Assembly: GCA_016707205.1 (NCBI GenBank)
Contig: JADJHZ010000007.1
Location: forward strand, 188,151 to 252,150
DNA from: Haliscomenobacter sp.
GTDB taxonomy: Bacteria > Bacteroidota > Bacteroidia > Chitinophagales > Saprospiraceae
DNA: 64,000 nucleotides
Direction of reading: 5' to 3'
Of this stretch, positions 1-64,000 are shown one piece after another (position 1 is the stretch's first letter; every line of letters begins with the position of its first letter). A program made the translations under genes and the position numbers. The notes below the pieces were generated by a model that was given only the letters and a program-made list of their open reading frames with translations, was not told the DNA's origin and did not search any database.

Positions 1-1521
1 TTCCAGGTTTTTGGAGAGGGTTTCCTTCCGGTCCAGGCAGTGGTCGGTGATGGTTAGTTGCACCGGAAAGGTTCCCAACTGGTGAAACGCCCGGAAAAAT
101 TTGGGTGCCTGCACGGTATCTCCGTTTCCAAAATCCCACACAGACGAAAAACGCGGAGCCCGCAATCCCGTATCGAAAAACACGGTATCGTTGAGGCAGC
201 CTCCTTCGGGAATGGGATTGGCGTTGATGGGGCGAAAACTGGCGCCCCCGCTGTATGCGTACGATTCTACGTTGCCATATCCATAGGCGGTGGCGATGAT
301 TCCGCACCCCGAGGAGATCAGGGTATGCGCGCCGGCAGCCACCGGTAGCCTGGCGTAGGCAAAGCTTTTGCCTGGTCCGATGGTGTTAATGACCGTGCCC
401 GGGGAATTCAGCGGCTTTCCGTCGATGGTGATGAAGGCCGTGTCGGCGGTCAGGGAGATGAGATTGATGTAATTTTCGGTGATGGCTTCAAACGAGGAAT
501 TATACAGCGTCACGGTATCCCGGATCTGCTCCAGGCTGTTGAGGAATACCATGGACGGGTCGCCCACCCGGTGGCCGCTGCATCCGGAGCCTACGTTGTA
601 TTGCATCACGGCTATCGGCTTGTTGGAAGAAATATACGTGGCTTCCGATTTCCGGTACTCATAAAATGCGCCGGCATTTAAACGGACGGTATCAGTAGCC
701 TGCCCCTGAACCAGCGCGATCGTTTGGTTTTCGGAAGCCAGTATCCGGAACACGTCGAAATCGGTTTCGGCGTTGGGCACGGTGACAAACTGTTTTCCCC
801 AGGTGCTCAGCGGGTACATCTGCTCCAGCAGGTTGTCGCGGGCGCTGCAACCGGAGGGCACCTCCGTCCAGCTGGCGCCGGCAAAAAGGGCGAACGGTTT
901 GTCGCTCTCCACGAACGTTCCCGTGAGGTCTCCCTGGGCGGATTGCGCCTGAACCTGGAAGGTCTCTCCGGGGTTTAGGCGAACGAGGAGCTGGTCGCCC
1001 GCTTTGCGCCCGCCTTGCGTATCGTCGCTGAGGCGGATGCGCACCTCGGTGTCGTCTTCTACCCCCACCACAATCAATTCGGAAGGGTGTACGATCCCGT
1101 TCTGATTATACCCTCTGTAAGTAATGGCATAGTACGCGCTGCCCAGGGAGTTGGCAGGCAAGACGACGGAGGCTTCCGAACGCATGGAATGGTATTGGTG
1201 CATGTACACGGAAACGGGCAAGCTGGAACGCACCCGGATTCCGTTGGTTTGCCGGGTTTCCGAGCCGATGGTTTCCGCTGCCCCGGGGAGCCTGACCACC
1301 GTCACCTGGTTGGCCGCTACCGAAAACGCCTGGCTCCAGTTTTGCAAAGGCATTTCCACCACGCCGCTGGTAGCATACTTGGAGGTAATCATGACCACCA
1401 TGGCGTTGTTCCCCCGATCCACGTGCTCCATAAACGCCAGATAAAAATCGGTCCCCTCGTTGGTCTGGGCCTGCAAGGCAACGGAAAACAACAAGCCAAT
1501 GGCGACGGGTAACTTCCTCAT
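1..1521 (-). CDS. Large secreted surface protein, N-terminal ~507 codons only; the gene continues below position 1. It has an IgGFc-binding-like N-terminal domain followed by a PKD-type domain.
   Basis: I translated the minus strand by hand. ATG at 1521 gives MRKLPVAIGLLFSVALQAQTNEGTDFYLAFMEHVDRGNNAMVVMITS, a signal peptide plus the TDFYLAFMEN-type motif of IgGFc-binding N-terminal domains. At the window edge the frame reads …VWDFGNGDTVQAPKFFRAFHQLGTFPVQLTITDHCLDRK, a PKD-like WDFGDG motif. The frame was open in every segment I checked. The ORF track omits it because it runs off the window. Confidence 0.55.
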   Translation of the reverse strand, partial: MRKLPVAIGLLFSVALQAQTNEGTDFYLAFMEHVDRGNNAMVVMITSKYATSGVVEMPLQNWSQAFSVAANQVTVVRLPGAAETIGSETRQTNGIRVRSSLPVSVYMHQYHSMRSEASVVLPANSLGSAYYAITYRGYNQNGIVHPSELIVVGVEDDTEVRIRLSDDTQGGRKAGDQLLVRLNPGETFQVQAQSAQGDLTGTFVESDKPFALFAGASWTEVPSGCSARDNLLEQMYPLSTWGKQFVTVPNAETDFDVFRILASENQTIALVQGQATDTVRLNAGAFYEYRKSEATYISSNKPIAVMQYNVGSGCSGHRVGDPSMVFLNSLEQIRDTVTLYNSSFEAITENYINLISLTADTAFITIDGKPLNSPGTVINTIGPGKSFAYARLPVAAGAHTLISSGCGIIATAYGYGNVESYAYSGGASFRPINANPIPEGGCLNDTVFFDTGLRAPRFSSVWDFGNGDTVQAPKFFRAFHQLGTFPVQLTITDHCLDRKETLSKNLE

Positions 1522-1625
1522 AGCGCGGATTATGTCCTAAGTTTTCTTATTTTTTGTCAAAATCCAAAGGATTTTCCCTCATTCGGCACTTTTCCCTATT
1601 TTCACTCAATACGATTCTAAAACCA

Positions 1626-4559
1626 ATGTGCCGCCTTATGATCCGCCTTACCTCCCTCCTCCTCCTTGTATCCTCTCTTTCTCCCATGTTCTCCCAGCTC
1701 CCCACCGATAACTGGGCTTCCCAGGCCTTGCCCTGGCGCAATATCGGACCCGCCAACATGATGGGCCGCATCGCGGCGATCGATGCCCTGAATACTGACT
1801 ACCGCCACGTGGTGGTAGCCTCCGCGTCGGGCGGGGTGTTCAAGTCGCTGAATGGAGGGATTACCTGGGAGGCGATTTTCGATACCTACGGGTTCAGCTC
1901 CATCGGGGCGGTGACGCTCGTCCAGTCCAACTCCAATATCCTCTGGGTGGGTACCGGCGAGGCCGTCAACCGCAACTCCAGCGGGTGGGGCAACGGCATC
2001 TTTAAATCGGCCGACGGCGGCGAAACGTTCCAGCGCATGGGGCTGGAAACCACCCACCATATCAAAACCATCGCCGTGCACCCGTCCAGTCCGGATATCG
2101 TGTACGCCGCCTCTCCTGGCCACCTTTGGGGGTATTCCGGCGACCGCGGCCTCTTCAAGACCGCCGATGGGGGCAAGACCTGGCAACAAGTAACCGGAGG
2201 CCTTCCCAACGACGGCAAAACCGGCTGTTCCGACATCCTCTTCCACCCCAAAAATCCCAACATCCTTTTCGCCGCTTTCTACCAGCGCCTCCGCACGCCC
2301 TATTCCTTTACCGGAGGCGGCCCCAATGGCGGCATCTTTAAGAGTACCGACGGCGGCAAAACCTGGCGGAAACTCGTCAAAGGCCTGGCCGCAGGGCCTT
2401 CCGGCAATATCGACTTGTCGATCCATCTCGAAAATCCCAACATCCTGGTCGCGGCCTATGAAGCCGATCAACATATCCCGGAGGGGCAGCCCGGTTCGGG
2501 CGTGTACCGCTCCGACGACGGAGGCGAATCCTGGAAATTTCTCCTGAAACATAACATCCGCCCCTATTACCACGGGCAAATCGAAATCGACCCCATCGAC
2601 CCCAACCGCATCTACGTGGTGAGCCGCGATTTTCAGATCTCCACCGACGGCGGCAAGACCTTCAAGGAGCGCAGCTGGCGCACCGACGGCGGCGACGACC
2701 ACGACCTCTGGATCGCGCCTTACGACAACCAGATCATGTACCTGGCCACCGACCAGGGGTTGCGCCTCACGGTCGACGGAGGCAAATCCGTCCTCTCGTT
2801 CAACAACATGGCCATCGGGCAGTACTACGCCATCGGCGCCGATATGCGCGACCCCTACTGGATCGTGGGCGGCTTGCAGGACAACGGCTTGTGGACCGGT
2901 CCCAGCAACAGCCGGGAGGTGCGCGGCATCCTCAACGAGCACAACGCCTGGGTTGGCGAGGGCGATGGGTTTTACAGCCAGGCCGACCCTACCGACCACC
3001 GCACCCTCTACCTCGTCAACCACGTGGGGTTCGCCATGCGCCTGAATGCCGAAACCCGGGAGCATCAGTTCATCACCCCCAATGCCGAAACCATCCTCAA
3101 CTTTCGGGAATGGGCCGATCCGCTTTTTCCCGATTCCATGATCCGGTATACCATTTACCCGGGGGAGCATTGGTTTTATTATGGGGACGAGGAGCGCCCC
3201 AAGCTCCCGGCCCAGTTCCGTTTCAACTGGAACAGCCCCCTGGTGTTGTCTCCCAAAAACCCGCACACGATTTATTTCGCAGGAAACCATCTCTTTAGAT
3301 CCACCGATCGTGGCGATACCTGGCGGATCATTTCCCCCGACCTGACCACCAACAACCCCGCCTGGCGCAACCCAAGTCAAAGCGGCGGTCTCTCGAGGAG
3401 CGTGACCGGAGGCGAAAACCACTGCACCATCGTCACCGTCGCCGAATCGCCTTTGGACGAAGCCGTTGTTTGGGCGGGCACTGATGACGGAAATGTCCAG
3501 GTGACCCGCAACGGCGGCGTGCACTGGACGAACGTCAAGTCTATGATGCCGGGCGCGCCGCGCTACGCCTGGGTGAGCCGCGTCAGCCCTTCTGCCCATC
3601 AGGCTGGCCGGTGCTACGTCAGCCTCGACAACCACCGCTACGACGATATGCACCCTTATGTCTACCGGACCGACGATTTCGGGAAAACCTGGACCAATAT
3701 CAGCGCCAACCTGCCCCGGGGCAGCAGCGTATACGTGGTCCGGGAAGACCCTGTGAACCCGGACTTGCTCTTCGCCGGGCACGAGGGCGGGATTCATTTT
3801 TCGCTGGATGGGGGCAGCTCCTGGCTGCCGCTGATGAACAACCTGCCGACCGTAGCGGTGTATGACCTGCTCATCCACCCCCGCGAGGGAGACCTTATCG
3901 CCGGTACCCACGGGCGCAGCATTTGGATACTGGACGACCTCAGTCCGCTGAGGCAATGGCGCCCGGAATTGGCTTCCACTCCAGGTCATTTTTTTGCCCC
4001 CAAAACAGCCACCAAATGGCTGGAGATCAACACCGGCCGCAAGCAACCGTTCTTTGAATTCCGGGGAGAAAACCCTCATCCCGGGGCCAAACTGGATTTT
4101 TATCTGCCAAACGCGGCTTCCGGCGATACCGCGCTCATTACCGTCAGCGAACTGGCAGGCCCGCATGTCTTCTCGTTCAAAGTGCCTGCCCAAACCGGAC
4201 TGAACCGCGCCTACTGGAACTTCCGTCTGGAGCGCACCCCGGAGGAAATAAAGGAATACCAGGACCAGTTGGGGCGCGTCTTGAACCGCCTGGAACAAAC
4301 CGTCCAGGTGGAGCAACTGAAAATCAGGCTGGGAGTAATCCGGGAGGATTGGTCCGCAGCCCGGACGCCCAAAGCGTTGAACGAGGTTAGGACCCTGCTC
4401 TTCGAAGCCTTTACCGTATACGCAGAAGGCCCGGGTTTTTTTGGAAAAAAAATGGAACCCCTGGAAGCGGGCGCGGGGAGCTACGAAGTCGAAATCGAGG
4501 TAAAGGGGGTGCGGTACAACCAAATCCTGCGCGTGCGGGAAGATCCGATGAAGCGTTAA
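1626..4559 (+). CDS. BNR/Asp-box repeat protein (sortilin/VPS10-type glycosyl-hydrolase-like beta-propeller repeats), secreted
   Basis: 1001-aa ORF. There are at least ten S/TxDGGxTW Asp-box motifs (KSLNGGITW, KSADGGETF, KTADGGKTW, KSTDGGKTW, RSDDGGESW, STDGGKTF, RSTDRGDTW and others). N-terminal signal peptide MIRLTSLLLLVSSLSPMFSQ; the start is probably ATG 1626 or 1638. Confidence 0.8.
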   Translation: MCRLMIRLTSLLLLVSSLSPMFSQLPTDNWASQALPWRNIGPANMMGRIAAIDALNTDYRHVVVASASGGVFKSLNGGITWEAIFDTYGFSSIGAVTLVQSNSNILWVGTGEAVNRNSSGWGNGIFKSADGGETFQRMGLETTHHIKTIAVHPSSPDIVYAASPGHLWGYSGDRGLFKTADGGKTWQQVTGGLPNDGKTGCSDILFHPKNPNILFAAFYQRLRTPYSFTGGGPNGGIFKSTDGGKTWRKLVKGLAAGPSGNIDLSIHLENPNILVAAYEADQHIPEGQPGSGVYRSDDGGESWKFLLKHNIRPYYHGQIEIDPIDPNRIYVVSRDFQISTDGGKTFKERSWRTDGGDDHDLWIAPYDNQIMYLATDQGLRLTVDGGKSVLSFNNMAIGQYYAIGADMRDPYWIVGGLQDNGLWTGPSNSREVRGILNEHNAWVGEGDGFYSQADPTDHRTLYLVNHVGFAMRLNAETREHQFITPNAETILNFREWADPLFPDSMIRYTIYPGEHWFYYGDEERPKLPAQFRFNWNSPLVLSPKNPHTIYFAGNHLFRSTDRGDTWRIISPDLTTNNPAWRNPSQSGGLSRSVTGGENHCTIVTVAESPLDEAVVWAGTDDGNVQVTRNGGVHWTNVKSMMPGAPRYAWVSRVSPSAHQAGRCYVSLDNHRYDDMHPYVYRTDDFGKTWTNISANLPRGSSVYVVREDPVNPDLLFAGHEGGIHFSLDGGSSWLPLMNNLPTVAVYDLLIHPREGDLIAGTHGRSIWILDDLSPLRQWRPELASTPGHFFAPKTATKWLEINTGRKQPFFEFRGENPHPGAKLDFYLPNAASGDTALITVSELAGPHVFSFKVPAQTGLNRAYWNFRLERTPEEIKEYQDQLGRVLNRLEQTVQVEQLKIRLGVIREDWSAARTPKALNEVRTLLFEAFTVYAEGPGFFGKKMEPLEAGAGSYEVEIEVKGVRYNQILRVREDPMKR

Positions 4560-4623
4560 GCCAGGTTTAATTTACGGTTAAATCCTGGAAAAGCGGGGTT
4601 AAACGGGTCCAACGGGGCTTACC

Positions 4624-5925
4624 TTGGGAGCCCAAACCCGAATGATGCGCCGCACCAGAACCCATTCTTTCCAGTCCCTGTATGCCTCCCCGGTATGGGC
4701 CGTAGTAGCTGCATTTGGCGCTTATTTTTGCATGTACGGATTCCGGAAGCCGTTCACTGCGGGCGCCTATACGGATATATTCTTGTGGGGCGCCGGCTAC
4801 AAGACGGTCCTGGTGATGTCTCAGACCATGGGATATGCGCTGTCCAAATGGGTAGGGATCAAAATCATTTCAGAGATCAAAGCCCATCAGCGCGCGATCG
4901 GGATTCTGGTGCTGATCGGTTTTGCTGAGCTGATGCTGTTGGGTTTTGGCCTGGTACCCGCTCCCTGGAATTTCGTTTTTCTTTTCTTGAACGGTTTCCC
5001 CCTGGGGATGGTATTTGGCTTGGTTCAGGGCTATCTCGAAGGGCGGCGCATGGCCGAAGCCCTGATTGCCGGTTTGGCGGCGAGTTTTATCCTGGCAGAC
5101 GGGTTTACCAAAACCGTTGGCGGGAACCTGCTCCAGCAAGGCGTTTCGGAAAACTGGATGCCTTTTCTGGCGGGCCTGCTTTTTGCCATGCCGCTGTTGA
5201 TCTTCACGTGGATGCTGACGCGCATCCCCGCTCCCAGTGAAAAAGACATTGCCTACCGGGCTGAGCGCAAGCCCATGACGAAAGCCGAGCGCTGGGGGTT
5301 GTTCTGGCGTTACGCTCCCGGACTGACCGGGATATCCATTGCGTATTTGCTGATCACGATCTTGCGCAGCATCCGGGCCGACTTTGGGCCGGAGATTTGG
5401 GCAGGCCTTGGATATACGGGAGTTCCCAGTATCTATACCTATTCCGAAATGTATGTCGCGCTGGGGATCATGGCGGTCAATGGGTTAAGCGTATTGATCC
5501 GCGATAACCGCCAGGCATTTTTCACCTCGCTTGGGATTTCGGTTTTGGGCCTGGCCCTCGTCATTCTGGCGCTGTTCCAGTTGCGCGGCGAAGGCATGGG
5601 CTTTTGGTTCATGGTGGTTATCGGACTGGGCCTGTACCTGCCTTACGTAGCCGTGCATACCACCGTTTTCGAGCGGTTTTTGGCGATGACCCGCGAACCC
5701 GGCAATATCGGTTTCCTCATGTACCTTGTCGACACCGTCGGCTACCTGGGGTATGTGGGTATGATTTTTGCCAAAGACCGTATGCGCGCTTCCGGCGATT
5801 TCCTTTCTTTTTTCAGCCAGCTTTCTCTACTGATCGCTTTGGGCGGACTCCTTGCTTTTGTCTTTAGCGCGTGGTATTTTTATAGGAAGAAAACGGTGGC
5901 AGCGGTTGTGGGCGTTGAGGCGTGA
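4624..5925 (+). CDS. Polytopic membrane protein (about 12 predicted TM helices; MFS-like or DUF-type transporter-like), function unknown
   Basis: 433-aa ORF composed of alternating long hydrophobic stretches. The start could be one of several N-terminal Met codons. Confidence 0.55.
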   Translation: MGAQTRMMRRTRTHSFQSLYASPVWAVVAAFGAYFCMYGFRKPFTAGAYTDIFLWGAGYKTVLVMSQTMGYALSKWVGIKIISEIKAHQRAIGILVLIGFAELMLLGFGLVPAPWNFVFLFLNGFPLGMVFGLVQGYLEGRRMAEALIAGLAASFILADGFTKTVGGNLLQQGVSENWMPFLAGLLFAMPLLIFTWMLTRIPAPSEKDIAYRAERKPMTKAERWGLFWRYAPGLTGISIAYLLITILRSIRADFGPEIWAGLGYTGVPSIYTYSEMYVALGIMAVNGLSVLIRDNRQAFFTSLGISVLGLALVILALFQLRGEGMGFWFMVVIGLGLYLPYVAVHTTVFERFLAMTREPGNIGFLMYLVDTVGYLGYVGMIFAKDRMRASGDFLSFFSQLSLLIALGGLLAFVFSAWYFYRKKTVAAVVGVEA

Positions 5926-6045
5926 GGCATAAGGCATAGGGCTTAAGGGCGTTTGGGGAAGGGATAGGTTTGAAAGTTCAAGGGGCAAGGGGGGATAGGC
6001 AAAACCTTTGTATTTTGTGGCTATGTCACCAAACAGCGCAAGGCT

Positions 6046-6981
6046 ATGTCGACTAAGCTCATCACCGAAAAAGAATACATTGCCCGGATCAACCGGATTT
6101 TCGACTACATCGAGAAGAACCTGGACAAGCCGTTCACGCTGGAAGAGTTGGCGGAGGTAGCCAATTTCTCAAAATACCATTTTCACCGCATCTTTCTGGG
6201 CATGGTAGGCGAAACGCCCTTCCAATTCCTCTTGCGCGTGCGCCTGGAGAAGGCGGCATCCGCTCTGATCATGCATCCCCAGGAGAAAGTGGCGGACATC
6301 GCGTTCCGGTGCGGTTTTTCGGATAGTTCGATTTTCTCGAGAAGTTTCAAACAGTATTTTCAAATCCCTCCGACCGAATACCGGAGGGCGAAAAATAGCA
6401 ACCAGGATCAAGTGGTCCGCAAGGAGGGTCAACGCGAAGACGGCGTCCGCATGTACTTTTGTTTCGATTCGAAAACAATTAAATGGAAAACGAATATGGA
6501 ACAAAACAAAAGCGTGGAGGTGAAACACCTTCCCAAAACGAAGGTAGCCTATTTGCGGCACATAGGCCCCTATAAAGGCGATTCGGAGTTGTTTGGGCGC
6601 CTGTTCAACCAACTGTTTTCATGGGCCGGACCCCGCGGCTTGCTGGCGCAACCCCACTTCCAGCCTATCGTCATTTACCACGACGATCCCAGCATCACCG
6701 ATGAAAGCAAATACCGCATCAGCGTCTGCCTCACCGTGCCTGAAAACACGCCGGTAGACGGGGAGCTCGGTCTCATGGAAATCGAAGAAGGAAAATACGT
6801 CGTGGCGCGATTTGTCGTGGCGCCTACCGAGTTTGAAAAAGCCTGGAATTGGGTATTCGGCGAATGGTTCCCCTCCAGCGGCTACCAACCCGATGACAAG
6901 CCTTGCTTTGAAGCCTACCCGGAACCGGCTCATGACGGCAACATCACCGTGGATATCTGCGTGCCGGTCAAACCGATTTGA
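6046..6981 (+). CDS. AraC-family transcriptional regulator with a C-terminal GyrI-like effector-binding domain
   Basis: The N-terminal HTH reads FSKYHFHRIFLGMVGETPFQFLLRVRLEKAASAL…GFSDSSIFSRSFKQYF…PTEYRR, which is an AraC signature. The C-terminal half matches the GyrI-like small-molecule-binding fold (…GPYKGDSELFGRLF…EAYPE). Confidence 0.85.
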   Translation: MSTKLITEKEYIARINRIFDYIEKNLDKPFTLEELAEVANFSKYHFHRIFLGMVGETPFQFLLRVRLEKAASALIMHPQEKVADIAFRCGFSDSSIFSRSFKQYFQIPPTEYRRAKNSNQDQVVRKEGQREDGVRMYFCFDSKTIKWKTNMEQNKSVEVKHLPKTKVAYLRHIGPYKGDSELFGRLFNQLFSWAGPRGLLAQPHFQPIVIYHDDPSITDESKYRISVCLTVPENTPVDGELGLMEIEEGKYVVARFVVAPTEFEKAWNWVFGEWFPSSGYQPDDKPCFEAYPEPAHDGNITVDICVPVKPI

Positions 6982-7637
6982 CAACGCCTTACGCCTATTT
7001 AAAAGCTGCCATGAAAAACGACTGGAAAAAAACGGAGAAAGGGCTTTATCTACCGAAAAACAAACCGGAACGGGTGGAGGTTCCTCCCATGAATTTTTTC
7101 ACCCTCAGCGGGACGGGAAATCCGAACCTTCCCTTTTTTGCCGAATACATCGGGGTGCTTTACTCTTTGGCGTATGCGGTCAAAATGAGTCCCAAAAAGG
7201 GAATCGAACCCCCGGGATATGCGGAGTACGCCGTTTATCCCCTGGAAGGGATCTGGGATCTGCAGGAAGCGGCGCGATCCGCCTCCCACGATCGCATCGA
7301 CAAGGATGCGCTGGTGTTCACGCTCCTGATCCGGCAACCCGATTTTGTCACTCCGGAATATGCCAGGGAAACCATCGAGCGGACCCAAAAAGCCAAGCCG
7401 CATGAATTGCTTGGCCAGGTCCGGTTTGAAACCCTGACCGAAGGGCCTTGTGTTCAGATGCTTCACCTCGGCCCTTACGACGCCGAACCCGAAAGCTTCC
7501 GGATCATGGAAGCATTCGCCCAAGTACAAGGGCTGGCGAGAGCATCCAAAATCCATCGGGAAATTTATCTTTCCGACACCCGGAAAACGCCCCCTGAAAA
7601 ACTGAAAACGGTTTTGCGCTTCCAGGTCGCGCGGTGA
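6978..7637 (+). CDS. GyrI-like small-molecule-binding domain protein. The ORF starts with TTG and overlaps the AraC stop by 4 nt; the true start may be ATG 7011.
   Basis: 219 aa. GyrI-like family pattern …PMNFFTLSGTGNP…YSLAYAVKMS…EGIWDLQE…VQMLHLGPYDAEPESF… The start overlaps the upstream stop (TTGA). Confidence 0.7.
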   Translation: MTTPYAYLKAAMKNDWKKTEKGLYLPKNKPERVEVPPMNFFTLSGTGNPNLPFFAEYIGVLYSLAYAVKMSPKKGIEPPGYAEYAVYPLEGIWDLQEAARSASHDRIDKDALVFTLLIRQPDFVTPEYARETIERTQKAKPHELLGQVRFETLTEGPCVQMLHLGPYDAEPESFRIMEAFAQVQGLARASKIHREIYLSDTRKTPPEKLKTVLRFQVAR

Positions 7638-7758
7638 TGGGGTGGTTAGTCGTTGGTGGTTGGTGATTGATTGCCAGGGCGATGTGCTTTCCCCCTTCGG
7701 AGCTCATCTTGTAGTGTTTTTTCCTAAACCATTATTTGGCGCAGTCCCTCATCCGTTT

Positions 7759-7795
7759 TGCCCCCGGCCTCGGGGTTTGTTCTTTTTTTGCCCAA
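7759..7795 (+). terminator. Putative rho-independent terminator: two adjacent hairpins followed by a T-run
   Basis: ccccg-gcct-cgggg followed by tttgttcttttttt, and a perfect 11-bp stem gttcttttttt/aaaaaaagaac. Confidence 0.35.
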
Positions 7796-8089
7796 AAAAA
7801 GAACCAAAAAAAGGGCGCTCCTTCGCCCTACCGCTCCGTGGAAAACGCCTTCGCTCTATGGGCTTCAACCGCTTTGAACACCGGTCGTTGCGTATCACCT
7901 GCATTCCAAGCGGTTGATCCCATAAGGCGATCCCGTTCTTCGAACGGGAACGGCGTTTTCCACGGGCTCCGGGCTGCGGAGGGCAATTCAGGGACAAGCC
8001 GTTAGTTATGAAAAATACTACAAGATTTAGCCTTCGGAGGGGGTAGGGGCAGGACAAGCAAGGAACGCGGGGAGGGAGGCGGCGGTCAG

Positions 8090-8192
8090 GGGACCGGCGG
8101 ATAGTTCCGCACGAAATCTGAGGATTTCGGCGAACGGGGAAATCTGAGGATTTCGGCGAACGGGGGGACCGGCGGATAGTTCCGCACGAAAT
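8090..8192. repeat. Small dispersed hairpin-forming repeat element (REP/MITE-like), arranged X-Y-Y-X
   Basis: X = gggaccggcggatagttccgcacg at 8090–8113 and 8166–8189. Y = aaatctgaggatttcggcgaacgggg, duplicated in tandem at 8114–8139 and 8140–8165. Y contains the hairpin cgaaatc-tgag-gatttcg. A related copy lies at 18441–18490. Confidence 0.6.
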
Positions 8193-8322
8193 TTGATCCC
8201 GTTTATTGCGGGACGGCGAACGCGAACGGGCAAGGATAGCTCAAAAAAAACAAAGCGACAAAGGAACCAAATACCCGGTAAACTGGATTCTTAAGGGGAG
8301 AATAGCGGACCCCTTGTGTTGA

Positions 8323-9690
<1,368 letters not shown>

Positions 9691-9698
9691 TGATTGGT

Positions 9699-9731
9699 GG
9701 TTAGTGGCTGGTGATTCACCAGCCACTAACC
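9699..9731. terminator. Bidirectional rho-independent terminator between convergent rtcB and yceI
   Basis: Perfect 15-bp inverted repeat ggttagtggctggtg-att-caccagccactaacc. Confidence 0.55.
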
Positions 9732-9746
9732 ACCAGCCACCACTAA

Positions 9747-10319
9747 CTACTTAGCTTCGTTGAGCTCGACGTTGCAGGTAATCTGGACATTTTCGCCAAC
9801 GACCAGGCCGCCGGTATCCATTTTGTTATCCCACTTCACGCCGTAATCGAAGCGGTTGACCGTTCCGGTAATTTTGAAGCCCGCTTTGGCGCCTCTCTGG
9901 GTAGCCACTTTGCCCGTGTAGACCGCATTGAATTTAACCGGCTTGGTGACGCCTTTCATGGTAAAGTCGCCGACGAGCAGGTAGGCTTTGCCTTTCTTTT
10001 GAAGGGCGCCTTTGAACTTGAGTTCAGGGTGCTTTTCTGCGTCGAAAAAGTCGGCGCCTTTCAGGTGGCCGTCGCGGCGCTCGCTGTCGGTGTTGATGGA
10101 GGCGGTTTTAGCCGAAAATTCCACGGTAGCGCCGTTAAAATCAGCGCCTTTGCTGACGACTTTGCCGTCAAATTCTTTGAACTCGCCGTCTACTTCCGAA
10201 ATCGTCATGTGCGTGACGGTGAAGCGGATGTCGGTGTGCGTTTTGTCGATCGTCCAGCTTTGGGCGTTTGTGCTGCTGATGGTCCATGCGGTCAGGAGCA
10301 AAAGGAAAAGGTTTTTCAT
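9747..10319 (-). CDS. YceI-family periplasmic (polyisoprenoid-binding) protein
   Basis: 190 aa with signal peptide MKNLFLLLLTAWTISSTNAQ. YceI-like pattern …DKTHTDIRFTVTHMTISEVDGEFKEFDG…GDFTMKGVTKPV…. Confidence 0.85.
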   Translation of the reverse strand: MKNLFLLLLTAWTISSTNAQSWTIDKTHTDIRFTVTHMTISEVDGEFKEFDGKVVSKGADFNGATVEFSAKTASINTDSERRDGHLKGADFFDAEKHPELKFKGALQKKGKAYLLVGDFTMKGVTKPVKFNAVYTGKVATQRGAKAGFKITGTVNRFDYGVKWDNKMDTGGLVVGENVQITCNVELNEAK

Positions 10320-10410
10320 TGGAGCAAATTCAGGTTAGTGAAAAAATGTATATACAACGGTTATGATAACAGCAATTCGAATCAAGTTGTTGTATAGGAG
10401 GTATCGAATC

Positions 10411-10450
10411 AAAAAAAATAGCCCCGCTTTCCTCACCGGAAGCAGGGCTA
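10411..10450 (-). terminator. Rho-independent terminator at the 3' end of the RND efflux operon
   Basis: On the minus strand the RNA reads AGCCCUGCUUCC-GGUGAGG-AAAGCGGGGCU followed by AUUUUUUUU. That is a 10-bp stem with one G·U pair plus a U-tract, 25 nt downstream of the RND stop. Confidence 0.6.
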
Positions 10451-10474
10451 GTAGGATATAAAGCACGTTATGAT

Positions 10475-13400
10475 TTAAGCCGTTTTTGACTCGGCCAGGG
10501 CTTGCGCATGGTCCGGCAAGCCATTCTGGGAAGCCCGGAGGGGAGGGTAGGTATCCGCCCGGTTGGCCCATTTCGCCAGGTAATATCCGGCAAGGTCGAC
10601 GAGGTAGTACACTACGGGCACCACGATAAGGGTCAGCAGCATGGAGCTGGTCAGGCCTCCGACCAATGCCCAGGCGAGCCCGTTTTTCCATTCGGCGCCG
10701 GCGCCGGTAGCGAGCGCGATGGGTAGCATCCCAAATACCATGGCGATGGTGGTCATTAGAATGGGCCGGAGCCGGATCTGGCCCGCTTCAATGAGCGCGT
10801 CGAAGGTGCTTCGGCCTTCTTCTTTGAGCTGATTGGCAAAGTCGACGAGCAGGATGGCGTTTTTGCCTACCAGGCCGACGAGCATGATAATCCCCACGAT
10901 GGAGAAGATGTCCAGGATCTGCATGGCCAGCGCCATGGCAAACAGGGCGCCGACGATAGCTACCGGGATGGAGAACAGCACGACAAAAGGATAGACCCAG
11001 TTGTCGTAGAGGGCGACCATGATCAGGTAGACGAACAGGATCGCTGCGCCAAAGGCGATGCCCAGCGCGCCGAAGCCTTCGGCCTGGAACTTGAGTTCGC
11101 CGTCATAAGCCAGCGTGACGCCTTTGGGCGGCGGATTTTGGGCAATAGCCACTTTGAGCTCTTCGCCGATCGTACCAGTAGGCCGTCCGATAGCCTGGGA
11201 GCGAACCGTAACCGAAGATACGCGGTCTTTTCGCTCCAGCATTGATGGGCCGGTGGTTTGAGTGATGGTTGCGAATTGCTCCAGGCGGATGGCTTCCCCC
11301 CGCAGGTTGGTAAAGCCGAGGTTGGCGACGTCTTCCAGTTTGCTCCGGTCGAAATCGTCCAGCAGGATGTTGATGTCGTATTCGAAGGCGCCGTCGCGGT
11401 ACTTGGCATTGGTATTCCCGCTGAAGGCCGTTTGCATGGTGGCGCCGACAATTTGCAGGTTGAGACCGAGTTCGGCCATCCGGTCCCGGTCGATGTTGAC
11501 CTTCAATTCCGGGTTTCCTTCTTCGACCGAAAGCTCTACAGCAACCGTTCCTGGGATTTTTTTCACTTCCGCTTCCACCACTTTGGCGTAGGCCATGGCA
11601 TCCTCCAGCTCGGTGCTGCTAAGAATGATCTGAATGGGGGCTTCGTCGGCGCCGCCGAAGAAGCTCACCTGGCTGGTGCTGACTTTCACGCCCGGCAGTC
11701 CGCGCTCCAGTTCGTCGCGCATACGCTGGGCATAGACGTCGGCGCGGTCGGCCCGTTCTTCTTTTGGCACCATTTTTACATTGATCTCCGCCAGATAAGG
11801 GGTACTTTGGCTCAGCAAACCCGTCGAACGACCGATGGAGGAGAACACGTTAATGACTTCCTTTTTACCCATGAGCAGTTGTTCGGCTTTCTGGGCCGCG
11901 AGGTTGGTTTCTTTCAGGGTGGCGTCTTTGGGCAATTCCAGTTTCATGATGAACTCGCCCTGATCGCTCTGCCCAAAGAATGCGGTACCGATAAAACCAC
12001 CGGCAACCAGGCCGAAGGAAGAAAAGAACAGTGCGCCGGTGACGATGAGGATCAGCGCTTTGCGGTTCAGCGTCCACCGGAGCGCCCGGGCGTACAGCTC
12101 CGTCAAATAATCCAGCGACTTTTCAAACCAGATAAAAAAGCCACCTACCCAATTTCGGCTGCTCAGGTTGCTCAATTTAGAAAACCGGGAAGCCAGCATA
12201 GGCGTAACGGTAAAGGACACCAGCAAACTCATGAGCGTGGAGAACACCACCACCCAGGCAAACTGGCCCATGATATTTCCGACGATTCCGCCGGATAAGG
12301 CCAGGGGCACGAACACGACCACGTCGACGAGGGTGATCGAAAGGGCGGTGAATCCGATCTCGCGCCGCCCGTCGAGCGCTGCTTGCCGTCTACCCTTGCC
12401 CATTTCCATGTGCCGGTAGATATTTTCCAGCACCACGATGCTGTCGTCGACCAAAATACCGATCACCAGCGACATGGCCAGCAGCGTCATCAGGTTGAGG
12501 GTAAATCCGAAGATGTACATCCCGATAAAAGTGGCTACCAAAGAAGCCGGGATGGCGACCATGACGATAATGGAGTTGCGCAAGCTGTGCAGGAAAACCA
12601 TCATCACCAGGGCCACCAGGATGACGGCGAGTCCGATGTCGTGCACCACGGCGTCGACGGCATCCAGGGTAAAGTCGGAGGTATTGGTAGCGACCCGGAA
12701 TTTCAGGTTCTCGTCTTTGTACTGGGCTTCCAGGTTAGCCATTTCGGCTTGGATGCCTTCGGAGACGGCTACGGCGTTGGCGTCGGTCTGCTTTTGGACA
12801 ACGATCCCAATAGAGGCTTTGCCGTTCAGTCGGTTGATGTCGGCGGCTTCTTTGGGCTCGTCGCGGAGTTCAGCCACATCAATCAGCCGGACAGGGGAGC
12901 CGGTCAGCGGGCTGTTGGCAATGACTAACTGGCGGAGATCGTCCAGGTTGAGGAGTTTACCCGACAGGCGAACCAGGATCTGGGAATTCTCGCTTTTAAT
13001 TTTACCGGTTGGGAATTCCAGGTTAGCCTGCTGGACCGCCTGCACCAGTTGGAGCAGGGACAGTCCATGACTCTCCAGACGTTCCCGGTTGATCAATACC
13101 TTGATTTCCCGTTCCTGACCGCCAACGAGGCTGATTTGCCCGACTCCGTCCACGCGGGACAAGGCCGGTTTTACCCGCTGGTTGAGCAGGTCGTACAACT
13201 CGGTAGGAGGCAGGTCGCCGGTAGCCCCCACGTTCATGATAGGGAACTCGCCAGAACTGAATTTCGAAAGCACCGGCGGTTCGGCATCTTCGGGGAGGGT
13301 CGATTCGGCGGCGCTGAGTTTGCGCTGGGCATCCTGCAGGGAGATGTTAATGTTCGTTCCTTGCTTGAATTCAACGATCACCGTAGAAACCCCTTCAAAA

Positions 13401-13651
13401 GAGGTTGACCGGATGCTGGTGATGTTTTCCAGGGAAGAAATGGCATCTTCTACTTTTTTGGATACGTTGTTCTCCACCTCCCCCGGAGAAGCGCCGGGGT
13501 ACACCGTAGTGATGAACACCAGCGGCGCGTCGAATTTGGGGATGAGCTCGTAGCTCAACCTCGAGTAAGAAATCAGGCCCAATACCGTGAGCACCGTAAA
13601 AAACACGATGATAAGGGAAGGGCGTTTTATGGCAATTTCGGTAATAGACAT
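10475..13651 (-). CDS. Efflux RND transporter permease subunit (AcrB/HAE1 family)
   Basis: 1058 aa with 12-TM plus large periplasmic loop architecture. Sequence is typical AcrB family (…MSITEIAIKRPSLIIVFFTVL…). Confidence 0.95.
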   Translation of the reverse strand: MSITEIAIKRPSLIIVFFTVLTVLGLISYSRLSYELIPKFDAPLVFITTVYPGASPGEVENNVSKKVEDAISSLENITSIRSTSFEGVSTVIVEFKQGTNINISLQDAQRKLSAAESTLPEDAEPPVLSKFSSGEFPIMNVGATGDLPPTELYDLLNQRVKPALSRVDGVGQISLVGGQEREIKVLINRERLESHGLSLLQLVQAVQQANLEFPTGKIKSENSQILVRLSGKLLNLDDLRQLVIANSPLTGSPVRLIDVAELRDEPKEAADINRLNGKASIGIVVQKQTDANAVAVSEGIQAEMANLEAQYKDENLKFRVATNTSDFTLDAVDAVVHDIGLAVILVALVMMVFLHSLRNSIIVMVAIPASLVATFIGMYIFGFTLNLMTLLAMSLVIGILVDDSIVVLENIYRHMEMGKGRRQAALDGRREIGFTALSITLVDVVVFVPLALSGGIVGNIMGQFAWVVVFSTLMSLLVSFTVTPMLASRFSKLSNLSSRNWVGGFFIWFEKSLDYLTELYARALRWTLNRKALILIVTGALFFSSFGLVAGGFIGTAFFGQSDQGEFIMKLELPKDATLKETNLAAQKAEQLLMGKKEVINVFSSIGRSTGLLSQSTPYLAEINVKMVPKEERADRADVYAQRMRDELERGLPGVKVSTSQVSFFGGADEAPIQIILSSTELEDAMAYAKVVEAEVKKIPGTVAVELSVEEGNPELKVNIDRDRMAELGLNLQIVGATMQTAFSGNTNAKYRDGAFEYDINILLDDFDRSKLEDVANLGFTNLRGEAIRLEQFATITQTTGPSMLERKDRVSSVTVRSQAIGRPTGTIGEELKVAIAQNPPPKGVTLAYDGELKFQAEGFGALGIAFGAAILFVYLIMVALYDNWVYPFVVLFSIPVAIVGALFAMALAMQILDIFSIVGIIMLVGLVGKNAILLVDFANQLKEEGRSTFDALIEAGQIRLRPILMTTIAMVFGMLPIALATGAGAEWKNGLAWALVGGLTSSMLLTLIVVPVVYYLVDLAGYYLAKWANRADTYPPLRASQNGLPDHAQALAESKTA

Positions 13652-13670
13652 AAGTTGGTGAATTTAGGGG

Positions 13671-14756
13671 TTATTTTCCTGCGGTTTCTGCTTCCTGAAC
13701 GCTGATCTTGGTACCGTCCTGCAGGTTGATTTGTCCGGAAATCACGATGCGGTCTCCTTCGCTCAGCCCTTCAAGCACTTCGGCATAATTTCCGAAGATC
13801 CGTCCGAGTTTCACGGGGCGCAGTTCGGCTTTGCCGGAGTTGGCGAGGAACACCTGGGCGTCCCGTACACTGCCTACCACGCATTCGCGGGGGAGGGCCA
13901 GGATTTGGATCTGTCTTCCTGTGGAGAAGAAAGCGCGGCCGTTCATGCCTGCTTTCAGGGGGCTGCCAGCGGGGTTATTGAGTTCTATTTCCACGAGAAA
14001 CCGCTTGGAGTTATCCGCTTGAACATCGATAAAGGCGATGACGCCGGAGAGCCGGTTTTCTGGGTACAAATCAGCGACCAGATCCACTTTTTGTCCTTTT
14101 TTTACCTGGAAGACCTCTTCTTCGGTCAGGTAGACTGCCATTTTGAGCCTATTGACGTTGACAATGTCGAGGATCTTCATGGCTGGGGCCAGGAAAGCGC
14201 CTTTTTCGACCTCTTTTCCAGTTACTGTCCCGGAGATGGGCGCCTTGACGAGCGTTGTGCGCATTTGCTTGTCCAGGCTGCGGATCTGGGATTTGAGGTT
14301 TTCGATGGCGTTTTGGGCGTCGTCGACCTGCTGTTGGGTCATGCCGCCTTCGCCGAGCAGGTTCTTCAGCCGGGCGATGTCTTTTTCTGCTTTAACCAGG
14401 TTGACCTTGGTGATATCCAGTTGGATTTGCAGGGCTTCGTTATCCACCGCCAGGATGACGGCCCCTTCCTGCACCTGATCGCCGTTCTTGTAGTTCAGCT
14501 GGGTGATTTTTCCCTGGACTTCGGAAATAACCGCCAGGCGTTTGTATGGCTGAAAGGTACCGCTGGCGGTAAAGTCGGTGTTCAGCATTTGTTTGCTGAG
14601 TTCGATGATTCGGACGGGGATGACGTCGTTGCGCATCTGAGCAGTCTGCGAGCGTTCGTCGATTACTTGTTTGTTTTCGTTCAGTTTCCAGACCACGGCA
14701 GCAATAATAGCGCCGGCTACGATCAGGGTGAGGAGGATTCTAAGGAATTTTTTCAT
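13671..14756 (-). CDS. Efflux RND transporter periplasmic adaptor subunit (membrane fusion protein, HlyD family)
   Basis: 361 aa with an N-terminal TM anchor, coiled-coil and beta-barrel regions. It lies immediately upstream of the RND pump on the same strand. Confidence 0.9.
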   Translation of the reverse strand: MKKFLRILLTLIVAGAIIAAVVWKLNENKQVIDERSQTAQMRNDVIPVRIIELSKQMLNTDFTASGTFQPYKRLAVISEVQGKITQLNYKNGDQVQEGAVILAVDNEALQIQLDITKVNLVKAEKDIARLKNLLGEGGMTQQQVDDAQNAIENLKSQIRSLDKQMRTTLVKAPISGTVTGKEVEKGAFLAPAMKILDIVNVNRLKMAVYLTEEEVFQVKKGQKVDLVADLYPENRLSGVIAFIDVQADNSKRFLVEIELNNPAGSPLKAGMNGRAFFSTGRQIQILALPRECVVGSVRDAQVFLANSGKAELRPVKLGRIFGNYAEVLEGLSEGDRIVISGQINLQDGTKISVQEAETAGK

Positions 14757-14936
14757 GGTGATTTCTTATAAAAATTAATAGAATGGTGTTAGACGTTAGA
14801 TGTCGGACGTTAGACGTTGGAGGGTTGGAATACCGGTAAAACCAGGAATTTTTTTGCTAAACATGTTGATAATCCATTTTTTATAAATTAATCTGCTTTG
14901 CTCCCCATCCCACGTCTAATGTCCAAAGTCCAAAGT

Positions 14937-16289
14937 CTAGAATAGTTGAAGGATTCGGCCGTTGGCGTATTCCATATCGATCCAGGCAAGGTTGTACTGA
15001 AGGAGGGTAGACAGATACGTCGCCTGCACTTCCCTCATGGAGCGTTCGGCGCTGAGGACCTCGGTGACGGAGGCGACGCCCTCCTTAAAGCGTTTTTGCG
15101 AAACGGTATAGACCTCTTCGGCCACCAGTTGGTTTTCCTGGATGGAGTTGAGGCTGTTCCAGGTGGTTAGCAGTTGGCGCCGGGCGTTGCCGTATTGGAA
15201 CTGGAGCGATTGCAGCGTCTGGCGCCGGTCTTCGGTGAGTTGGAGTACTTCGATTTCCGACTGCTGGATCTGGCTGCGTTTCAGGAACCCGTCGAAAAGG
15301 GGCACTTTAATATTCAGGCCCACCTGGGAGAAGTTGAACCAATTGTCGCCGTTGCCAAATTCTTTGAATCTGTTGCCCTGGCCCTGGTAATTATACCCGG
15401 CGAAGATGCGCAAGGATGGGTAATAACCGGCTTTATATACATCGGTATTGAGGTTGTTGAGGTTGATCTGCTTATCGATGAGGATCAGGTCGAGCTTGTT
15501 TTGGAAATTCTCGTTTAGCCCTTGCGCAGGCGAGGCCAGAGCGGCGCCGTTGGCTACGAGCGTATCGGTGAGCGCGATCTCTTGGTCTAAAGGCATGGCC
15601 ATAGCGAATTTGAGCGCTTGCACGGCTTGTTCGTACTGCAGTTCGAGGTTTTGGAGTTGGGTTTGGAGGCTGACCTTGTTTACCCGAAGCTGGTCCACGT
15701 CCACTTTTTTCGCGAAGCCGTTCTGGTATTGCAGTTCGGTCACTTTGAGGAGGCCGAGCACCTGGTCGAGGTTAACGAGCAAGAGGTCCTTTTGCTGGGC
15801 CAGGATCTTGGCCTGGTAGTAAGTGCGAACGACGTTGTATACGAGTTCTTCCTGGGTTTTGGATTCCAGGATGCTGTTGAACTCTTTCAGTTCCCGAACG
15901 GCTTTCAGTCCGGTCCAGTAGCTTTGGCTGTACGCCAGTTGGTTCAATTCCACGCCCATCAGGGTGCTCAGGTCGGTGCCGAACTGGAGGGGGATGAGTT
16001 CGTCGGGTTTCCCCTCGAAAAAGTTGGGGATGAGCTGGGTAGGGAGCTTGAGGTTGTAGGTGAGGTTGGCGCTGAAGTCGATCTGCGGCAACCCGGTGCT
16101 TTTGTACTCCTTGACTTTTTCTTCCGACTGTCGGGTTTCGAGTTTGCCCTTAAGGATTTGCGGACTGTTTTGAAGGGCAAACTGAACGCTTTCCTTGATC
16201 GAAAGCGGCTGCTGGGCAGCCATGCCGAAGGCGGAAAGGAGCGCCAGGCTCAGCGCCAGGAGTTTGGGAAAAACTTCATAATAACGCAT
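14937..16289 (-). CDS. TolC-family outer-membrane efflux protein
   Basis: 450 aa with a signal peptide and two TolC repeats. It is the first structural gene of the tolC–MFP–RND operon. Confidence 0.9.
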   Translation of the reverse strand: MRYYEVFPKLLALSLALLSAFGMAAQQPLSIKESVQFALQNSPQILKGKLETRQSEEKVKEYKSTGLPQIDFSANLTYNLKLPTQLIPNFFEGKPDELIPLQFGTDLSTLMGVELNQLAYSQSYWTGLKAVRELKEFNSILESKTQEELVYNVVRTYYQAKILAQQKDLLLVNLDQVLGLLKVTELQYQNGFAKKVDVDQLRVNKVSLQTQLQNLELQYEQAVQALKFAMAMPLDQEIALTDTLVANGAALASPAQGLNENFQNKLDLILIDKQINLNNLNTDVYKAGYYPSLRIFAGYNYQGQGNRFKEFGNGDNWFNFSQVGLNIKVPLFDGFLKRSQIQQSEIEVLQLTEDRRQTLQSLQFQYGNARRQLLTTWNSLNSIQENQLVAEEVYTVSQKRFKEGVASVTEVLSAERSMREVQATYLSTLLQYNLAWIDMEYANGRILQLF

Positions 16290-16316
16290 GTGGATTCGGG
16301 TTTGATTTAAAGAACG

Positions 16317-16919
16317 TTAGATTCGCATGTATTTTTCAAGGAATTGGGCGCCCATCGGGGAGACGATACCGCGCAGGTAATGATGAATATATTCCCGGAA
16401 TACCTGGTCGGTAGGGTAGGTTGCCGGGGGGAACAATTGGCCGTCGATCACGACGTTAATGCTCGTCAGATAGATTCGCGCGAGGATGTCTGGATTGAAA
16501 TCGCTTCGGTACAATCCCTGCTCGATTCCGTTTTCCAGGTTTTCCCGGAGGATTTTGTAGATATGGGTGCGCTCCATGTCTTCCAGCACTTTCCAGGCTT
16601 CCGGATGGTATTTTTTCAGATCAAAGATCAGGCTGGGGGACATTTGCTGGAGCTGCCGGATGATCATCCTTGCGAACTCCACGATTTCCTCCAGAGCATT
16701 GCTCGCTTTGGCGCGAATGGCGTTAATGGTGGTTAATTCGCATTTTTGGTTGTACTGAAGGGTTTCTATGATCAACGCTTCTTTGGTAGAAAAAAACTGG
16801 TACAGGGTTTTTTTGGAAATCCCCATTTCGCGGGCGACATCGTCCATACTGACGCTCTTCACCCCATAGCGCATGAATAAGTGTTCGGCCTTCTCAAGAA
16901 TTGCGGTTGGTGTACTCAT
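16317..16919 (-). CDS. TetR/AcrR-family transcriptional regulator, the likely repressor of the downstream efflux operon
   Basis: The TetR HTH reads LFMRYGVKSVSMDDVAREMGISKKTLYQFFSTKEALI. The start is set at the internal ATG (complement of 16917–16919, MSTPTAILEK). The longer ORF up to 17093 adds a low-complexity leader that I do not trust. Confidence 0.85.
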   Translation of the reverse strand: MSTPTAILEKAEHLFMRYGVKSVSMDDVAREMGISKKTLYQFFSTKEALIIETLQYNQKCELTTINAIRAKASNALEEIVEFARMIIRQLQQMSPSLIFDLKKYHPEAWKVLEDMERTHIYKILRENLENGIEQGLYRSDFNPDILARIYLTSINVVIDGQLFPPATYPTDQVFREYIHHYLRGIVSPMGAQFLEKYMRI

Positions 16920-16949
16920 CGTGCAGACAAATATATGGGCAAAAAACTT

Positions 16950-16979
16950 CGGAAACTTGAAAAAGGTTTTGAGTTTCCG
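16950..16979. promoter_or_regulatory. Candidate TetR operator: a near-palindrome upstream of tetR in the divergent promoter region
   Basis: cGGAAACTTgaaaaaggttttgAGTTTCCg has 8-bp perfect inverted arms. It sits about 30–60 bp upstream of the tetR start. Confidence 0.3.
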
Positions 16980-17269
16980 TGGTTTTTTTTGTTTATCGAC
17001 AAAAAGAAATGGTTGCAGGATGAATTGCGAAAAAAAAGAGATAAAAAAGGATGAAAATTTTGAATTAAAGGGGACGGGTTTGTATTCGATCAATTCACAA
17101 GGGAAATGATCCTTTTTTATCGATCAGGCACGTTTTTGAAAAATAATATTTGTTAACGAAATAAATCGAATTCATTTATCTTTCCCTCTTGCAAACGAAA
17201 AACCATTGCCGCGTTGGACAGGCTCCAGGCGAGGGGCCTGCCGGAAAGCGGATGCTATAATCGACGCTT

Positions 17270-18397
17270 ATGCCTGACCTTACCCTGGTTCCGGTTACCA
17301 GCCGGGCCGCTTTAAAGGAATTTATCTACCTTCCCGCCCGGGTCCACGCCCAAAGGCCCAATTGGATGCCTCCCTTATACCTCGACGAGTGGACCTATTT
17401 CAACCCCAGGAAGAACAAGTCCTTTTCCTACTGCGACACGCTGCTCCTCCTGGTAAAACGGGGGCCAACCACCGTGGGCCGCATCATGGGGATCATTCAC
17501 CGCCCCTACAATGCCCGCACAGGAGAGGCTACCGTGCGCTTTGCCCACCTGGAGTGTTTCCCGGATGAAGAAGCGGCGCGCGCGCTGCTCCACGGCGTGG
17601 AGGAGTGGGGCCGTTCCAAAGGGATGACGGAAATGATAGGGCCTTTTGGCTTCTCGGATAAAGACCCGGAAGGACTGATGATCGAAGGGTTTGATGCGCT
17701 TCCTATTCTGGTGACCGCCACCAATCAGGGGTACCTTCCCGAGTACGTGGAACGGGCGGGGTTTGAAAAAAAGCTGGATTGCCTGGATTTCCTGATCGAC
17801 CTGGAAAAGGACATTCCGGAATCCTTTCCGCGCATTTACGAGCGGGTGCAGCGCAACCCGGCTTTCCGCGTATTGGAGTTTACCTCCACCCGGTCGCTAA
17901 AACCTCATATTGAAGCAGTTTTTCACCTGGTGAACGCCACGTATACCGATCTTTATGGCTTCCAGCCTCTGGATGACCGGGAGATCCGGGAACTGGCGGC
18001 CCGATACCTCCCTTTGCTCAACCCCCGGTTTGTCAAACTGGTGGTGACCGCCGAAGGCAAAGCCGCCGCCTTTATCGTGGGCATTCCCAATATGACCAAA
18101 GGCATCCAGAAAGCCAAAGGGAAATTGCTTCCGTTTGGGATCCTCCATATCCTTTCCGCATCCCGGAAATCCACCCAGCTGGATCTCATGCTCGGCGCGA
18201 TTCACCCCGATTACCGCAGCCGCGGCCTGGATGTGCTGATGGGATGGAAACTGATCCTAAGCGCCCGTGCAGCAGGAATCCGAACGTTCGAAACCCACCT
18301 CGTTCTGGAAACCAACGACCGCATGCTGGCGGAATACGCCCGCCTTGGCGCCCGCCTGCATAAGCGGTTCCGGATCTACCGAAAGGAAATTCGCTGA
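17270..18397 (+). CDS. Hypothetical protein, probable GNAT/FemAB-fold acyltransferase-like protein (function unknown)
   Basis: 375-aa ORF with coding-like composition and no obvious signal peptide. The family assignment is by weak recall only. Confidence 0.45.
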   Translation: MPDLTLVPVTSRAALKEFIYLPARVHAQRPNWMPPLYLDEWTYFNPRKNKSFSYCDTLLLLVKRGPTTVGRIMGIIHRPYNARTGEATVRFAHLECFPDEEAARALLHGVEEWGRSKGMTEMIGPFGFSDKDPEGLMIEGFDALPILVTATNQGYLPEYVERAGFEKKLDCLDFLIDLEKDIPESFPRIYERVQRNPAFRVLEFTSTRSLKPHIEAVFHLVNATYTDLYGFQPLDDREIRELAARYLPLLNPRFVKLVVTAEGKAAAFIVGIPNMTKGIQKAKGKLLPFGILHILSASRKSTQLDLMLGAIHPDYRSRGLDVLMGWKLILSARAAGIRTFETHLVLETNDRMLAEYARLGARLHKRFRIYRKEIR

Positions 18398-18440
18398 GGC
18401 GAAGGGGAGCAAAAAAAGCAACGATGCAGACGCCGGTCGG

Positions 18441-18490
18441 GGGACCGGCTAATGATTCCGCACGGAATCTGAGGATTCCGGCGAACAAGC
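18441..18490. repeat. Second copy of the hairpin repeat element (X+Y unit)
   Basis: gggaccggctaatgattccgcacggaatctgaggattccggcgaac. Relative to the 8090 copy, the Y hairpin carries compensatory changes (cgaaatc/gatttcg becomes cggaatc/gattccg). Confidence 0.6.
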
Positions 18491-18582
18491 CTCGAACTAG
18501 TGCCGGTTTAAACAGTCCCTTGCCTTTTGCCCTACGCCTCAACGCCTTAACGCCTCACCCCCTCAACGCTCCAACGCTATGC

Positions 18583-19839
18583 TCACCAACTCACCCCTGC
18601 GCCGCCGCCGCCCGACCGGCCGCCGCCCCAGGAACTGCTGGAGCCGCCGCCGCCGCTTCGAAAGCCGCCCGAGCTGGAGGAGGAACTGGCGGTAAGCTTT
18701 GGGATTACTATGGATTTGGTATGGGTATAATTACAGTTTTTACAGCAATAGGTCAATTCTTTCAGCCCCGAGTGCGAATAGGTAGCGCTGCGGATGGTGG
18801 TCGTTTCCGACTGGTAATAGGCGACGTAGTTGCAGGTTGGGCAGCGGGAATAGCGGGTAAAGGGCTTGGCATAACGTAGGATCAGCAGGTCGTCGCCGCT
18901 TTCCGTCGCCCAGACATCGTAATCAGCCGAGCCGATCTCTTCTTCCGTCACCTGGCCTTTTTCCAGGTATTGATCTTCTTCCGACTCGGATAGAAGGCGC
19001 ATGGGCGCTCCGGTCTTTTTACTGAACCGGGGCTGAAACCGCAATTGGTGTATTTTTCGGCCCACCCAGACGAAGACCAGGATGAAGGGGACGGGAAAAA
19101 AGACCAGCAGCAGGTAATTTCGGGCTTTGCGCAGCGCGTGGTATTTGTCGTATAGTTCGCCCTTTCCATTCAGCACGTTAAAAATGTACGTCAGGGCCCA
19201 TACGTGAAAGACCAGGTTGAGGATCAGGTAGATCCAGAGGAATATCCACAGATCCCTGGAGGGGGCGCTGTTTTGCCCGGGGTCTGCGTAAATTTCTTCT
19301 GTGCTTTCGGGGTTCTCCAGAATAGATTTGAAGCGCTGCACGGCGGCAATCAGCCCTTGTCCATATTGCTTTTGCTGGAAATAAGGTACCAGTTCCTGCA
19401 TCCCGATCCGGTAGCATAAAGCGTCGGGAAGGATCCCTTCCAGTCCGTATCCGGTCTCAAATTCGGTGCGCCGCTGGTCCATAACGACCAGCACGAGCAG
19501 GCCGTTATCCGTCGCTCTCTGGCCAATGCCCCAATGGTTAAACAAAGCGGTGGCAAATTCTTTTGGGTTTTCTTCGCCGATCGACGGGAGTATCACTACG
19601 GCTACCTGGGCGGTCGTGGAGTCCTCCAGATCCGCAATCAGTTCGTTGATGCGGGCAATCTCCCCGGAATTCAGGAAATTAGCGGGGTCGCTGACGTAGC
19701 CCGTGCCGCTGCGCTTGGGGTTGGGTACGGTTTCTACCGTAAAGGACTTGCTATTGCCCTGGCCTGACATTGTGCTGAAAAAGAAAACGCTGATGGCGAG
19801 GAGGCAATAAAGGCGGGTGGAAAAAAACGGTCGGTTCAT
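18583..19839 (-). CDS. TPM-domain (YgcG/TLP18.3-like) protein with TM helices, a Cys-rich Zn-ribbon-like segment and a Gly/Ser-rich C-terminal tail
   Basis: 418 aa with a signal peptide. The TPM region reads …ARINELIADLEDSTTAQVAVVILPSIGEEN…GLLVLVVMDQRRTEFETGYGLEG. The C-terminus is CPTCN…CCKNCNY followed by SSSSSGGFRSGGGGSSSSWGGGRSGGGG. Confidence 0.7.
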   Translation of the reverse strand: MNRPFFSTRLYCLLAISVFFFSTMSGQGNSKSFTVETVPNPKRSGTGYVSDPANFLNSGEIARINELIADLEDSTTAQVAVVILPSIGEENPKEFATALFNHWGIGQRATDNGLLVLVVMDQRRTEFETGYGLEGILPDALCYRIGMQELVPYFQQKQYGQGLIAAVQRFKSILENPESTEEIYADPGQNSAPSRDLWIFLWIYLILNLVFHVWALTYIFNVLNGKGELYDKYHALRKARNYLLLVFFPVPFILVFVWVGRKIHQLRFQPRFSKKTGAPMRLLSESEEDQYLEKGQVTEEEIGSADYDVWATESGDDLLILRYAKPFTRYSRCPTCNYVAYYQSETTTIRSATYSHSGLKELTYCCKNCNYTHTKSIVIPKLTASSSSSSGGFRSGGGGSSSSWGGGRSGGGGAGVSW

Positions 19840-20003
19840 GGCAGGTGAACTAAATTTCTATAAAGATAGGCGTTTCGTGGAATTTCTCTTCCGTTAGAAA
19901 TTTCGGTCTATCCGGAGGGTCTGGACGCTATTTGGTAGAAAAAAGGTGGAATCTCTGCACGGAGGCTTCGCCTTTTTGCAAATAATGCCCTAACTTTCGT
20001 CCT

Positions 20004-20624
20004 ATGGTTTGGGCAAACAATTTTTTCTGGGGATGGCTGCTTGCTTTTGTTGGGATGGCCATTCCAGGTCTGGGAAATATGACTACGGCGAACGTCACCA
20101 TGCGCTATGGGATAAAAGCCGGGCTAGCCAGCGCATTGGGCGGGGCGGTGGTCATTTTCATTCAGTCAAAGGTTGCTGTCGGTTTTGCAAACTACCTGAG
20201 CACGCACGCAGAAGTGCTGACCAATTTAAAAAAACTGGCGGTTTTGGTTTTTCTCGCCTTGAGCGCCGTATTTCTCAAACAAGCGTTGCGGCCTAAGGAG
20301 CGCAAAGGGCAAAAGCCCTACCCCGGCACTCCTTTTCTTTCCGGTTGCGCCGCATCGGGTGTCAATGCATTAAACATTCCCTTTTACTTTACGGCCAGCG
20401 CGTTTCTGGACTCTCACGGCTGGTTGCTGCTGAGGCCTTATTCGGGCTGGGGAGTCGCCTTGGGGGCATTGGTAGGCGCTTTTTCCGTTTTGGCTCTTTA
20501 TGCGTATCTTGCCCGTTGGGCGACCCAAAGCGCGTTGCTGCGGGACAAAACCATGAATTATTTCCTGAGTGCGTTATTTTTTGCCCTGGCGTTGTGGCAA
20601 TGGGTGTTGCTATATTTTGTGTGA
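20004..20624 (+). CDS. LysE/RhtB-family amino-acid translocator
   Basis: 206 aa with six hydrophobic segments and LysE-type length and topology. Confidence 0.7.
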   Translation: MVWANNFFWGWLLAFVGMAIPGLGNMTTANVTMRYGIKAGLASALGGAVVIFIQSKVAVGFANYLSTHAEVLTNLKKLAVLVFLALSAVFLKQALRPKERKGQKPYPGTPFLSGCAASGVNALNIPFYFTASAFLDSHGWLLLRPYSGWGVALGALVGAFSVLALYAYLARWATQSALLRDKTMNYFLSALFFALALWQWVLLYFV

Positions 20625-20641
20625 ATTTATCTTTATCCGCC

Positions 20642-21736
20642 ATGAAAAAACTGCTGATCGCCACCGGAGGCGGCGACTGTCCCGGATTGAATGCTGTCAT
20701 CAGGGGAATTGCAAAGGCAGCCCGGTCGGAAGGCATCTGGGAGGCCTGGGGTACCATTGAGGCGTTTAACGGCGTGTTTCGCGACCCGCCTGAATTGGTC
20801 CGGCTAACCCCTAAACGCATTGCCGGCATTCACGTCAAAGGAGGAACTATTATCAAGACTACGAACCTGAATGACCCCAGGGCCTATCCTGTCCAGCAGG
20901 CGGACGGCTCCTGGAAAACGTTCGACCGCACCGGCGAACTGGTGGAGCGGATTAAAAGCCTGGGATTCGAGGCGCTGGTCAATATCGGGGGCGACGGAAG
21001 CCAGCGGATTTCCCAGGCATTGATCGAAAAAGGGATGAACGTAGTAGGAGTGCCTAAAACCATCGACAACGACATTATGGGCACCGACCTGACGTTTGGC
21101 TTTAGCACAGCTGTACAGATCGCTTCGGAAAGCCTGGATAAGCTGGTGACTACCGCCGAAAGCCACCACCGGGTCATGCTGATGGAAGTAATGGGAAGAG
21201 ACGCAGGCTGGATCGCGCTGCACACGGCCATTGCCGGGGGCGCAGAAATCTGCCTGATACCGGAAATCCCTTTTCAAATCGACAAAGTGCTCCAAACCAT
21301 TAATAAACGGTATCACAAAGGGAAAGGCTTTGCCAATGTCGTCATCGCGGAGGGCGCCAAACCCTTTGGAGGAACCGTCGTCGGCAAAAAAGCCCTGGAA
21401 GTGGGTGATCAGCATATAAAATTGGGAGGCGTCGCCAACTACCTTCAAATGCTTCTGGAAGAAAAAGGATGCCCCGCGCAGATTCGAACTACCGTTCTTG
21501 GTCATATCCAGAGAGGAGGTATACCTATTGCGTTCGACCGCATCCTGGCTTCGGCCATGGGCGTGAAAGCCTATGAGCTCGTCCGGGATGGGGCTTTTGG
21601 GAATATGGTCTCTTATCAGGGGGATCAATTGAGTCAGGTTCCGGTCTCCGAAGCCATCAAGGGAAATAAAGTCCTTACCCCCGATCATTATCTCTTGCGC
21701 GTGGCCCGTTCTTTGGGCATTTCATTCGGGGATTGA
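20642..21736 (+). CDS. pfkA: 6-phosphofructokinase
   Basis: MKKLLIATGGGDCPGLNAV…NIGGDGSQ…GVPKTIDNDI…MGRDAG. These are PFK-A family signature motifs. Confidence 0.85.
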   Translation: MKKLLIATGGGDCPGLNAVIRGIAKAARSEGIWEAWGTIEAFNGVFRDPPELVRLTPKRIAGIHVKGGTIIKTTNLNDPRAYPVQQADGSWKTFDRTGELVERIKSLGFEALVNIGGDGSQRISQALIEKGMNVVGVPKTIDNDIMGTDLTFGFSTAVQIASESLDKLVTTAESHHRVMLMEVMGRDAGWIALHTAIAGGAEICLIPEIPFQIDKVLQTINKRYHKGKGFANVVIAEGAKPFGGTVVGKKALEVGDQHIKLGGVANYLQMLLEEKGCPAQIRTTVLGHIQRGGIPIAFDRILASAMGVKAYELVRDGAFGNMVSYQGDQLSQVPVSEAIKGNKVLTPDHYLLRVARSLGISFGD

Positions 21737-21991
21737 TTCATTAAAGGTTTCCTATAAGTAAACATGTGGATTCAAATTGATCCATGTAAAGCAAAGATGA
21801 ATTCTTTGTTAATGCCTTTGTCTTGTTTTCAATGTTTTATTAACCAATCCTTAATGATTATTTTAAGTCCTTTCATGTAACCCGGTTCAGGGTTTTCCTC
21901 AATTTTGCGTTGACAATTGATCAAAAAAAGCCGCGCCCAGGGAAGCCCCTTGGACACGGCGGGAAGTAATTAATTAATCAATCACTAAATT

Positions 21992-24900
21992 ATGAAATTT
22001 CAGCTGAATTTGCAAAGCCAACGGGCTTTGCTTAAGGTCTGCTTTTTGACATTTGGAGTCTTGCTCTCCATGTCGGCGTTCGCCCAGCGCACGCTTTCCG
22101 GTAAGGTAATGGATGCGGCCAACGGCCAGCCCATTATCGGCGCCAACCTCCTGGCCAAAGGGTCTTCCAATGGTTCGGTTACGGACATCGATGGAACCTT
22201 TACCATGAAATTGGCGGACAATGAGACGGTTCTGGTCGTTTCCTACATCGGCTACGACACCAGGGAAGTAGAAGTGGCCGGTCTTTCCACGATTGAAATC
22301 TCCCTCGAAGAAGCCGCTCTTGGCCTCTCCGAAGTCACCGTGACCGCTTTGGGTATCACCAAGGAAAAAGTACGCGTCACTACCGCCATCCAGAGCGTGG
22401 ACGGCGAGCAACTGGTCAAAGCCCGCGAACCCAACAACATACAAGGTTTGACGGGTAAAATCGCCGGTCTGACCATCGGTTCTTCCCCCGAAATGCTCCG
22501 CCGCCCCAACGTATTGCTGCGCGGCGCTTCCGATCTGCTCTACGTCGTAGACGGCGTACCGATCAACTCCGATACCTGGAACATCAATCCAGACGATATC
22601 GAAACCTTCACCGTGCTGAAAGGCGCTACGGCTGCCGCTCTGTACGGCTTCCGCGGGAAAAACGGCGCCATCCTGATTACCACCAAGCGCGGAACCGGTA
22701 ACGACCGCGGGTTTTCGGTGGAATTCAACTCCTCGACCATGCTGGAATCCGGTTTCAACGCTATCCCCAAAGTGCAGGATCTCTATGGCCCCGGCGACCA
22801 CGGCATTTACGAATTCGTCGACGGCAAAGGGGGCGGAAAAAACGACAACGACTACGATATCTGGGGCCCGCCGCTCGACGGCCGCTTGCTCCCGCAGTAC
22901 GACAGCCCGATCGACCCCGCTACCGGGAAACGCATTCCTACGCCGTTTACCCCTCGCGGTAAGGACAACCTCACCCGCTTTCTGCAGCCCGGCTTGCTGA
23001 CGAATAACAGCGTGGCAGTGTCCAGCAGCGGAGAGCGTTACGACATGCGTTTTTCTTTAGGGCATTCTTTTCAGCAAGGCATCGTTCCCAATACCGATTT
23101 GAACATTACCAACTTTAACACGACGCTTGGCTTTGACTTTACCGACCGCCTCCGCTTTGAAGCCAATATCAACTACAACCGCCAGTTTTCCGATAACTAT
23201 CCGGATGCCAACTACGGCCCCAACTCCCTCATCTATAATATTGTAACCTGGGCCGGCGCCGACTGGGATGTGGACGACATGAAGGTGCTTTGGCAGGAAG
23301 GCAAAGAAGGTATTCAGCAGATTTACGCAGAATACCAGCGCTATAACAACCCGTGGTTCATGGCTAAAGAATGGCTCCGCGGCCATCAAAAAAACGACGT
23401 CTACGGATACGCCAGCCTGGCCTATGAATTTTCGGACGCGCTGAAACTTACCGGCCGCACATCCGTGACTTCCTACGATCTCCTTCGCACCGAAAAGATG
23501 CCCTACTCCGCCGGTTCCTACGGCCGCGACGAGCGCAAAGGGGATTACCGCGAAGACCGCCGCTCCTTATTCGAGAACAACACCGACCTGCTGCTCCAAT
23601 ACGACAAGCGTTTTGGAGGCATTGCCATAGGCGCTGTTGCGGGCGGTAACGTCCGGACCTTCGGGTTCAACAGCAACTATGGGACGACCGACTACCTGAT
23701 TACCCCGGGTGTATATGCCTTCAGCAATTCGCTGAACCCGGCGCGGACCTTCAGCTTCAACTCCGACATGACCGTGCTTTCCGGATACTACTCAGCGGAT
23801 ATTTCCCTTGGCCGCTATGCCAACCTGTCGCATACCGGCCGGGTGGACAAGATCTCCACCCTTCCCGAAGGGAACCAAACCTTCTTTTATCCTTCTTTCG
23901 GCGCCAACACGATCATTACCGAATACTTGCCCCTGGGCCCGGTTTCCTTCCTGAAACTGCGCGGCGCCTACGCAAATGTAAAAGACGGTCTGACCTCTCC
24001 TACGGTCGGTACGGCATTCTCTCCTCTCGGCGGAAGCAACCCACTGGGGTATGGCGACCTGTATTATTCGTCGTATGACGGCCCCAGCTATAGCAATTCC
24101 ACGGTGTATACCACTCAGTTGGGCTATGGGACTAACCCGGCAGCCTACTTCACCAACACCTTGGGCAACCCGAACCTCGAGCGCAACTCCCGCTCCGAGT
24201 ACGAACTGGGTTTTGACCTGGGCGTTTTGACCAACCGGATCAATGTAGAATTTACCTATTTCAATATCAAGGAAGGTCCGTTTACCTTTGCCCGCCCAAT
24301 TTCCGAAACAACCGGTTACACAGGGCAGCTCGTCAACGGGATTGTCACCCGCAAAAAAGGCTTGGAAATCGTGTTGAAAGCCGATCCGTTTAAAGGGTCC
24401 AGCAGCAAACTGCGCTGGATGCCGGCGATCAACTTCTCTACGTTCCGCGAAAGGTACGAAGCGTTTTATGAAGACGCGGACGGTAACGAACTGACCAAGC
24501 TGAACGATTACAATCAGCAGATCGGACGACGCGTAGATGAGTACTGGGCAGGTAACGGGTATTTCTTTACCCCAGACGGCCAGATCATCAACGACGCAGG
24601 CGGCCGTCCTATACGCATTTCAACGGTAAACGGCAATGCCCGCAAGTTTCTGGGGCATCTTGATCCGGACTTTGTATGGAGCTTTATCAATAGCTTCTCC
24701 TTCAAGAACTTCACGTTTACCTTCCAGTTTGACGGCCGTCAGGGCGGGGTCATCTCGAACTATATCCAACGCCAGACGTTCCGGGGAGGCCGCCATATTG
24801 AAACGGTCGAAGGCGCTATGGGCGTTGCCCGCCTCGAAGACACCAAGGGCAACCGCACCTGGGTAGGCTCTGGCGTGCAGATCGCCAACAGCGCCGCGCT

Positions 24901-25252
24901 GAAATCCGACATCTACGGCAACATCACCAATCTGAGCGAGTTGCAGTTCAGGCCAAACACCACGGCAACGTTCCTCCAGGATTGGATCAGCCGCTACTAT
25001 CAGGAGGACGAAACCAACATGATGAGCCGGTCGTTCGCCAAATTGCGGGAAGTGGTGGTCACCTACTCCGTCCCTGTAAAACCGGGTTCATTCTTCCGGG
25101 AGATGACCGTATCGCTCATCGGGCGTAACCTGCTTTACTTCGCCGAGAAGAAAGATGTGGACCTCGACCAGTACACCGGCCGCCAAACAAGTACCAGCTT
25201 TGAAACCCCAACCAGCAAACGTTACGGAATCAACCTGAGCTTCAAATTTTAA
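21992..25252 (+). CDS. SusC/RagA-family TonB-linked outer-membrane protein
   Basis: 1086 aa with a signal peptide, an N-terminal carboxypeptidase-D-regulatory-like domain (TLSGKVMDAANGQPIIGANLL…DIDGTFTMK), a TonB plug, and a C-terminal beta-barrel ending in F. Confidence 0.9.
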   Translation: MKFQLNLQSQRALLKVCFLTFGVLLSMSAFAQRTLSGKVMDAANGQPIIGANLLAKGSSNGSVTDIDGTFTMKLADNETVLVVSYIGYDTREVEVAGLSTIEISLEEAALGLSEVTVTALGITKEKVRVTTAIQSVDGEQLVKAREPNNIQGLTGKIAGLTIGSSPEMLRRPNVLLRGASDLLYVVDGVPINSDTWNINPDDIETFTVLKGATAAALYGFRGKNGAILITTKRGTGNDRGFSVEFNSSTMLESGFNAIPKVQDLYGPGDHGIYEFVDGKGGGKNDNDYDIWGPPLDGRLLPQYDSPIDPATGKRIPTPFTPRGKDNLTRFLQPGLLTNNSVAVSSSGERYDMRFSLGHSFQQGIVPNTDLNITNFNTTLGFDFTDRLRFEANINYNRQFSDNYPDANYGPNSLIYNIVTWAGADWDVDDMKVLWQEGKEGIQQIYAEYQRYNNPWFMAKEWLRGHQKNDVYGYASLAYEFSDALKLTGRTSVTSYDLLRTEKMPYSAGSYGRDERKGDYREDRRSLFENNTDLLLQYDKRFGGIAIGAVAGGNVRTFGFNSNYGTTDYLITPGVYAFSNSLNPARTFSFNSDMTVLSGYYSADISLGRYANLSHTGRVDKISTLPEGNQTFFYPSFGANTIITEYLPLGPVSFLKLRGAYANVKDGLTSPTVGTAFSPLGGSNPLGYGDLYYSSYDGPSYSNSTVYTTQLGYGTNPAAYFTNTLGNPNLERNSRSEYELGFDLGVLTNRINVEFTYFNIKEGPFTFARPISETTGYTGQLVNGIVTRKKGLEIVLKADPFKGSSSKLRWMPAINFSTFRERYEAFYEDADGNELTKLNDYNQQIGRRVDEYWAGNGYFFTPDGQIINDAGGRPIRISTVNGNARKFLGHLDPDFVWSFINSFSFKNFTFTFQFDGRQGGVISNYIQRQTFRGGRHIETVEGAMGVARLEDTKGNRTWVGSGVQIANSAALKSDIYGNITNLSELQFRPNTTATFLQDWISRYYQEDETNMMSRSFAKLREVVVTYSVPVKPGSFFREMTVSLIGRNLLYFAEKKDVDLDQYTGRQTSTSFETPTSKRYGINLSFKF

Positions 25253-25321
25253 TAACCGGTTTTGTTCGGGCCCCGGCCTGCGGGGTCCGGACAGCATCTG
25301 ATAAATCTTAAACTATCATTC

Positions 25322-26884
25322 ATGAAAAGGTATAAATTTCTGATTGCCTTTCTGGCATTCGCCTTCTTAACCCTCAACTCCTGCGACTATACCGGTCTGG
25401 ACGTTGATCCTAACCGTCCAACCAGTGCTCCCGCAGCCCTGATCCTGAACGGCGCCCTTCTGAATTTTTACACTGGCGCCTGGAATCCCGTCCAGCGTCA
25501 GAACCAATACTGGTGCATTAACTACAACTACTACGGAACCAACGAATACTGGTCTGGAGCTACTTCCCTGGATTTTACCCGCCTGAAGAACGTGCAGAAA
25601 ATGGAAGAAGAAGCCTTGAAGAGCGGGGCTGCAGCCGTTAACCCATACAGTGCTTTGGGTAAGTTTTTCCGCGCCTATCATTTTGTGAATATGACGCAAA
25701 AATTGGGCGACCTTCCCTTGGGCGAAGCGTTGAATGGCCTTGAGAACACGACGCCTAAGTATGCGACTCAAAAGGAGATCTATATCCAGGTGCTGAAATG
25801 GCTGGACGAAGCCAACGCCGATTTCGCTGCTCTGATTGCCAAAGGCGGGCAAAAAGCGGATGGCGATTGGTTCTATAATGGCGATTTGTCCAAATGGCAA
25901 AAACTGGTGAATACTTACCGCCTCCGCGTATTGGTCAGCTTGAGCAAGAAAGACGCCGACGCCGACGTGAAAGTGAAGCAGCAATTTGCCGAAGTACTCG
26001 GCAACCCATCCAAGTACCCTTTGATGAGTAGTATTTCCGACAACCTGCAGTATGTGCCGGTTGCTGCCCGGTCAGACCTCGACTACCCGAAAAATCCGAG
26101 TTCGTACGGCTTTGACGCGCTCCGGGAAAACACCTCGAAGTTGTATATCGATTTGCTCAAAGAATTTCAGGATCCGAGGCTTTTCGTCGTCGCCGAACCC
26201 GCAGAAGCCCTTGTCAAGGCAGGCGCTGCTCCGACTTCATTCAGCGCTTTTGCGGGCGCGAGCTCCGGTGAAAGTCTCGATGACATGGCATTCAAAGCGC
26301 AGAAAGGCGAATACTCCCTGATCAGCCGCAAGCGATTCTACTCTACGTTTGAAGGAGAGCCTATCGTACAGGTCGGTTACCCGGAGATGTGTTTCAATAT
26401 CGCGGAGGGGATCAATCGCGGCTGGGCAACGGGTAATGCAGAAGATTGGTACAAAAAAGGTATCGTGGCGTCTATGGCTTACTACGGCATTGCAACGGGC
26501 AATCTCAACGTGTTTTTTGCCAAAGTTGGCGCCCCTCTAGGCAATTTCGACACCTACTCGGTGCCGGTTGATGTAGATGCCTATAACAACCAACCTAAGG
26601 TCAAATATGCCGGCAACAATGCCCAGGGCTTGGAGCAGATCCTGAAGCAAAAATACCTGGCTATGGCTCAGGGTTCCGATCTGGAGGCCTATTACAATTA
26701 TCGCCGCACGGGAATCCCAGCCTTCCTTACCGGTGTAGGCCTGGGCAACGGCGGAAAAATTCCGCTCCGCTTCCAATATCCAGCTAGCGAAAACATCACC
26801 AACTCCACTAACTTCCAGGAGGCCCTGCAGCGCCAATATGCCGGAAAAGACGATATTTTCGGCAAAATGTGGCTGATCCAGTAA
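25322..26884 (+). CDS. SusD/RagB-family outer-membrane lipoprotein
   Basis: Lipoprotein signal MKRYKFLIAFLAFAFLTLNSC. It lies immediately downstream of susC and has SusD-like TPR-rich composition. Confidence 0.85.
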   Translation: MKRYKFLIAFLAFAFLTLNSCDYTGLDVDPNRPTSAPAALILNGALLNFYTGAWNPVQRQNQYWCINYNYYGTNEYWSGATSLDFTRLKNVQKMEEEALKSGAAAVNPYSALGKFFRAYHFVNMTQKLGDLPLGEALNGLENTTPKYATQKEIYIQVLKWLDEANADFAALIAKGGQKADGDWFYNGDLSKWQKLVNTYRLRVLVSLSKKDADADVKVKQQFAEVLGNPSKYPLMSSISDNLQYVPVAARSDLDYPKNPSSYGFDALRENTSKLYIDLLKEFQDPRLFVVAEPAEALVKAGAAPTSFSAFAGASSGESLDDMAFKAQKGEYSLISRKRFYSTFEGEPIVQVGYPEMCFNIAEGINRGWATGNAEDWYKKGIVASMAYYGIATGNLNVFFAKVGAPLGNFDTYSVPVDVDAYNNQPKVKYAGNNAQGLEQILKQKYLAMAQGSDLEAYYNYRRTGIPAFLTGVGLGNGGKIPLRFQYPASENITNSTNFQEALQRQYAGKDDIFGKMWLIQ

Positions 26885-26916
26885 GCCGCTCTGGTCGTTC
26901 GAGCAAAAAAAACAAC

Positions 26917-26958
26917 GGGGATGCCATCCATGTGGGATGGCATCCCTGGTTTTTTTTA
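26917..26958 (+). terminator. Rho-independent terminator after the susC/susD pair
   Basis: ggggatgccatcc-atgtg-ggatggcatccc is a perfect 12-bp stem. It is followed by tggttttttttaag. Confidence 0.7.
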
Positions 26959-26960
26959 AG

Positions 26961-27068
26961 TAGCGAAGTAACGTTTAGGCGTTTAGGCGTTTAGGCGCTG
27001 GGGCGTTGAGGGGTAGGATGCTTCTGGAGGCAAGGCGGTTTCTACCTCGCTACCTCGTTACTTCGCTA
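26961..27068. repeat. Inverted-repeat-flanked microsatellite block (8-bp units gtttaggc×3 and gctacctc-like×4)
   Basis: The arms are tagcgaagtaacg (26961–26973) and cgttacttcgcta (27056–27068). Related CGAAGT/GCTACCTC microsatellites occur at 5911–5960, 18532–18578, 55998–56070 and 58734–58781. Confidence 0.55.
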
Positions 27069-27302
27069 CGTCGCTACGTCCTCCTTTTCCTTACATCCGC
27101 AGCAAGCTTTCGCCTGGGTATATATGGACGCGGCTACGGCCAGCGCGAATAAAACGACTCCCGCTTTGCAATAGAAGGAACAGAAAAACACCGGCCCGGC
27201 GCCGAGCGAACTGGATATGGCGCCGACGAGGATCAGCAGCAGGAATAAGGTAAATAGCGCTGCGGGCAAGATTAATCCAATTCGGCACAGGAACGTTCTC
27301 AT
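27066..27302 (-). CDS. Small hypothetical membrane protein (78 aa, 2 TM) with a C-terminal CCGCKEKED motif
   Basis: ATG start at the complement of 27300–27302. The ORF has two hydrophobic helices and overlaps the microsatellite, so it is uncertain. Confidence 0.3.
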   Translation of the reverse strand: MRTFLCRIGLILPAALFTLFLLLILVGAISSSLGAGPVFFCSFYCKAGVVLFALAVAASIYTQAKACCGCKEKEDVAT

Positions 27303-27461
27303 TTTTGCTTAATTTAACCTTAGTTTGTTAATACCATAAGAACCCAATATGGATTCCATGTGCAAGTTGGGCTTTAAAAAATTGACAATCAAATATTTAA
27401 GCTTGATATCTTCCTGCCCGGGAATTGATATTTCTCACAGAGCCGGGTGAACGATTAACGT

Positions 27462-28151
27462 ATGGCTACTGAAATTCCTTCCTGTAAACTATGCCAGGTG
27501 AAATCCTGCGCGGTTGCCGCCCTCTCGGATGAAGAACTCAGCGTCCTTTCCGGTAATATCCAGCACGTGTCGTTTAAAAAGGGGGAGACGGTGTTCAAGG
27601 AGGGGTTGTTGATATCCCATGTCTTCTATCTGAAAAAGGGATTGATCAAACTGCATCAGCACGTGAGCGAGGAGCGGGAAGCGATCCTGAAAATTTGTTT
27701 TCCGACCTGCTACTTCGGCCTCTCCACTATTTTTGGCAACCGGACCAACCTCTACTCGGCTACCGCCATCGAACCGACGGAGGTTTGCATGATCGATGTT
27801 TCCACGTTTAAAGAAATGATTTACAGCAATGGCAAGTTTGCCTTTGAGATCATCGCCGATATCGCCAAAGACGAGCTCAACGTGTGCAGGCGGTTTGTCA
27901 GCCTGACTTCCAAGCAGACCAATGGCCGGATTGCCAGCGCCCTGCTGTTCTTCGCCCGGAAAGTATACCAAAATCCCACGTTTGAACTCCCCCTGAGCCG
28001 CGTGGAACTTGGCGAATTCCTCGGTATTTCCAGAGAGGGCGTCACCCGCGGCCTCGTTCTATTCAAACAAGACGGCCTCATCGAACTGGATAAAAACCGC
28101 ATCATCCTCCTCAAGGAAGATATGCTGGAACAAATCTCCAGATCCGGATGA
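27462..28151 (+). CDS. Crp/Fnr-family transcriptional regulator
   Basis: 229 aa with a cNMP-binding beta-roll followed by a C-terminal HTH (…RVELGEFLGISREGVTRGL…). Confidence 0.85.
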   Translation: MATEIPSCKLCQVKSCAVAALSDEELSVLSGNIQHVSFKKGETVFKEGLLISHVFYLKKGLIKLHQHVSEEREAILKICFPTCYFGLSTIFGNRTNLYSATAIEPTEVCMIDVSTFKEMIYSNGKFAFEIIADIAKDELNVCRRFVSLTSKQTNGRIASALLFFARKVYQNPTFELPLSRVELGEFLGISREGVTRGLVLFKQDGLIELDKNRIILLKEDMLEQISRSG

Positions 28152-28174
28152 AACGAGGTACCTCGTACATCGCT

Positions 28175-30358
28175 TCACTCCGGATGATACGTCCGTTCTG
28201 CATTCCTCAGCACATCCTCCTTGTAGTACAGCACGTCTTTGAACTGGTGTGTAGCGTACTTTCCGGACTGGTCGTTGAAGTGTGGGGAGGAGGGGTTGCT
28301 GCTGGAGCCTCCGGTGACGATGGATTTGGCTTTGACCTTTTCTCCAAATTCCACTACCGCGACGAAGCTGTTGCCTACATACCCGTAGCGTTTTTTGGTA
28401 TTGGGAGCAGCTCGGGCGCCGAAAGCGGGCAGGGAGCCCCACATAGAGGCAGTGAATCCGACCGGGATGCTGGCCTTCTGATCGTCGTACTCCTCCTGGA
28501 CCTTGCCCGTAAGGCGTTGAAACCGGTTGATCTCCCCCCAGGGCGTTTTCCAGGTTCCGAAATCGCGGGTAAGTTCTGCGACGGCATTCTGGAGCATGGA
28601 CACCTTTTCCTGGGCGTTGCTTCTGCCGATCATGTATTCTACCAGCGCCCATTGGGTGGTGGGTTCTCCGGGCTGTATTTTGGAGCGAATAGCCGCCATG
28701 AGTTTTTCCGCCCAGAAAATGGCCAGAGTGGTGGGGACGGATTCGACGCCCCAATCGCGGTTCCAGGCGCGCAGTTGATTCATGGGGTCTTTTAACGCGG
28801 AGCAAAGCGGATCTTGTTGGGCGGCGCGTTCGTCGTAGGCGGAAGCCAGGGCGGGGATCAACTTATCGAAAGCGGCGAGGTGGGGGTCGTAGGCGGCCGT
28901 GATCAGGTTGTCGAGGGTATACGAGTTCGTTCTGGAAAGCACCTGAACGGCGTTCACGCCCCGGTAGTTTTCGGCATCCGGCGCCATATAAGCGGGATAA
29001 TAAGACGCTTGGGGGCTGGCGCTGCCTGCCACAGTGAAGGGCGTGGAATTGCAGTTTTGTATCCATCCGGAAGCCGGGTTCTTTGTCTGGACGATCTCCT
29101 TGACTTTATGCAAGCCTTTCCATTCGGTTCCGGGGTTGGCGCCGTCGACCGGATTTTCCCAATCGAAGCCCGGATTGCGCCTGGGCATGAAGTCGCCGTG
29201 CCAGTAAGCGATATTGCCCTGCTTGTCGGCAAAGACGGTGTTGTTGGATGAGTTGGTCCGGATATCCATTGTTTTTTTGTACGACTTATACCCGGTGGCT
29301 TTGGTGCGCAGGTAAGACTGGGAAAGCGCCTCCAGCGGCTGGTTCATCATTTTCATGGCCATCCATTTTCCGTTGCGCTCTCCGATGATCGGGCCATGGT
29401 GTGACCAGTAGAGCGTCACGGGTTTTTGCTTGAAGGCGTCGCCGTCTTTATAGGTTTGCATGACCCGGCGTGCGCGCATGGGGCGCATGTCTTTTCCATA
29501 CGAGTACACATAGCTTTCTCCCTTCTGCTCGACGCTTTCCAGGTATTCGTCCATCACGTCGGCATCGCTGGAAGTGTGCATCCAGCCGCAGTGTTCGTTG
29601 AATCCCTGGTAGATAAAAAACTGCCCCCAGGTGACGGCCCCATAGGCGTTCAGACCTTCTTCGCTGACCATATGCACTTCGGAACGGAAATAGAACGACG
29701 TATGGGGATTGATGAGCAAAAGCGCGTTGCCGGTGGCGCTTTTAAGGGGCGCTATGGCAAAGCCGTTGGAGCCGGTGGGTTCTTCCTCCCATTTGGGTGT
29801 TTCCTCCAGGAAGGACGTTCCGGCCCGGTTTTGCCCATAAAACGCGCGTATACCATTCAGCGGCACGGCGGAGATATTCCCTCCAATGCTGCCTTCGCTG
29901 AAGGTGAGCGGCATCCAGGGCTGGAAGCGGGTCAGGAGTTTGGGCTTGATTTCAGGATGGGTGTATAAATAGTAGTTTACGCCATCGGCGAAGGCGTTCA
30001 GGAGTTTTTTCATCCACGCGGGGCTGGATTGGTAGATGGCGGCTGCCTCCAGGGTATCGAGGAACAAACGGGCCCGGATGTCGTGGGACAAGGCCGATTC
30101 GCCTTCGATCTCCGCAAGCCGCCCGATCGCTTCGATGTAGTTGTGTTCCACCCGGAAAAAGTCGTCCTCGCATTGGGCGTAGAGGACTCCAAACACGGCG
30201 TCGGCGTCGGTTTTTCCGTAAATATGGGGAATGCCCCATTGGTCGCGGATGATGGTCACTTGTTGAGCCTGGGCTTTCCAGCGGGCGATCTCGGCCTCTT
30301 GAGCCGATTGGGCCGCCAGGGAGGTGGCGCCCAGTAAAAGGAAAAAAAGGAATCTCAT
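28175..30358 (-). CDS. Penicillin acylase-family protein (Ntn-hydrolase; possible acyl-homoserine-lactone acylase), secreted
   Basis: 727 aa with a signal peptide. The N-terminal region …IIRDQWGIPHIYGKTDADAVFGVLYAQCEDDFFRVE… is typical of the penicillin amidase/PvdQ family. Confidence 0.85.
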   Translation of the reverse strand: MRFLFFLLLGATSLAAQSAQEAEIARWKAQAQQVTIIRDQWGIPHIYGKTDADAVFGVLYAQCEDDFFRVEHNYIEAIGRLAEIEGESALSHDIRARLFLDTLEAAAIYQSSPAWMKKLLNAFADGVNYYLYTHPEIKPKLLTRFQPWMPLTFSEGSIGGNISAVPLNGIRAFYGQNRAGTSFLEETPKWEEEPTGSNGFAIAPLKSATGNALLLINPHTSFYFRSEVHMVSEEGLNAYGAVTWGQFFIYQGFNEHCGWMHTSSDADVMDEYLESVEQKGESYVYSYGKDMRPMRARRVMQTYKDGDAFKQKPVTLYWSHHGPIIGERNGKWMAMKMMNQPLEALSQSYLRTKATGYKSYKKTMDIRTNSSNNTVFADKQGNIAYWHGDFMPRRNPGFDWENPVDGANPGTEWKGLHKVKEIVQTKNPASGWIQNCNSTPFTVAGSASPQASYYPAYMAPDAENYRGVNAVQVLSRTNSYTLDNLITAAYDPHLAAFDKLIPALASAYDERAAQQDPLCSALKDPMNQLRAWNRDWGVESVPTTLAIFWAEKLMAAIRSKIQPGEPTTQWALVEYMIGRSNAQEKVSMLQNAVAELTRDFGTWKTPWGEINRFQRLTGKVQEEYDDQKASIPVGFTASMWGSLPAFGARAAPNTKKRYGYVGNSFVAVVEFGEKVKAKSIVTGGSSSNPSSPHFNDQSGKYATHQFKDVLYYKEDVLRNAERTYHPE

Positions 30359-30569
30359 GCAATTTGGTTTTTTGGCATTGTACGAGGGAAAAATAGGGAA
30401 CTTGGAGGTAATTCAACCGAAAAAGGAGAGAATTCTTGTTATTGAAGACGCTGGCCTTTTTTGTACTTTTAATCTGCCTAAAAGGTGAAAGAGAACAGAA
30501 AGCAATCCATTCGAAACTAAAACAAACTCCAACAGGTTATTTTTAATAAATATACAAACCGCTTTCGCC

Positions 30570-31238
30570 ATGTATCCGATGCACGATTACGCCAAAAAAC
30601 TGCTGTCCCTGCCGGACGCGCCGGATCAGGTGAACGCGTTGCAAGCCGTTTTGAACGAAGAAAGACGCCGCCGCCAGGAATTCCGGGAATGGGTTACCGA
30701 GGAGGTGAAGGCTGAATTTATTAATGGGGAAATCGTGGCGCGCTCTCCGGTGAAAAAACGGCATTGGGATGCACTGGACCTGTTGTCCAGGCTAATGAGT
30801 GTTTATGCTTCTTCTAGAAAACTGGGAAGGGTTGCCACCGAAAAAGCCATGATCTCCCTCACCCGTAACGATTACGAGCCCGATATTTGTTTCTTTTCTG
30901 CCGAAAAAGTGGCTGCCTTTGAAGAGGACCAGCTTTTCTTTCCAGCGCCGGATCTGATTGTCGAAATCCTTTCTCCCAAAACGGAACGTCTGGACAGAGG
31001 GATAAAAAAGGACGATTACGCGGCGCACGGCGTTCGGGAATATTGGATCGTGGATCCGCTTCGCCAGCGAGTGGAGCAATTCTTCTTGTTGAGCCCGGAG
31101 GATAAAGTCTATTTCCAGCCCTATGTATTTGTAGTAGGCGAGGATATGGAAAGCCGGGTGATCCCCGGTTTCCATATCCCCGTACGGGCTATTTTCGACG
31201 AAGCGGCCAATCTCGAAGCGTTGAAAACGCTGGTCTGA
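30570..31238 (+). CDS. Uma2-family (DUF820) putative endonuclease
   Basis: 222 aa carrying the family motifs …YEPDICFF…, PDLIVEILSP…, HGVREYWIVDP. Confidence 0.8.
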   Translation: MYPMHDYAKKLLSLPDAPDQVNALQAVLNEERRRRQEFREWVTEEVKAEFINGEIVARSPVKKRHWDALDLLSRLMSVYASSRKLGRVATEKAMISLTRNDYEPDICFFSAEKVAAFEEDQLFFPAPDLIVEILSPKTERLDRGIKKDDYAAHGVREYWIVDPLRQRVEQFFLLSPEDKVYFQPYVFVVGEDMESRVIPGFHIPVRAIFDEAANLEALKTLV

Positions 31239-31243
31239 GCAGA

Positions 31244-32758
31244 TTAATCCTTTTTTGATTCCGAGGCCGGCTTGTCTTCTTCTTTTTTCTTCGCCAGGTA
31301 TTCCGGCAGTTCCATGCCCGCCATATTCAGCAAGTCGTTGAGCGGGGGAACGGAGCGATAAAGGCCTGAGATAAATTTGGAAGTGGAATTGCCTTCTCCG
31401 TCGCCCGAATTATTGCCGCCTTCCCATACGGTCACCTTATCGATCTTGATATTCTTGATGGCGTCCACCTGGATGCGCACCAGGTCAGGAAGCTGGTCGG
31501 CGATCATCAGCAGGACGGCTTCCCGGGTGTTGCCTCCAGCGGAGTTGACTACTTTTTGGAAGCCTTCCGCTTGTTTGCTCAAGACTTCATAAAGCCCCCG
31601 GGCCTCGGCTTCCTGTCGGAGGAAGATAGCGTCCGCTTCGCCTTTGGCAATGCGGCGGATCTGCTCGGCCTGAGCTTCGGCGGCGATTTCCTGTTTGCGC
31701 TTTTCGATTTCGGCTTTCACGACTTCGTCGGCTTCCCGGCTGGCTTTTTCGCGCAGGGCGCGGGCAATTTCTGCGGCTTGTTCTGCTTTGTACGCTTCTT
31801 CCAGGGCTTTTGCCGTCTGTACTTTTTCGGAGGCAGTTGCTACGCGAAGGGCTTCCGCTTCCGCCTGACGCCGCTCGGCTTCGGACTTGGCGATCTGAAT
31901 ACGCGATAGGTTTTCGCCTTCCACTGCAGTAGCATTGGCTTCAGCAACCCGGATACGCTGTAGCTGCTGCGCTTCCGCCTCCCCGGAGGCAGCGATCGCT
32001 TCGGCATTAGCTACTTTGGAGCGCTGGAGCTGGGCCGCTTCCGCTTCCCCGATATTGGCCAGTGCCTGGGTTTCGGATACCTTGATCCGCATCTCCCGCT
32101 GGGCTTCGGCTTCCCCGATCGAACCGTCGCGGTTCTTTTGGGCTACGGAGACCCGGGCGTCGTTGATGGCTTTAGCGGCAGCTTCTTTACCCAACGCCTG
32201 GATATAGCCCGACTCATCGTGGATGTCGGTTACGTTTACGTTGATGAGGCGCAAACCGATCTTCTTCAACTCCGTTTCCACGTGGTGGGAAACGTTGGTG
32301 TAAAACTTGTCGCGGTCGGTATTGATCTCTTCAATGTCCATGGTAGCAATGACCAGGCGCATCTGTCCCACGATGATATCGTGGGCGACCGTACGAATCG
32401 CGTCCAGGGAAAGTCCAAGCAGGCGCTCCGCCGCGTTGGTCATCACCGCAGGTTCGGTACTGATTCCCACGGTAAAGCGGGAAGGCACATCCACGCGGAT
32501 ATTTTGCTTGCTCAACGCATTGCGCAAATCCACGTCGATGGAGATCGGAGTCAGGTCTAGGAAGGAAAAATCCTGAATAACCGGCCAGATAAAGGCCGCT
32601 CCGCCGTGAATACATTTGGAGGATTGCCCCACACCCGTTTTTCCGTAGATGACCAAAATCCGGTCCGAAGGACAGCGTTTGTAACGGGAAATAAAGACCA
32701 TAGCGACAATCACCAGGAAACCCACAAGCAAACCGATAAGCGATAGGAAGTCTAGCAT
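31244..32758 (-). CDS. Flotillin-family SPFH/band-7 protein
   Basis: 504 aa with an N-terminal TM helix, an SPFH domain, and a long EA-rich coiled-coil (AEAQRE…AEAAQLQ…AEAQQLQ). Confidence 0.85.
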   Translation of the reverse strand: MLDFLSLIGLLVGFLVIVAMVFISRYKRCPSDRILVIYGKTGVGQSSKCIHGGAAFIWPVIQDFSFLDLTPISIDVDLRNALSKQNIRVDVPSRFTVGISTEPAVMTNAAERLLGLSLDAIRTVAHDIIVGQMRLVIATMDIEEINTDRDKFYTNVSHHVETELKKIGLRLINVNVTDIHDESGYIQALGKEAAAKAINDARVSVAQKNRDGSIGEAEAQREMRIKVSETQALANIGEAEAAQLQRSKVANAEAIAASGEAEAQQLQRIRVAEANATAVEGENLSRIQIAKSEAERRQAEAEALRVATASEKVQTAKALEEAYKAEQAAEIARALREKASREADEVVKAEIEKRKQEIAAEAQAEQIRRIAKGEADAIFLRQEAEARGLYEVLSKQAEGFQKVVNSAGGNTREAVLLMIADQLPDLVRIQVDAIKNIKIDKVTVWEGGNNSGDGEGNSTSKFISGLYRSVPPLNDLLNMAGMELPEYLAKKKEEDKPASESKKD

Positions 32759-32797
32759 GTTTATAAGGATGTTAAGATGTTACGAATTAGGGGAGGA

Positions 32798-32816
32798 GGG
32801 GGGGGGGGGGGGGGGG
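32798..32816. repeat. 19-nt poly-G homopolymer (poly-C on the coding strand) about 40 nt upstream of the flotillin start codon
   Basis: gggaggaggg followed by G×19, then ccggggggccggg. A polypyrimidine tract lies at 33019–33058. Confidence 0.7.
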
Positions 32817-33058
32817 CCGGGGGGCCGGGACTGTTCGATATTTTCTGTTTATATTTTTTAATATCACTGAAAATCAATTTTTTGAGCCAATTAGATACCC
32901 TTTTCTGAAAAGCCTTTTTAAAACTATTAGGATCCAAACGCTTCCGGGGTGGGGAGGCCCAACTGCGGTTAAGCAGCACTCCAAAGTTTCAAGATACCCT
33001 CCAGACACGCCTTTTAAATCCCCCCCCCTCCGCTCCCTTCTCTCCCCCGCTCCCTCCC

Positions 33059-33622
33059 TTACTCCCTAATCCCCCTCACCACGAGCACCCCTTCCGGAGT
33101 AACCTGATCCACGGTAACGGTAGCGCCGGTAGGGATTTCATCCCCTTTGGTGATGGCGTCCAACTCGCGGAGGGCGCCTTGCACTTCGACAAGGACTTTA
33201 CCGGTCCCTTTTTGGTTTGCGGGGATGCGCAAGTGAACAGAGCCTTTTTGCCCGATCGCGTTGTACACGTCGAGCGTGCCGCTGGATTGCAAGCGGAGCA
33301 GGGTGGTGATCACCAGATACGAAAGCCAGGCCGCCAAGCCGCCGGCAAGCCCTCCTGCCAGGATAGCTACCCAAAGGCCTGAACCCATGCGGAGCGCCAC
33401 GACCAAAGCATAGCCCAGGAACATGCCAAAAGCCAGCAGGCTTCTCAAACCCCAGAAGGCAAAGTCTACATCTCCGTGATCCAGATCCAGGTCGGTTTCG
33501 TGGCCGATGATCTGAAGGAGAAGGTATATGATAAACAACAAGCTGAAGATCAATCCGATTCCCCAAAAGACCTGTTCAGGTGCGGAGAGAGACTGCCACC
33601 AGCTCATCCACGTCAACAGCAT
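33059..33622 (-). CDS. NfeD-like (YqiJ-type) membrane protein with a C-terminal OB-fold, the partner of flotillin
   Basis: 187 aa with hydrophobic N-terminal two-thirds and a C-terminal OB-fold (…GKVLVEVQGALRELDAITKGDEIPTGATVTV…). It sits directly upstream of flotillin on the same strand. Confidence 0.7.
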   Translation of the reverse strand: MLLTWMSWWQSLSAPEQVFWGIGLIFSLLFIIYLLLQIIGHETDLDLDHGDVDFAFWGLRSLLAFGMFLGYALVVALRMGSGLWVAILAGGLAGGLAAWLSYLVITTLLRLQSSGTLDVYNAIGQKGSVHLRIPANQKGTGKVLVEVQGALRELDAITKGDEIPTGATVTVDQVTPEGVLVVRGIRE

Positions 33623-33833
33623 ATTTCAGCGTTTTGTACAAATATACCTTTTGGTCTGCAAAGAGTGGATTTCTCTCGACGATTTGGGGAAAAATAACGG
33701 CGAAGGACGATGGGTCGTTTTGTCTCGAAAAGAAAAAGGCCTTAAACCCACCTCCGGAATTTAAGGCCCTTTTTTCAAGTATTCGCGAGGGCGACGCATG
33801 CTGGCCCTGGCGTCCAAAGGATCAGGCGCCGTT

Positions 33834-36800
33834 TCAGAATTCCAATCGGACTACTTTTAAGGAAATCTTCGATCCATCTGAGTTGCGTATGGTCAGCAGG
33901 TATACGCCGCTGGCCCAGCCAGTCAGATCAATGTCTTTTTTCACTTTCAACACCTGATCTGCCCTTCCGTCGTAAACCGTCTGCCCCATGGGGTTCGATA
34001 ATTCGAACGTGAGCGTTTCTCTTTTATACAGGTCTATTTCTACGGTCAGCAAGTCCATCACCGGGTTGGGGTAAATCAGGATGCGCTCGGCAAAGTCGGG
34101 CAAATCCAGCACGGCGGTTGGCCTGGCCATCACGGTGATGGCGGCCCGGCAGGAATCCCGGTTGCCCGCAGCATCGGAAACCGTTAACGTGACCATCTGC
34201 TGACCAATATTCATGCTGTCAAACCGGCTGCGGCTCAGGGTGAAGGACGCCAGGCTGCAATTGTCGCTGGAGCCTGCATCGATCCATCCGGCAGGGAGGA
34301 TAGCCTGGCCGGCGCCGTCGAGGATGATGACCGTGTCACGGCATCGGGCAACGGGCCGAACCGGATCGTTGACAGTCACGGTCGTTTCACAGGATGCGGT
34401 GTTTCCGTTGAAATCCGTTCCGGACAAACGGACGAGCCGGGGGCCGATATCAGCACAGCTAAACGCCGTTCGGCTAAGCGCCAGCTTTTGAATGCCGCAA
34501 CCGTCGAAGCTGTTTTCATTGACCATAGCGGTATTCAAGGTGGCGGTTCCTTCTGCATTCAATGCAAGCGTTGCCGGTTTGCACTTCATGGCCGGCGCCG
34601 TTTTGTCTACATACGTCACGTCGAAGGCGAACGTATCCCGGTTCCCGAAGTTATCCTGAGCGACGTAGGTCATCCGGACGGTGGTATTGGCGTCGATAGG
34701 GTCGCCCGGATTTAATCCAGTAAGTGCGGGACTAAACTGGAAGGAGCTGACTTTTTGCTCAGGCAGGTAGTTGGCGACGATAAAGGGCTTGAACGATTCA
34801 ACCGTTAAGGGGATGGAGCAGTTGGTTCCCACCGGCAGGGTGTCTTCCCCAAAGTAGGCAAAGGTGAAGAAATTACCCTGACCACCGCACACCGGGTGGC
34901 CGGTTCCTTCCACGCGCACGGTTCGGACGGTTTCAGCAGTGCAGCCTGGGTCCTGGGCATTGCCGGGGGCGGCAGATCCTGCGTCGAAGCGGTATTTGAC
35001 GGTATGTTTTCCTGTCCCCAGGGTTGCCGGATTAAACGTTATGGCAGGTTGTCCATTGATGGTAAAAGAACCTGTTCCGGTTGCGCCTCCTGCTGATCCT
35101 TTCAATGGCGTCGCGTTTTGGGTTTGGCAGTATGCGTCATCCAGGCCGGCGATTTCAGGGGCCGGATAATAGCAGGTATTCGCCAGCGGAATGGTCAGAC
35201 CCGGATAGGCAGGGCTTTTAACCCGGACCAGATACCCGATCCCGCTTTGGTGAATGCCTTTCAACCTGTAACGGCCTGAGCCCGCAGGCGACTCGGGCAA
35301 CGTGGTGTTGCGGGGAAAAGGCAAATTGGCCGACGGATTCAGCAAGGTTGCCGTATCGATTTGCCATAATTCCCCGGAACGGGAAATGACGGTAACCTCT
35401 TCGTCAAACCATCCATTCCCCCGGCAGGCGCAAGGCGTCGTCACCGTGGTTCCCTCTGTGTTGACCACCCGGATCTGGCAGATGGAAGAAGGCAGGATGC
35501 GCACCTTAAAGGCGCAGGATGCGCTATTGCCCAGGCGATCGAACACGAGCATCTGCAAGGTCTGTATGCCGGTGTCGGCGCAGGTGAAGTAGGAGGGTGA
35601 AAATAAAATTTTGCCACCCTGCAGTTATCGGAGAGGAAAGGCCGAAGCATCGTCTCGGTAATGGCCAGCTTTCCTGTCGTGTCAAGGCGGAAAGCAGGCA
35701 GGGCATTGCATAGTATCTGGGGCACAAGGGTATCCAGCCGGTAGGTAGTGAAGATCAGGCTGTCGCACCCGTTGGCTGCCATCAATTTCCTGGTCCGGAT
35801 GCCCAGTTGCGCGGTATCGCAGGTCAGGGAATCCAGGAAAGTAGTTACCGGATTCGAATAGGTCAGCACTACGGAATCTGTTTGGATACACCCCAGGGAA
35901 TCTTTTCCTTCCAGGTAGTACACCGTACGCTGGGTAATAATTGCCACAGGGTTGGCAATTTTCGAATTGCTTAACCCTTGCGACGGAGCCCATTGGTAGG
36001 TCTGTGCACCGCTTCCTTGCAGGGCAATGCCCTGATCGCTGCAGGCTACCTGATCGGGGCCCGCATACACTGGCGGCAAACGATGGATTTTCAACAGGAA
36101 GGTGTCTTTAAGGGAGGATCCTTTTGCTGTGTCCTGGATCAGGATTGCACAGTCCGGGCATCCGGCAAATTGAGGCTGGGTTTTCCAGCCCAGTTTTCCG
36201 GCAGTGGCAGGGATTGTATTCCCCAGCAACGACAACGGTTTTCCGGCGCCGGGATAGAAATACACGTTCACGGCGTCTACCTGGCTGGCTGCCCATTGGA
36301 TATAAATGCTGTCGCCTGCGCAGTAACGGTCCAGTATTCCGTAAAGGGCGAGTGCTGGCAGGTCGTTTAGATAGATGGTTTTTTCGGCTTTCGCTTTTTC
36401 TGCTTCCTGGTTGCCGGTCTGGTCGGTGGCGCGCACGTAGATGCCGTATCTATGGCCGGGCGTTCCGGCAAAATCGATCTGCTGTTCCGAAATGCCTTCC
36501 TTGTAAGGGGTAAAGGGCCCTCCGTCGTCGGATGCGTAGATGCTGTAATTCCGGATTCCGGACCCGCCGGGGTCGTCTGAGCCGTTCCATGTCAGCGTGA
36601 CGACGGGAATGTCCAGGGTAACGGTGCTGGTGTCGGCAAGCCGGCTTTGAGGGGCTACCGCATCGATGACGTTGAAGATCTGTGGGGTTGCGATGGTTTC
36701 GTTAAGGTCAAAAACGATGGCTGCTTTGGCGAGAACAGAGTCTCCTGTCGGCGCAGTTTTCCTGGGCGCAATAGTAAAGGTCGCAAAGCCTTCTCCTTTA

Positions 36801-39800
36801 TGGGTTTTGGGGTCGTTGACGGGAAGCAGGCCGAGTTGCGGATTAGATGGCGCCAGCCCGGTCTGCGGGTCGATGGATTCGAAAATCCAGAAGATCCTGT
36901 TCTGGGTGACATCGATGCCCGCGGTGACGTCGACCAGAATACCCAGGGAATCGCGCAGGTTGAGGCGTTCGCTGTAGAACGCGGAATTAGCGGGCACGTG
37001 GAAGCGCTGGTTAGCAAAACCAAAGTCGCCGAGGCGCATGGAGAACAGGTTCAAACTGGGATCCGGATGATGCTCAACCACTACTTTCTGAGCAGGAGCG
37101 GTAGCGAATTTCGGGTCGTTCTCAAAGCGGATCGTGTAGGGCAAGGGTTCGTTGACCGACACCCAGCGCGGTTCCCCGTATCCTTCCGGACCAATGATAT
37201 CATTGGGGTCCCTGGAAACAATGATGGTCGTCCGGCGCACCTGGACGGTGGCATTGGCCGTACAGCCGTTGGCGTCGGTGACGTTCAATGGGTAATCGCC
37301 CGGGCTGGCGACGGTTTTGCGGCCCCCTTCCCAACTGAAGGTGTAAGGCTGCGTGCCACCGGTGGCCGAAGCGGTGAGTTCGATTTGCGCGATATTTTGC
37401 CCTATGGAAATAGACAGGTTGGAACTTCCGTTTACGGAAACTTTCAGCGGCTTGGGATCGTCGACGGTAGCCGAACCGGTAGCCGTCACTTTGCAGGCGC
37501 CCGAGCCGGAAGTGACGGTATAGGAGTACGTTCCTGCTTTGAGGTTGGTGCGGGTTAGTCCGCCGCTTTCTCCGTCGCTCCAACTGGCTTCGTAGCTACC
37601 CTGGCCGCCTTTGACGGTCAGTTCAATTTTCCCGCCGCCCTTCTCGGCACAGGCAGAGGTGCTGGTTTTTGCGCTTACCTGGAGTGGGATAGGGGAATCG
37701 TTGATTACTACGCGGGTTTCCCCTTTGTAAAGACAATTATCTAGCTCGAATTGGATTTGGGCTTGGTACGTTTCTGTTTTCTCAGGGAAGATCTCGTGTG
37801 GTCCGGGGCCGGTTTTTCCCAGCTCCGGCCAATAAATATGGGAATCATATTTGGTCGTTGGGGCGCCATAGGCATCAAAAACCTTTGCGCTTAAGACCAC
37901 TTTTTCTTTTGGGCAAGTATAAGATGGGCTTGCCGTTACCTTGATGTCTAGATTAGTTATTAGTAGTTGAATGTAACTTTCGCCTTTACAGGAGCCGTCT
38001 GTTACCGTAAGCCGGTAAAAGGTCGATACACTGGGCGTCACTTTTCGGGTAGGCCCGGTTTCGCCATTATCCCATTTATATTTGGGATTTTTTGCGCCTT
38101 TTGCGGTACCTGTCAGTTGAACTTCGACGCCCGGGCAGAAACTATTTTTATTTTTGGTAATGGAGACCTCCAGGTCGCCCACTTGAACTTCCTTGGAAGC
38201 TTCTCCTTCACAGCGGGTTCCTGCAGGAGAGACAAGAGTCACCGTAACGTTGTAAGTAGTCGTACTTTGCAGATTAGGCACGGTAATTTCGGCATCGGCG
38301 CTTCCTGTGCTCCACTTGAATTCGGTTTGAGTGGGGTGCTGGGTCAGGTAGGTAGTCTTGAGCTTAACTTCCTGGCCTTTACAGACGGTTTCAGGATCGG
38401 CAATGATGGAAAAATCCGGTTTCCTCCAAACATGAACCTCCTTACTATCTGAAGCTTTACAATTGGAATCATCCGTTAAGGTAACCGAGACACGTGGCAC
38501 GATCCCTAATGCAATGGCTGTGGAAGCGGTCAGCGTAGCCGAGCTCCCTTCTGCCGAGGGGCTGACTGCGATATTAAACCCATCCCAGGAAAATTTGGGA
38601 TTGGTTCCGGCGGTATAGGTTGTGGTAGCCTGGATGGTGGCATCCATGCAAAAATCGGTTTGGTCCAGATGGAGCTTTAGCTCAGGCCCAATCACGGTAA
38701 TCTGAAGGGAAGCTTCTCCTTCGCAGCCGATATCGTCGGTAGCGACTACCCGAAACGATTTGGTTTTATCGGTCTGATCGCCGCTCAGATGGAACAACTC
38801 GCTTGTGCCTAAGAGATCAACAAACCGGAGTCCGGTGATCTGCTTCCCGTCGAGGTACCGCTTTACGTCTTTAACCGCAAGAGGAGTTCCTTTTTCGTCG
38901 GTAAAGGTAGCGGTGACCTTCACGTCGTCATTGCGGCAAATGGGGAGCGTCTTATCGGTAGCCAGCGACACCCTTGGGCTGGGGTGGACTTTCAGATCAT
39001 GGGAGGCAGTGGCCTGGCAGGTGGCGCTGCCTTTCAGGGTGACTGTGACCGTGTATTTCCCCGCCTGATTGAGTTGGATTTTAGGCAAAGGCAGGTTTTG
39101 GCCGTCAATAGACTTGCCGTCGGGCGTGCTCCATTTGAATTCGTAGTCGTTGGGGTCTCCCTGCGCCAGGTTGGCTTGAAGGGAAATATCCGCCCCTTCG
39201 CAGGCGTCTTTCGGCCCGTTGATCGTGATCTGGGGCGCCGGGTACACCTTGACATCGATTTTTACGTCGGCTTTGCATCCGGTCGTTTTGCCGGTGATCC
39301 GGATGGTGTATGCACCCGAGTGGGTATTTGCCTGGGCGTTGGAGATGGTCAGGTTCTGGATTTGTTGCTTGCTTCCGTCGGGAAGGGTCCATTCAAAATC
39401 AAACCCACTATCGTCGCCGCTTGCGGTGGCGGTCAGTTTCAGTTCCTCCCCTTCGCAGATCGGCTGATTGGAAGCGGCCGTGACTTTGTGTTCGGGGTAG
39501 ACCTCCACTAAAACAGAGGCATATCCTTCGCAAGTATTCGCATCCGTAACGGTCAGTTTATAGGTCTGATTAGAATGCAGGGGCCCAACTTCGTGGTTAG
39601 GTTGGTCGTTTGAAGCGGGATCCCATTGGTAAACAAAGGGGCCTGTGCCGCCTTTGATGGAGGTTTTGATCACTGCTTTTTCTCCCGGGCAAATCGCCTT
39701 GTCGGTCCAGGCGCTCACCAGGGGTGCGTCAAATACCCGGACCGTAAATTCCGCGGTTGCAAGGCAGCCGTTCGCATCTTCCATGGTGACTTTGTATACC

Positions 39801-42345
39801 GTTTCGGCATTGGGCCGGTCCTGTATTTGCGACCCGTTGTCGGTGATACGGGTCCCCCGGTTCCAGGTGAACGTAAATGGCCCGATACCTGCCGTGCTTC
39901 TTGCCGTCAGGGTGACGAGTTCGTCCGGGCATACGGGGTTTCTGCTGGCCGTGATCTGAACCTGAGGGATGTCCACCAGAATAGTAACCTGAGCCGAATC
40001 GACGCAGCCGATGAAGTCGGTCACGGTAAGGCCGTAGGTGGTAGTGGTTTTGGGATGATCTTCCACGGTCGTCAAAATTCCCAGGTTATGGCTCCAACGG
40101 AAAGAATAACCCGGTACGCCTCCCGTTGCTTCGCCCGTGAGCCGTACGGCATCTCCCTCGCAAACAATCGTTTTGGAGGGTATAATCCGAACCAACGGGT
40201 CAGATATCCGAACGATTGTCGTATCGGTGTCCCGGCACATCCGGGCGTCCTGCGCCACGACGATATAGAAGGAGGTTGCGGTAGGAGTTAGCCTGAAAAA
40301 GGCCGTATTGCTGACTTGATTCGCCGGGGAAATCGACCCCTGGAACCAGCTATACGTATAGGGTTCGGTCCCTCCGCTGGCTTGGGAAGTAAGTAAAAGG
40401 CTGTCGCCCAGGCAAACGGTCCGGCCGATGCTGGCCTGGACCTCCACCTTGATCACCTGCGCGTCGATCGAGGCGGTGGCGGTACATCCGGTATTGAGGT
40501 CGGTCACTGTGATCCGGTAGGTTCCGGAGTGCTGAACTCCAGCCGGAGCGATGAGTGGATTTTGGGCTGTGGAACTAGCGTTATCCGGGAAGGCCCAGCT
40601 GTATCCATAGTTTCCGCTTCCACCGCCTACGGTGGCTGTGAGTTGAAGCCCTGCGCCAACGCAGACCGGGCTGTTGGAGCCCAGCGTAATTACAGGCTTG
40701 GGATTAACCCTTACCGCCACCTGGCCGCTTCCTTCGCATTGGCGGTTGTCGGTTACTTTATAGGTCAGGTTATAAACCCCGGCCTGGGAGGCTGAGAATA
40801 CGGGGTTAACGATATTCGAAGCGTTGAAGGAGCCTCCGTTCGCCGAATTCCACTCGTGCCGGATAAACTGGCCCGATCCTCCGGTTGGATTGCCCTGGAG
40901 TTGCACCGGATCGTTCGGGCAAGCCGCGTTGGGCGCGGCAGTGGGCTGTGCCTTCGGGTTGTCAAAAACGGTGATCTGGACGGTATCCATTCCGGAACAC
41001 CCCCGGGCGTCGGTTGCCCGGAGCATGAGCTGAAATACTCCGAAGGTATCTGCCTGGAAGGTGGTAATCAGGGAGTTCAGCGGGTTCAGGTAAACGGTAT
41101 CTCCCCGCCACCGGAATTGGTAGGCGGGGGTTCCTCCGCTTATCCTGCCTTCGACCTGGAGTTTGGTTCCCCTGCAAATTTCAGGCGGCTGCGGAATGGT
41201 CCGGATTTCTGCTTTGGGGTTTGGATAAACCGTCAGTTCCGCTTTTCTCGAGGTAATGGAGCCACAAGCGTTTTTGATGACGCAATCGTATTGCCCTGCG
41301 TCGGTCAGTTGAACAAATGACAGCCGCAGAGTGTCTGCAGTGGCTCCTGAGATGTTTTGCCCATTTTTTCGCCATTGGTACTGGTAGGGTTTGGTCCCCT
41401 GGACCTGAACGCCAAAGAAAACGTTTTGCCCTTCGCAAACCGCCGTATCGGCAGGCTGGCGGAGGATGGTCACGGGGATACATAGAGGGCCGGGCTGAAT
41501 AGCGAGATCGGAGACCAGGTTAAGATTTAGACTTACGAGAGTTTGGGCATTCGTTCCATTTAATTCTGCCCTCAGAATTTTATTCCCGCTGGCGATCAGC
41601 ATGGTGGTTGAGGCGGTAGTCTGGTCGATAGCGATTGCCTCGGGACTGGAAACCGCCGGGGCCGCCAGAAGTTGTTCAACTCCTGTTCCGTTCGCGTTTG
41701 CCCGCATCACCCGGCTACTACCCCGGTCGGTCCAATAAAGTTTTTTATCTGTTCCAATAGCCAGATCGCTGACCGAGGTGATCCCCGAGCCAATCAGGAC
41801 TTCTACGGTATCTCCAATGGAATTGGCCTTAAGGATCCGGTTGCCGTCGCCGATATACCATCGAAGGGTGTTGGGGTCGTAGACTAACGCCCCTGGGGCA
41901 TTGACCCTGGGTTTGGATATCCAGGTTTCCACTCCGGTTTTATCGGCATTGGCCCGGTTTACCACACCGCTGATATCGGTCCAGTAAATTTTTCCGTCCG
42001 GGCCTACCACAATGGCTGTGACTGCAGTGATACCGGTCCCTACGAACGTTTCCAAATTCTTCCCATCCAGTTCCGCCTGGTAAATGCGGGTCCCGTCGCC
42101 GATATACAACCGCACGCCCGGATTAATGGCCAGCGCTCCCGGACTGCTCAGCTGGGGGCGTTCGGTAAGGTTTGGATATATGCCCCATCGGCAGAAGAAC
42201 GCTGTAACCGCCCGGCAAGGCTATCTGTCCAGTAAATGGTGTTTTGCCCATTCACCCAGGGAAGGAAAGCGAAGAGCCAGAGCGCAAGAACTGCCCACGG
42301 GCTGCTCATCGGTTGCTGGGTTGATTTATAATTCCTGGTTGCCAT
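33834..42345 (-). pseudogene. Giant T9SS-secreted adhesin (~2.8k aa), read as one gene broken by two 1-nt frameshifts at ~35617 and ~42146. Domains are an N-terminal six-bladed YWTD beta-propeller, many Ig-like/PKD/SprB/HYR-type repeats, and a C-terminal T9SS sorting domain.
   Basis: Three ORFs (42148–42372, 35441–42115, 33834–35558) are contiguous if one base is restored in a C5/G5 run at 42141–42149 and in a ggg run at 35611–35625. The N-terminus has the signal peptide MATRNYKSTQQPMSSPWAVLALWLFAFLPWVNG and then YWTD…YIGD repeats. An Ig I-set-like module reads YQWRKNG…DAGQYDCV. The C-terminus YPNPVMD…GVYLLTIRNSDGSKISLKVVRLEF is a type-A Por_Secre_tail. Confidence 0.8.
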
Positions 42346-42391
42346 AGTTCGATCATTTTGAAAGAAAACCATCCTTTGCCATCCTACCCGC

Positions 42392-45300
42392 TTATTTTAC
42401 CTCTGCATTGATCAGGGTAAAGAACAGGGCAGCATCCGCTCTGGCATAGACGATCACCGATCCGGAACTGCCCGGGCGCAGGATGCCGGGAGGGCCGGAT
42501 TTTTCAGCAAAAAGGAGCTCGAGTTCGGTCTTTTGTTCGTCCAATCCCTGGATGGTCCACGCGATGGGCGCTCCGCCTAAACTGGAGAGGATGACGCTTG
42601 GATTCAGAAGATCCAGGTTGCCCCCATTGGAAAAGTCGATCTGAAGCGCGACGACTTGCCGCGGCCGGGTATTGGCCGGCGCAGTAAAGTTGGTCAGTAG
42701 CAGCGGAGATCCCCCTGATTCGATCTGGAAGGCGTTGTTCAGGGTTGTCATAGCACCTCCGGTTTTGCGGGCACTCAGGGGATAAAGCCCCGGGGTATGC
42801 CCCCGGAGGTCAAACGTGGCAAACACACGGGTTCGATCGACATACCATACGGCGTTGGCCGTTATGGAATTGCTGTTCGAACCTTCCAACCGGAAGGTCA
42901 TACCCGGCTCGAATTTTGACCCATCGATCCGGAGCGTGATCTGCCCGCCATTTCCTCCTTTTGCCGCCTGTACTTTCCGGATCTGGAAAACGAGGATTTC
43001 TGCAAGCAGCCGGATGTTTTGCTGCGACCCGTTCCGGGTATTCCCCCGAACAAGGAGGTAATACGTGCCGGTAGCTAATTCGGGCACAATGATTTCCTGG
43101 CGCCCCGAGACGGCTTCTCCGTGAGCGAAATCAAACAGCACCAGGGAGGGAAGGTCCCCAAAGCGCAGATACATTTCGTTGGCGCCGTTCAGGGTATCCC
43201 CACTTAGGGTAAGCAGCATCGTTTCCCCTTGCAGGGTAGACGGCACTTCGATCCGGTAATACAGATCGGTCGAGTTGGGTAGCGTGGTTTGAACCGTCTC
43301 GCCGATGGGCAGGATCTTGACGTTGGCGTGTATTCGGTTTTCGGAAGCAGCCAGGTTGTTCGATTCGTCGCTTTCCAGGATGTTGTTCAGGATATCCGTG
43401 CGGACGAGGATATAGAAATCGCCCGCAGCTACTTTGGTTAAAGGTGCGGTAAGTTCATGCTCCAGCATACTACCTGGACCGAGGTTGATTTGGGCGTTTC
43501 GGGTACCCAAAAGGGCGTCTCCGACGTCCCAGCCGGGATCGGAAGACAAATAAACAGCTTCGCGCATTTGCCCGGAGGCAGGATTAAGCCCCGAATTTTG
43601 CAGTATCCACCGCACGGTAACAGAGGCGCCAGCGAGCGCGGAATCCGGCATCCGCACGTTGAGAACCTGGAGGTCGGAAGGCGGTGGCTGGGCGATCGAA
43701 ATAGCGGAAGAAGCCAGGTTATTGGTTTCCCCGAGATGCTCGTATACGGCATTGTTAACATCGGTAGCTGCCAGGAGGATAAAATTGCCGCTCAGATAGA
43801 CGGGAAGGAACAAATCGATGGTGTCGGAGTAGGCGTTTCCTGCGTTCAGCTTGCCGGAATGGGCTTTGGCGCCCAGGATAATATCTGAAGCGTCGAGATC
43901 AAAATCATTCGACAGGAAGAAGCGGTCGGACCAGGCGGCGACGGGGGTATTGCCCAGCCCTTTATTCCGGACGGTCCAGAAGACGCGGACGGTTTGTCCG
44001 GCAATGCCGGGGGAGGAGGCATTTAGGGCGGTTATGTGCAGATCGGTGGGCGGTGCAAGGGTAATTTGAATAGGCTGGATATTTCCGGAAGCATTGCGAA
44101 GCGCCCGGTGGTTGTTGCTCCGGTTGGAATCATTATTGAGGCCACTGTAGTCGGCGACAGCCAGCAGGTAGTAGGTTCCCGAAAGAGATGGGGGAAGGAG
44201 GAAACTGCGGGCGGAGGTATAGGTTTGCCCGGCGCCTAAAGGCCCGTACTTCAGCAGGGTGTCCAGCAACAGATCTGTATCGGGGTGGTAAACCGTATCG
44301 GAGGATAGGTAAACTGCATCTACCCACAAGGGGGAGATCGTTTCCGTGCCCGCCTGGTTCCGCACCTGCCACTGAACGGTGATGGAACTGCCCGAATTTG
44401 CCTGTGACGGGGCCGAAACTTGCACCATGGCCAGGTCAACAGGTGGTTGGGCTTTGATTTCAATTAACGGGCCGGCCAGATGATTATTCCCTTCCCCGTT
44501 GTATTCATAAAGCTGGTTTGCGGCGTCTGTCAGGATGTGCAGGTAGTAACTACCTGTTTTCAGCGTAGCGGGGAGGCTCACCTGAGAAACAACCGAGTAC
44601 GCGGAATCTTTGCCCAGCGGTTTATCCTGGATGAATTCCCTGATCAGTTGAGCTGAGGCAGGATTCCAAAGAGCGCTGGTGCTCAGATATATCCTGTCCC
44701 TCCAGTTTTCGTTCGAAGCGGCCCTGGAACCGATATTTTTTACCTCATACGACAAGCCGATCAATTGCCCGGCTGTGGCATTAGAAGGGTAACTTGCGGT
44801 CAGTACGTCGAGATCAACCCAGGGAGAAAGCCTGACGGTGATCGGGCCGGCGCCTGAAGCGCGGTTATTGGATAATCGGCCATTTTCGTATATCTGACCA
44901 TTAGGGTCTGCCCAAACGAACAAATAATAAGCGCCCTGGATGCCATTGGGTAAGCGAAGGTGGAATTGCTTATTCAGGCTGGCGCCCGCGTCGAGTTCCA
45001 CTTGCTGGGAATCCCGGCCGATTTGCGCAGCAGCCCCGGGATTAAACGCGCTTTGAGAAGAGAGCCAGACCGTTTGGGTAAGATAACCGGCGGGCAGTTT
45101 TCCTTCGCCTGTATTCTTAAGCGTCCAGCTTACGGTCAGCGTATCCCCGGAATTTCCCTGCGAAGGATACTGAACCATGGAAACGGTAAGGTCTGCCGCC
45201 AGCAGGCTGATCGAAGCAGTAGCGCGCCGCGTATTATTCCCGTCCAGATTATACTCGTATACCTGATTGTCTGCATCGGTATGGACGTAAAGGTAATAAG

Positions 45301-48300
45301 GACCGGCCAGGCGTTCGGGAGCATTGACGGTGAGGGTAACGGGGTAACTGGCTCCCGGCGTTAGAGGCTGATAACGGACTTGGGCGCCCAGGACAATCGC
45401 TTCGGACAGTACGAGACGGACGGGGTTGGGACTCAGGTAGATGACATCTTTCCAGGCGGCTTTGGCATCTGACCCTCCCTGGTTCTCCACGGTCCATTTA
45501 ACCGTAAATGAGGCTCCGTTGGTTACGGAAGCCGGGATTTCCAAACTGCTCACGATCAGGTCGGAAGGCGGCGTAAGGATCACGTTAATTGCTGTGCTGA
45601 CACCAGCGTTGTTGTTTTCAGCGGCATGTTCGTATTCCTGCTTGAAGAAGTCGGTCAGCACATGCACGTAATGAACGCCCGAAATCCCTTCCGGTAACGG
45701 AGCCGTGAGCATTTGCGTATAGCTGCTGTCGGGTTGCAACGCTTTGGAAAAGGTCGTTTTTCCCAGGATCGCAGCATTGGAAGGATCCAGAACCGCGCTG
45801 TTAGAAAAATAGACGTAATCGGTCCATCCTGCAGACCGGGTATTGCCGGTCCCTTTATTGGTAATTTTCCAGGAAATGGCAATGGATGCGCCGGAGAAGG
45901 CATTATTCGGTACAACGACGCCGGTAACCTGGAGGTCGGGCGGAGGGGTAAGCGAAATGTTGACCGGGGCAAGCGAAAGGCCAAAATTGTTGGTTTCGTC
46001 GCTTTCCGGTATCCGGGTGTACGCGTCGGTTCGGACAAACAGGTAATATTCTCCGGAGATGCCTTCCGGAAGTTTGACGGTTGCGGAATGGGCATACCCC
46101 TGTCCGGAACCGAGCGCACTCAAGTTGGGTACGCTGGCCAGGAGCGGATCGATTTCGCTGGTATAGAAGGGGTCTGCCGACAGATAGATCGCATCAAACC
46201 AGGTAGCGCTTCCTGTGCCGCCTTTCCCGGTGTTATACACTTCCCATGTTAAGTCGGCCGGCTGCCCGGAGAAGGCTAACGCCGGGATTTGTACTTTGCG
46301 TACGGAAAGATCGGGTAAATCGATCAGGGTAAACGATTGAACCGGCCCATCGGTGGCGCAGTAGGGATTTTTTGCTGAAACCTGCCATTGATATACGGAA
46401 CCCAGTTCAAGAGCAGGACTCCGGTAGAGGAAGCTGATGTCTTCAAGCCCGGAAGCGGTTGGTTGGGCCGGACGGCTGGTTCCGTATTTCCACAGGTAGA
46501 AGTCGTATTCGGTAGCACCCGTCGACGGCGACCAGGAGAAAGCAATAGGCAGGTTCATTCCCGAAGCGCTGTTTGCCGGAAGCATGTTGCCTGCGGCTGC
46601 CGGGAAGACGAGGTTTTGTACTTCAACGGACAAGGTATCGTTCCCGGGGTGGGTATCCTCGGGTAAAAGGGTATAGACGTCAAAGAAATAGTTGCCTGGT
46701 GCGCTGAGGTTGGCGGTGGCGGTAAAGGTAAATTCGGCGCTTGCCCCCGGCCGGATATTCAAGTTGCCGACGTTCTGCACTGTTGCCGGTCCTTTGTTTA
46801 TCCGGTAAGCCACGTTGAAGTTGCTCAAAGCCAATCCGCTGTAGTTCTGTATCCGAATCTTCACCGGTAACGCCGCTCCTGCGGCGCAGGAAGAAACCGG
46901 CGACAACAGGGCGGTTACCCCGGCATCGTCCAGGATATAGCTGAACTCATCGGCGCCAATGTCCGGATAACCGGCATTCCGCGCTTCTCCGTCAATGTCG
47001 TCTTTTACGGTAGCCAGAGGAGAAGCTGCGCTGTCAAGGGCAGGCTGAAAACAGTGCAGGTCGGTGTTGGAGACAAACAGGGGATCTGCGGAAATGGACT
47101 GGTTGTCTTTGCCCGTCAGGGATTTCCATGCAGACAGGCTGGAGGCTGTGTTGTAGTTCCAGAAGCCAAGTTTGTTGCCGCTGACGAAGTAGTTGTTGAA
47201 GTTCATATTGTCTATGCCGTATGGATTAGGGGCATAGATGGCAAAGCCTCCGCCTGTATTCGAAAAGCTGTTGTTGACCAGATTCACGTGGTCGGAAGCA
47301 GCGATCTGTACGGACTGGCTGTTGGGATTGCTGTTGGTCAGGTGGACGCTGTTGAAGTAAATATCCACATAGGCATTGTAATTGCTGTAAAGCCCATTGG
47401 CCGGTTGAGTTCCGGCCACATGCACGAAGTTGTTGGCCACGAGTAAGCGATCGGAAGAACTACCCCTACAATCATACAGCCAGATCCCGCTTCCGGCGGC
47501 GGCGTTGATCTGGTTTTTCTCGATGCGCATACCTCCGTTGCCATTTTGAGCAAAAATGCCGTAGAAATTGCCGGCGCTTTGAGACGCGATCTTATTCCCC
47601 CGAATGATGGGAGCCTGTTGGTAACGCAGGTAAATACCTCCATTTTGCGGGTTGGCGAACTCGTTGTCTTCAATAACTTGGCCTGGTTCGGCTGCTCCTG
47701 GCGCCAGGTACAGCCCATAGCCGCCGTTCTCAAACCGGTTTCCCGCCCAGGTATTGAAGCCTCCCGGCGAGGAAGAGGAAGCATTGATCAGCGGCGAGGC
47801 GGCAGCGCTTTCCGACCGAAAGCTATTGCCGAGGAACTGCAGGTTGGAGGCGCTCCGGCGAAGGTCGATCAGAGTGGCATAAACCGAGCTGCTGGTCCGG
47901 AATTGAATCTCCCGGAAGACGGCAAACTGGGTTCCGTCGAGCAGCAGCACATAATTGGACGCTTGTTTTTGCTGGTCAAAGCGCCACGTAACCGAGGCGG
48001 AAGATTCGGGGCGGAAAACAACTGGTTTTTCCTGCCCGGCCCCCCGGATACGGTTCAAAACCACTTGTTCGTTGTAAATCCCCGGGCGGACTTCGAAGGT
48101 TACGGCTCCCAGAACACCCCCTTCGTTAAGGCTCATGACCGCTTCAGCGAAGGAGGTGAAATCCGGTGAAGCGCCCCCAATGGTATACGTTCCTTCCAGT
48201 GCGGGGAACAGGCCGGTAACGGTCGCCGAGTCGTTGGAAGGCTGGAGGTCGGGTTTGCCGTTAGGGGACTCGGTATAGGCCAGGATCTCATGTCCAATAC

Positions 48301-51300
48301 CGGCTTTGAAGTTAAACAACCCGGCGGTGAGCGTGTCGGTCTGGCCGGAGGTAAGGATGCCGCTCCAGGGAACGGCCGGCTGCCGGATATTGTCTATTTG
48401 CCATTGGATGGTCAATGTGTTGAGGGTATCCGCGCCATGGTTTTTAACTGCGAGCCTGACCTCCCGTTCTCCTGCCCCAAAGGGGGTCTGGCGGTTTGGG
48501 GAAAGGATTTCTGCCACGCCTGCGTCGTTTTTGACGATGGGGAAGAACTCATCAGCCCCGATATCAGGGCGTTGCGGGTCGCGGGTTTGCCCATCGATGT
48601 CTGTCTTCACTTCCGGAACCGGGGTTGCAGCCCCGTTAAGGGCGCTAGAAACCATGTGGAGGTCGCCCGGCGAGGCAAATGGAGGCAGGATACTGAAGGA
48701 ATTGAGGTCGTACCCCGCTTCAGAGCGCCACCCTTCGAGGTTTTCATAGGTTTTCGCCTCCGTTTTGACCAACTGGGCGCCCGAAGTAAACAGGTTGTTA
48801 AAGTTGGACACATTGATCCCGCCAGTTTGCCAGTCCATGGCCAGTCCGCCTCCGCTATTAGCGAAGAGGTTATTGAGCAGCCGGATCGAACTACCCTGGT
48901 AGCTTCCGAAAGCGATGGCATCGGAACGGGTGCTGGTTTGATGCACCGAATTGAAGTAGGTTTTGATCAGGCTGCAATAGTATAGGTAAAGGCATCTGCT
49001 GTAGTTGCTCCCCGCTCCAACCTGGATAAAATTGTTGGCGATCAGCCCTTCGGCGCCCTGAAGCCCCTGGGAGTTTTCAATCAAAATTCCATTCCCTGCT
49101 TTAATTCCGGTGAAGTTATTTCCCAGAATGCGGAAACTGCCCTTTCCATAGCGCATATAAAGCCCCCGGAAGGAGGAATACGAGGAGGCGGTTCGGAGTG
49201 TATTGCCGCTGGCCTCAGGCGCTTCCTGATAAGACAGAAATATCCCCGTGTAATACGGATCCACCAGCACATTTTGGGTAAGCTGGGCGCCATAATCGGG
49301 GTTGGCGTCATTTTGTCCTTGCAGGAGAAAACTGTAGCTGCCGTTGATAAGGGTGTTTCCGGTAAAGACGTTATTGGAGTCCGCTTCTGCACCTGAATAG
49401 ACTATGGCCACCCGGTCGTCGGTGCTGCCCGTCGTTTTCGTTTTCAGGGTGCAGTGTTCCAAACGGTTATTGCCTGCAGCACCCCGAATATCCAGCACTC
49501 TTCCATAGGTAGCGTCTTTGGCTTCCAGGGTCATGTTCCTGAAGCGCACCCAATGCGATCCGTTCCATTGCAGGACGTAGTTGCCTTGGCTGGTAGCCGT
49601 GAATTGAAGGGTTACGCGGGTACTATCTTCTTCTTCGGATTCAAAAGCGACGGTTTTTTCGGCACTCGATCCGAGAATGGAGGGGACGGTAATTTGCTCG
49701 GTATAGATGCCATTTCGGATTTTGAATGTAACCGCATCTACTACGCCTCCCCTGGTTAGCGCACTAATGGCTCTGGAGCATGTGGGAAAATCAGGAGCGG
49801 TTCCTCCAATCGTATAGATCCCTCCCAGGGCAGCATAAAGATTGCTCACCTTGGCGGTGTCGTTGAGCGGATCTTCATCGGGTTGCCCATTGGGTAAATG
49901 CGTGTACGCCGCGATGGAATAGCTGCTGTCGACCCGGAACGGGAATACGCCGATAGACAGGTCGTCGAGCGTTCGGCCTGATTTGAGGGACCCCGTCCAG
50001 GTGAAGGGAGTTTGGGCTATTCCATTAACGAGCCACCGGATCTCTACGGCGCGCAGGGTATCCAGTCCGTTATTAACCAGGGTAACTTTTACCGGTTGAG
50101 CAGTAGCGGCAAAAGGCGGTTTAGGGGCGGAAATCATCGCTACAGAGGCATCGTAAGCGGAGGTGTAAAATTCATCGGCCCCCATATCGGGCTTCATCGC
50201 ATCGCGTTTCTCTCCGTCGATATCGGTTTGAACCCGGGCAAGAGGAATGGCTGATTTATCCAGGGCTACATCCGTAAGGTGCAGATCGGAATCGGAAATA
50301 AACCGCGGTTTGATGGATATTGAATGGGAATCCTGCTTGACCGACGTGCGCCAGGCAGCCAGGTTGCTTATATTGCCATTCCAGTAACCCACGTTTGCCC
50401 CGGCAGTATACAAGTCGTTATAGTCGGAATTCAGGATGCCAGACGTATAGTAGTTGTAATAGGCATACCCGGCGCTGCTGTGAATGAACAGGTTGTTCAA
50501 CACCTGGTTCTCGTACCCGTAATAGTTGTAAAAAGCTTTGCTTTCTGCATGGGTAGTGGTATTGTGAACGCTATTGAACGCTACCTCCACCTGGGTGCAG
50601 GACCCCAATCCAAGCCCGTGGTAATTTTGGGTTCCCCAGGTATGGATGAAGTTGTTGCCGACGGTTACGGGTTTTTCGGCGGTCGCATAAATGCTGATCA
50701 GGTAAATACCAATAGCATCCTTGAGTCCAGTAAGCTGGTTACCCGTGATCCGGCTTTCTCCTTTGCCATCTGACCAGTAGATCCCGGCATATCCTGGCGT
50801 ATTGCCGGAAGCGGTGAACAGGTTGGCGCGCACCATCAGGTTGCTCAGGCTGGACAGGTAAATGGCCCGGTAATACTGATTGTTGAACTGGTTGCTGTCG
50901 ATAACCAGGCCGCCGATGTAATTTCCGCTGTTGTAGGGCCCGTAGATATAAAAGCCAAAAGACCCTCCCTGGAACCGGTTGGATGTAAACCGGTTGGCCT
51001 CCCCAATGCTGTTGTAGCTGTAAACTAAGGCATTGGCATCAGCGTAAGAGTTATTGGACGGCCCTTCCATGACATTGTTTTTAAAAACATTATGGTGGGC
51101 GCCATCCGCCAGCACGATGGACCGGGTGTATTGGGTGCCTCCCGGCCGGAAGGTCATTTTTTGGAATTGAACGTAAGAAGTCCCTGTAAGCTGCACCAGG
51201 TAGTTGGCGTTGTAGTCGGAAGTAGTAAATGCCAGGACCACCGCGCTGCTGTCCCCACTTTCGGACTGAAATACGGTGGTTTTTTCCGGCCCGTTCCCCG

Positions 51301-54300
51301 GAATGGTTTTCAGGTTAAGTTTTTCGGTATATGTTCCATTGCGGATCATAAAGACGACTGGAGCGTGAATGCCGCCTCGGGTAAGCTGGGTAACCGCTGC
51401 GGTGAAGGTGGGGAAATTTGGGGCGGCGCCGCCAATGGTATAGGTTCCGCCCAATCCGGCGTAGAGGCTGTCAAGTGACAGCGTATCGTTGGAAGGAACG
51501 GGATCTGAAAACCCGTTGGGGGTAGTGGTCCAGGCCAGGATGCGGTAGGATTGCCCCAGCATGAATGGTACGCTGCCCAGGGTGATTCGCAGCGTGTCGT
51601 TGGAAAGCAGAAGGCCGGACCATTCTCTTGAGGTTTGGGTTGCTCCATTCACTTTCCATTCGATCCTCAGGTTTTGCAGCGGATTAGCGCCGTAGTTTTT
51701 GATCAGGGGAACCAGAGGTTGTTCTCCAACAGGGAAAGGGTACGCTGCAGTTCCCAGCATTTCCAGGCCTGCATCAACAGGGGATGGGGTGAATTCATCA
51801 GCCCCGATATCCGGTTTTTGGGCGTCTCTGGGTTGGCCTTCGATGTCGGTGGAGATGCCTGCAGGGGCCCCGGCTTTGTTCAGACCGATTTGAGTGACGG
51901 CAAAGGCCGTATCTGACGTAAAGCGCGGATCAACGGATACGGAGTGCCCATCGAAGCCGGAAGTAGCTTGCCAATCTGCCAGATTTGCAATTTTCAGCGT
52001 TTGGAAGGCCAGATAACCGCCAGTAGCATACAAGTCGTTGTAATCCGACTCGGAAAAGATGCCGGCGCTTCCCATTTCAAAGGCGTATCCGCCGCCCGAG
52101 TTCACCAGAATGTTGTTGACCATCCGGTTGTCCCTGCCACTGTAAGCATACAGCGCTTTGGACGCGCTATGGGTATTGAGTACGCGGACGGTGTTGTGCA
52201 GCAGATGTACAAAATAGTTGTATCGAAAATCGACCCCCCTGATCTCTTCGGTTGCTTCTGCATGGACGAAGTTGTTGCAGACGAAAATAGGGTTCTGAGC
52301 TGTCCCGGTGAAGGATTCCAGCGAAATTCCCTCTCCGCGCCGGAGTCTGGTAATCTGGTTCGAGCAGATCTTTCCGGGGCCTTTCCAATAGAACAGATTG
52401 AGCGCAATGGTATTGTAATAGGCCGACGGGCTTTGGATTTTGTTCTTTTCCAAGGAGCAATCTTCCATGTACCGCAGGTAGGCGGCGGAAACATAGTTGT
52501 TGATGAAAGCATTGCTTTCAATGGATACTTTTTTGGAATACCGGTCGTACAGGCCGCCCAGGTAGATTCCGTAGCTTCCGTTCTCGAACACGTTGTTTTT
52601 AAGGGTAAATTCCTGGGCGTACAGGTTATCTCCAAACAGAATGGCTTTGTCCGTTCCACTGGAGGTGGTACTTTCCCCAACAAGGCGCAGGTTTTCCATT
52701 CGGAGGTTTTGGAGGTTTCCTTTTAGAGAGAAGATGCGGGTGTAATACCCGCCGCCGCTCCGGAAGCCCAGCTTGCGGAAGGTGACCCATTTCGCGTTAT
52801 CCAGCTCTGCGACGTATAGTTTGTCGTAGGTAGCGTTGTTGAAGGTGATCGTCACTGCCGAACTATCGCCCGATTCGCTTTGGAAGACAACGCCGGCATC
52901 AGGTCCGGCGCCGGGAATCTCGTGCAGGGAGAACTGATCGATATAGGATCCATTCCGGATGTTTAAGGCCACCGGCGCGTATATGCCGCCGGTGTTCAGG
53001 ATGGTTACCGCGTCCGAGATTTTTTGGAAATGAGGATTGTTGCCGCCAATGGTGAATGCGCCACCCAAACCGGCATACAGATTCCCTTTGGAGGCCGTAT
53101 CGTTGACCGCGACCGGATCGGCCATTCCGTTGGGCAGGTTACCCCATGCTTTCAGGGAATAAGGCCTCCCCAGGGAGAAAGAAGCATTCCCCAGCTTGAT
53201 CCGGACGGTGTCTTTGGTGTTCAGGGTCCCTGTCCAATTCCGGGGCGGTTGAAGGGTATCGTTGACGGTCCAGTGAACGGATACACTGGTAATTGGATTC
53301 ACCCCGAAGTTTTTCAACACGGCCCATACCTCCTGACTCCCCGGCGCGAAGGGGAAAGCGCCGGGGGCTACGGAAATCATCCCGGCATCTAGGGAAGGAG
53401 GATTGAATTCGTCGGCCCCGATATCCGGGGTGGCTGCGTTGCGCGGATCGCCCTCCAGGTCAGTTGTAACCAGGGCGTCGGGTAAGGCGGCGCCATTAAG
53501 CGCAATTTGTACCACGTGGAAGTTGGTATCTGCAACAAACAGAGGATCCAGGGAAATGGAGAACGAATCCAGCATCGTTTGCGCCTGCCATTCGGAAAGG
53601 GTGGCACTGGGGGCGTTCCAACTCCCAAGTACGGCCCCTTTAGTATACAAGTCGTTGTACCTGGACAGGACGGCGCCCGCAGAACCATTGATCTGTAGAG
53701 CAAATCCTCCCCCTTTATTGGACAGGATGTTGTTTTGAAGACGTTTGTTCGACCCATAATAAAGGTAAAAGGCCGCACTGCCAGGGTTGGTGTTGGTCAG
53801 GTTGACGGAGTTGTAAAGAAAAAGCTGCCGGTTTCCGTAGGAAGTGTAGAAACCAAAGGCGGATGATTGTCCGCTCAAATGGATAAAGTTATTGGCTACA
53901 AGGAAGGGAAAGGTATCCGGCGCGTTGACTTCATAAAGGTAGATGCCTTTGCCTTCGTTCAGGCCATATACTTTGTTTGCCGTGATCTGACCCGCTCCGG
54001 TGAAGGAGGAGAGGTGGATGCCTTCTTTGCCGGTATTGGTGGAGGTGGTTGACAAGGTATTATTATGGATGATGATTCCCTGGATATAGTTGGCGTAAAT
54101 ACCGCCGGCCTGAAAATTGCTCAGCCGGTTGCTTTCCAGCCGAAAATTTTTGTAGGGCAGATTGTATCCGCCTTCAAAATAGAACCCGTAGGCGGAATTT
54201 TCCAGAAGGTTGTTTTTCCAGGTGTTGTTCTCTTTGAGGACGGGGTCGCCGGCGTAAACCAGGACGTGCCGGTTGCCGGAGTAGTAGGTGATTAGCGGCC

Positions 54301-55624
54301 CCCGGAACCGGTTGTTCTCGAAGGTGTTATTGGAGGCCTGGCCGGAGAGCAGCAAAACCCTGCCAAAGGTGTTATCGGAGGCTTCGATACTTAGGTTTTT
54401 AAGGGTTATCCATTGCGCGCCCTGCAGGTGGAGGGTGAAGTTGGATGCGTCGTTGCCGGAGGCGTAGGTCAGGATAACGCTGGCGGCATTGCCGCTTTCC
54501 GCCTGAAAAGTAATAGGGTTTTGGGCGCTGCTTCCCGAAACGGCGCCAAGGGTGACTTGTTCCTGATACGTGCCGTTCCGCACCTTAAAAGTGGCAGGTC
54601 CGCAAACGCCAAAGCTGGCGAGTGCCTGGGCTGCCAGAGCGAAGGAGCTGAAATTCGGGTTGGCGCCCCCAATGGTGTATTCTCCGGTCAAGCCAGGCCC
54701 AAGGGTCAACGTCAGGGTGTCGTTGGTAAGAAAGGGATCAGCTCCGCCATTGGGCAGGGAGGTCCAGATTTTGAACAGGTAGGTATTTCTTGCAACAAAC
54801 GCGAAACTGCCCAAAGTCACGCTGACCGTACTGCCTTGCTGGCCGGAGGGTGGTATGGAAGCCTCGTAATTCAAGGGCGTTTGCGCGATTCCGTTCACCG
54901 ACCAGTTGACGCGAACGCTGTTCAGGGCGTTAGACCCAAAATTGGCAATGGTCGCCTTGACCTGCTGCGCTCCCGCACAAAAGTTTTTGGGCTCGTCGAA
55001 CGACCACATCCCGGCGTCGTTGGACAGGGATGCAGCAAACTCCAGCTGAAGCTGGGGCTTTTCGTTTGTATTGGTAGTGGTGGACAGCCCACAGGTGTTT
55101 TCGCTATCCGACCGGATGTACCGAACGCCATTAACTGCCTGATAGTACCTCACCGTACCGGACGAAGAGTATCCTGGGACCCGGTCGAAGCATACGTCGA
55201 CCAGCAGGTTGTCCTGCCCGTTCCACAGAAAGGACTGGCTGAGGGCGAGCAGGTGGAACCCTCCGGCTGCGGGCGCATAGGTAGCGGCGTTAAAGACCGT
55301 GGTGAATGGACCTGGGTCGTGGATGGTAGCGTCGGCAGCAGTTGTGTGCTTCAGTTTTATCGCAAAATTCGGCAGGTTGTAGTTGGGAGCCGACTCGATG
55401 TAAAACCCCAGTTTCTGGATCCTGCCCGCTCTGGCGCCGGCAGCAGTCAGCTCTGCCGCGGTGTATACGATTTGGAGGTGAGAGCTGGCGTAATAGATAT
55501 TGATGGGAGATGCGCCGGTCGTGGAGGTGGTAGTGGTACCGCTACCCAATTGAATGGTCGATTGCGCTTGAACGAACCCACATACCAAGGCCACGAGCCC
55601 GGACACTAGCAACGCGCTTTTCAT
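42392..55624 (-). CDS. 4410-aa secreted mega-protein: about 8 tandem modules of CARDB-like plus right-handed parallel beta-helix repeats, then about 12 CARDB-like domains and a PPC-like C-terminal domain
   Basis: A single intact ORF with signal peptide MKSALLVSGLVALVCGFVQAQ. Modules of about 470 aa begin with DAG… and contain NN-rich beta-helix turns (NNxFxNG, YLYYxxNxxxxNN). The later repeats read …DLxVxxVxxPxxAxSGxxxxVxWxVxNxG…YYLxVxTDxxNxxxExxExNN (CARDB). Confidence 0.9.
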   Translation of the reverse strand: MKSALLVSGLVALVCGFVQAQSTIQLGSGTTTTSTTGASPINIYYASSHLQIVYTAAELTAAGARAGRIQKLGFYIESAPNYNLPNFAIKLKHTTAADATIHDPGPFTTVFNAATYAPAAGGFHLLALSQSFLWNGQDNLLVDVCFDRVPGYSSSGTVRYYQAVNGVRYIRSDSENTCGLSTTTNTNEKPQLQLEFAASLSNDAGMWSFDEPKNFCAGAQQVKATIANFGSNALNSVRVNWSVNGIAQTPLNYEASIPPSGQQGSTVSVTLGSFAFVARNTYLFKIWTSLPNGGADPFLTNDTLTLTLGPGLTGEYTIGGANPNFSSFALAAQALASFGVCGPATFKVRNGTYQEQVTLGAVSGSSAQNPITFQAESGNAASVILTYASGNDASNFTLHLQGAQWITLKNLSIEASDNTFGRVLLLSGQASNNTFENNRFRGPLITYYSGNRHVLVYAGDPVLKENNTWKNNLLENSAYGFYFEGGYNLPYKNFRLESNRLSNFQAGGIYANYIQGIIIHNNTLSTTSTNTGKEGIHLSSFTGAGQITANKVYGLNEGKGIYLYEVNAPDTFPFLVANNFIHLSGQSSAFGFYTSYGNRQLFLYNSVNLTNTNPGSAAFYLYYGSNKRLQNNILSNKGGGFALQINGSAGAVLSRYNDLYTKGAVLGSWNAPSATLSEWQAQTMLDSFSISLDPLFVADTNFHVVQIALNGAALPDALVTTDLEGDPRNAATPDIGADEFNPPSLDAGMISVAPGAFPFAPGSQEVWAVLKNFGVNPITSVSVHWTVNDTLQPPRNWTGTLNTKDTVRIKLGNASFSLGRPYSLKAWGNLPNGMADPVAVNDTASKGNLYAGLGGAFTIGGNNPHFQKISDAVTILNTGGIYAPVALNIRNGSYIDQFSLHEIPGAGPDAGVVFQSESGDSSAVTITFNNATYDKLYVAELDNAKWVTFRKLGFRSGGGYYTRIFSLKGNLQNLRMENLRLVGESTTSSGTDKAILFGDNLYAQEFTLKNNVFENGSYGIYLGGLYDRYSKKVSIESNAFINNYVSAAYLRYMEDCSLEKNKIQSPSAYYNTIALNLFYWKGPGKICSNQITRLRRGEGISLESFTGTAQNPIFVCNNFVHAEATEEIRGVDFRYNYFVHLLHNTVRVLNTHSASKALYAYSGRDNRMVNNILVNSGGGYAFEMGSAGIFSESDYNDLYATGGYLAFQTLKIANLADWQATSGFDGHSVSVDPRFTSDTAFAVTQIGLNKAGAPAGISTDIEGQPRDAQKPDIGADEFTPSPVDAGLEMLGTAAYPFPVGEQPLVPLIKNYGANPLQNLRIEWKVNGATQTSREWSGLLLSNDTLRITLGSVPFMLGQSYRILAWTTTPNGFSDPVPSNDTLSLDSLYAGLGGTYTIGGAAPNFPTFTAAVTQLTRGGIHAPVVFMIRNGTYTEKLNLKTIPGNGPEKTTVFQSESGDSSAVVLAFTTSDYNANYLVQLTGTSYVQFQKMTFRPGGTQYTRSIVLADGAHHNVFKNNVMEGPSNNSYADANALVYSYNSIGEANRFTSNRFQGGSFGFYIYGPYNSGNYIGGLVIDSNQFNNQYYRAIYLSSLSNLMVRANLFTASGNTPGYAGIYWSDGKGESRITGNQLTGLKDAIGIYLISIYATAEKPVTVGNNFIHTWGTQNYHGLGLGSCTQVEVAFNSVHNTTTHAESKAFYNYYGYENQVLNNLFIHSSAGYAYYNYYTSGILNSDYNDLYTAGANVGYWNGNISNLAAWRTSVKQDSHSISIKPRFISDSDLHLTDVALDKSAIPLARVQTDIDGEKRDAMKPDMGADEFYTSAYDASVAMISAPKPPFAATAQPVKVTLVNNGLDTLRAVEIRWLVNGIAQTPFTWTGSLKSGRTLDDLSIGVFPFRVDSSYSIAAYTHLPNGQPDEDPLNDTAKVSNLYAALGGIYTIGGTAPDFPTCSRAISALTRGGVVDAVTFKIRNGIYTEQITVPSILGSSAEKTVAFESEEEDSTRVTLQFTATSQGNYVLQWNGSHWVRFRNMTLEAKDATYGRVLDIRGAAGNNRLEHCTLKTKTTGSTDDRVAIVYSGAEADSNNVFTGNTLINGSYSFLLQGQNDANPDYGAQLTQNVLVDPYYTGIFLSYQEAPEASGNTLRTASSYSSFRGLYMRYGKGSFRILGNNFTGIKAGNGILIENSQGLQGAEGLIANNFIQVGAGSNYSRCLYLYYCSLIKTYFNSVHQTSTRSDAIAFGSYQGSSIRLLNNLFANSGGGLAMDWQTGGINVSNFNNLFTSGAQLVKTEAKTYENLEGWRSEAGYDLNSFSILPPFASPGDLHMVSSALNGAATPVPEVKTDIDGQTRDPQRPDIGADEFFPIVKNDAGVAEILSPNRQTPFGAGEREVRLAVKNHGADTLNTLTIQWQIDNIRQPAVPWSGILTSGQTDTLTAGLFNFKAGIGHEILAYTESPNGKPDLQPSNDSATVTGLFPALEGTYTIGGASPDFTSFAEAVMSLNEGGVLGAVTFEVRPGIYNEQVVLNRIRGAGQEKPVVFRPESSASVTWRFDQQKQASNYVLLLDGTQFAVFREIQFRTSSSVYATLIDLRRSASNLQFLGNSFRSESAAASPLINASSSSPGGFNTWAGNRFENGGYGLYLAPGAAEPGQVIEDNEFANPQNGGIYLRYQQAPIIRGNKIASQSAGNFYGIFAQNGNGGMRIEKNQINAAAGSGIWLYDCRGSSSDRLLVANNFVHVAGTQPANGLYSNYNAYVDIYFNSVHLTNSNPNSQSVQIAASDHVNLVNNSFSNTGGGFAIYAPNPYGIDNMNFNNYFVSGNKLGFWNYNTASSLSAWKSLTGKDNQSISADPLFVSNTDLHCFQPALDSAASPLATVKDDIDGEARNAGYPDIGADEFSYILDDAGVTALLSPVSSCAAGAALPVKIRIQNYSGLALSNFNVAYRINKGPATVQNVGNLNIRPGASAEFTFTATANLSAPGNYFFDVYTLLPEDTHPGNDTLSVEVQNLVFPAAAGNMLPANSASGMNLPIAFSWSPSTGATEYDFYLWKYGTSRPAQPTASGLEDISFLYRSPALELGSVYQWQVSAKNPYCATDGPVQSFTLIDLPDLSVRKVQIPALAFSGQPADLTWEVYNTGKGGTGSATWFDAIYLSADPFYTSEIDPLLASVPNLSALGSGQGYAHSATVKLPEGISGEYYLFVRTDAYTRIPESDETNNFGLSLAPVNISLTPPPDLQVTGVVVPNNAFSGASIAISWKITNKGTGNTRSAGWTDYVYFSNSAVLDPSNAAILGKTTFSKALQPDSSYTQMLTAPLPEGISGVHYVHVLTDFFKQEYEHAAENNNAGVSTAINVILTPPSDLIVSSLEIPASVTNGASFTVKWTVENQGGSDAKAAWKDVIYLSPNPVRLVLSEAIVLGAQVRYQPLTPGASYPVTLTVNAPERLAGPYYLYVHTDADNQVYEYNLDGNNTRRATASISLLAADLTVSMVQYPSQGNSGDTLTVSWTLKNTGEGKLPAGYLTQTVWLSSQSAFNPGAAAQIGRDSQQVELDAGASLNKQFHLRLPNGIQGAYYLFVWADPNGQIYENGRLSNNRASGAGPITVRLSPWVDLDVLTASYPSNATAGQLIGLSYEVKNIGSRAASNENWRDRIYLSTSALWNPASAQLIREFIQDKPLGKDSAYSVVSQVSLPATLKTGSYYLHILTDAANQLYEYNGEGNNHLAGPLIEIKAQPPVDLAMVQVSAPSQANSGSSITVQWQVRNQAGTETISPLWVDAVYLSSDTVYHPDTDLLLDTLLKYGPLGAGQTYTSARSFLLPPSLSGTYYLLAVADYSGLNNDSNRSNNHRALRNASGNIQPIQITLAPPTDLHITALNASSPGIAGQTVRVFWTVRNKGLGNTPVAAWSDRFFLSNDFDLDASDIILGAKAHSGKLNAGNAYSDTIDLFLPVYLSGNFILLAATDVNNAVYEHLGETNNLASSAISIAQPPPSDLQVLNVRMPDSALAGASVTVRWILQNSGLNPASGQMREAVYLSSDPGWDVGDALLGTRNAQINLGPGSMLEHELTAPLTKVAAGDFYILVRTDILNNILESDESNNLAASENRIHANVKILPIGETVQTTLPNSTDLYYRIEVPSTLQGETMLLTLSGDTLNGANEMYLRFGDLPSLVLFDFAHGEAVSGRQEIIVPELATGTYYLLVRGNTRNGSQQNIRLLAEILVFQIRKVQAAKGGNGGQITLRIDGSKFEPGMTFRLEGSNSNSITANAVWYVDRTRVFATFDLRGHTPGLYPLSARKTGGAMTTLNNAFQIESGGSPLLLTNFTAPANTRPRQVVALQIDFSNGGNLDLLNPSVILSSLGGAPIAWTIQGLDEQKTELELLFAEKSGPPGILRPGSSGSVIVYARADAALFFTLINAEVK

Positions 55625-55997
55625 GACAAACGGGCATTAAATGGAAAAATAAAGGAGCGACAAGAAGCGAGGGGAAACTTTAGAGAATCTTGGGAATTAT
55701 CCAATACGGGCTTGGGAAGAGCCTTTAAACAAGGGGGAGAATGTTTTTGTAAACGGATAGAATTTTACAAAAAAAACCGGAAAAAGTCAATTTTTTTCTT
55801 TGACATAGGAACGAAACGGGGGCGCCCCTTAGGCTATTCAAACCACCACAGCGGCGCCGCTTGCAGAACGGGGGGAGCCTGGAAGTCGGGGAAATCCACC
55901 TCGAAAATGCAACACCATGTCCCCTCCGCCAGAGGCCATGAACTGGGTTATGTTTTACGGGGAGGTCGAGTCGGGTTCCGGCGGGGGGAGGTAACGG

Positions 55998-56070
55998 GTA
56001 GCGGAGTAGCTTTTCTGCTACACCTCGTCACTTCGCTACTCGTCAGCAACTTCTCCGCTACCTCATCACC
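55998..56070. repeat. CGAAGT/GCTACCTC-family microsatellite-like low-complexity block overlapping the 3' end of the beta-mannosidase gene
   Basis: gtagcggagtagcttttctgctacacctcgtcacttcgctactcgtcagcaacttctccgctacctcatcacc. Confidence 0.45.
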
Positions 56071-58670
56071 ACCACCTTCAGCGATTCGGCAGTGAGGGTA
56101 GCCGGTTGTTTGGGGGTAAAGCCGACCTCGACGGTTTCGCCGGGCAGGAGGTCGAAGTAGTTATCGGAAAAGAACCCTTCGGCTTCGGGGAAGTCGAGGT
56201 AGACGTTTTTGGCCAGGCGGTCCGCTTTGAGGCGGATGAGCACGTCCGGTCCGGAAGGGTTGGGGATCACTTCCATTTGCAGCCCGGGGTCTTCGGGCAG
56301 ATGGAGGTCTTTGACCGGGTGGAAATAAACCAAGTTGGGTGCACGACTTTCCTTGCTTCAGGGTCATTTCCATTACCTGATTGCGTCCGGATTGTCCGCG
56401 GTGTAGTTCGCCCGAGGGGATAGCGGCTGCGAGAAAAGCGGTATTGGGCGCCGCCAGGATTTGAAACTGGCGGTTCCAGACCGGGTTTCCGTCAAAATCC
56501 AGGATACGCAGATCGAGGGTGGCTTCCAGGGAATCCATGCGGTCGGACACCACGCGGATCTGGACTTCGTTATCTACTTCCCGGGCCGATACCGCCACGG
56601 GAGCAAACGCTTTTTTCACAAAGTAGTGCATGGCTTTCCACCGTTGGTAGTAATCCATGCCCGACCAGGAAGCTACCGGCCAGCAATCGTTGATCTGCCA
56701 GTACAAGGTGCCCATGTTGTGGGGTTTGGCGCTGCGGTGGGCTTCGATGGCCATTTTGATCCCTTCCGCCTGAAGCACCTGCCCCACATAGAGCATGCGC
56801 TCAAACTCGGAAGGCACCTGATAGTGGGCTTTCATGTAGCTTCGGATGCGCAAATTGCCGATCCCGCTGCGCTGATGAGCGGCCATGACTTCCGACTCGA
56901 TGTCCCAGTCTTTCGGCAGCGTATAGGCTTTCACGGTGCGGAACTCCGGGAACGACTGGAACCCGTATTCGCTCATGAAGCGGCCGATGTATTTGTAAAA
57001 GTCGTCGAAAGGATGTTCGCCGTGCCAGACGCCCCAGTAATGGATATCCCCGCCCTGGGTATCGTACCCTGCGAGTTTGCCATGCTCCAGAAAAGGAGAG
57101 GACGGCCAGTAAAACAGGCCCGGGTGGTAGGCGTTGACCACTGCGGGAAGCATTTGGTGAAACACGTTTTCGTAAGCCTCCCAGATGTATTTGCGCTGTT
57201 GTTTCGTGTATTGCTGTTTCCAGCCCCAGCCTTTGAACTCGTCGAAATTGGCCCAGGCTACATCGATCTCGTTGTTGCCGCACCAAAGCGCAATACAGGG
57301 GTGGTTGCGCAGGCGTTTGACGTTGTAGACGGCTTCCGCCTCCACATTCTGAAGGAACTCGGATCGCCGGGGTACATGGAGCAGGCGAACATGAAATCCT
57401 GCCAGATCAGGATGCCGTTCTCGTCGCACAGCTCGTAAAAATAATCCTCTTCGTAGAAGCCGCCGCCCCACACGCGGAGCATATTCATATTGGCGTCGGC
57501 GGCTGATTTGATGACCCACTGGTATTGTTCCCGGGTAACTCTGGGCAAAAACACGTCGTTTGGGATGTAATTGGCGCCTTTGCTGAACAGGGCATGGCCG
57601 TTGAGTTCGACATAGAACGAACTACCTTTTTCATCCGGGGTTTGTACCACGCGGATGGTGCGAAGCCCCACGTTGTGGCTCTTTTCATCCAGGGTGGCGC
57701 CGTTTTGAATCAGTTTCACCTGCAACGGATACCGATGCTGTTCGCCCAGCTCTTTGGTCCACCAAAGCTTGGGTTGGTTGATCTCAAAAGGCAGCTCCAG
57801 GGTGTGGTTACCCAGGGCGAGGTTCATCGTTTGCTGGCGCAGGAGGGTATCCCCGTTCCATACTTCCAGGGTATAGGCGCCTTCTTTCAGCGCGCGGGTT
57901 TCGCAAAGGGCGGTAAGGCGGGCTTGATTTGCATCCAGGGAATCCTGGCGGAAAAAGACGTCTTCCAGGCGGGCGGCGTTCCATAGTTTCAGGTTAACAG
58001 GCCTCCAGATGCCGATGCTGACCAGGCGCGGGCCCCAGTCCCAGCCGAAATGATAGCCCGGTTTGCGGAGAAAAACGCTCACGCGCTTATCCCCCAACCC
58101 ACCATTTTCCGATTGGTCGTTGGACGCCGGGAGTGGAAACCCGTGTTCGGCCAGCTTTTTCAACCCCACCTGAGCAGGAGAATAGAAGTAGACCCTCAAT
58201 TGGTTTTCGCCGGCGCGCAAAAGGGAACGCACATCCGCTTCCCAAGCGAGGAAAAAATTGTCGGCCTGCAGAATAAGCGAGTCGTTGAGGTATACATCGG
58301 CGTAGGTGTCCAGGCCCAGGAATTCGAGCTGGGCGGCGTCGTATTCCAGCATGGAGGGGTCTACGGCAAAGGACATGCGGTATTCCCAATCCGTTTTGTC
58401 CACCCACTGCACTTCCCGCTCGTTGGTGCGGTAATACGGGTCTTCAATTTTGCCGTTGGCCATCAGGTCGGTATGCACCGTGCCTGGAACGGTAGCCGGC
58501 ATCCAGTATTCCTGGCCGTTCTGGTGAAAGGCCCAGTTTTCATTCAATGGAATGATCCGCATCTCGGATGTTTTTTGAGCGAAAGAGGTAATGGAGGTCA
58601 ATAAAAAGGCAAATGCCGCAACAAAAGTAGCCTTGCTCAACTTTTCAGCCATTTTTTCCGTATTTTTCAT
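56058..58670 (-). pseudogene. Glycoside hydrolase family 2 beta-mannosidase, split into three ORFs by two 1-nt homopolymer frameshifts at ~57372 and ~56350
   Basis: Fragment 57258–58739 has a signal peptide and the N-terminal beta-sandwich, and goes out of frame at …FMFACSMYPGDP|. Fragment 56161–57519 resumes EFLQNVEAEAVYNVKRLRNHPCIALWCGNNE… and fails at …TLKQGK|. Fragment 56058–56333 is the C-terminal domain. Restoring a C at ~57372 and a T in the ctttcc run at ~56350 joins them. Confidence 0.8.
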
Positions 58671-58733
58671 GAACAAAGAAAGAAAAAGAATGGCAATTCC
58701 TTCATGCCCCAACAGAGTTTCCTTGCCTAAACC

Positions 58734-58781
58734 CCGCAACCTCGCAACTTCGCAACTTCGTAACTTCGCAACTTCGTAACC
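58734..58781. repeat. 8-bp tandem microsatellite (aacttcgc/aacttcgt ×5) immediately upstream of mnmE
   Basis: ccgcaacctcgcaacttcgcaacttcgtaacttcgcaacttcgtaacc. Confidence 0.7.
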
Positions 58782-60237
58782 TTGAATCTATCCGACACCA
58801 TCATCGCCCTTGCCACCCCGCCCGGGGTGGGCGCCATCGGAGTCATCCGCCTGTCGGGGGAAGACGCTATTGTCTTGGCGGACCGCTTTTTCACGGAAAA
58901 CCGTTGAACGAGCAGCCGAGCCATACGATTCATTTTGGGACGATCCGGGATGAAACCGGCCGGATAGTAGACGAGGTGCTGGTATCGCTGTTCATTGCCC
59001 CGCGTTCGTACACCGGCGAGAACGTGGTAGAAATCTCCTGCCACGGCTCCAACTACATCCTGGAAGAAGTGATCCGCTTATTCATTCGGGCAGGGGTTCG
59101 GCAGGCGCAGCCGGGGGAGTTTACCCTGCGGGCCTTCCTCAACGGGCGCATGGATCTCAGTCAGGCGGAAGCGGTGGCCGACCTCATCGCCTCGGCTTCT
59201 TCCGAAGCGCATAAACTGGCGATCGCCCAACTGCGCGGCGGGGTCTCCGACGAGATCAAACGCCTGCGCCAGGAACTGCTCGACTTCGCCAGCCTCATCG
59301 AACTCGAACTCGATTTTAGCGAAGAAGACGTGGAGTTTGCCGACCGCACCCAGCTTCATCACCTGATCGACCGCATCCAGACCCTCATCAAAGCCCTGCT
59401 CGACTCGTTTCAGCTCGGCAACGCGATCCGGCAAGGGGTCAGCACCGTCATCGCCGGGCGGCCCAACGCCGGCAAATCCACCCTTCTCAATGCCCTGCTC
59501 AACGAGGAGCGCGCCATCGTGAGCGAGATCGCCGGCACCACCCGCGACACCATCGAGGAACTCCTCAATATCCAGGGCATTCAGTTCCGCATCATCGACA
59601 CGGCAGGGATTCGCGAAGCCCACGATACCATCGAGGCCCTCGGCGTCGAACGCACCCTGGAAAAAGTGCGCCAAAGCGCGGTGCTGGTCTACGTATTCGA
59701 CGTCGTGAAGACCAGCCCCGAGCAGGTGCGGCACGACCTCGCCCAACTCATTCACTCCGACCTGAAAGTGCTGGTCGTGGCGAATAAGATGGATTTGAAT
59801 CCGTATACCCAGTTTGAGCATTATTTTGAGGGAGCAGGGATTAGGGAGCAGGGATTAGGGGAGGGGATTAGGGGAGCAGGGAGCACAATCTTCCCCTCTT
59901 GACCCTTTGAACGTTTCCGCTACTCAATGGGTCCCCATTTCGGCCATCAACCGGATGAACATCGAATACCTGAAAGAAAAGCTATTTGAGACCGTCATTC
60001 AGGAGGAGCTCTCCATGGATACGGCCATCTTAAGCAATACCCGTCACTACGAAGCCCTCCAGAAGGCAGGAGAAAGCCTCCAGGCCGTGAAACAAAACCT
60101 CCAGGCCGGCGTTACGACCGACTTCATCGCCATGGACATCCGGCGCGCCCTCCACTACCTGGGCGAGATCACCGGCGAGATTAGCACGGACGACCTGTTG
60201 GGGAATATTTTTTCGAGGTTTTGTATTGGAAAGTAAG
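58782..60237 (+). pseudogene. mnmE: tRNA uridine-5-carboxymethylaminomethyl modification GTPase MnmE, with two apparent 1-nt frameshifts (~58893 and within 59858–59900) and a TTG start
   Basis: The N-terminus (M)[37 protein letters not shown] hits a stop. The +1 frame continues …[16 protein letters not shown]…GRPNAGKSTLLNAL…TTRD…DTAGIRE…VVANKMDL. The third frame ends …DDLLGNIFSRFCIGK, which is the conserved MnmE C-terminus. Confidence 0.85.
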
Positions 60238-60249
60238 CATAGATTCTCC

Positions 60250-61545
60250 CCACGATACCTGCTACCTCATCGCCCCGACAATCCAAAAACCTCCTTCGCC
60301 CAAACCTGTTTCGCCGCAAACCCGCCGTGGCGGACGAGCGCCCACCAGCAGATCACAGGGTTAATGCCTTTTGATCTTTTTGTCTGAACTATGATTTATT
60401 TGATTTGGGGATTCCCTTGATTTTTTTGTTTGTAAGATTTATTAGCCAGGCGTTTGAATGGAAGGGATTTAGCACTGGAGTTGATCAGGAAGTGAGCGCG
60501 GATTATTTGTATGCTTTCTCAATCATAGTCCATCTATACATCAAAAAAATCACAGTTCAGACATTCCCCTGCTACCTCATCGCCCCCAAAAAAGCCCAAA
60601 AACCTCCTTCGCCCAAACCTGTTTCGCCGTGCAAACCCGCGGTAGCGGACGAGCGTCCAAAAGCAGATCACAGGTTAGCGCCTTTTGGTCTGTTTGTCTG
60701 AACTATGATTTATTTGATTTGGGGATTCCCCGATTTTTGTTTGAAGGATTTATTGGTCAGGCGTTTGAATGGGAGGGATTTAGCACTGGAGTTGATCAGG
60801 AAGTGAGCGCGGATTATTTGTATGCTTCCTCAATCATAGTCCATCAATACATCAAAAAAATCACCGTTCAGACAATTTGCCCTGCTACCTCATCGCACCC
60901 CGACAATCCAAAAACCTCCTTCGCCCAAACCTATTTCGCCGTCCAAACCCGCCGTAGCGGACGAGCGTCCAAAAGCAGATCACAGGTTAGCGCCTTTTGG
61001 TCTTTTTGTCTGAACTATGATTTATTTGATTTGGGGATTCCCTTGATTTTTTTGTTTGAAGGATTTATTGGTCAGGCGTTTGAATGGGAGGGATTTAGCG
61101 CCGAAGTTGATCAGGAAGTGAGCGCAGAGTATTTGTATGCTTCCTCAATCATAGTCCATCCATACATCAAAAAAATCACCGTTCAGACAATTTGCCCTGC
61201 TACCTCATCGCACCCCGACAATCCAAAAACCTCCTTTGCCCAAACCTATTTCGCCGTCCAAACCCGCCGTGGCGGACGAGCGCCCACCAGCAGATTCGCA
61301 GGGTTAATGCCTTTTGGTCTTTTTGTCTGAACTATGATTTATTTGATTTGGGGATTCCCTTGATTTTTTGTTTGAAGCATTTATTGGTCAGGCGTTTGAA
61401 TTGGAGGGATTTAGCACTGGAGTTGATCAGGAAGTGAGCGCGGATTATTTGTATGCTTTCTCAATCATAGTCCATCTATACATCAAAAAAATCACAGTTC
61501 AGACACATTCCCCCGTTGCGCCTGACTGCATTGCGAGTGGAGGGC
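60250..61545. repeat. Tandem array of four ~313-bp repeats (periods 314, 312 and 317) with internal inverted repeats
   Basis: Copies of tgtctgaactatgatttatttgatttgggg lie at 60381, 60695, 61007 and 61324. Each unit begins ccctgctacctcatcgc…. Each unit carries TGTCTGAACTATGATT … AATCATAGTCCAT…GTTCAGACA inverted repeats. Units differ by small indels and substitutions. Confidence 0.85.
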
Positions 61546-61625
61546 AGTGAAAAAAAGACCGCCTCCGCTACCGCTCCGGCAGAAAGGTAAAAGGTAAAAG
61601 GGTAAAGGGTAAAAGAACTCAAGGG

Positions 61626-62314
61626 TTAGTACCCGTCTAACCGAGAACCGAAATTGCTGTCCCCGATATCGGTAAAGAACCCGACGCGGAAGGACACCCG
61701 GCAATTGAAATCATCGAAGTTCCAGGACCCGCCACGAACCACACGCATATCTTGATCGCCGCCGGTCGTCCACGCGCTTCCGTCGTCCGGGGCGCCCTCG
61801 TAGTTGGCATGCCATACATCGGCGCACCATTCCCACACGTTGCCGCTCATATCGTACAGCCCCAGTTCGTTGGGCTGTTTTAGTCCCACGGGTTTGGTTT
61901 CTGCGTGGCTGTTTTCACCGTACCAGCCTACTTCGTTGAGTTTGTTTCCACCGGAATAGGTAAACCCCTGGCTTCGATGGCCGCCCCGGGCCGCGTATTC
62001 CCATTCCGCCTCGCTGGGCAGGCGGTAGGTTTTGCCGGTGCGGGTATTCAGTTTTTTGAGGAAAGTTTGCACGTCGATCCAGGACACCTGCTCCACCGGG
62101 CGGTTGGGGTCCTGAAAAGAAGACGGGTTGTCGCCCATCACTGCCTGCCATAGCGCCTGGGTGACGGGTACTTGCCCAGGGAAAAGCGGGGTATTTGCAC
62201 GCGTTGATTGCCCATTTGGAAGGGCCCCCCTGCAATGTGGATCATTTCAAAAAACAGATCCGTGTCCGGGATGCGGTCCCGATAGCTCTCCTGGGGATAG
62301 TCAATGGCGCTCAT
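61626..62314 (-). pseudogene. FGE-sulfatase (SUMF1/C-type-lectin-fold) domain protein with one 1-nt frameshift at ~62166
   Basis: The start MSAIDYPQESYRDRIPDTDLFFEMIHIAGGPFQMG…FSLGKYP shifts frame to VTQALWQAVMGDNPSSFQDPNRPVEQVSWIDVQTFLKKLN…YRLPSEAEWEYAARGG…GNVWEWCAD…RVVRGGSWNFDDFNCRVSFRVGF. These are canonical FGE-domain motifs. Its ATG overlaps the upstream gene stop by 14 nt. Confidence 0.75.
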
Positions 62315-62880
62315 AGGTGATGTTTTCGCGAAGAAGATATTTTCCGTCCCCCAGGTATTTCACCACGAACAGGTCTTTGAAAAAAGCCAAAGAGCGGGTC
62401 AGTTGGGCATCGGGGAGCGGTTGTCCGAAGCGCTCCAGGTAGGCGGCGGCTACCTCGGAGGGGTGAAACGCGCTGGTTCCAACGGAATAAACGGCGAAGA
62501 GAATTTTAGCGTCCTGCTCGTTGAATGCGTAGGTCAGTTTGGGGAAAAACTCGTAAAGAAGGTTCAACAAGGAGAGCACGATTTTTAACCGGTTGTCTTC
62601 GGTTAAAAAAGACCGTAGTTTCTTTCAATAAAAACCCCATCAAATCGTGTTGCGACACCTTCATCAAATTGAACAGTTTGATGGATTTTGCGGCGTATGT
62701 TCCGTCCGTGTCCTCCACGATTTCAATGGAACGGACTTCTTCCGCCTCCCGGGAGGCGCCGGGTTCCAGCGCAACGACGGCGTTCAGGACGCGCAGCACC
62801 GCTTCATCGGGCTGGAGGGAGGCGTCGTCATGGAGTTTTTCGGCTACAAAGGCTCGGAGGATGGCTTCTGGCGCTTTCAT
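62301..62880 (-). pseudogene. Hypothetical ~192-aa protein, translationally coupled between the CHAT and FGE-domain genes, with one 1-nt frameshift at ~62622
   Basis: ORFs 62506–62880 and 62301–62579 join as …LMGFLLKKLRSFLTEDNRLKIVLSLLNLLYEFF… once a single A is removed from the A-run. The start overlaps the CHAT stop as ATGA. No family is recognised. Confidence 0.5.
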
Positions 62881-64000
62881 TTGGGATGGGTTTTAGATGG
62901 ACAGGCGTTGCCCGTTGTGAAATAGGTGAACGAGATCTTCGATATTTTGTTTTCAGCCAATGCTTGCCGCAAACCAAAGCGAACTGCAGCCCGTATATCA
63001 TCGGGTTTTTCTGCATATTGCCAGTAAAAGCCTGCGGCGAATAATTTGGCTGGTAAGGAATTATAAATATCGTTTACGCCGATCGCATAAATATCGTGTG
63101 TACTTATGGCTATTGCTTGCGGTTCAGTATAACAAGCATTTAATACAACTACCTTTAGTCCAGGATGGTCCTCTTTGATCAGTTTAAACATTTTTCTCTA
63201 GTTTTTCGGCATCCACTTCCTTGCCTCCCTGGTAATCCTCGCTATGAAGGATTAATCCGCCTCCTTTTTTTGTATCGGGATTTTGCACTTTGCCATGGCC
63301 GACAAAATGAATAATGGTTGGAGATTTCGAACTAATGGCCTCGTTCATTCGATCTGCGCTTATTCCCATTTCGGTAAAAAGCAAAAACCGATTAGTGTGT
63401 TCCTGCAACTTGTGATAAATCAGTAAAAATTCGTTTCCGAAGCTCAGTTGGCTATCCGTCGGATTGGCTGCCAGGAACAAAATCACCTGCCGCTCGTCTA
63501 CCTGAGGCACATCGGGCAGGCGTTTGGGAAGGGGGTCGCTTGGATGGGTTCCTTCGGTCATTTCCGCATGGGAAGGGGCGATTTTTTCCCTCCGCGTTTG
63601 TTTCCATTTTTCCAGGTCGAAGGGCCGGTACGTGTTTCCGTAATCGCTGGAAATCTCCCAGGAGGCGTGTTCCCGGTCTTTTCGCAGTTCTTCCAGGATG
63701 GCTTCCAGCCACGCCGGCATCGCGGATGCTTCGATATAGAGCAGAATGGACTTGGCCGCCCGGTCCAGTTCTACTTTAAACCAGCCTTCGGGCGTAGACA
63801 CGTGGATGCCATTGCGCCAGATATGATCGGTTGAGGTTTTTCTTCCGAGCGCCGTGATGAAGGACCGGACCAAAAAATAGTTATTCCAGCGCATTGGGTA
63901 TCGGAGCACCCGCACCTCTTTGGCTTTTTGTTCCCATTCGTAGACCAAACGTTGGGGCTTATCCGGGGGCAAAAACTCCGGGAAAATGTACACGGCCTTT
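62877..64000 (-). pseudogene. CHAT-domain (caspase-like His/Cys) protease homologue. It is partial because the N-terminus lies beyond the window end, and it has one 1-nt frameshift at ~63187.
   Basis: …SKSPTIIHFVGHGKVQNPDTKKGGGLILHSEDYQGGKEVDAEKLEK|(frame change)|FKLIKEDHPGLKVVVLNACYTEPQAIA…. The HFxGHG and VVLNAC motifs are the CHAT catalytic His/Cys dyad. The frame remains open to position 64000. Confidence 0.7.

What the first reader, a model, noticed from the sequence alone, without database searches (positions are those of the whole stretch)
60250..61545. Four-copy ~313-bp tandem repeat array with internal inverted repeats, between mnmE and the CHAT/FGE cassette
The period of 312–317 bp is far too long for a CRISPR array. 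Each unit carries a 16-bp inverted repeat pair (TGTCTGAACTATGATT / AATCATAGT…GTTCAGACA) about 170 bp apart, resembling tandemly amplified MITE-like or structured-RNA units. Unit heads share the GCTACCTC motif with the dispersed 8-bp microsatellites elsewhere in the window. One plus-strand frame stays open across three units (ORF 60629–61330, 104-aa repeating peptide), but its composition is not protein-like. The array could be a satellite, a cluster of small RNA genes, a degenerate MITE array, or a recombination hot-spot that explains the local assembly errors.
Basis: seen in the sequence. Interest (0 to 1): 0.65.

Follow-up and report, generated by a model that had tools for sequence, protein, structure and literature searches.

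The report
Tandem relics of a decayed gene module
The four ~313-bp repeats after mnmE are real, but each is a shrunken, dead copy of a 2.1-kb gene module (a hairpin-bounded GxxExxY nuclease cassette plus a Bro-N gene) that is still intact in sister Haliscomenobacter genomes, so the array looks like debris in a hypervariable island, not an RNA-gene cluster.

Summary
In detail: 60258-61505 holds 4.0 head-to-tail copies of a ~313-bp unit (92% alike), each with 24-42-nt inverted arms. The window comes from a Haliscomenobacter MAG with a noisy long-read assembly. Each unit has two gene relics. On the + strand is a ~125-nt fragment of a Bro-N gene (CYLIA...FAQTYFAVQTRR) with frameshifts. On the - strand is a 183-bp GxxExxY (PD-(D/E)XK_3) gene cassette that has lost 289 bp internally but keeps both terminal arms (TGTCTGAAC...GTTCAGACA). 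Conspecific MAGs carry the intact version right after mnmE: full GxxExxY gene, Bro-N, DUF5131, then the same mini-cassette, as a 2,140-bp tandem duplication. The 313-bp unit is therefore a skeleton of that module, left by at least four deletions and then amplified fourfold. The mnmE 3' flank has at least four different contents among near-identical strains. I found no Rfam match, promoter or terminator, and no dispersed copies, so an sRNA cluster or active MITE is unsupported. By-product: the arms belong to a hairpin family spread across phyla (more than 120 loci; Bacteroidota, Chloroflexota, Cyanobacteria and others). It either brackets GxxExxY genes or occurs as empty ~95-bp hairpins, often in tandem. 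I found no description of it in Rfam or in the papers searched.

The parts
60258..61505 (.). Tandem array, 4.0 units of about 313 bp (u1 60258-60567, u2 60568-60880, u3 60881-61195, u4 61196-61505)
   Evidence: TRF period 315, 92% matches; direct-repeat families; alignment A1
60258..60380 (+). Unit 1 'spacer': relic of a Bro-N gene (codons ~92-120, weakly 184-195), followed by ~31 nt that in L122 lie just after the DUF5131 stop
   Evidence: blastn to L122 8403-8459 and 9814-9847; tblastn CYLIA / FAQT(Y/C)FA
60568..60694 (+). Unit 2 Bro-N relic
   Evidence: tblastn PQKSPKTSFAQTCFAVQTR vs Bro-N 101-119, 68%; blastn 60583-60640 vs L122 8403-8459, 84%
60881..61006 (+). Unit 3 Bro-N relic
   Evidence: tblastn PKTSFAQTYFAVQTRR vs Bro-N 105-120, 81%; CYLIA at 60883-60897
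61196..61323 (+). Unit 4 Bro-N relic
   Evidence: tblastn 61223-61270 and 61198-61212
60381..60563 (-). Unit 1 mini GxxExxY cassette: 5' arm, codons 1-13 (with a stop), a 289-bp deletion, codons ~110-139, 3' arm
   Evidence: Alignment with full cassettes L100/L002/L006/L010/L093; tblastn to the L122 GxxExxY protein
60695..60875 (-). Unit 2 mini GxxExxY cassette
61007..61190 (-). Unit 3 mini GxxExxY cassette. It is the least decayed: it keeps LINFGAKS and MIEEAYKYSALTS without a stop
   Evidence: tblastn 61114-61037, 92% to GxxExxY 110-135, and 61152-61114 to residues 1-13; 95% identical to the L122 mini-element
61324..61505 (-). Unit 4 mini GxxExxY cassette
61007..61030 (+). Example left arm TGTCTGAACTATGATTTATTTGAT (others at 60381, 60695, 61324); it is the 3' arm of the cassette in gene sense
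61166..61189 (-). Example right arm TGTCTGAACGGTGATTTTTTTGAT read on the - strand (others at 60540-60563, 60851-60874, 61482-61505); it is the 5' arm of the cassette in gene sense
61506..61563 (+). Right flank of the array, homologous to the sequence that follows both element copies in L122 (7900-7950 and 10040-10090)
   Evidence: blastn 61431-61563 vs L122 7817-7950 and 61289-61563 vs 9815-10090
58782..60236 (+). mnmE, split into three ORFs by frameshifts; homology with the relatives ends at 60246, 10 nt after the stop
61626..62314 (-). FGE-sulfatase-domain gene (frameshifted), the first gene of the downstream FGE/CHAT cassette
   Evidence: Pfam PF03781 E=1.4e-38; same arrangement in L128

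Best explanation
The array is non-coding debris made by rearrangement in the hypervariable island that begins right after the mnmE stop codon of this Haliscomenobacter genome. The ancestral state, still present in sister MAGs, was a ~2.1-kb module: a GxxExxY (PD-(D/E)XK_3) gene on the minus strand bracketed by inverted arms TGTCTGAAC...GTTCAGACA, then a Bro-N gene and a DUF5131 gene (both match PADLOC candidate defence families). That module was already tandemly duplicated. Shown: in the window lineage the module is reduced to a 313-bp skeleton by (1) a 289-bp deletion inside GxxExxY that keeps both arms, (2) loss of the Bro-N promoter and 5' part, (3) loss of the middle of Bro-N, and (4) loss of the rest of Bro-N plus DUF5131. 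All four units share every junction. Inferred: the skeleton was then amplified to four copies by unequal crossing-over or replication slippage, and gene conversion between units produced the mosaic of shared variants. The long hairpin-forming arms probably promote such slippage, because tandem multiplication is common in this hairpin family. I see no evidence of a current function.
For: The array is real and its units have diverged. Source and relatives: the MnmE fragment is 98-99% identical to Haliscomenobacter MAG proteins. In L122, L123, L127, L129 and L130 the flanks are ~95% identical up to window 60246. L122 7449-7527 matches window 61036-61114 (96%), the next 289 bp (7528-7816) are absent from the window, and 7817-7950 matches window 61431-61563. 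The L122 ORF 7237..7854(-) is a full GxxExxY protein. L122 9815-10090 holds the same mini-element with the same deletion and the same right flank (92%, 277 nt). A 300-nt repeat spaced 2,140 bp apart shows the larger tandem duplication. The spacer is a Bro-N relic: blastn 60583-60640 vs L122 8403-8459, and tblastn PKTSFAQTYFAVQTRR, CYLIA and KPAVADERPKAD; the L122 gene matches PF02498 Bro-N. The cassette cargo matches TIGR04256 at E=1.9e-39 and PF13366 at E=5.7e-38, and aligning the window units to five full cassettes shows the internal deletion. The relics carry stops and frameshifts. There is no Rfam hit and no promoter or terminator. The island is hypervariable. Bro-N matches PDC-S13 and DUF5131 matches PDC-M30B/M41B. 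The sister assembly L128 has the same mnmE-array-CHAT/FGE layout with at least two units. The family tends to form tandem arrays: 32 of 120 loci have 2 or more same-strand arms within 450 bp, for example L092 x7 and L083 x3.
Against: Copy number rests on one noisy assembly with homopolymer frameshifts in mnmE, the mannosidase gene and the FGE gene, and the only sister assembly with the same layout (L128) is garbled in this stretch. The direction of change (intact module to skeleton) is inferred from intact versus broken reading frames, not from a rooted phylogeny. The Bro-N 184-195 match is weak on its own (E about 0.6). Expression was not tested. The 183-bp element folds better than shuffles (z -3.9), so a residual RNA- or DNA-hairpin role, such as termination or stabilisation of the mnmE transcript, cannot be excluded. 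Unit-to-unit divergence (4-8%) is as large as divergence from the L122 copy. The array is therefore old or the sequence is error-laden; persistence of an old array could hint at selection.
Confidence: 0.85

Rival explanations
1. Family-specific propagation: the four copies were produced by the hairpin element's own multiplication mechanism (for example nuclease- or hairpin-driven copying into the adjacent site, dragging flanking sequence along), not by generic unequal crossing-over.
For: Tandem runs of same-strand arms occur in 32 of 120 loci of the family. L092 has 7 x 95 bp, L017 6 or more, and L074 and L062 have 4. L083 has 3 x 171-bp units, each a hairpin plus a copy of the last 16 codons of hsdM, which has the same architecture as the window: a gene fragment plus the element. 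L122 carries a 2,140-bp duplication bounded by the element.
Against: The window's cassettes are dead: the nuclease gene is deleted and carries stops. No intact GxxExxY gene or other arm lies in the 64-kb window. No mechanism is known. Generic slippage at long palindromes explains the same pattern.
Confidence: 0.15
2. The array is a functional non-coding element: a cluster of small RNA genes, or a repeated hairpin terminator or stabiliser for the mnmE transcript.
For: The 183-bp element folds better than shuffles through its arms (z -3.9 as RNA, -2.7 as DNA). The array lies directly 3' of mnmE on the same strand. The units have persisted long enough to diverge 4-8%.
Against: There is no Rfam match even at E<=10 and no promoter-like site; the single weak terminator-like site is in only one unit. 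Whole units fold no better than shuffles. Conspecific strains lack the array altogether or carry intact genes instead. The sequence content is explained by gene relics.
Confidence: 0.05
3. Assembly artefact: a single unit (or two) was inflated to four copies by a long-read assembler.
For: The window has many homopolymer frameshifts. The sister assembly L128 shows only two clean units plus garbled poly-C sequence at this locus.
Against: The units differ at about 45 sites, with 10 phylogenetically structured abba sites where u1=u4 and u2=u3, plus unit-specific changes. An artefactual duplication would give near-identical copies. L128's garbling is what a collapsed true repeat looks like. L122-type genomes independently carry two copies of the element.
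Confidence: 0.05

Closest known systems
MITEs (miniature inverted-repeat transposable elements)
   Same: The element is short and non-coding, has terminal inverted repeats, and derives from a larger gene-carrying element by an internal deletion that keeps both ends.
   Different: The parent's gene is a GxxExxY PD-(D/E)XK protein of unknown function, not a known transposase. I saw no target-site duplications at family members. This deletion derivative has no dispersed copies. The copies here are tandem and include non-element DNA (the Bro-N relic).
REP/BIME and REPIN-RAYT systems (my own knowledge: Bertels and Rainey 2011; Nunvar et al. 2010)
   Same: The hairpin-forming palindromic elements lie just downstream of genes and are often clustered in tandem. 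One protein gene is characteristically flanked by two copies of the element in inverted orientation.
   Different: The arms are ~40 nt built from TGATT motifs about 9 nt apart, not ~20-35-nt REPs. The gene encodes a PD-(D/E)XK-fold protein, not an IS200/IS605-type Y1 transposase. It is multi-copy, and gene and arms are nearly identical across phyla (87% protein identity between Bacteroidota and Cyanobacteria). RAYTs are single-copy and lineage-specific.
23S rRNA intervening sequences carrying an S23p/four-helix-bundle ORF (e.g. the Coxiella burnetii IVS, PMC4990558)
   Same: A small selfish ORF sits in the loop of a long stem formed by terminal inverted repeats and is inserted into a transcribed host unit. 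Here the host unit is often a type I R-M operon.
   Different: The cargo family and arm sequence differ. The insertion sites are protein-gene operons and intergenic regions, not rRNA helices. RNase III excision is untested here.
Integron attC sites and gene cassettes
   Same: Imperfect palindromes of 60-140 bp with conserved outer cores (GTCTGAAC/GTTCAGAC resembles RYYYAAC/GTTRRRY plus one extra base) are associated with small promoter-less ORFs.
   Different: The gene lies inside the palindrome, between the arms, not between successive attC sites. No integrase or attI is nearby in the window or the loci inspected. The resemblance comes from memory and was not tested with an attC model.
CRISPR arrays
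   Same: Some family members form regular short-period arrays of 72-95 bp (L060, L092).
   Different: There are no unique spacers: whole units repeat. The window period is 313 bp, and no cas genes were seen.
Segmental tandem duplication followed by pseudogenisation in defence or integration hot-spots (for example the trmE/mnmE 3' end used by SGI1-type islands; my own knowledge)
   Same: The variable island starts at the mnmE 3' end. It holds defence-type genes and shows duplications and deletions among strains.
   Different: No integrase or att repeats were identified at this junction. Divergence starts within 3-10 nt after the stop codon rather than inside the gene.

Membership tests
Tandem repeat (minisatellite-like segmental duplication) | Head-to-tail copies of one unit, more than chance would give | tested here: met
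   TRF: 4.0 copies, period 315, 92% matches, score 2075
Pseudogene relics of a known gene module | Homology to intact genes in relatives, with disrupted reading frames | tested here: met
   GxxExxY and Bro-N are intact in L122. The window copies have a 289-bp deletion, stops and frameshifts.
MITE | Terminal inverted repeats on a short non-coding element | tested here: met
   24-33-nt arms at 82-92% complementarity; 183-bp element
MITE | Derived from an autonomous element that encodes a transposase | tested here: inconclusive
   It derives from a gene-carrying cassette, but the gene is a PDDEXK_3/GxxExxY protein of unknown function. No transposase activity is known.
MITE | Multiple dispersed copies in the genome | tested here: not met
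   In the 64-kb window the arms occur only in the array. The deletion-junction 20-mer gave only one chance hit in metagenome contigs. The whole source genome could not be searched.
MITE | Target-site duplications flanking each copy | tested here: not met
   The flanks of about 15 hairpin members inspected show no direct repeat; the palindrome often just extends by (A/T)T...A(A/T).
CRISPR array | Short (about 24-48 bp) repeats separated by unique spacers of similar length | tested here: not met
   The whole 313-bp unit repeats, and the 'spacers' are 85-93% identical to each other.
Small-RNA or structured-RNA gene family | Match to a curated covariance model, or own promoter and terminator with a fold better than chance | tested here: not met
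   No Rfam match at gathering or E<=10. No promoter, and only one weak terminator-like site. Unit fold z -0.2 and -0.8.
Small-RNA or structured-RNA gene family | Expression as a discrete transcript | not testable with these tools
   No RNA-seq data available.
TGTCTGAAC-arm hairpin / GxxExxY cassette family (defined here) | Both arms match TGTCTGAAC-NN-TGATTT-N-TTTGAT in inverted orientation | tested here: met
   8 matches in the window with at most 3 mismatches, 0 expected. More than 120 loci in other genomes.
TGTCTGAAC-arm hairpin / GxxExxY cassette family (defined here) | The interior is either almost nothing (80-120 bp in total) or one GxxExxY gene (460-560 bp in total) | tested here: met
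   The window element is an intermediate, keeping GxxExxY codons 1-13 and ~110-139. Size classes are and cargo.
REPIN-RAYT-like system | The flanked gene encodes the enzyme that mobilises the hairpins | not testable with these tools
   Only the association is shown. 19 of 120 arm-selected loci have an adjacent GxxExxY gene. 4 of 4 GxxExxY genes chosen by protein similarity have arms within 70 nt.
Integron attC | R''/L''-loop-L'/R' palindrome with extrahelical bases, next to an integrase or within a cassette array | not tested
   No attC model was available. No integrase was seen in the window ORFs near the array.

The most novel reading that the evidence does not exclude
The arms TGTCTGAAC-NN-TGATTT-N-TTTGATT...(TGATT about every 9 nt)... 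and their inverse, together with the highly conserved 139-aa GxxExxY PD-(D/E)XK protein they bracket, may be a selfish element that has not been described and moves between phyla, analogous to REPIN-RAYT. The nuclease gene would sit in the loop of a ~40-bp stem. Gene-less ~95-bp hairpins would be its non-autonomous form. The hairpins would drive local tandem amplification and deletions, and the element would settle preferentially just after stop codons, often inside type I R-M operons. On this reading the window's array is a fossil of such activity. An alternative mechanism is that the stem acts at the RNA level, with RNase III excising the inserted cistron as in rRNA intervening sequences.
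Probability: 0.35. Interest if true: 0.65.

Novelty: new member of a known kind. Interest (0 to 1): 0.3.

Why it matters
For this window the result is mainly a clean-up. A striking 1.25-kb repeat that could be taken for an RNA-gene cluster, a satellite or an assembly error is explained base by base as four copies of a collapsed gene module. It also marks the mnmE 3' flank of Haliscomenobacter as a fast-turnover island carrying candidate defence genes. The wider value is the by-product: a 24-nt-plus DNA motif conserved across at least seven phyla. It forms long hairpins, brackets the function-unknown GxxExxY nuclease family, sits in type I restriction-modification operons and tends to multiply in tandem. 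I found it neither in Rfam nor in the searched literature.

Tried and rejected
- Rfam on the window (gathering) and on 59700-61900 at E<=10 gave only chance-level hits: MS2 hairpin, bxd and mir-3192, all far below their thresholds. Rfam on 15 family loci gave nothing at the hairpins.
- Whole-unit RNA folds on both strands were not better than shuffles.
- A coding reading of the + ORF 60629-61330 was rejected. The only Pfam hit is sub-threshold (OGG_N, 20 bits against a cut-off of 23), and the frame is open partly because it follows the Bro-N relic.
- A CRISPR-like reading was considered when the arm motif showed 72-95-bp periodic matches in L060, L062 and L092. I rejected it on reading the sequences, because whole units repeat and there are no unique spacers.
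- Exact-protein look-ups of two window ORFs found nothing on record.
- The metagenome scan for the deletion junction returned one unrelated high-GC coding hit.
- A viral-contig scan for the arm found only 5 stretches in 3 contigs, so the family is not mainly phage-borne.
- PADLOC gave no hit for GxxExxY.
- Literature searches for GxxExxY, PDDEXK_3, TIGR04256, the arm sequences and the IVS/four-helix-bundle names found no description of the arms or the cassette.
- A link between the unit head and the octamer microsatellites was rejected (plus the Bro-N codons).
- I looked for target-site duplications around family members and for microhomology at the array borders. There was no TSD and no clean border story, so I make no claim. 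The one exception is the 5-nt GATTC shared at the L122 junction after mnmE.
Full report
**Observation.** Tandem Repeats Finder reports one long-period array in the window: 60258-61505, period 315, 4.0 copies, 92% matches. Register-locked repeat families give start-to-start spacings of 310-317 bp. The four units align over their whole length at 89% mean column identity. Each unit has a GC-rich ~125-nt part (CCTGCTACCTCATCGC...GCCTTTTGGTCTTTT) and an AT-rich ~183-bp part bounded by inverted arms. TGTCTGAACTATGATTTATTTGAT occurs four times on + and, with 2-3 mismatches, four times on -, against zero expected. The arms are 24-33 nt at 82-92% complementarity, 131-135 nt apart. The + ORF 60629-61330 exists.

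**No sign of an RNA gene.** Rfam gives nothing at gathering thresholds for the whole window and only chance-level hits at E<=10 around the array. Whole units fold no better than shuffles on either strand (z -0.24 and -0.76). The 183-bp element alone does fold better than shuffles (z -3.9 as RNA, -2.7 as DNA), and the stability comes from the terminal arms. There is no sigma-70-type promoter, and the only terminator-like site is a weak one in a single unit. The scan does not cover Bacteroidota-type promoters.

**The arms belong to a family spread across phyla.**
Hits came from Bacteroidota, Dehalococcoidia, Dolichospermum, Leptospiraceae, Planctomycetaceae, Ignavibacteria, Thiotrichaceae, Patescibacteria, Cloacimonadota and Poribacteria.
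- Lined up, the motif continues as TGATT motifs about 9 nt apart and is usually matched by an inverted copy.
- Arm-to-arm distances fall into two classes: about 62 at 80-120 bp ('empty' hairpins) and about 19 at 400-600 bp.
- Of 18 longer elements inspected (462-1,164 bp), 12 carry one intact 130-154-aa ORF and 2 carry a truncated one. The ORF starts in the last ATGATT of one arm and ends inside the other arm.
- That ORF is a GxxExxY protein (TIGR04256 E=1.9e-39; PF13366 PDDEXK_3 E=5.7e-38). An HMM built from four of them finds arm-adjacent GxxExxY ORFs in 19 of the 120 loci.
- The neighbours are often type I R-M genes (HsdR, HsdM, HsdS).
- The arm is read in different frames as a C-terminal tail (KNQGNPKIK* in L100, KSPESQKSNKS* in L022...NHSSD on HsdS in L016 and L072). 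The conservation is therefore at the nucleic-acid level.
- As a check not biased by arm selection, I took four GxxExxY proteins 81-89% identical to the Haliscomenobacter one, from Geminocystis herdmanii, Thermaurantimonas, Tenuifilaceae and Chitinophagales. All four have recognisable arms within 70 nt of the start or across the stop.
- No Rfam family covers the hairpins. The literature held here lists PDDEXK_3 as 'unknown', with 'multiple transfers' between divisions, and does not mention the arms.

**The window's element is a deletion derivative.** Aligned in gene sense with five full cassettes, each window unit keeps the 5' arm plus codons 1-13 (MIE(K/E)AYK(Y/*)SALTS). It then jumps to codons ~110-139 (LIN(F/S)(G/S)AKSL.FKRL.NKS.KQKNQGNPQIK*) plus the 3' arm. 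About 289 bp are missing, the two halves are out of frame, and three of the four units have a stop at codon 8.

**Source and relatives.** The MnmE fragment is 98-99% identical to proteins named Haliscomenobacter sp. (MAG). Intact orthologues are 480 aa, whereas the window's mnmE is split at two places, one of them a homopolymer. Together with broken mannosidase and FGE genes, this points to a noisy long-read assembly.

I fetched the conspecific contigs.
- In L122, L123, L127, L129 and L130 the flank is ~95% identical up to window 60246, 10 nt past the mnmE stop.
- L122 7449-7527 then matches the window element (96%), 289 bp follow that the window lacks, and 7817-7950 matches the rest of the element plus the array's right flank.
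- The ORF there is a complete GxxExxY gene on the minus strand.
- Downstream come an intact Bro-N gene (PF02498) and a DUF5131 gene.
- At 9815-10090 lie the last ~35 nt of the window's 'spacer', a mini-element with the same 289-bp deletion, and the same right flank (92% over 277 nt). A truncated second Bro-N gene follows.
- A 300-nt repeat spaced 2,140 bp apart confirms that L122 carries a tandem duplication of the whole module.

**The 'spacer' is a Bro-N relic.** Window 60583-60640 matches L122 8403-8459, inside Bro-N. At protein level the spacers read CYLIA...P(K)TSFAQTYFAVQTRR (Bro-N residues 92-120, 81% over 16 residues) and, weakly, KPAVADERPKAD (residues 184-195). The reading frame changes between the pieces. 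The last ~31 nt correspond to the sequence just after the DUF5131 stop in L122.

The 313-bp unit is therefore the 2,140-bp module minus four segments: the middle of GxxExxY, the Bro-N upstream region and 5' part, the middle of Bro-N, and the rest of Bro-N plus DUF5131. All four units share all these junctions, so amplification came after the deletions. This also explains the open + frame, which partly follows the Bro-N frame, and the GCTACCTC 'head', which is codons A-C-Y-L. The head's similarity to the CTACCTCG microsatellite is therefore coincidental.

**Age and reality of the array.** Pairwise identity of the element parts is 92-96%. Unit 3 is as close to the L122 mini-element (95.1%) and to an L128 unit (95.6%) as to its neighbours. 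Ten variable sites group u1 with u4 and u2 with u3, and others are unit-specific. An assembler-made duplication would not show such structured divergence, so at least several copies are real and fairly old, with exchange between units. L128 (GCA_016709065.1) has the same mnmE-array-CHAT/FGE layout but only two clean units separated by garbled poly-C sequence. That looks like a collapsed repeat, so copy-number variation is possible but unproven.

**Context.** Sequence diverges 3-10 nt after the mnmE stop into at least four arrangements among contigs with at least 97% identical MnmE:
- the window and L128 type (array, then FGE and CHAT);
- the L122 type (GxxExxY, Bro-N, DUF5131, an NTase/HEPN-like pair);
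- the L124 type (DUF3368, HTH-M78, Vsr, Dcm, PDDEXK_1, DEAD helicase);
- the L131 type.

The L122 Bro-N protein matches the PADLOC candidate PDC-S13 (E=5e-117), and DUF5131 matches PDC-M30B/M41B. This is a fast-turnover island of defence type.

**Mechanism.**
- Shown: the homology, the junctions, the broken frames, the larger duplication in relatives, and the variability of the locus.
- Inferred: the order of events (duplication of the module, deletions, re-amplification by unequal crossing-over or slippage, gene conversion).
- Also inferred: the hairpin arms favour such events. This rests on established knowledge that long palindromes stall replication and promote template switching. It also rests on the family's tendency to form arrays: 32 of 120 loci have 2 or more same-strand arms within 450 bp. 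Examples are L092 with 7 x 95 bp and L083 with 3 x 171-bp units, each a hairpin plus a copy of the last 16 hsdM codons.
- I put 0.85 on 'decayed, amplified module without current function'. The rivals are an element-specific propagation mechanism (0.15, not exclusive of the main reading), a functional RNA or terminator (0.05) and an assembly artefact (0.05).

**Comparison with known systems.**
- The unit is MITE-like in anatomy but fails the tests for dispersed copies and target-site duplications, and its parent encodes no known transposase.
- The family resembles REPIN-RAYT (a gene flanked by inverted copies of a hairpin element that also occurs alone and in clusters).
- It also resembles rRNA intervening sequences (an ORF in the loop of a long stem inside a transcription unit; PMC4990558 abstract).
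- Cargo, arm sequence and host range differ from both, and no activity has been tested.
- The resemblance to integron attC cores is from memory only and was not tested.

**Verdict.** The array itself is ordinary: a new instance of tandemly duplicated pseudogene debris in a variable island. The arm/GxxExxY cassette family is the item worth following up.

Noticed in passing
window 59829-59900 (inside mnmE); L128 7049-7153; L132 7084-7177: mnmE carries a microsatellite-built insert in its G-domain loop. The window has AGGGAGCAGGGATT x3.9, L128 has AGGGAGC x15, and L132 (MnmE 93% identical, 509 aa) has unrelated repeats CAAAAGTT x5.4 and CCTTGAA x5.6 at the same place. Intact relatives are 480 aa against 457-462 aa in other Saprospiraceae. 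This is a hypervariable 7-8-bp repeat inside an essential GTPase gene.
   Followed up: partly
window 58735-58780, 26972-27077, 18534-18577, 61583-61615, 8113-8177: Intergenic octamer microsatellites (CGCAACTT, CGTTTAGG, CTACCTCG, ACGCCTCA, AAAGGTA). The one upstream of mnmE differs in unit and copy number in relatives (L128 AACCTCGC x6.5; L132 CGTAACCCCGCAACTT x2.4). 26960-27085 forms an imperfect hairpin (GTAGCGAAGTAACG...CGTTACTTCGCTAC) just after a terminator. Their origin and role are unexplained.
   Followed up: partly
window ~58895, ~59900, 57258-57519, ~62140, ~63190: Frameshifts split mnmE (three ORFs against one 480-aa orthologue), the beta-mannosidase gene, the FGE-sulfatase gene and the CHAT gene. 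One is at a homopolymer (ACGGAAAACCG against an expected ACGGGAAAACCG). The window is a noisy long-read assembly, so small indels between repeat units may be errors.
   Followed up: partly
window 60237 onward; L122, L124, L128, L131 after the mnmE stop: At least four unrelated gene contents begin 3-10 nt after the mnmE stop codon in near-identical strains. The L122 type includes Bro-N (PADLOC PDC-S13) and DUF5131 (PDC-M30B/M41B). The L124 type includes Vsr, Dcm, PDDEXK_1 and a DEAD helicase. I identified no integrase or att site.
   Followed up: partly
L083 3150-3680; L092 1-670; L017; L060 2311-2500; L062 1800-2235: Other genomes hold tandem arrays of the same hairpin family. L092 has 7 x 95 bp (a hairpin plus 4 nt). 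L083 has 3 x 171 bp, where each unit is a hairpin plus a copy of the last 16 codons of hsdM. L060 has 3 x 72 bp of half-arms. In all, 32 of 120 loci have 2 or more same-strand arms within 450 bp.
   Followed up: partly
L016 1210-2535 (-), L072 3636-5051 (-), L010 638-1468 (+): Host genes (HsdS and others) read through the arm and acquire arm-encoded C-terminal tails such as ...NHKNQINHSSD or ...LNRDSSD. The elements sit at or across stop codons.
   Followed up: no
P0126 (Geminocystis herdmanii) vs the L122 GxxExxY protein: The 139-aa GxxExxY protein is 87% identical between a cyanobacterium and Haliscomenobacter (Bacteroidota) and 81-89% identical across several Bacteroidota orders. This suggests recent horizontal spread of this subfamily.
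   Followed up: partly
L006 6443-6518: A group II intron domain (RF00029, 65 bits) lies about 5 kb from a GxxExxY cassette in a Chitinophaga MAG. It is probably unrelated.
   Followed up: no
window 42392-55624 (-): A 4,410-aa secreted repeat protein lies upstream (in relatives it carries beta-helix/NosD/CARDB-type domains). In L132 a protein of the same length is called, and in L128 the corresponding gene call is 1,173 residues. It is not part of this finding.
   Followed up: no

Follow-up and report, generated by a model that had tools for sequence, protein, structure and literature searches.

A Haliscomenobacter gene cassette as the probable downstream half of a ROCO locus armed with a diversity-generating retroelement

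Comparison with described systems and the ROCO-CHAT protein

Systems in which a lectin-fold protein diversified by a diversity-generating retroelement (DGR) is combined with an NTPase switch and a death effector have been predicted in several studies (Kaur et al. 2020 eLife, PMC7159879; Kaur et al. 2021 eLife, PMC8195603; Doré et al. 2024 PNAS, PMC10907252). In the systems of Kaur et al., the FGS protein is diversified by a reverse transcriptase (RT) together with a four-helix accessory protein, and is accompanied by an NTP switch (AP-GTPase/Roc is explicitly included) and by caspase or TIR effectors. They are over-represented in filamentous or multicellular bacteria, and the FGS is usually fused to an NTPase or a vWA protein. 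The same catalogue (PMC8195603) covers LRR-AP-GTPase-COR-caspase proteins and FGS/DGR-linked NTPase conflict systems, lists a Saprospiraceae operon 'FGS-?-RVT-LRR+AP-GTPase+COR' in its source data, and cites 11 LRR-AP-GTPase-COR-effector paralogues for Haliscomenobacter hydrossis. A second point of comparison is provided by the DGR loci of the multicellular gammaproteobacterium Thiohalocapsa PB-PSB1, regarded as putative antigen sensors, in which C-type-lectin variable repeats (VRs) lie beside NTPase, CHAT or TIR conflict genes, several targets, including short lectin-only ones, are served by one template repeat (TR), and the switches are of the STAND or MoxR-vWA type (PMC10907252).

The locus described here lies at the end of a window of 64,000 nucleotides (the whole stretch of DNA that was analysed) from Haliscomenobacter sp. 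It joins these already predicted systems, and the first-pass annotation's proposal of a candidate novel cassette cannot be kept as regards the kind of system, which is catalogued in PMC8195603; the 192-aa component alone is undescribed. The diversified FGS, the accessory protein, the NTP switch and the caspase or TIR effectors are shared with the systems of Kaur et al., as is an RT in syntenic loci, and the lectin VRs beside conflict genes, the multiple targets per TR, among them short lectin-only ones, and the multicellular host are shared with Thiohalocapsa PB-PSB1. In contrast to the former, the FGS is a stand-alone 229-aa protein, and it is separated from the ROCO-caspase by a conserved 192-aa protein, predicted to contain a winged helix, for which Pfam, NCBIfam and PADLOC offer no name. 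In contrast to the latter, the switch is Roc-COR and the host belongs to the Bacteroidota (Saprospiria).

The first of the three genes in the cassette (62877-64000, minus strand; 373 codons after repair of a frameshift) had been read as a CHAT protease. A profile search after repair agrees with this domain call (PF12770, E 4.8e-9; 36.5 bits, cut-off 24), as does the corresponding search for the FGE domain (see below). The catalytic dyad, read from the sequence, spans 63132-63297 on the minus strand and is complete, with the His in an HFVGHG motif (63295-63297) and the Cys in an LNACYT motif (63132-63134); both motifs are also present in EAD11-CHAT relatives. Besides the CHAT/caspase-like domain, the window encodes a linker and the tail of a COR-B domain (E 0.016). 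The LRR, the Roc GTPase and COR-A are encoded past position 64000, and were read at 7196-10004 of L001, a 99%-identical 20-kb locus from a near-identical Haliscomenobacter sister MAG, in which the Roc motifs GNGNSGKST, DFGGQ and NKKD are found. Intact ROCO-CHAT homologues of 924-938 aa carry LRR, Roc, COR-A and CHAT, and the LRR-Roc-COR tandem is confirmed both in L001 and in the intact homologues of loci L010, L005, L012 and L013. By this sequence comparison, the window's "CHAT protease" makes up the C-terminal third of an LRR-Roc-COR-CHAT (ROCO, or AP-GTPase) protein of about 930 aa. The expectation that a switch or sensor portion would lie beyond the window is therefore correct, but that portion is LRR-Roc-COR; no STAND NTPase, which had been suggested, was found upstream of CHAT, where Roc-COR is the switch. 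Gene calls in L001, L009, L012 and L013 include neither the MoxR AAA+ ATPase nor the vWA protein of the MoxR-vWA ternary system (VMAP/iSTAND). Bacterial LRR-AP-GTPase-COR-effector or ROCO proteins, such as the Chlorobium tepidum Roco protein, have LRR, Roc, COR-A and COR-B in this same order, followed by a variable effector at the C-terminus; what sets the paralogue described here apart is its position within a DGR island and its translational linkage to a DGR target.

The FGE-type variable protein and the retroelement

The gene at 61626-62314 (minus strand) encodes, after repair, a 229-aa protein with a strong match to the FGE-sulfatase family (PF03781, E 1.8e-43). Such a match could indicate an ordinary formylglycine-generating enzyme, or a related iron/copper enzyme of the FGE, EgtB or PvdO type, that is adjacent to CHAT only incidentally. 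NCBIfam matches to PvdO, GldK and EgtB point in the same direction, but they are weak and sub-threshold, with scores all far under the cut-offs (e.g. 108 against 500). In an alignment to the FGE chain 5nxl, moreover, only the second Cys of the catalytic pair is kept (GGSFLCHESYC versus GGSWNFDDFNC), and the position of the first falls inside the VR. No sulfatase is present among the called genes of the 20 kb of L001. Since the pattern of TR and VR differences and the conservation of synteny (vide infra) also speak against it, an ordinary enzyme is highly improbable and this reading is effectively refuted, in agreement with the first-pass view that a classical sulfatase-maturation role was unsupported. 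Among solved structures, TvpA, the DGR variable protein of Treponema denticola, is the best match in sequence (2y3c, E 1.4e-27); it shares the FGE-type C-type-lectin fold and likewise has its VR at the C-terminus. Whereas TvpA is a surface lipoprotein, the Haliscomenobacter protein has no signal peptide and is found in an operon with cytoplasmic signalling proteins. Its sequence identifies it as a C-type-lectin-fold variable protein of a DGR, a scaffold that had been mentioned only in passing and for which this relationship and the adenine pattern described below now argue.

The VR occupies the last ~116 nt of this gene, or its last ~39 codons (61628-61745, minus strand). No TR or RT was found within the 64-kb window, and the evidence for TR, Avd and RT was read from L001, where the island has the order FGE, Avd, RT, TR, FGE, ROCO-CHAT, 192-aa protein, FGE. 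The TR is an adenine-rich sequence of ~120 nt directly after the RT (~6015-6133 of L001), corresponding to a point ~2.9 kb past the window end. When the window VR is compared with this template, 18 of 33 template adenines are changed, as opposed to 4 of 82 other bases (Fisher p 8e-9), and the two sister VRs in L001 behave similarly (21/33 adenines versus 5/81 non-adenines, and 20/33 versus 2/82). The non-adenine mismatches of the VR are bunched in its last ~20 nt, which bears on a possible IMH element and hairpin or cruciform structure 3' of it. The window VR differs from the L001 VR at two AAC-derived codons, which speaks for a DGR; two of the differences between these VRs are at non-adenine positions and speak against it. 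When metagenomes were scanned for the framework of the VR, the variable positions being set to N, 0 matches were returned.

The accessory protein in L001 is a bAvd homologue (PF22296, E 5.7e-20) encoded at 5393-5743, divergent from the RT. The RT itself has a clean internal deletion of residues ~28-322 of 368, leaving ~28 N-terminal and ~46 C-terminal residues. Because this deletion removes all of the catalytic motifs, diversification of the VR may be frozen in the sister MAG strain.

Operon layout, integrity and the 192-aa protein

The three minus-strand genes follow one another in the order CHAT, 192-aa protein, FGE, and are chained by stop/start overlaps. The CHAT gene and the middle gene (62301-62880) overlap at an ATGA (62877-62880), and the middle gene ends in a TGA at 62301-62303 within the start of the FGE gene, whose ATG is at 62312-62314. 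These overlaps are exactly as originally annotated, although the claim that they imply obligate co-translation was overstated, since the spacing in relatives, although tight, varies between 4 nt of overlap and a gap of 62 nt. In a synteny comparison of ~10 distinct lineages, with middle proteins that are 43-58% identical, the middle gene is preceded by an LRR-Roc-COR-CHAT gene in every lineage and followed by an FGE gene in eight of the nine for which downstream sequence is available; locus L025 has the ROCO-CHAT and middle genes and lacks the downstream FGE gene. This co-occurrence is far beyond chance, and it supports the earlier suggestion that the three genes form a functional unit. Two loci (L022 and L023) have an intact RT and a TR upstream of ROCO-CHAT, and in both the FGE gene after the middle gene carries a VR (17/33 adenines changed versus 6/111 non-adenines, and 20/37 versus 3/110). 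The same layout was found via the Avd lineage in loci L012-L017, where the VRs are adenine-biased and the C-terminal effector of the ROCO protein is either CHAT or TIR. RTs are intact at 368-369 aa in L013-L019, with that of L012 called at 287 aa; the 15-kb contig of L009 contains no RT.

In the raw window sequence, none of the three genes is an intact ORF, and each is split once. The CHAT gene has one surplus A in an A-run near 63190 (sister MAG GATAAAATG, window GAGAAAAATG), the middle gene has a surplus T in a T-run at 62610, which is its sole indel relative to the sister MAG, where the 192-aa ORF is intact, and the FGE gene has lost a C from a C-run at 62169. If these frameshifts are real and not assembly errors, the cassette is decaying, and the whole locus might be a relic in which a DGR without an RT accompanies three pseudogenes and nothing functions today. 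The internal deletion of the L001 RT, several further frameshifts in the FGE and ROCO genes of L001, and the truncation of Avd to 89 aa (P0133) in the MAG matching the window are all consistent with such decay. However, the window frameshifts are without exception single-base homopolymer changes, at positions that are in frame in the sister MAG, and the adjoining housekeeping gene mnmE (split into three ORFs) and a nearby beta-mannosidase gene are broken in the same manner, which is a signature of long-read assembly error. Given that the frameshift positions differ between the window and the sister MAG, and that the neighboring mnmE is split too, assembly error is the most likely cause. The catalytic motifs are also intact and the middle protein is 99% identical between the MAGs, with one substitution in 192 aa, so that a decaying relic appears quite unlikely.

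The surrounding sequence includes a 1.3-kb tandem-repeat array, as previously noted (60258-61505; period 315, 4.0 copies, 92% matches), and neither strand of its 315-nt unit folds better than shuffled sequence does. An Rfam scan of 59800-64000 gave no credible family, and no PADLOC defence-system model was matched. The island adjoins fragments of MmeI-like restriction-modification genes.

The 192-aa protein had been described as lacking a recognisable family, and indeed no match to it was detected in Pfam, NCBIfam or PADLOC. The family to which it belongs (~190 aa) comprises at least 122 clusters, none of them annotated. An initial AlphaFold2 model based on 4 sequences (pLDDT 60.7) was replaced by one based on 100 sequences (pLDDT 90.2), in which the N-terminal half of the protein is predicted to be mixed alpha/beta and the C-terminus to form a winged helix. 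Foldseek searches of the PDB with either model gave nothing at E <= 0.001, and winged-helix matches only. Homology to EAD11 was considered on the basis of a 12-bit hmmsearch match to a ROCO-TIR protein, in its EAD11 region, and was rejected (hhalign probability 1.3%, no Pfam match).

Proposed function and significance

The cassette probably makes up the downstream half of a ROCO locus that is armed with a DGR, combining a hypermutable intracellular ligand sensor with a GTPase switch and a caspase-like effector. The DGR just past the window end (Avd, RT and TR) would act by adenine-specific mutagenic retrohoming, rewriting, in three paralogous FGE-type C-type-lectin proteins of the cytoplasm, the C-terminal surface that binds the ligand; the window gene would encode the third of these proteins. 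This variable protein would be co-expressed, from a tightly packed operon, with the LRR-Roc-COR-CHAT protein and the conserved 192-aa protein. Binding of an invader-derived or other foreign ligand by the hypervariable protein would be signalled to the Roc-COR GTPase switch, either directly or via the 192-aa protein, and the switch would in turn license the CHAT protease to cleave cellular targets, with the result that the infected cell in the filament arrests growth or dies. Whereas the relation of VR to TR, the identity of the domains, the catalytic motifs and the conservation of synteny are observed, we infer both this coupling of sensor, switch and protease and its role in defence.

It is also conceivable, if unlikely, that the DGR tunes signalling or kin recognition and not immunity, with the variable lectin sensing environmental or self ligands and ROCO-CHAT serving as a regulatory protease in filament development. 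In cyanobacteria, DGR targets that are joined to CHAT and other regulatory domains have been interpreted in this way (PMC7517822), adjacent phage genes are absent, and the winged-helix protein might act as a transcription factor. On the other hand, the exchange of CHAT for TIR at the C-terminus of the ROCO protein in sister loci is typical of conflict systems, the class to which LRR-AP-GTPase-COR-effector proteins are assigned (PMC8195603), and restriction-modification gene fragments lie beside the island.

The defence reading leaves room for a specific contribution of the 192-aa winged-helix protein. We suggest, tentatively, that it could be an obligate and so far unnamed adaptor that joins the free-standing DGR-hypervariable lectin receptor to the Roc-COR switch and the caspase-like executioner. 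If this is true, the Bacteroidota would possess a compact three-protein antigen-receptor pathway that is programmable by a retroelement and has an exchangeable effector (CHAT here, TIR in sister loci).

An annotation as 'formylglycine-generating enzyme' beside a CHAT protease can be taken as a cue to look for a template repeat, and the locus also brings an unannotated protein family to attention. It has been proposed that DGR-diversified lectin-fold proteins, connected to NTPase switches and to effectors of cell death, are a bacterial counterpart of antigen receptors that hypermutate; to our knowledge no such system has been tested. The loci described here form a compact family, in which a DGR core and a ROCO-caspase are accompanied by two small proteins. 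Since this family is moreover recurrent in several lineages of the Bacteroidota and is present in a genus with a cultivable species, it would be a practical test case.

Gene layout and reading-frame breaks

Three consecutive genes occupy the minus strand at 61626-64000. As the first-pass annotation had it, the stop codon of the first and the start codon of the second share an ATGA at 62877-62880, and a 14-nt overlap at 62301-62314 joins the second gene to the third. In the raw window sequence all three are broken, each at one point, and each break is a one-base homopolymer difference from the near-identical locus L001 of another Haliscomenobacter MAG (GCA_016715005.1, contig JADKBQ010000012.1): an extra A near 63190 in the first gene, an extra T at 62610 in the second (its sole indel) and a missing C at 62169 in the third. 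The frameshifts of L001 itself sit elsewhere. In the window, frameshifts also divide the housekeeping gene mnmE (58782-60236) into three ORFs, and the beta-mannosidase gene upstream is broken too, in support of frequent homopolymer errors in this region of the assembly. Given this comparison, the breaks in the three genes are treated as assembly errors, although real decay may lie behind them.

The ROCO-CHAT and winged-helix proteins

After repair, the first gene (373 codons) matches the CHAT profile PF12770 above the cut-off (E 4.8e-9), which bears out the original domain call, and gives a weak match to COR-B; the His and Cys motifs HFVGHG and LNACYT are kept. The window is collinear with L001 from L001 position 8906, and the upstream part that L001 supplies identifies the "CHAT protease" as the C-terminal third of one large LRR-Roc-COR-A/COR-B-CHAT protein. 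The gene is fragmented in L001; its metagenomic homologues are intact (924-938 aa), with the Pfam order LRR, Roc, COR-A, CHAT. This domain order and the Roc motifs present in L001 (GNGNSGKST, DFGGQ and NKKD) therefore mark a ROCO protein, an AP-GTPase with a caspase-like effector. A STAND identity is ruled out, the switch module being LRR-Roc-COR. Within the CHAT domain, long stretches identical between the window and L001 are broken by two patches of about 60% identity or less (minus strand, ~63357-63457 and ~62969-63089, against L001 9440-9990), a mosaic that points to exchange between ROCO paralogues, by recombination or gene conversion, and not to point divergence.

The 192-aa product of the second gene, previously described as lacking a recognisable family, indeed has no match in Pfam, NCBIfam or PADLOC. 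An AlphaFold2 model from a 100-sequence alignment is confident (pLDDT 90.2, pTM 0.74). The product is a winged-helix protein, co-operonic with the ROCO-CHAT and FGE genes. Judging from its position, it could link the variable protein to the ROCO protein as an adaptor, or else regulate by binding DNA.

A word-index search with this protein gave only four clusters. When the search was made exhaustive with a profile, it brought up 122 representative clusters; 84 have E <= 1e-10, and with few exceptions the lengths are ~185-200 aa. Gene contexts were taken from metagenomes and MAGs by tblastn. In about ten distinct lineages, with middle proteins 43-58% identical to that of the window, an LRR-Roc-COR-CHAT gene always directly precedes the middle gene, and an FGE gene follows it in eight of the nine lineages with downstream sequence, so that the proposed triad does recur in other genomes. 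The genes are closely packed, with junctions ranging from a 4-nt overlap to a 62-nt gap; the overlaps themselves are not conserved. The exception is the related locus L025 (1-3149): here the ROCO-CHAT and middle genes are followed not by an FGE gene but by a convergent gene whose product is large and helicase-like. Encoding of the variable protein in cis is therefore not universal.

The variable repeat and its retroelement

The third gene, after repair, matches the FGE-sulfatase profile PF03781 (E 1.8e-43), as first annotated, and could on that match be read as an ordinary enzyme. However, the best solved relative of its product is TvpA, a variable protein of a diversity-generating retroelement (DGR) in Treponema denticola (2y3c, E 1.4e-27). 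In alignment to true FGEs, just one catalytic cysteine of the pair is matched, the position of the other falling inside the variable repeat (VR). The protein has no signal peptide. A repeat search in L001 found an adenine-rich 99-nt copy at 6035-6133 that two FGE paralogues match at their 3' ends, the cassette's FGE gene among them; a third paralogue also matches on alignment. Over the shared 116-nt stretch, the window VR (61628-61745) differs at 18 of 33 template-A positions and at 4 of 82 others (Fisher p 8e-9), the first sister VR in L001 at 21/33 and 5/81, and the second at 20/33 and 2/82. Read from the sequences, these adenine-biased differences are the signature of a DGR. The translated L001 template, RGGSWNNNDNNCRVSNRNRNTTDNRNNNIGFRLAGY, holds 12 AAY codons by count, and these could give rise to ~10^14 variants. 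The window and L001 VRs differ within two AAC-derived codons, showing between-strain divergence at variable positions; two of the differences are on non-adenine bases and may be consensus artefacts.

Neither template repeat (TR) nor reverse transcriptase (RT) lies inside the 64-kb window; both are placed ~2.9 kb beyond position 64000. In L001 a bAvd gene (PF22296, E 5.7e-20) adjoins the template, and the RT beside it is transcribed divergently. Compared with intact 368-aa relatives, this RT (5741-6030) has cleanly lost an internal segment, about residues 28-322: the N-terminus (…FENLLLAVQKASKGKK) passes directly into the C-terminus (…KVKRYRRYL…LNAWLGHIRFGH…), and two lysine-rich stretches, KGKK and KVKRYRRY, flank the junction. 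The deletion spares Avd, the TR and three VRs. With these residues missing, the DGR is probably inactive in the L001 strain, unless an RT is supplied in trans.

RT and TR lie directly upstream of ROCO-CHAT in the related loci L022 and L023, where the FGE gene that follows the middle gene has a VR with adenine bias (17/33 vs 6/111 and 20/37 vs 3/110). Homologues of the Avd protein gave a second route, to loci with a matching layout: FGE, divergent Avd, RT with TR, FGE, and LRR-Roc-COR with a C-terminal effector. The effector is CHAT in L012 and EAD11-TIR or TIR in L013-L017, of which L016 and L017 have the same set of genes, but reordered. Intact RTs of 368-369 aa occur throughout L013-L019, and every VR tested in the Avd-derived loci is adenine-biased. 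As judged from this shared layout, the association of the DGR lineage with ROCO proteins is conserved and the effector domain exchangeable. Directly downstream of the DGR/ROCO-TIR locus in L016, a 131-aa ORF contains ~17 tandem repeats of a 21-nt unit (1122-1688; …SRYAKMVSCYAEMV…).

A 315-bp unit forms a tandem array of four copies in the window (60258-61505), with only ~1.4 copies at the homologous place in L001 (11301-11734). A further copy (L001 4207-4490) lies ~7.1 kb away, on the immediate upstream side of the first FGE paralogue. Direct repeats of the unit thus flank the entire DGR/ROCO island. The unit has no Rfam match and folds no better than shuffled sequence. Fragments of an MmeI/Eco57I-type restriction-modification gene (MmeI_Mtase, Eco57I, TaqI_C) adjoin the island at L001 740-4081, consistent with a defence-island setting.

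Proposed function and precedents

The operon thus combines a lectin-fold DGR target, a GTPase-switch/caspase protein and a winged-helix protein, with catalytic motifs intact and a layout conserved while effectors are swapped. A decaying relic is a less likely reading, for which the RT deletion in L001 speaks and against which the intact catalytic motifs do. The favoured reading is that the cytoplasmic variable protein binds a foreign ligand, upon which the Roc-COR switch would change state and the CHAT protease would be released onto cellular targets, so that less would spread along the filament; a non-immune signalling role is a rival reading of the same switch and effector. The sensor/effector cassette first suggested is in this way partly supported, and becomes more specific as a DGR variable protein coupled to a ROCO-caspase.

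In multicellular bacteria, conflict systems that depend on an NTPase have been described with FGS domains diversified by DGRs (Kaur et al. 2020, PMC7159879). An AP-GTPase can be the NTPase of such NTPase-FGS systems, LRR-AP-GTPase-COR proteins carry ~24 alternative C-terminal effectors including caspase, and Haliscomenobacter hydrossis has 11 such paralogues (Kaur et al. 2021, PMC8195603). An operon FGS-?-RVT-LRR+AP-GTPase+COR from Saprospiraceae appears in the source data of Kaur et al. DGR targets have been proposed as antigen sensors (Doré et al. 2024, PMC10907252), and Haliscomenobacter DGRs were already catalogued in 2012 (PMC3521204). Since three of these papers describe such systems, the locus belongs to a kind already known from computation; what has no name so far is the 192-aa family and, with it, the arrangement split over three proteins. 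The locus has biological appeal and can be tested, yet would not come as a surprise to specialists.
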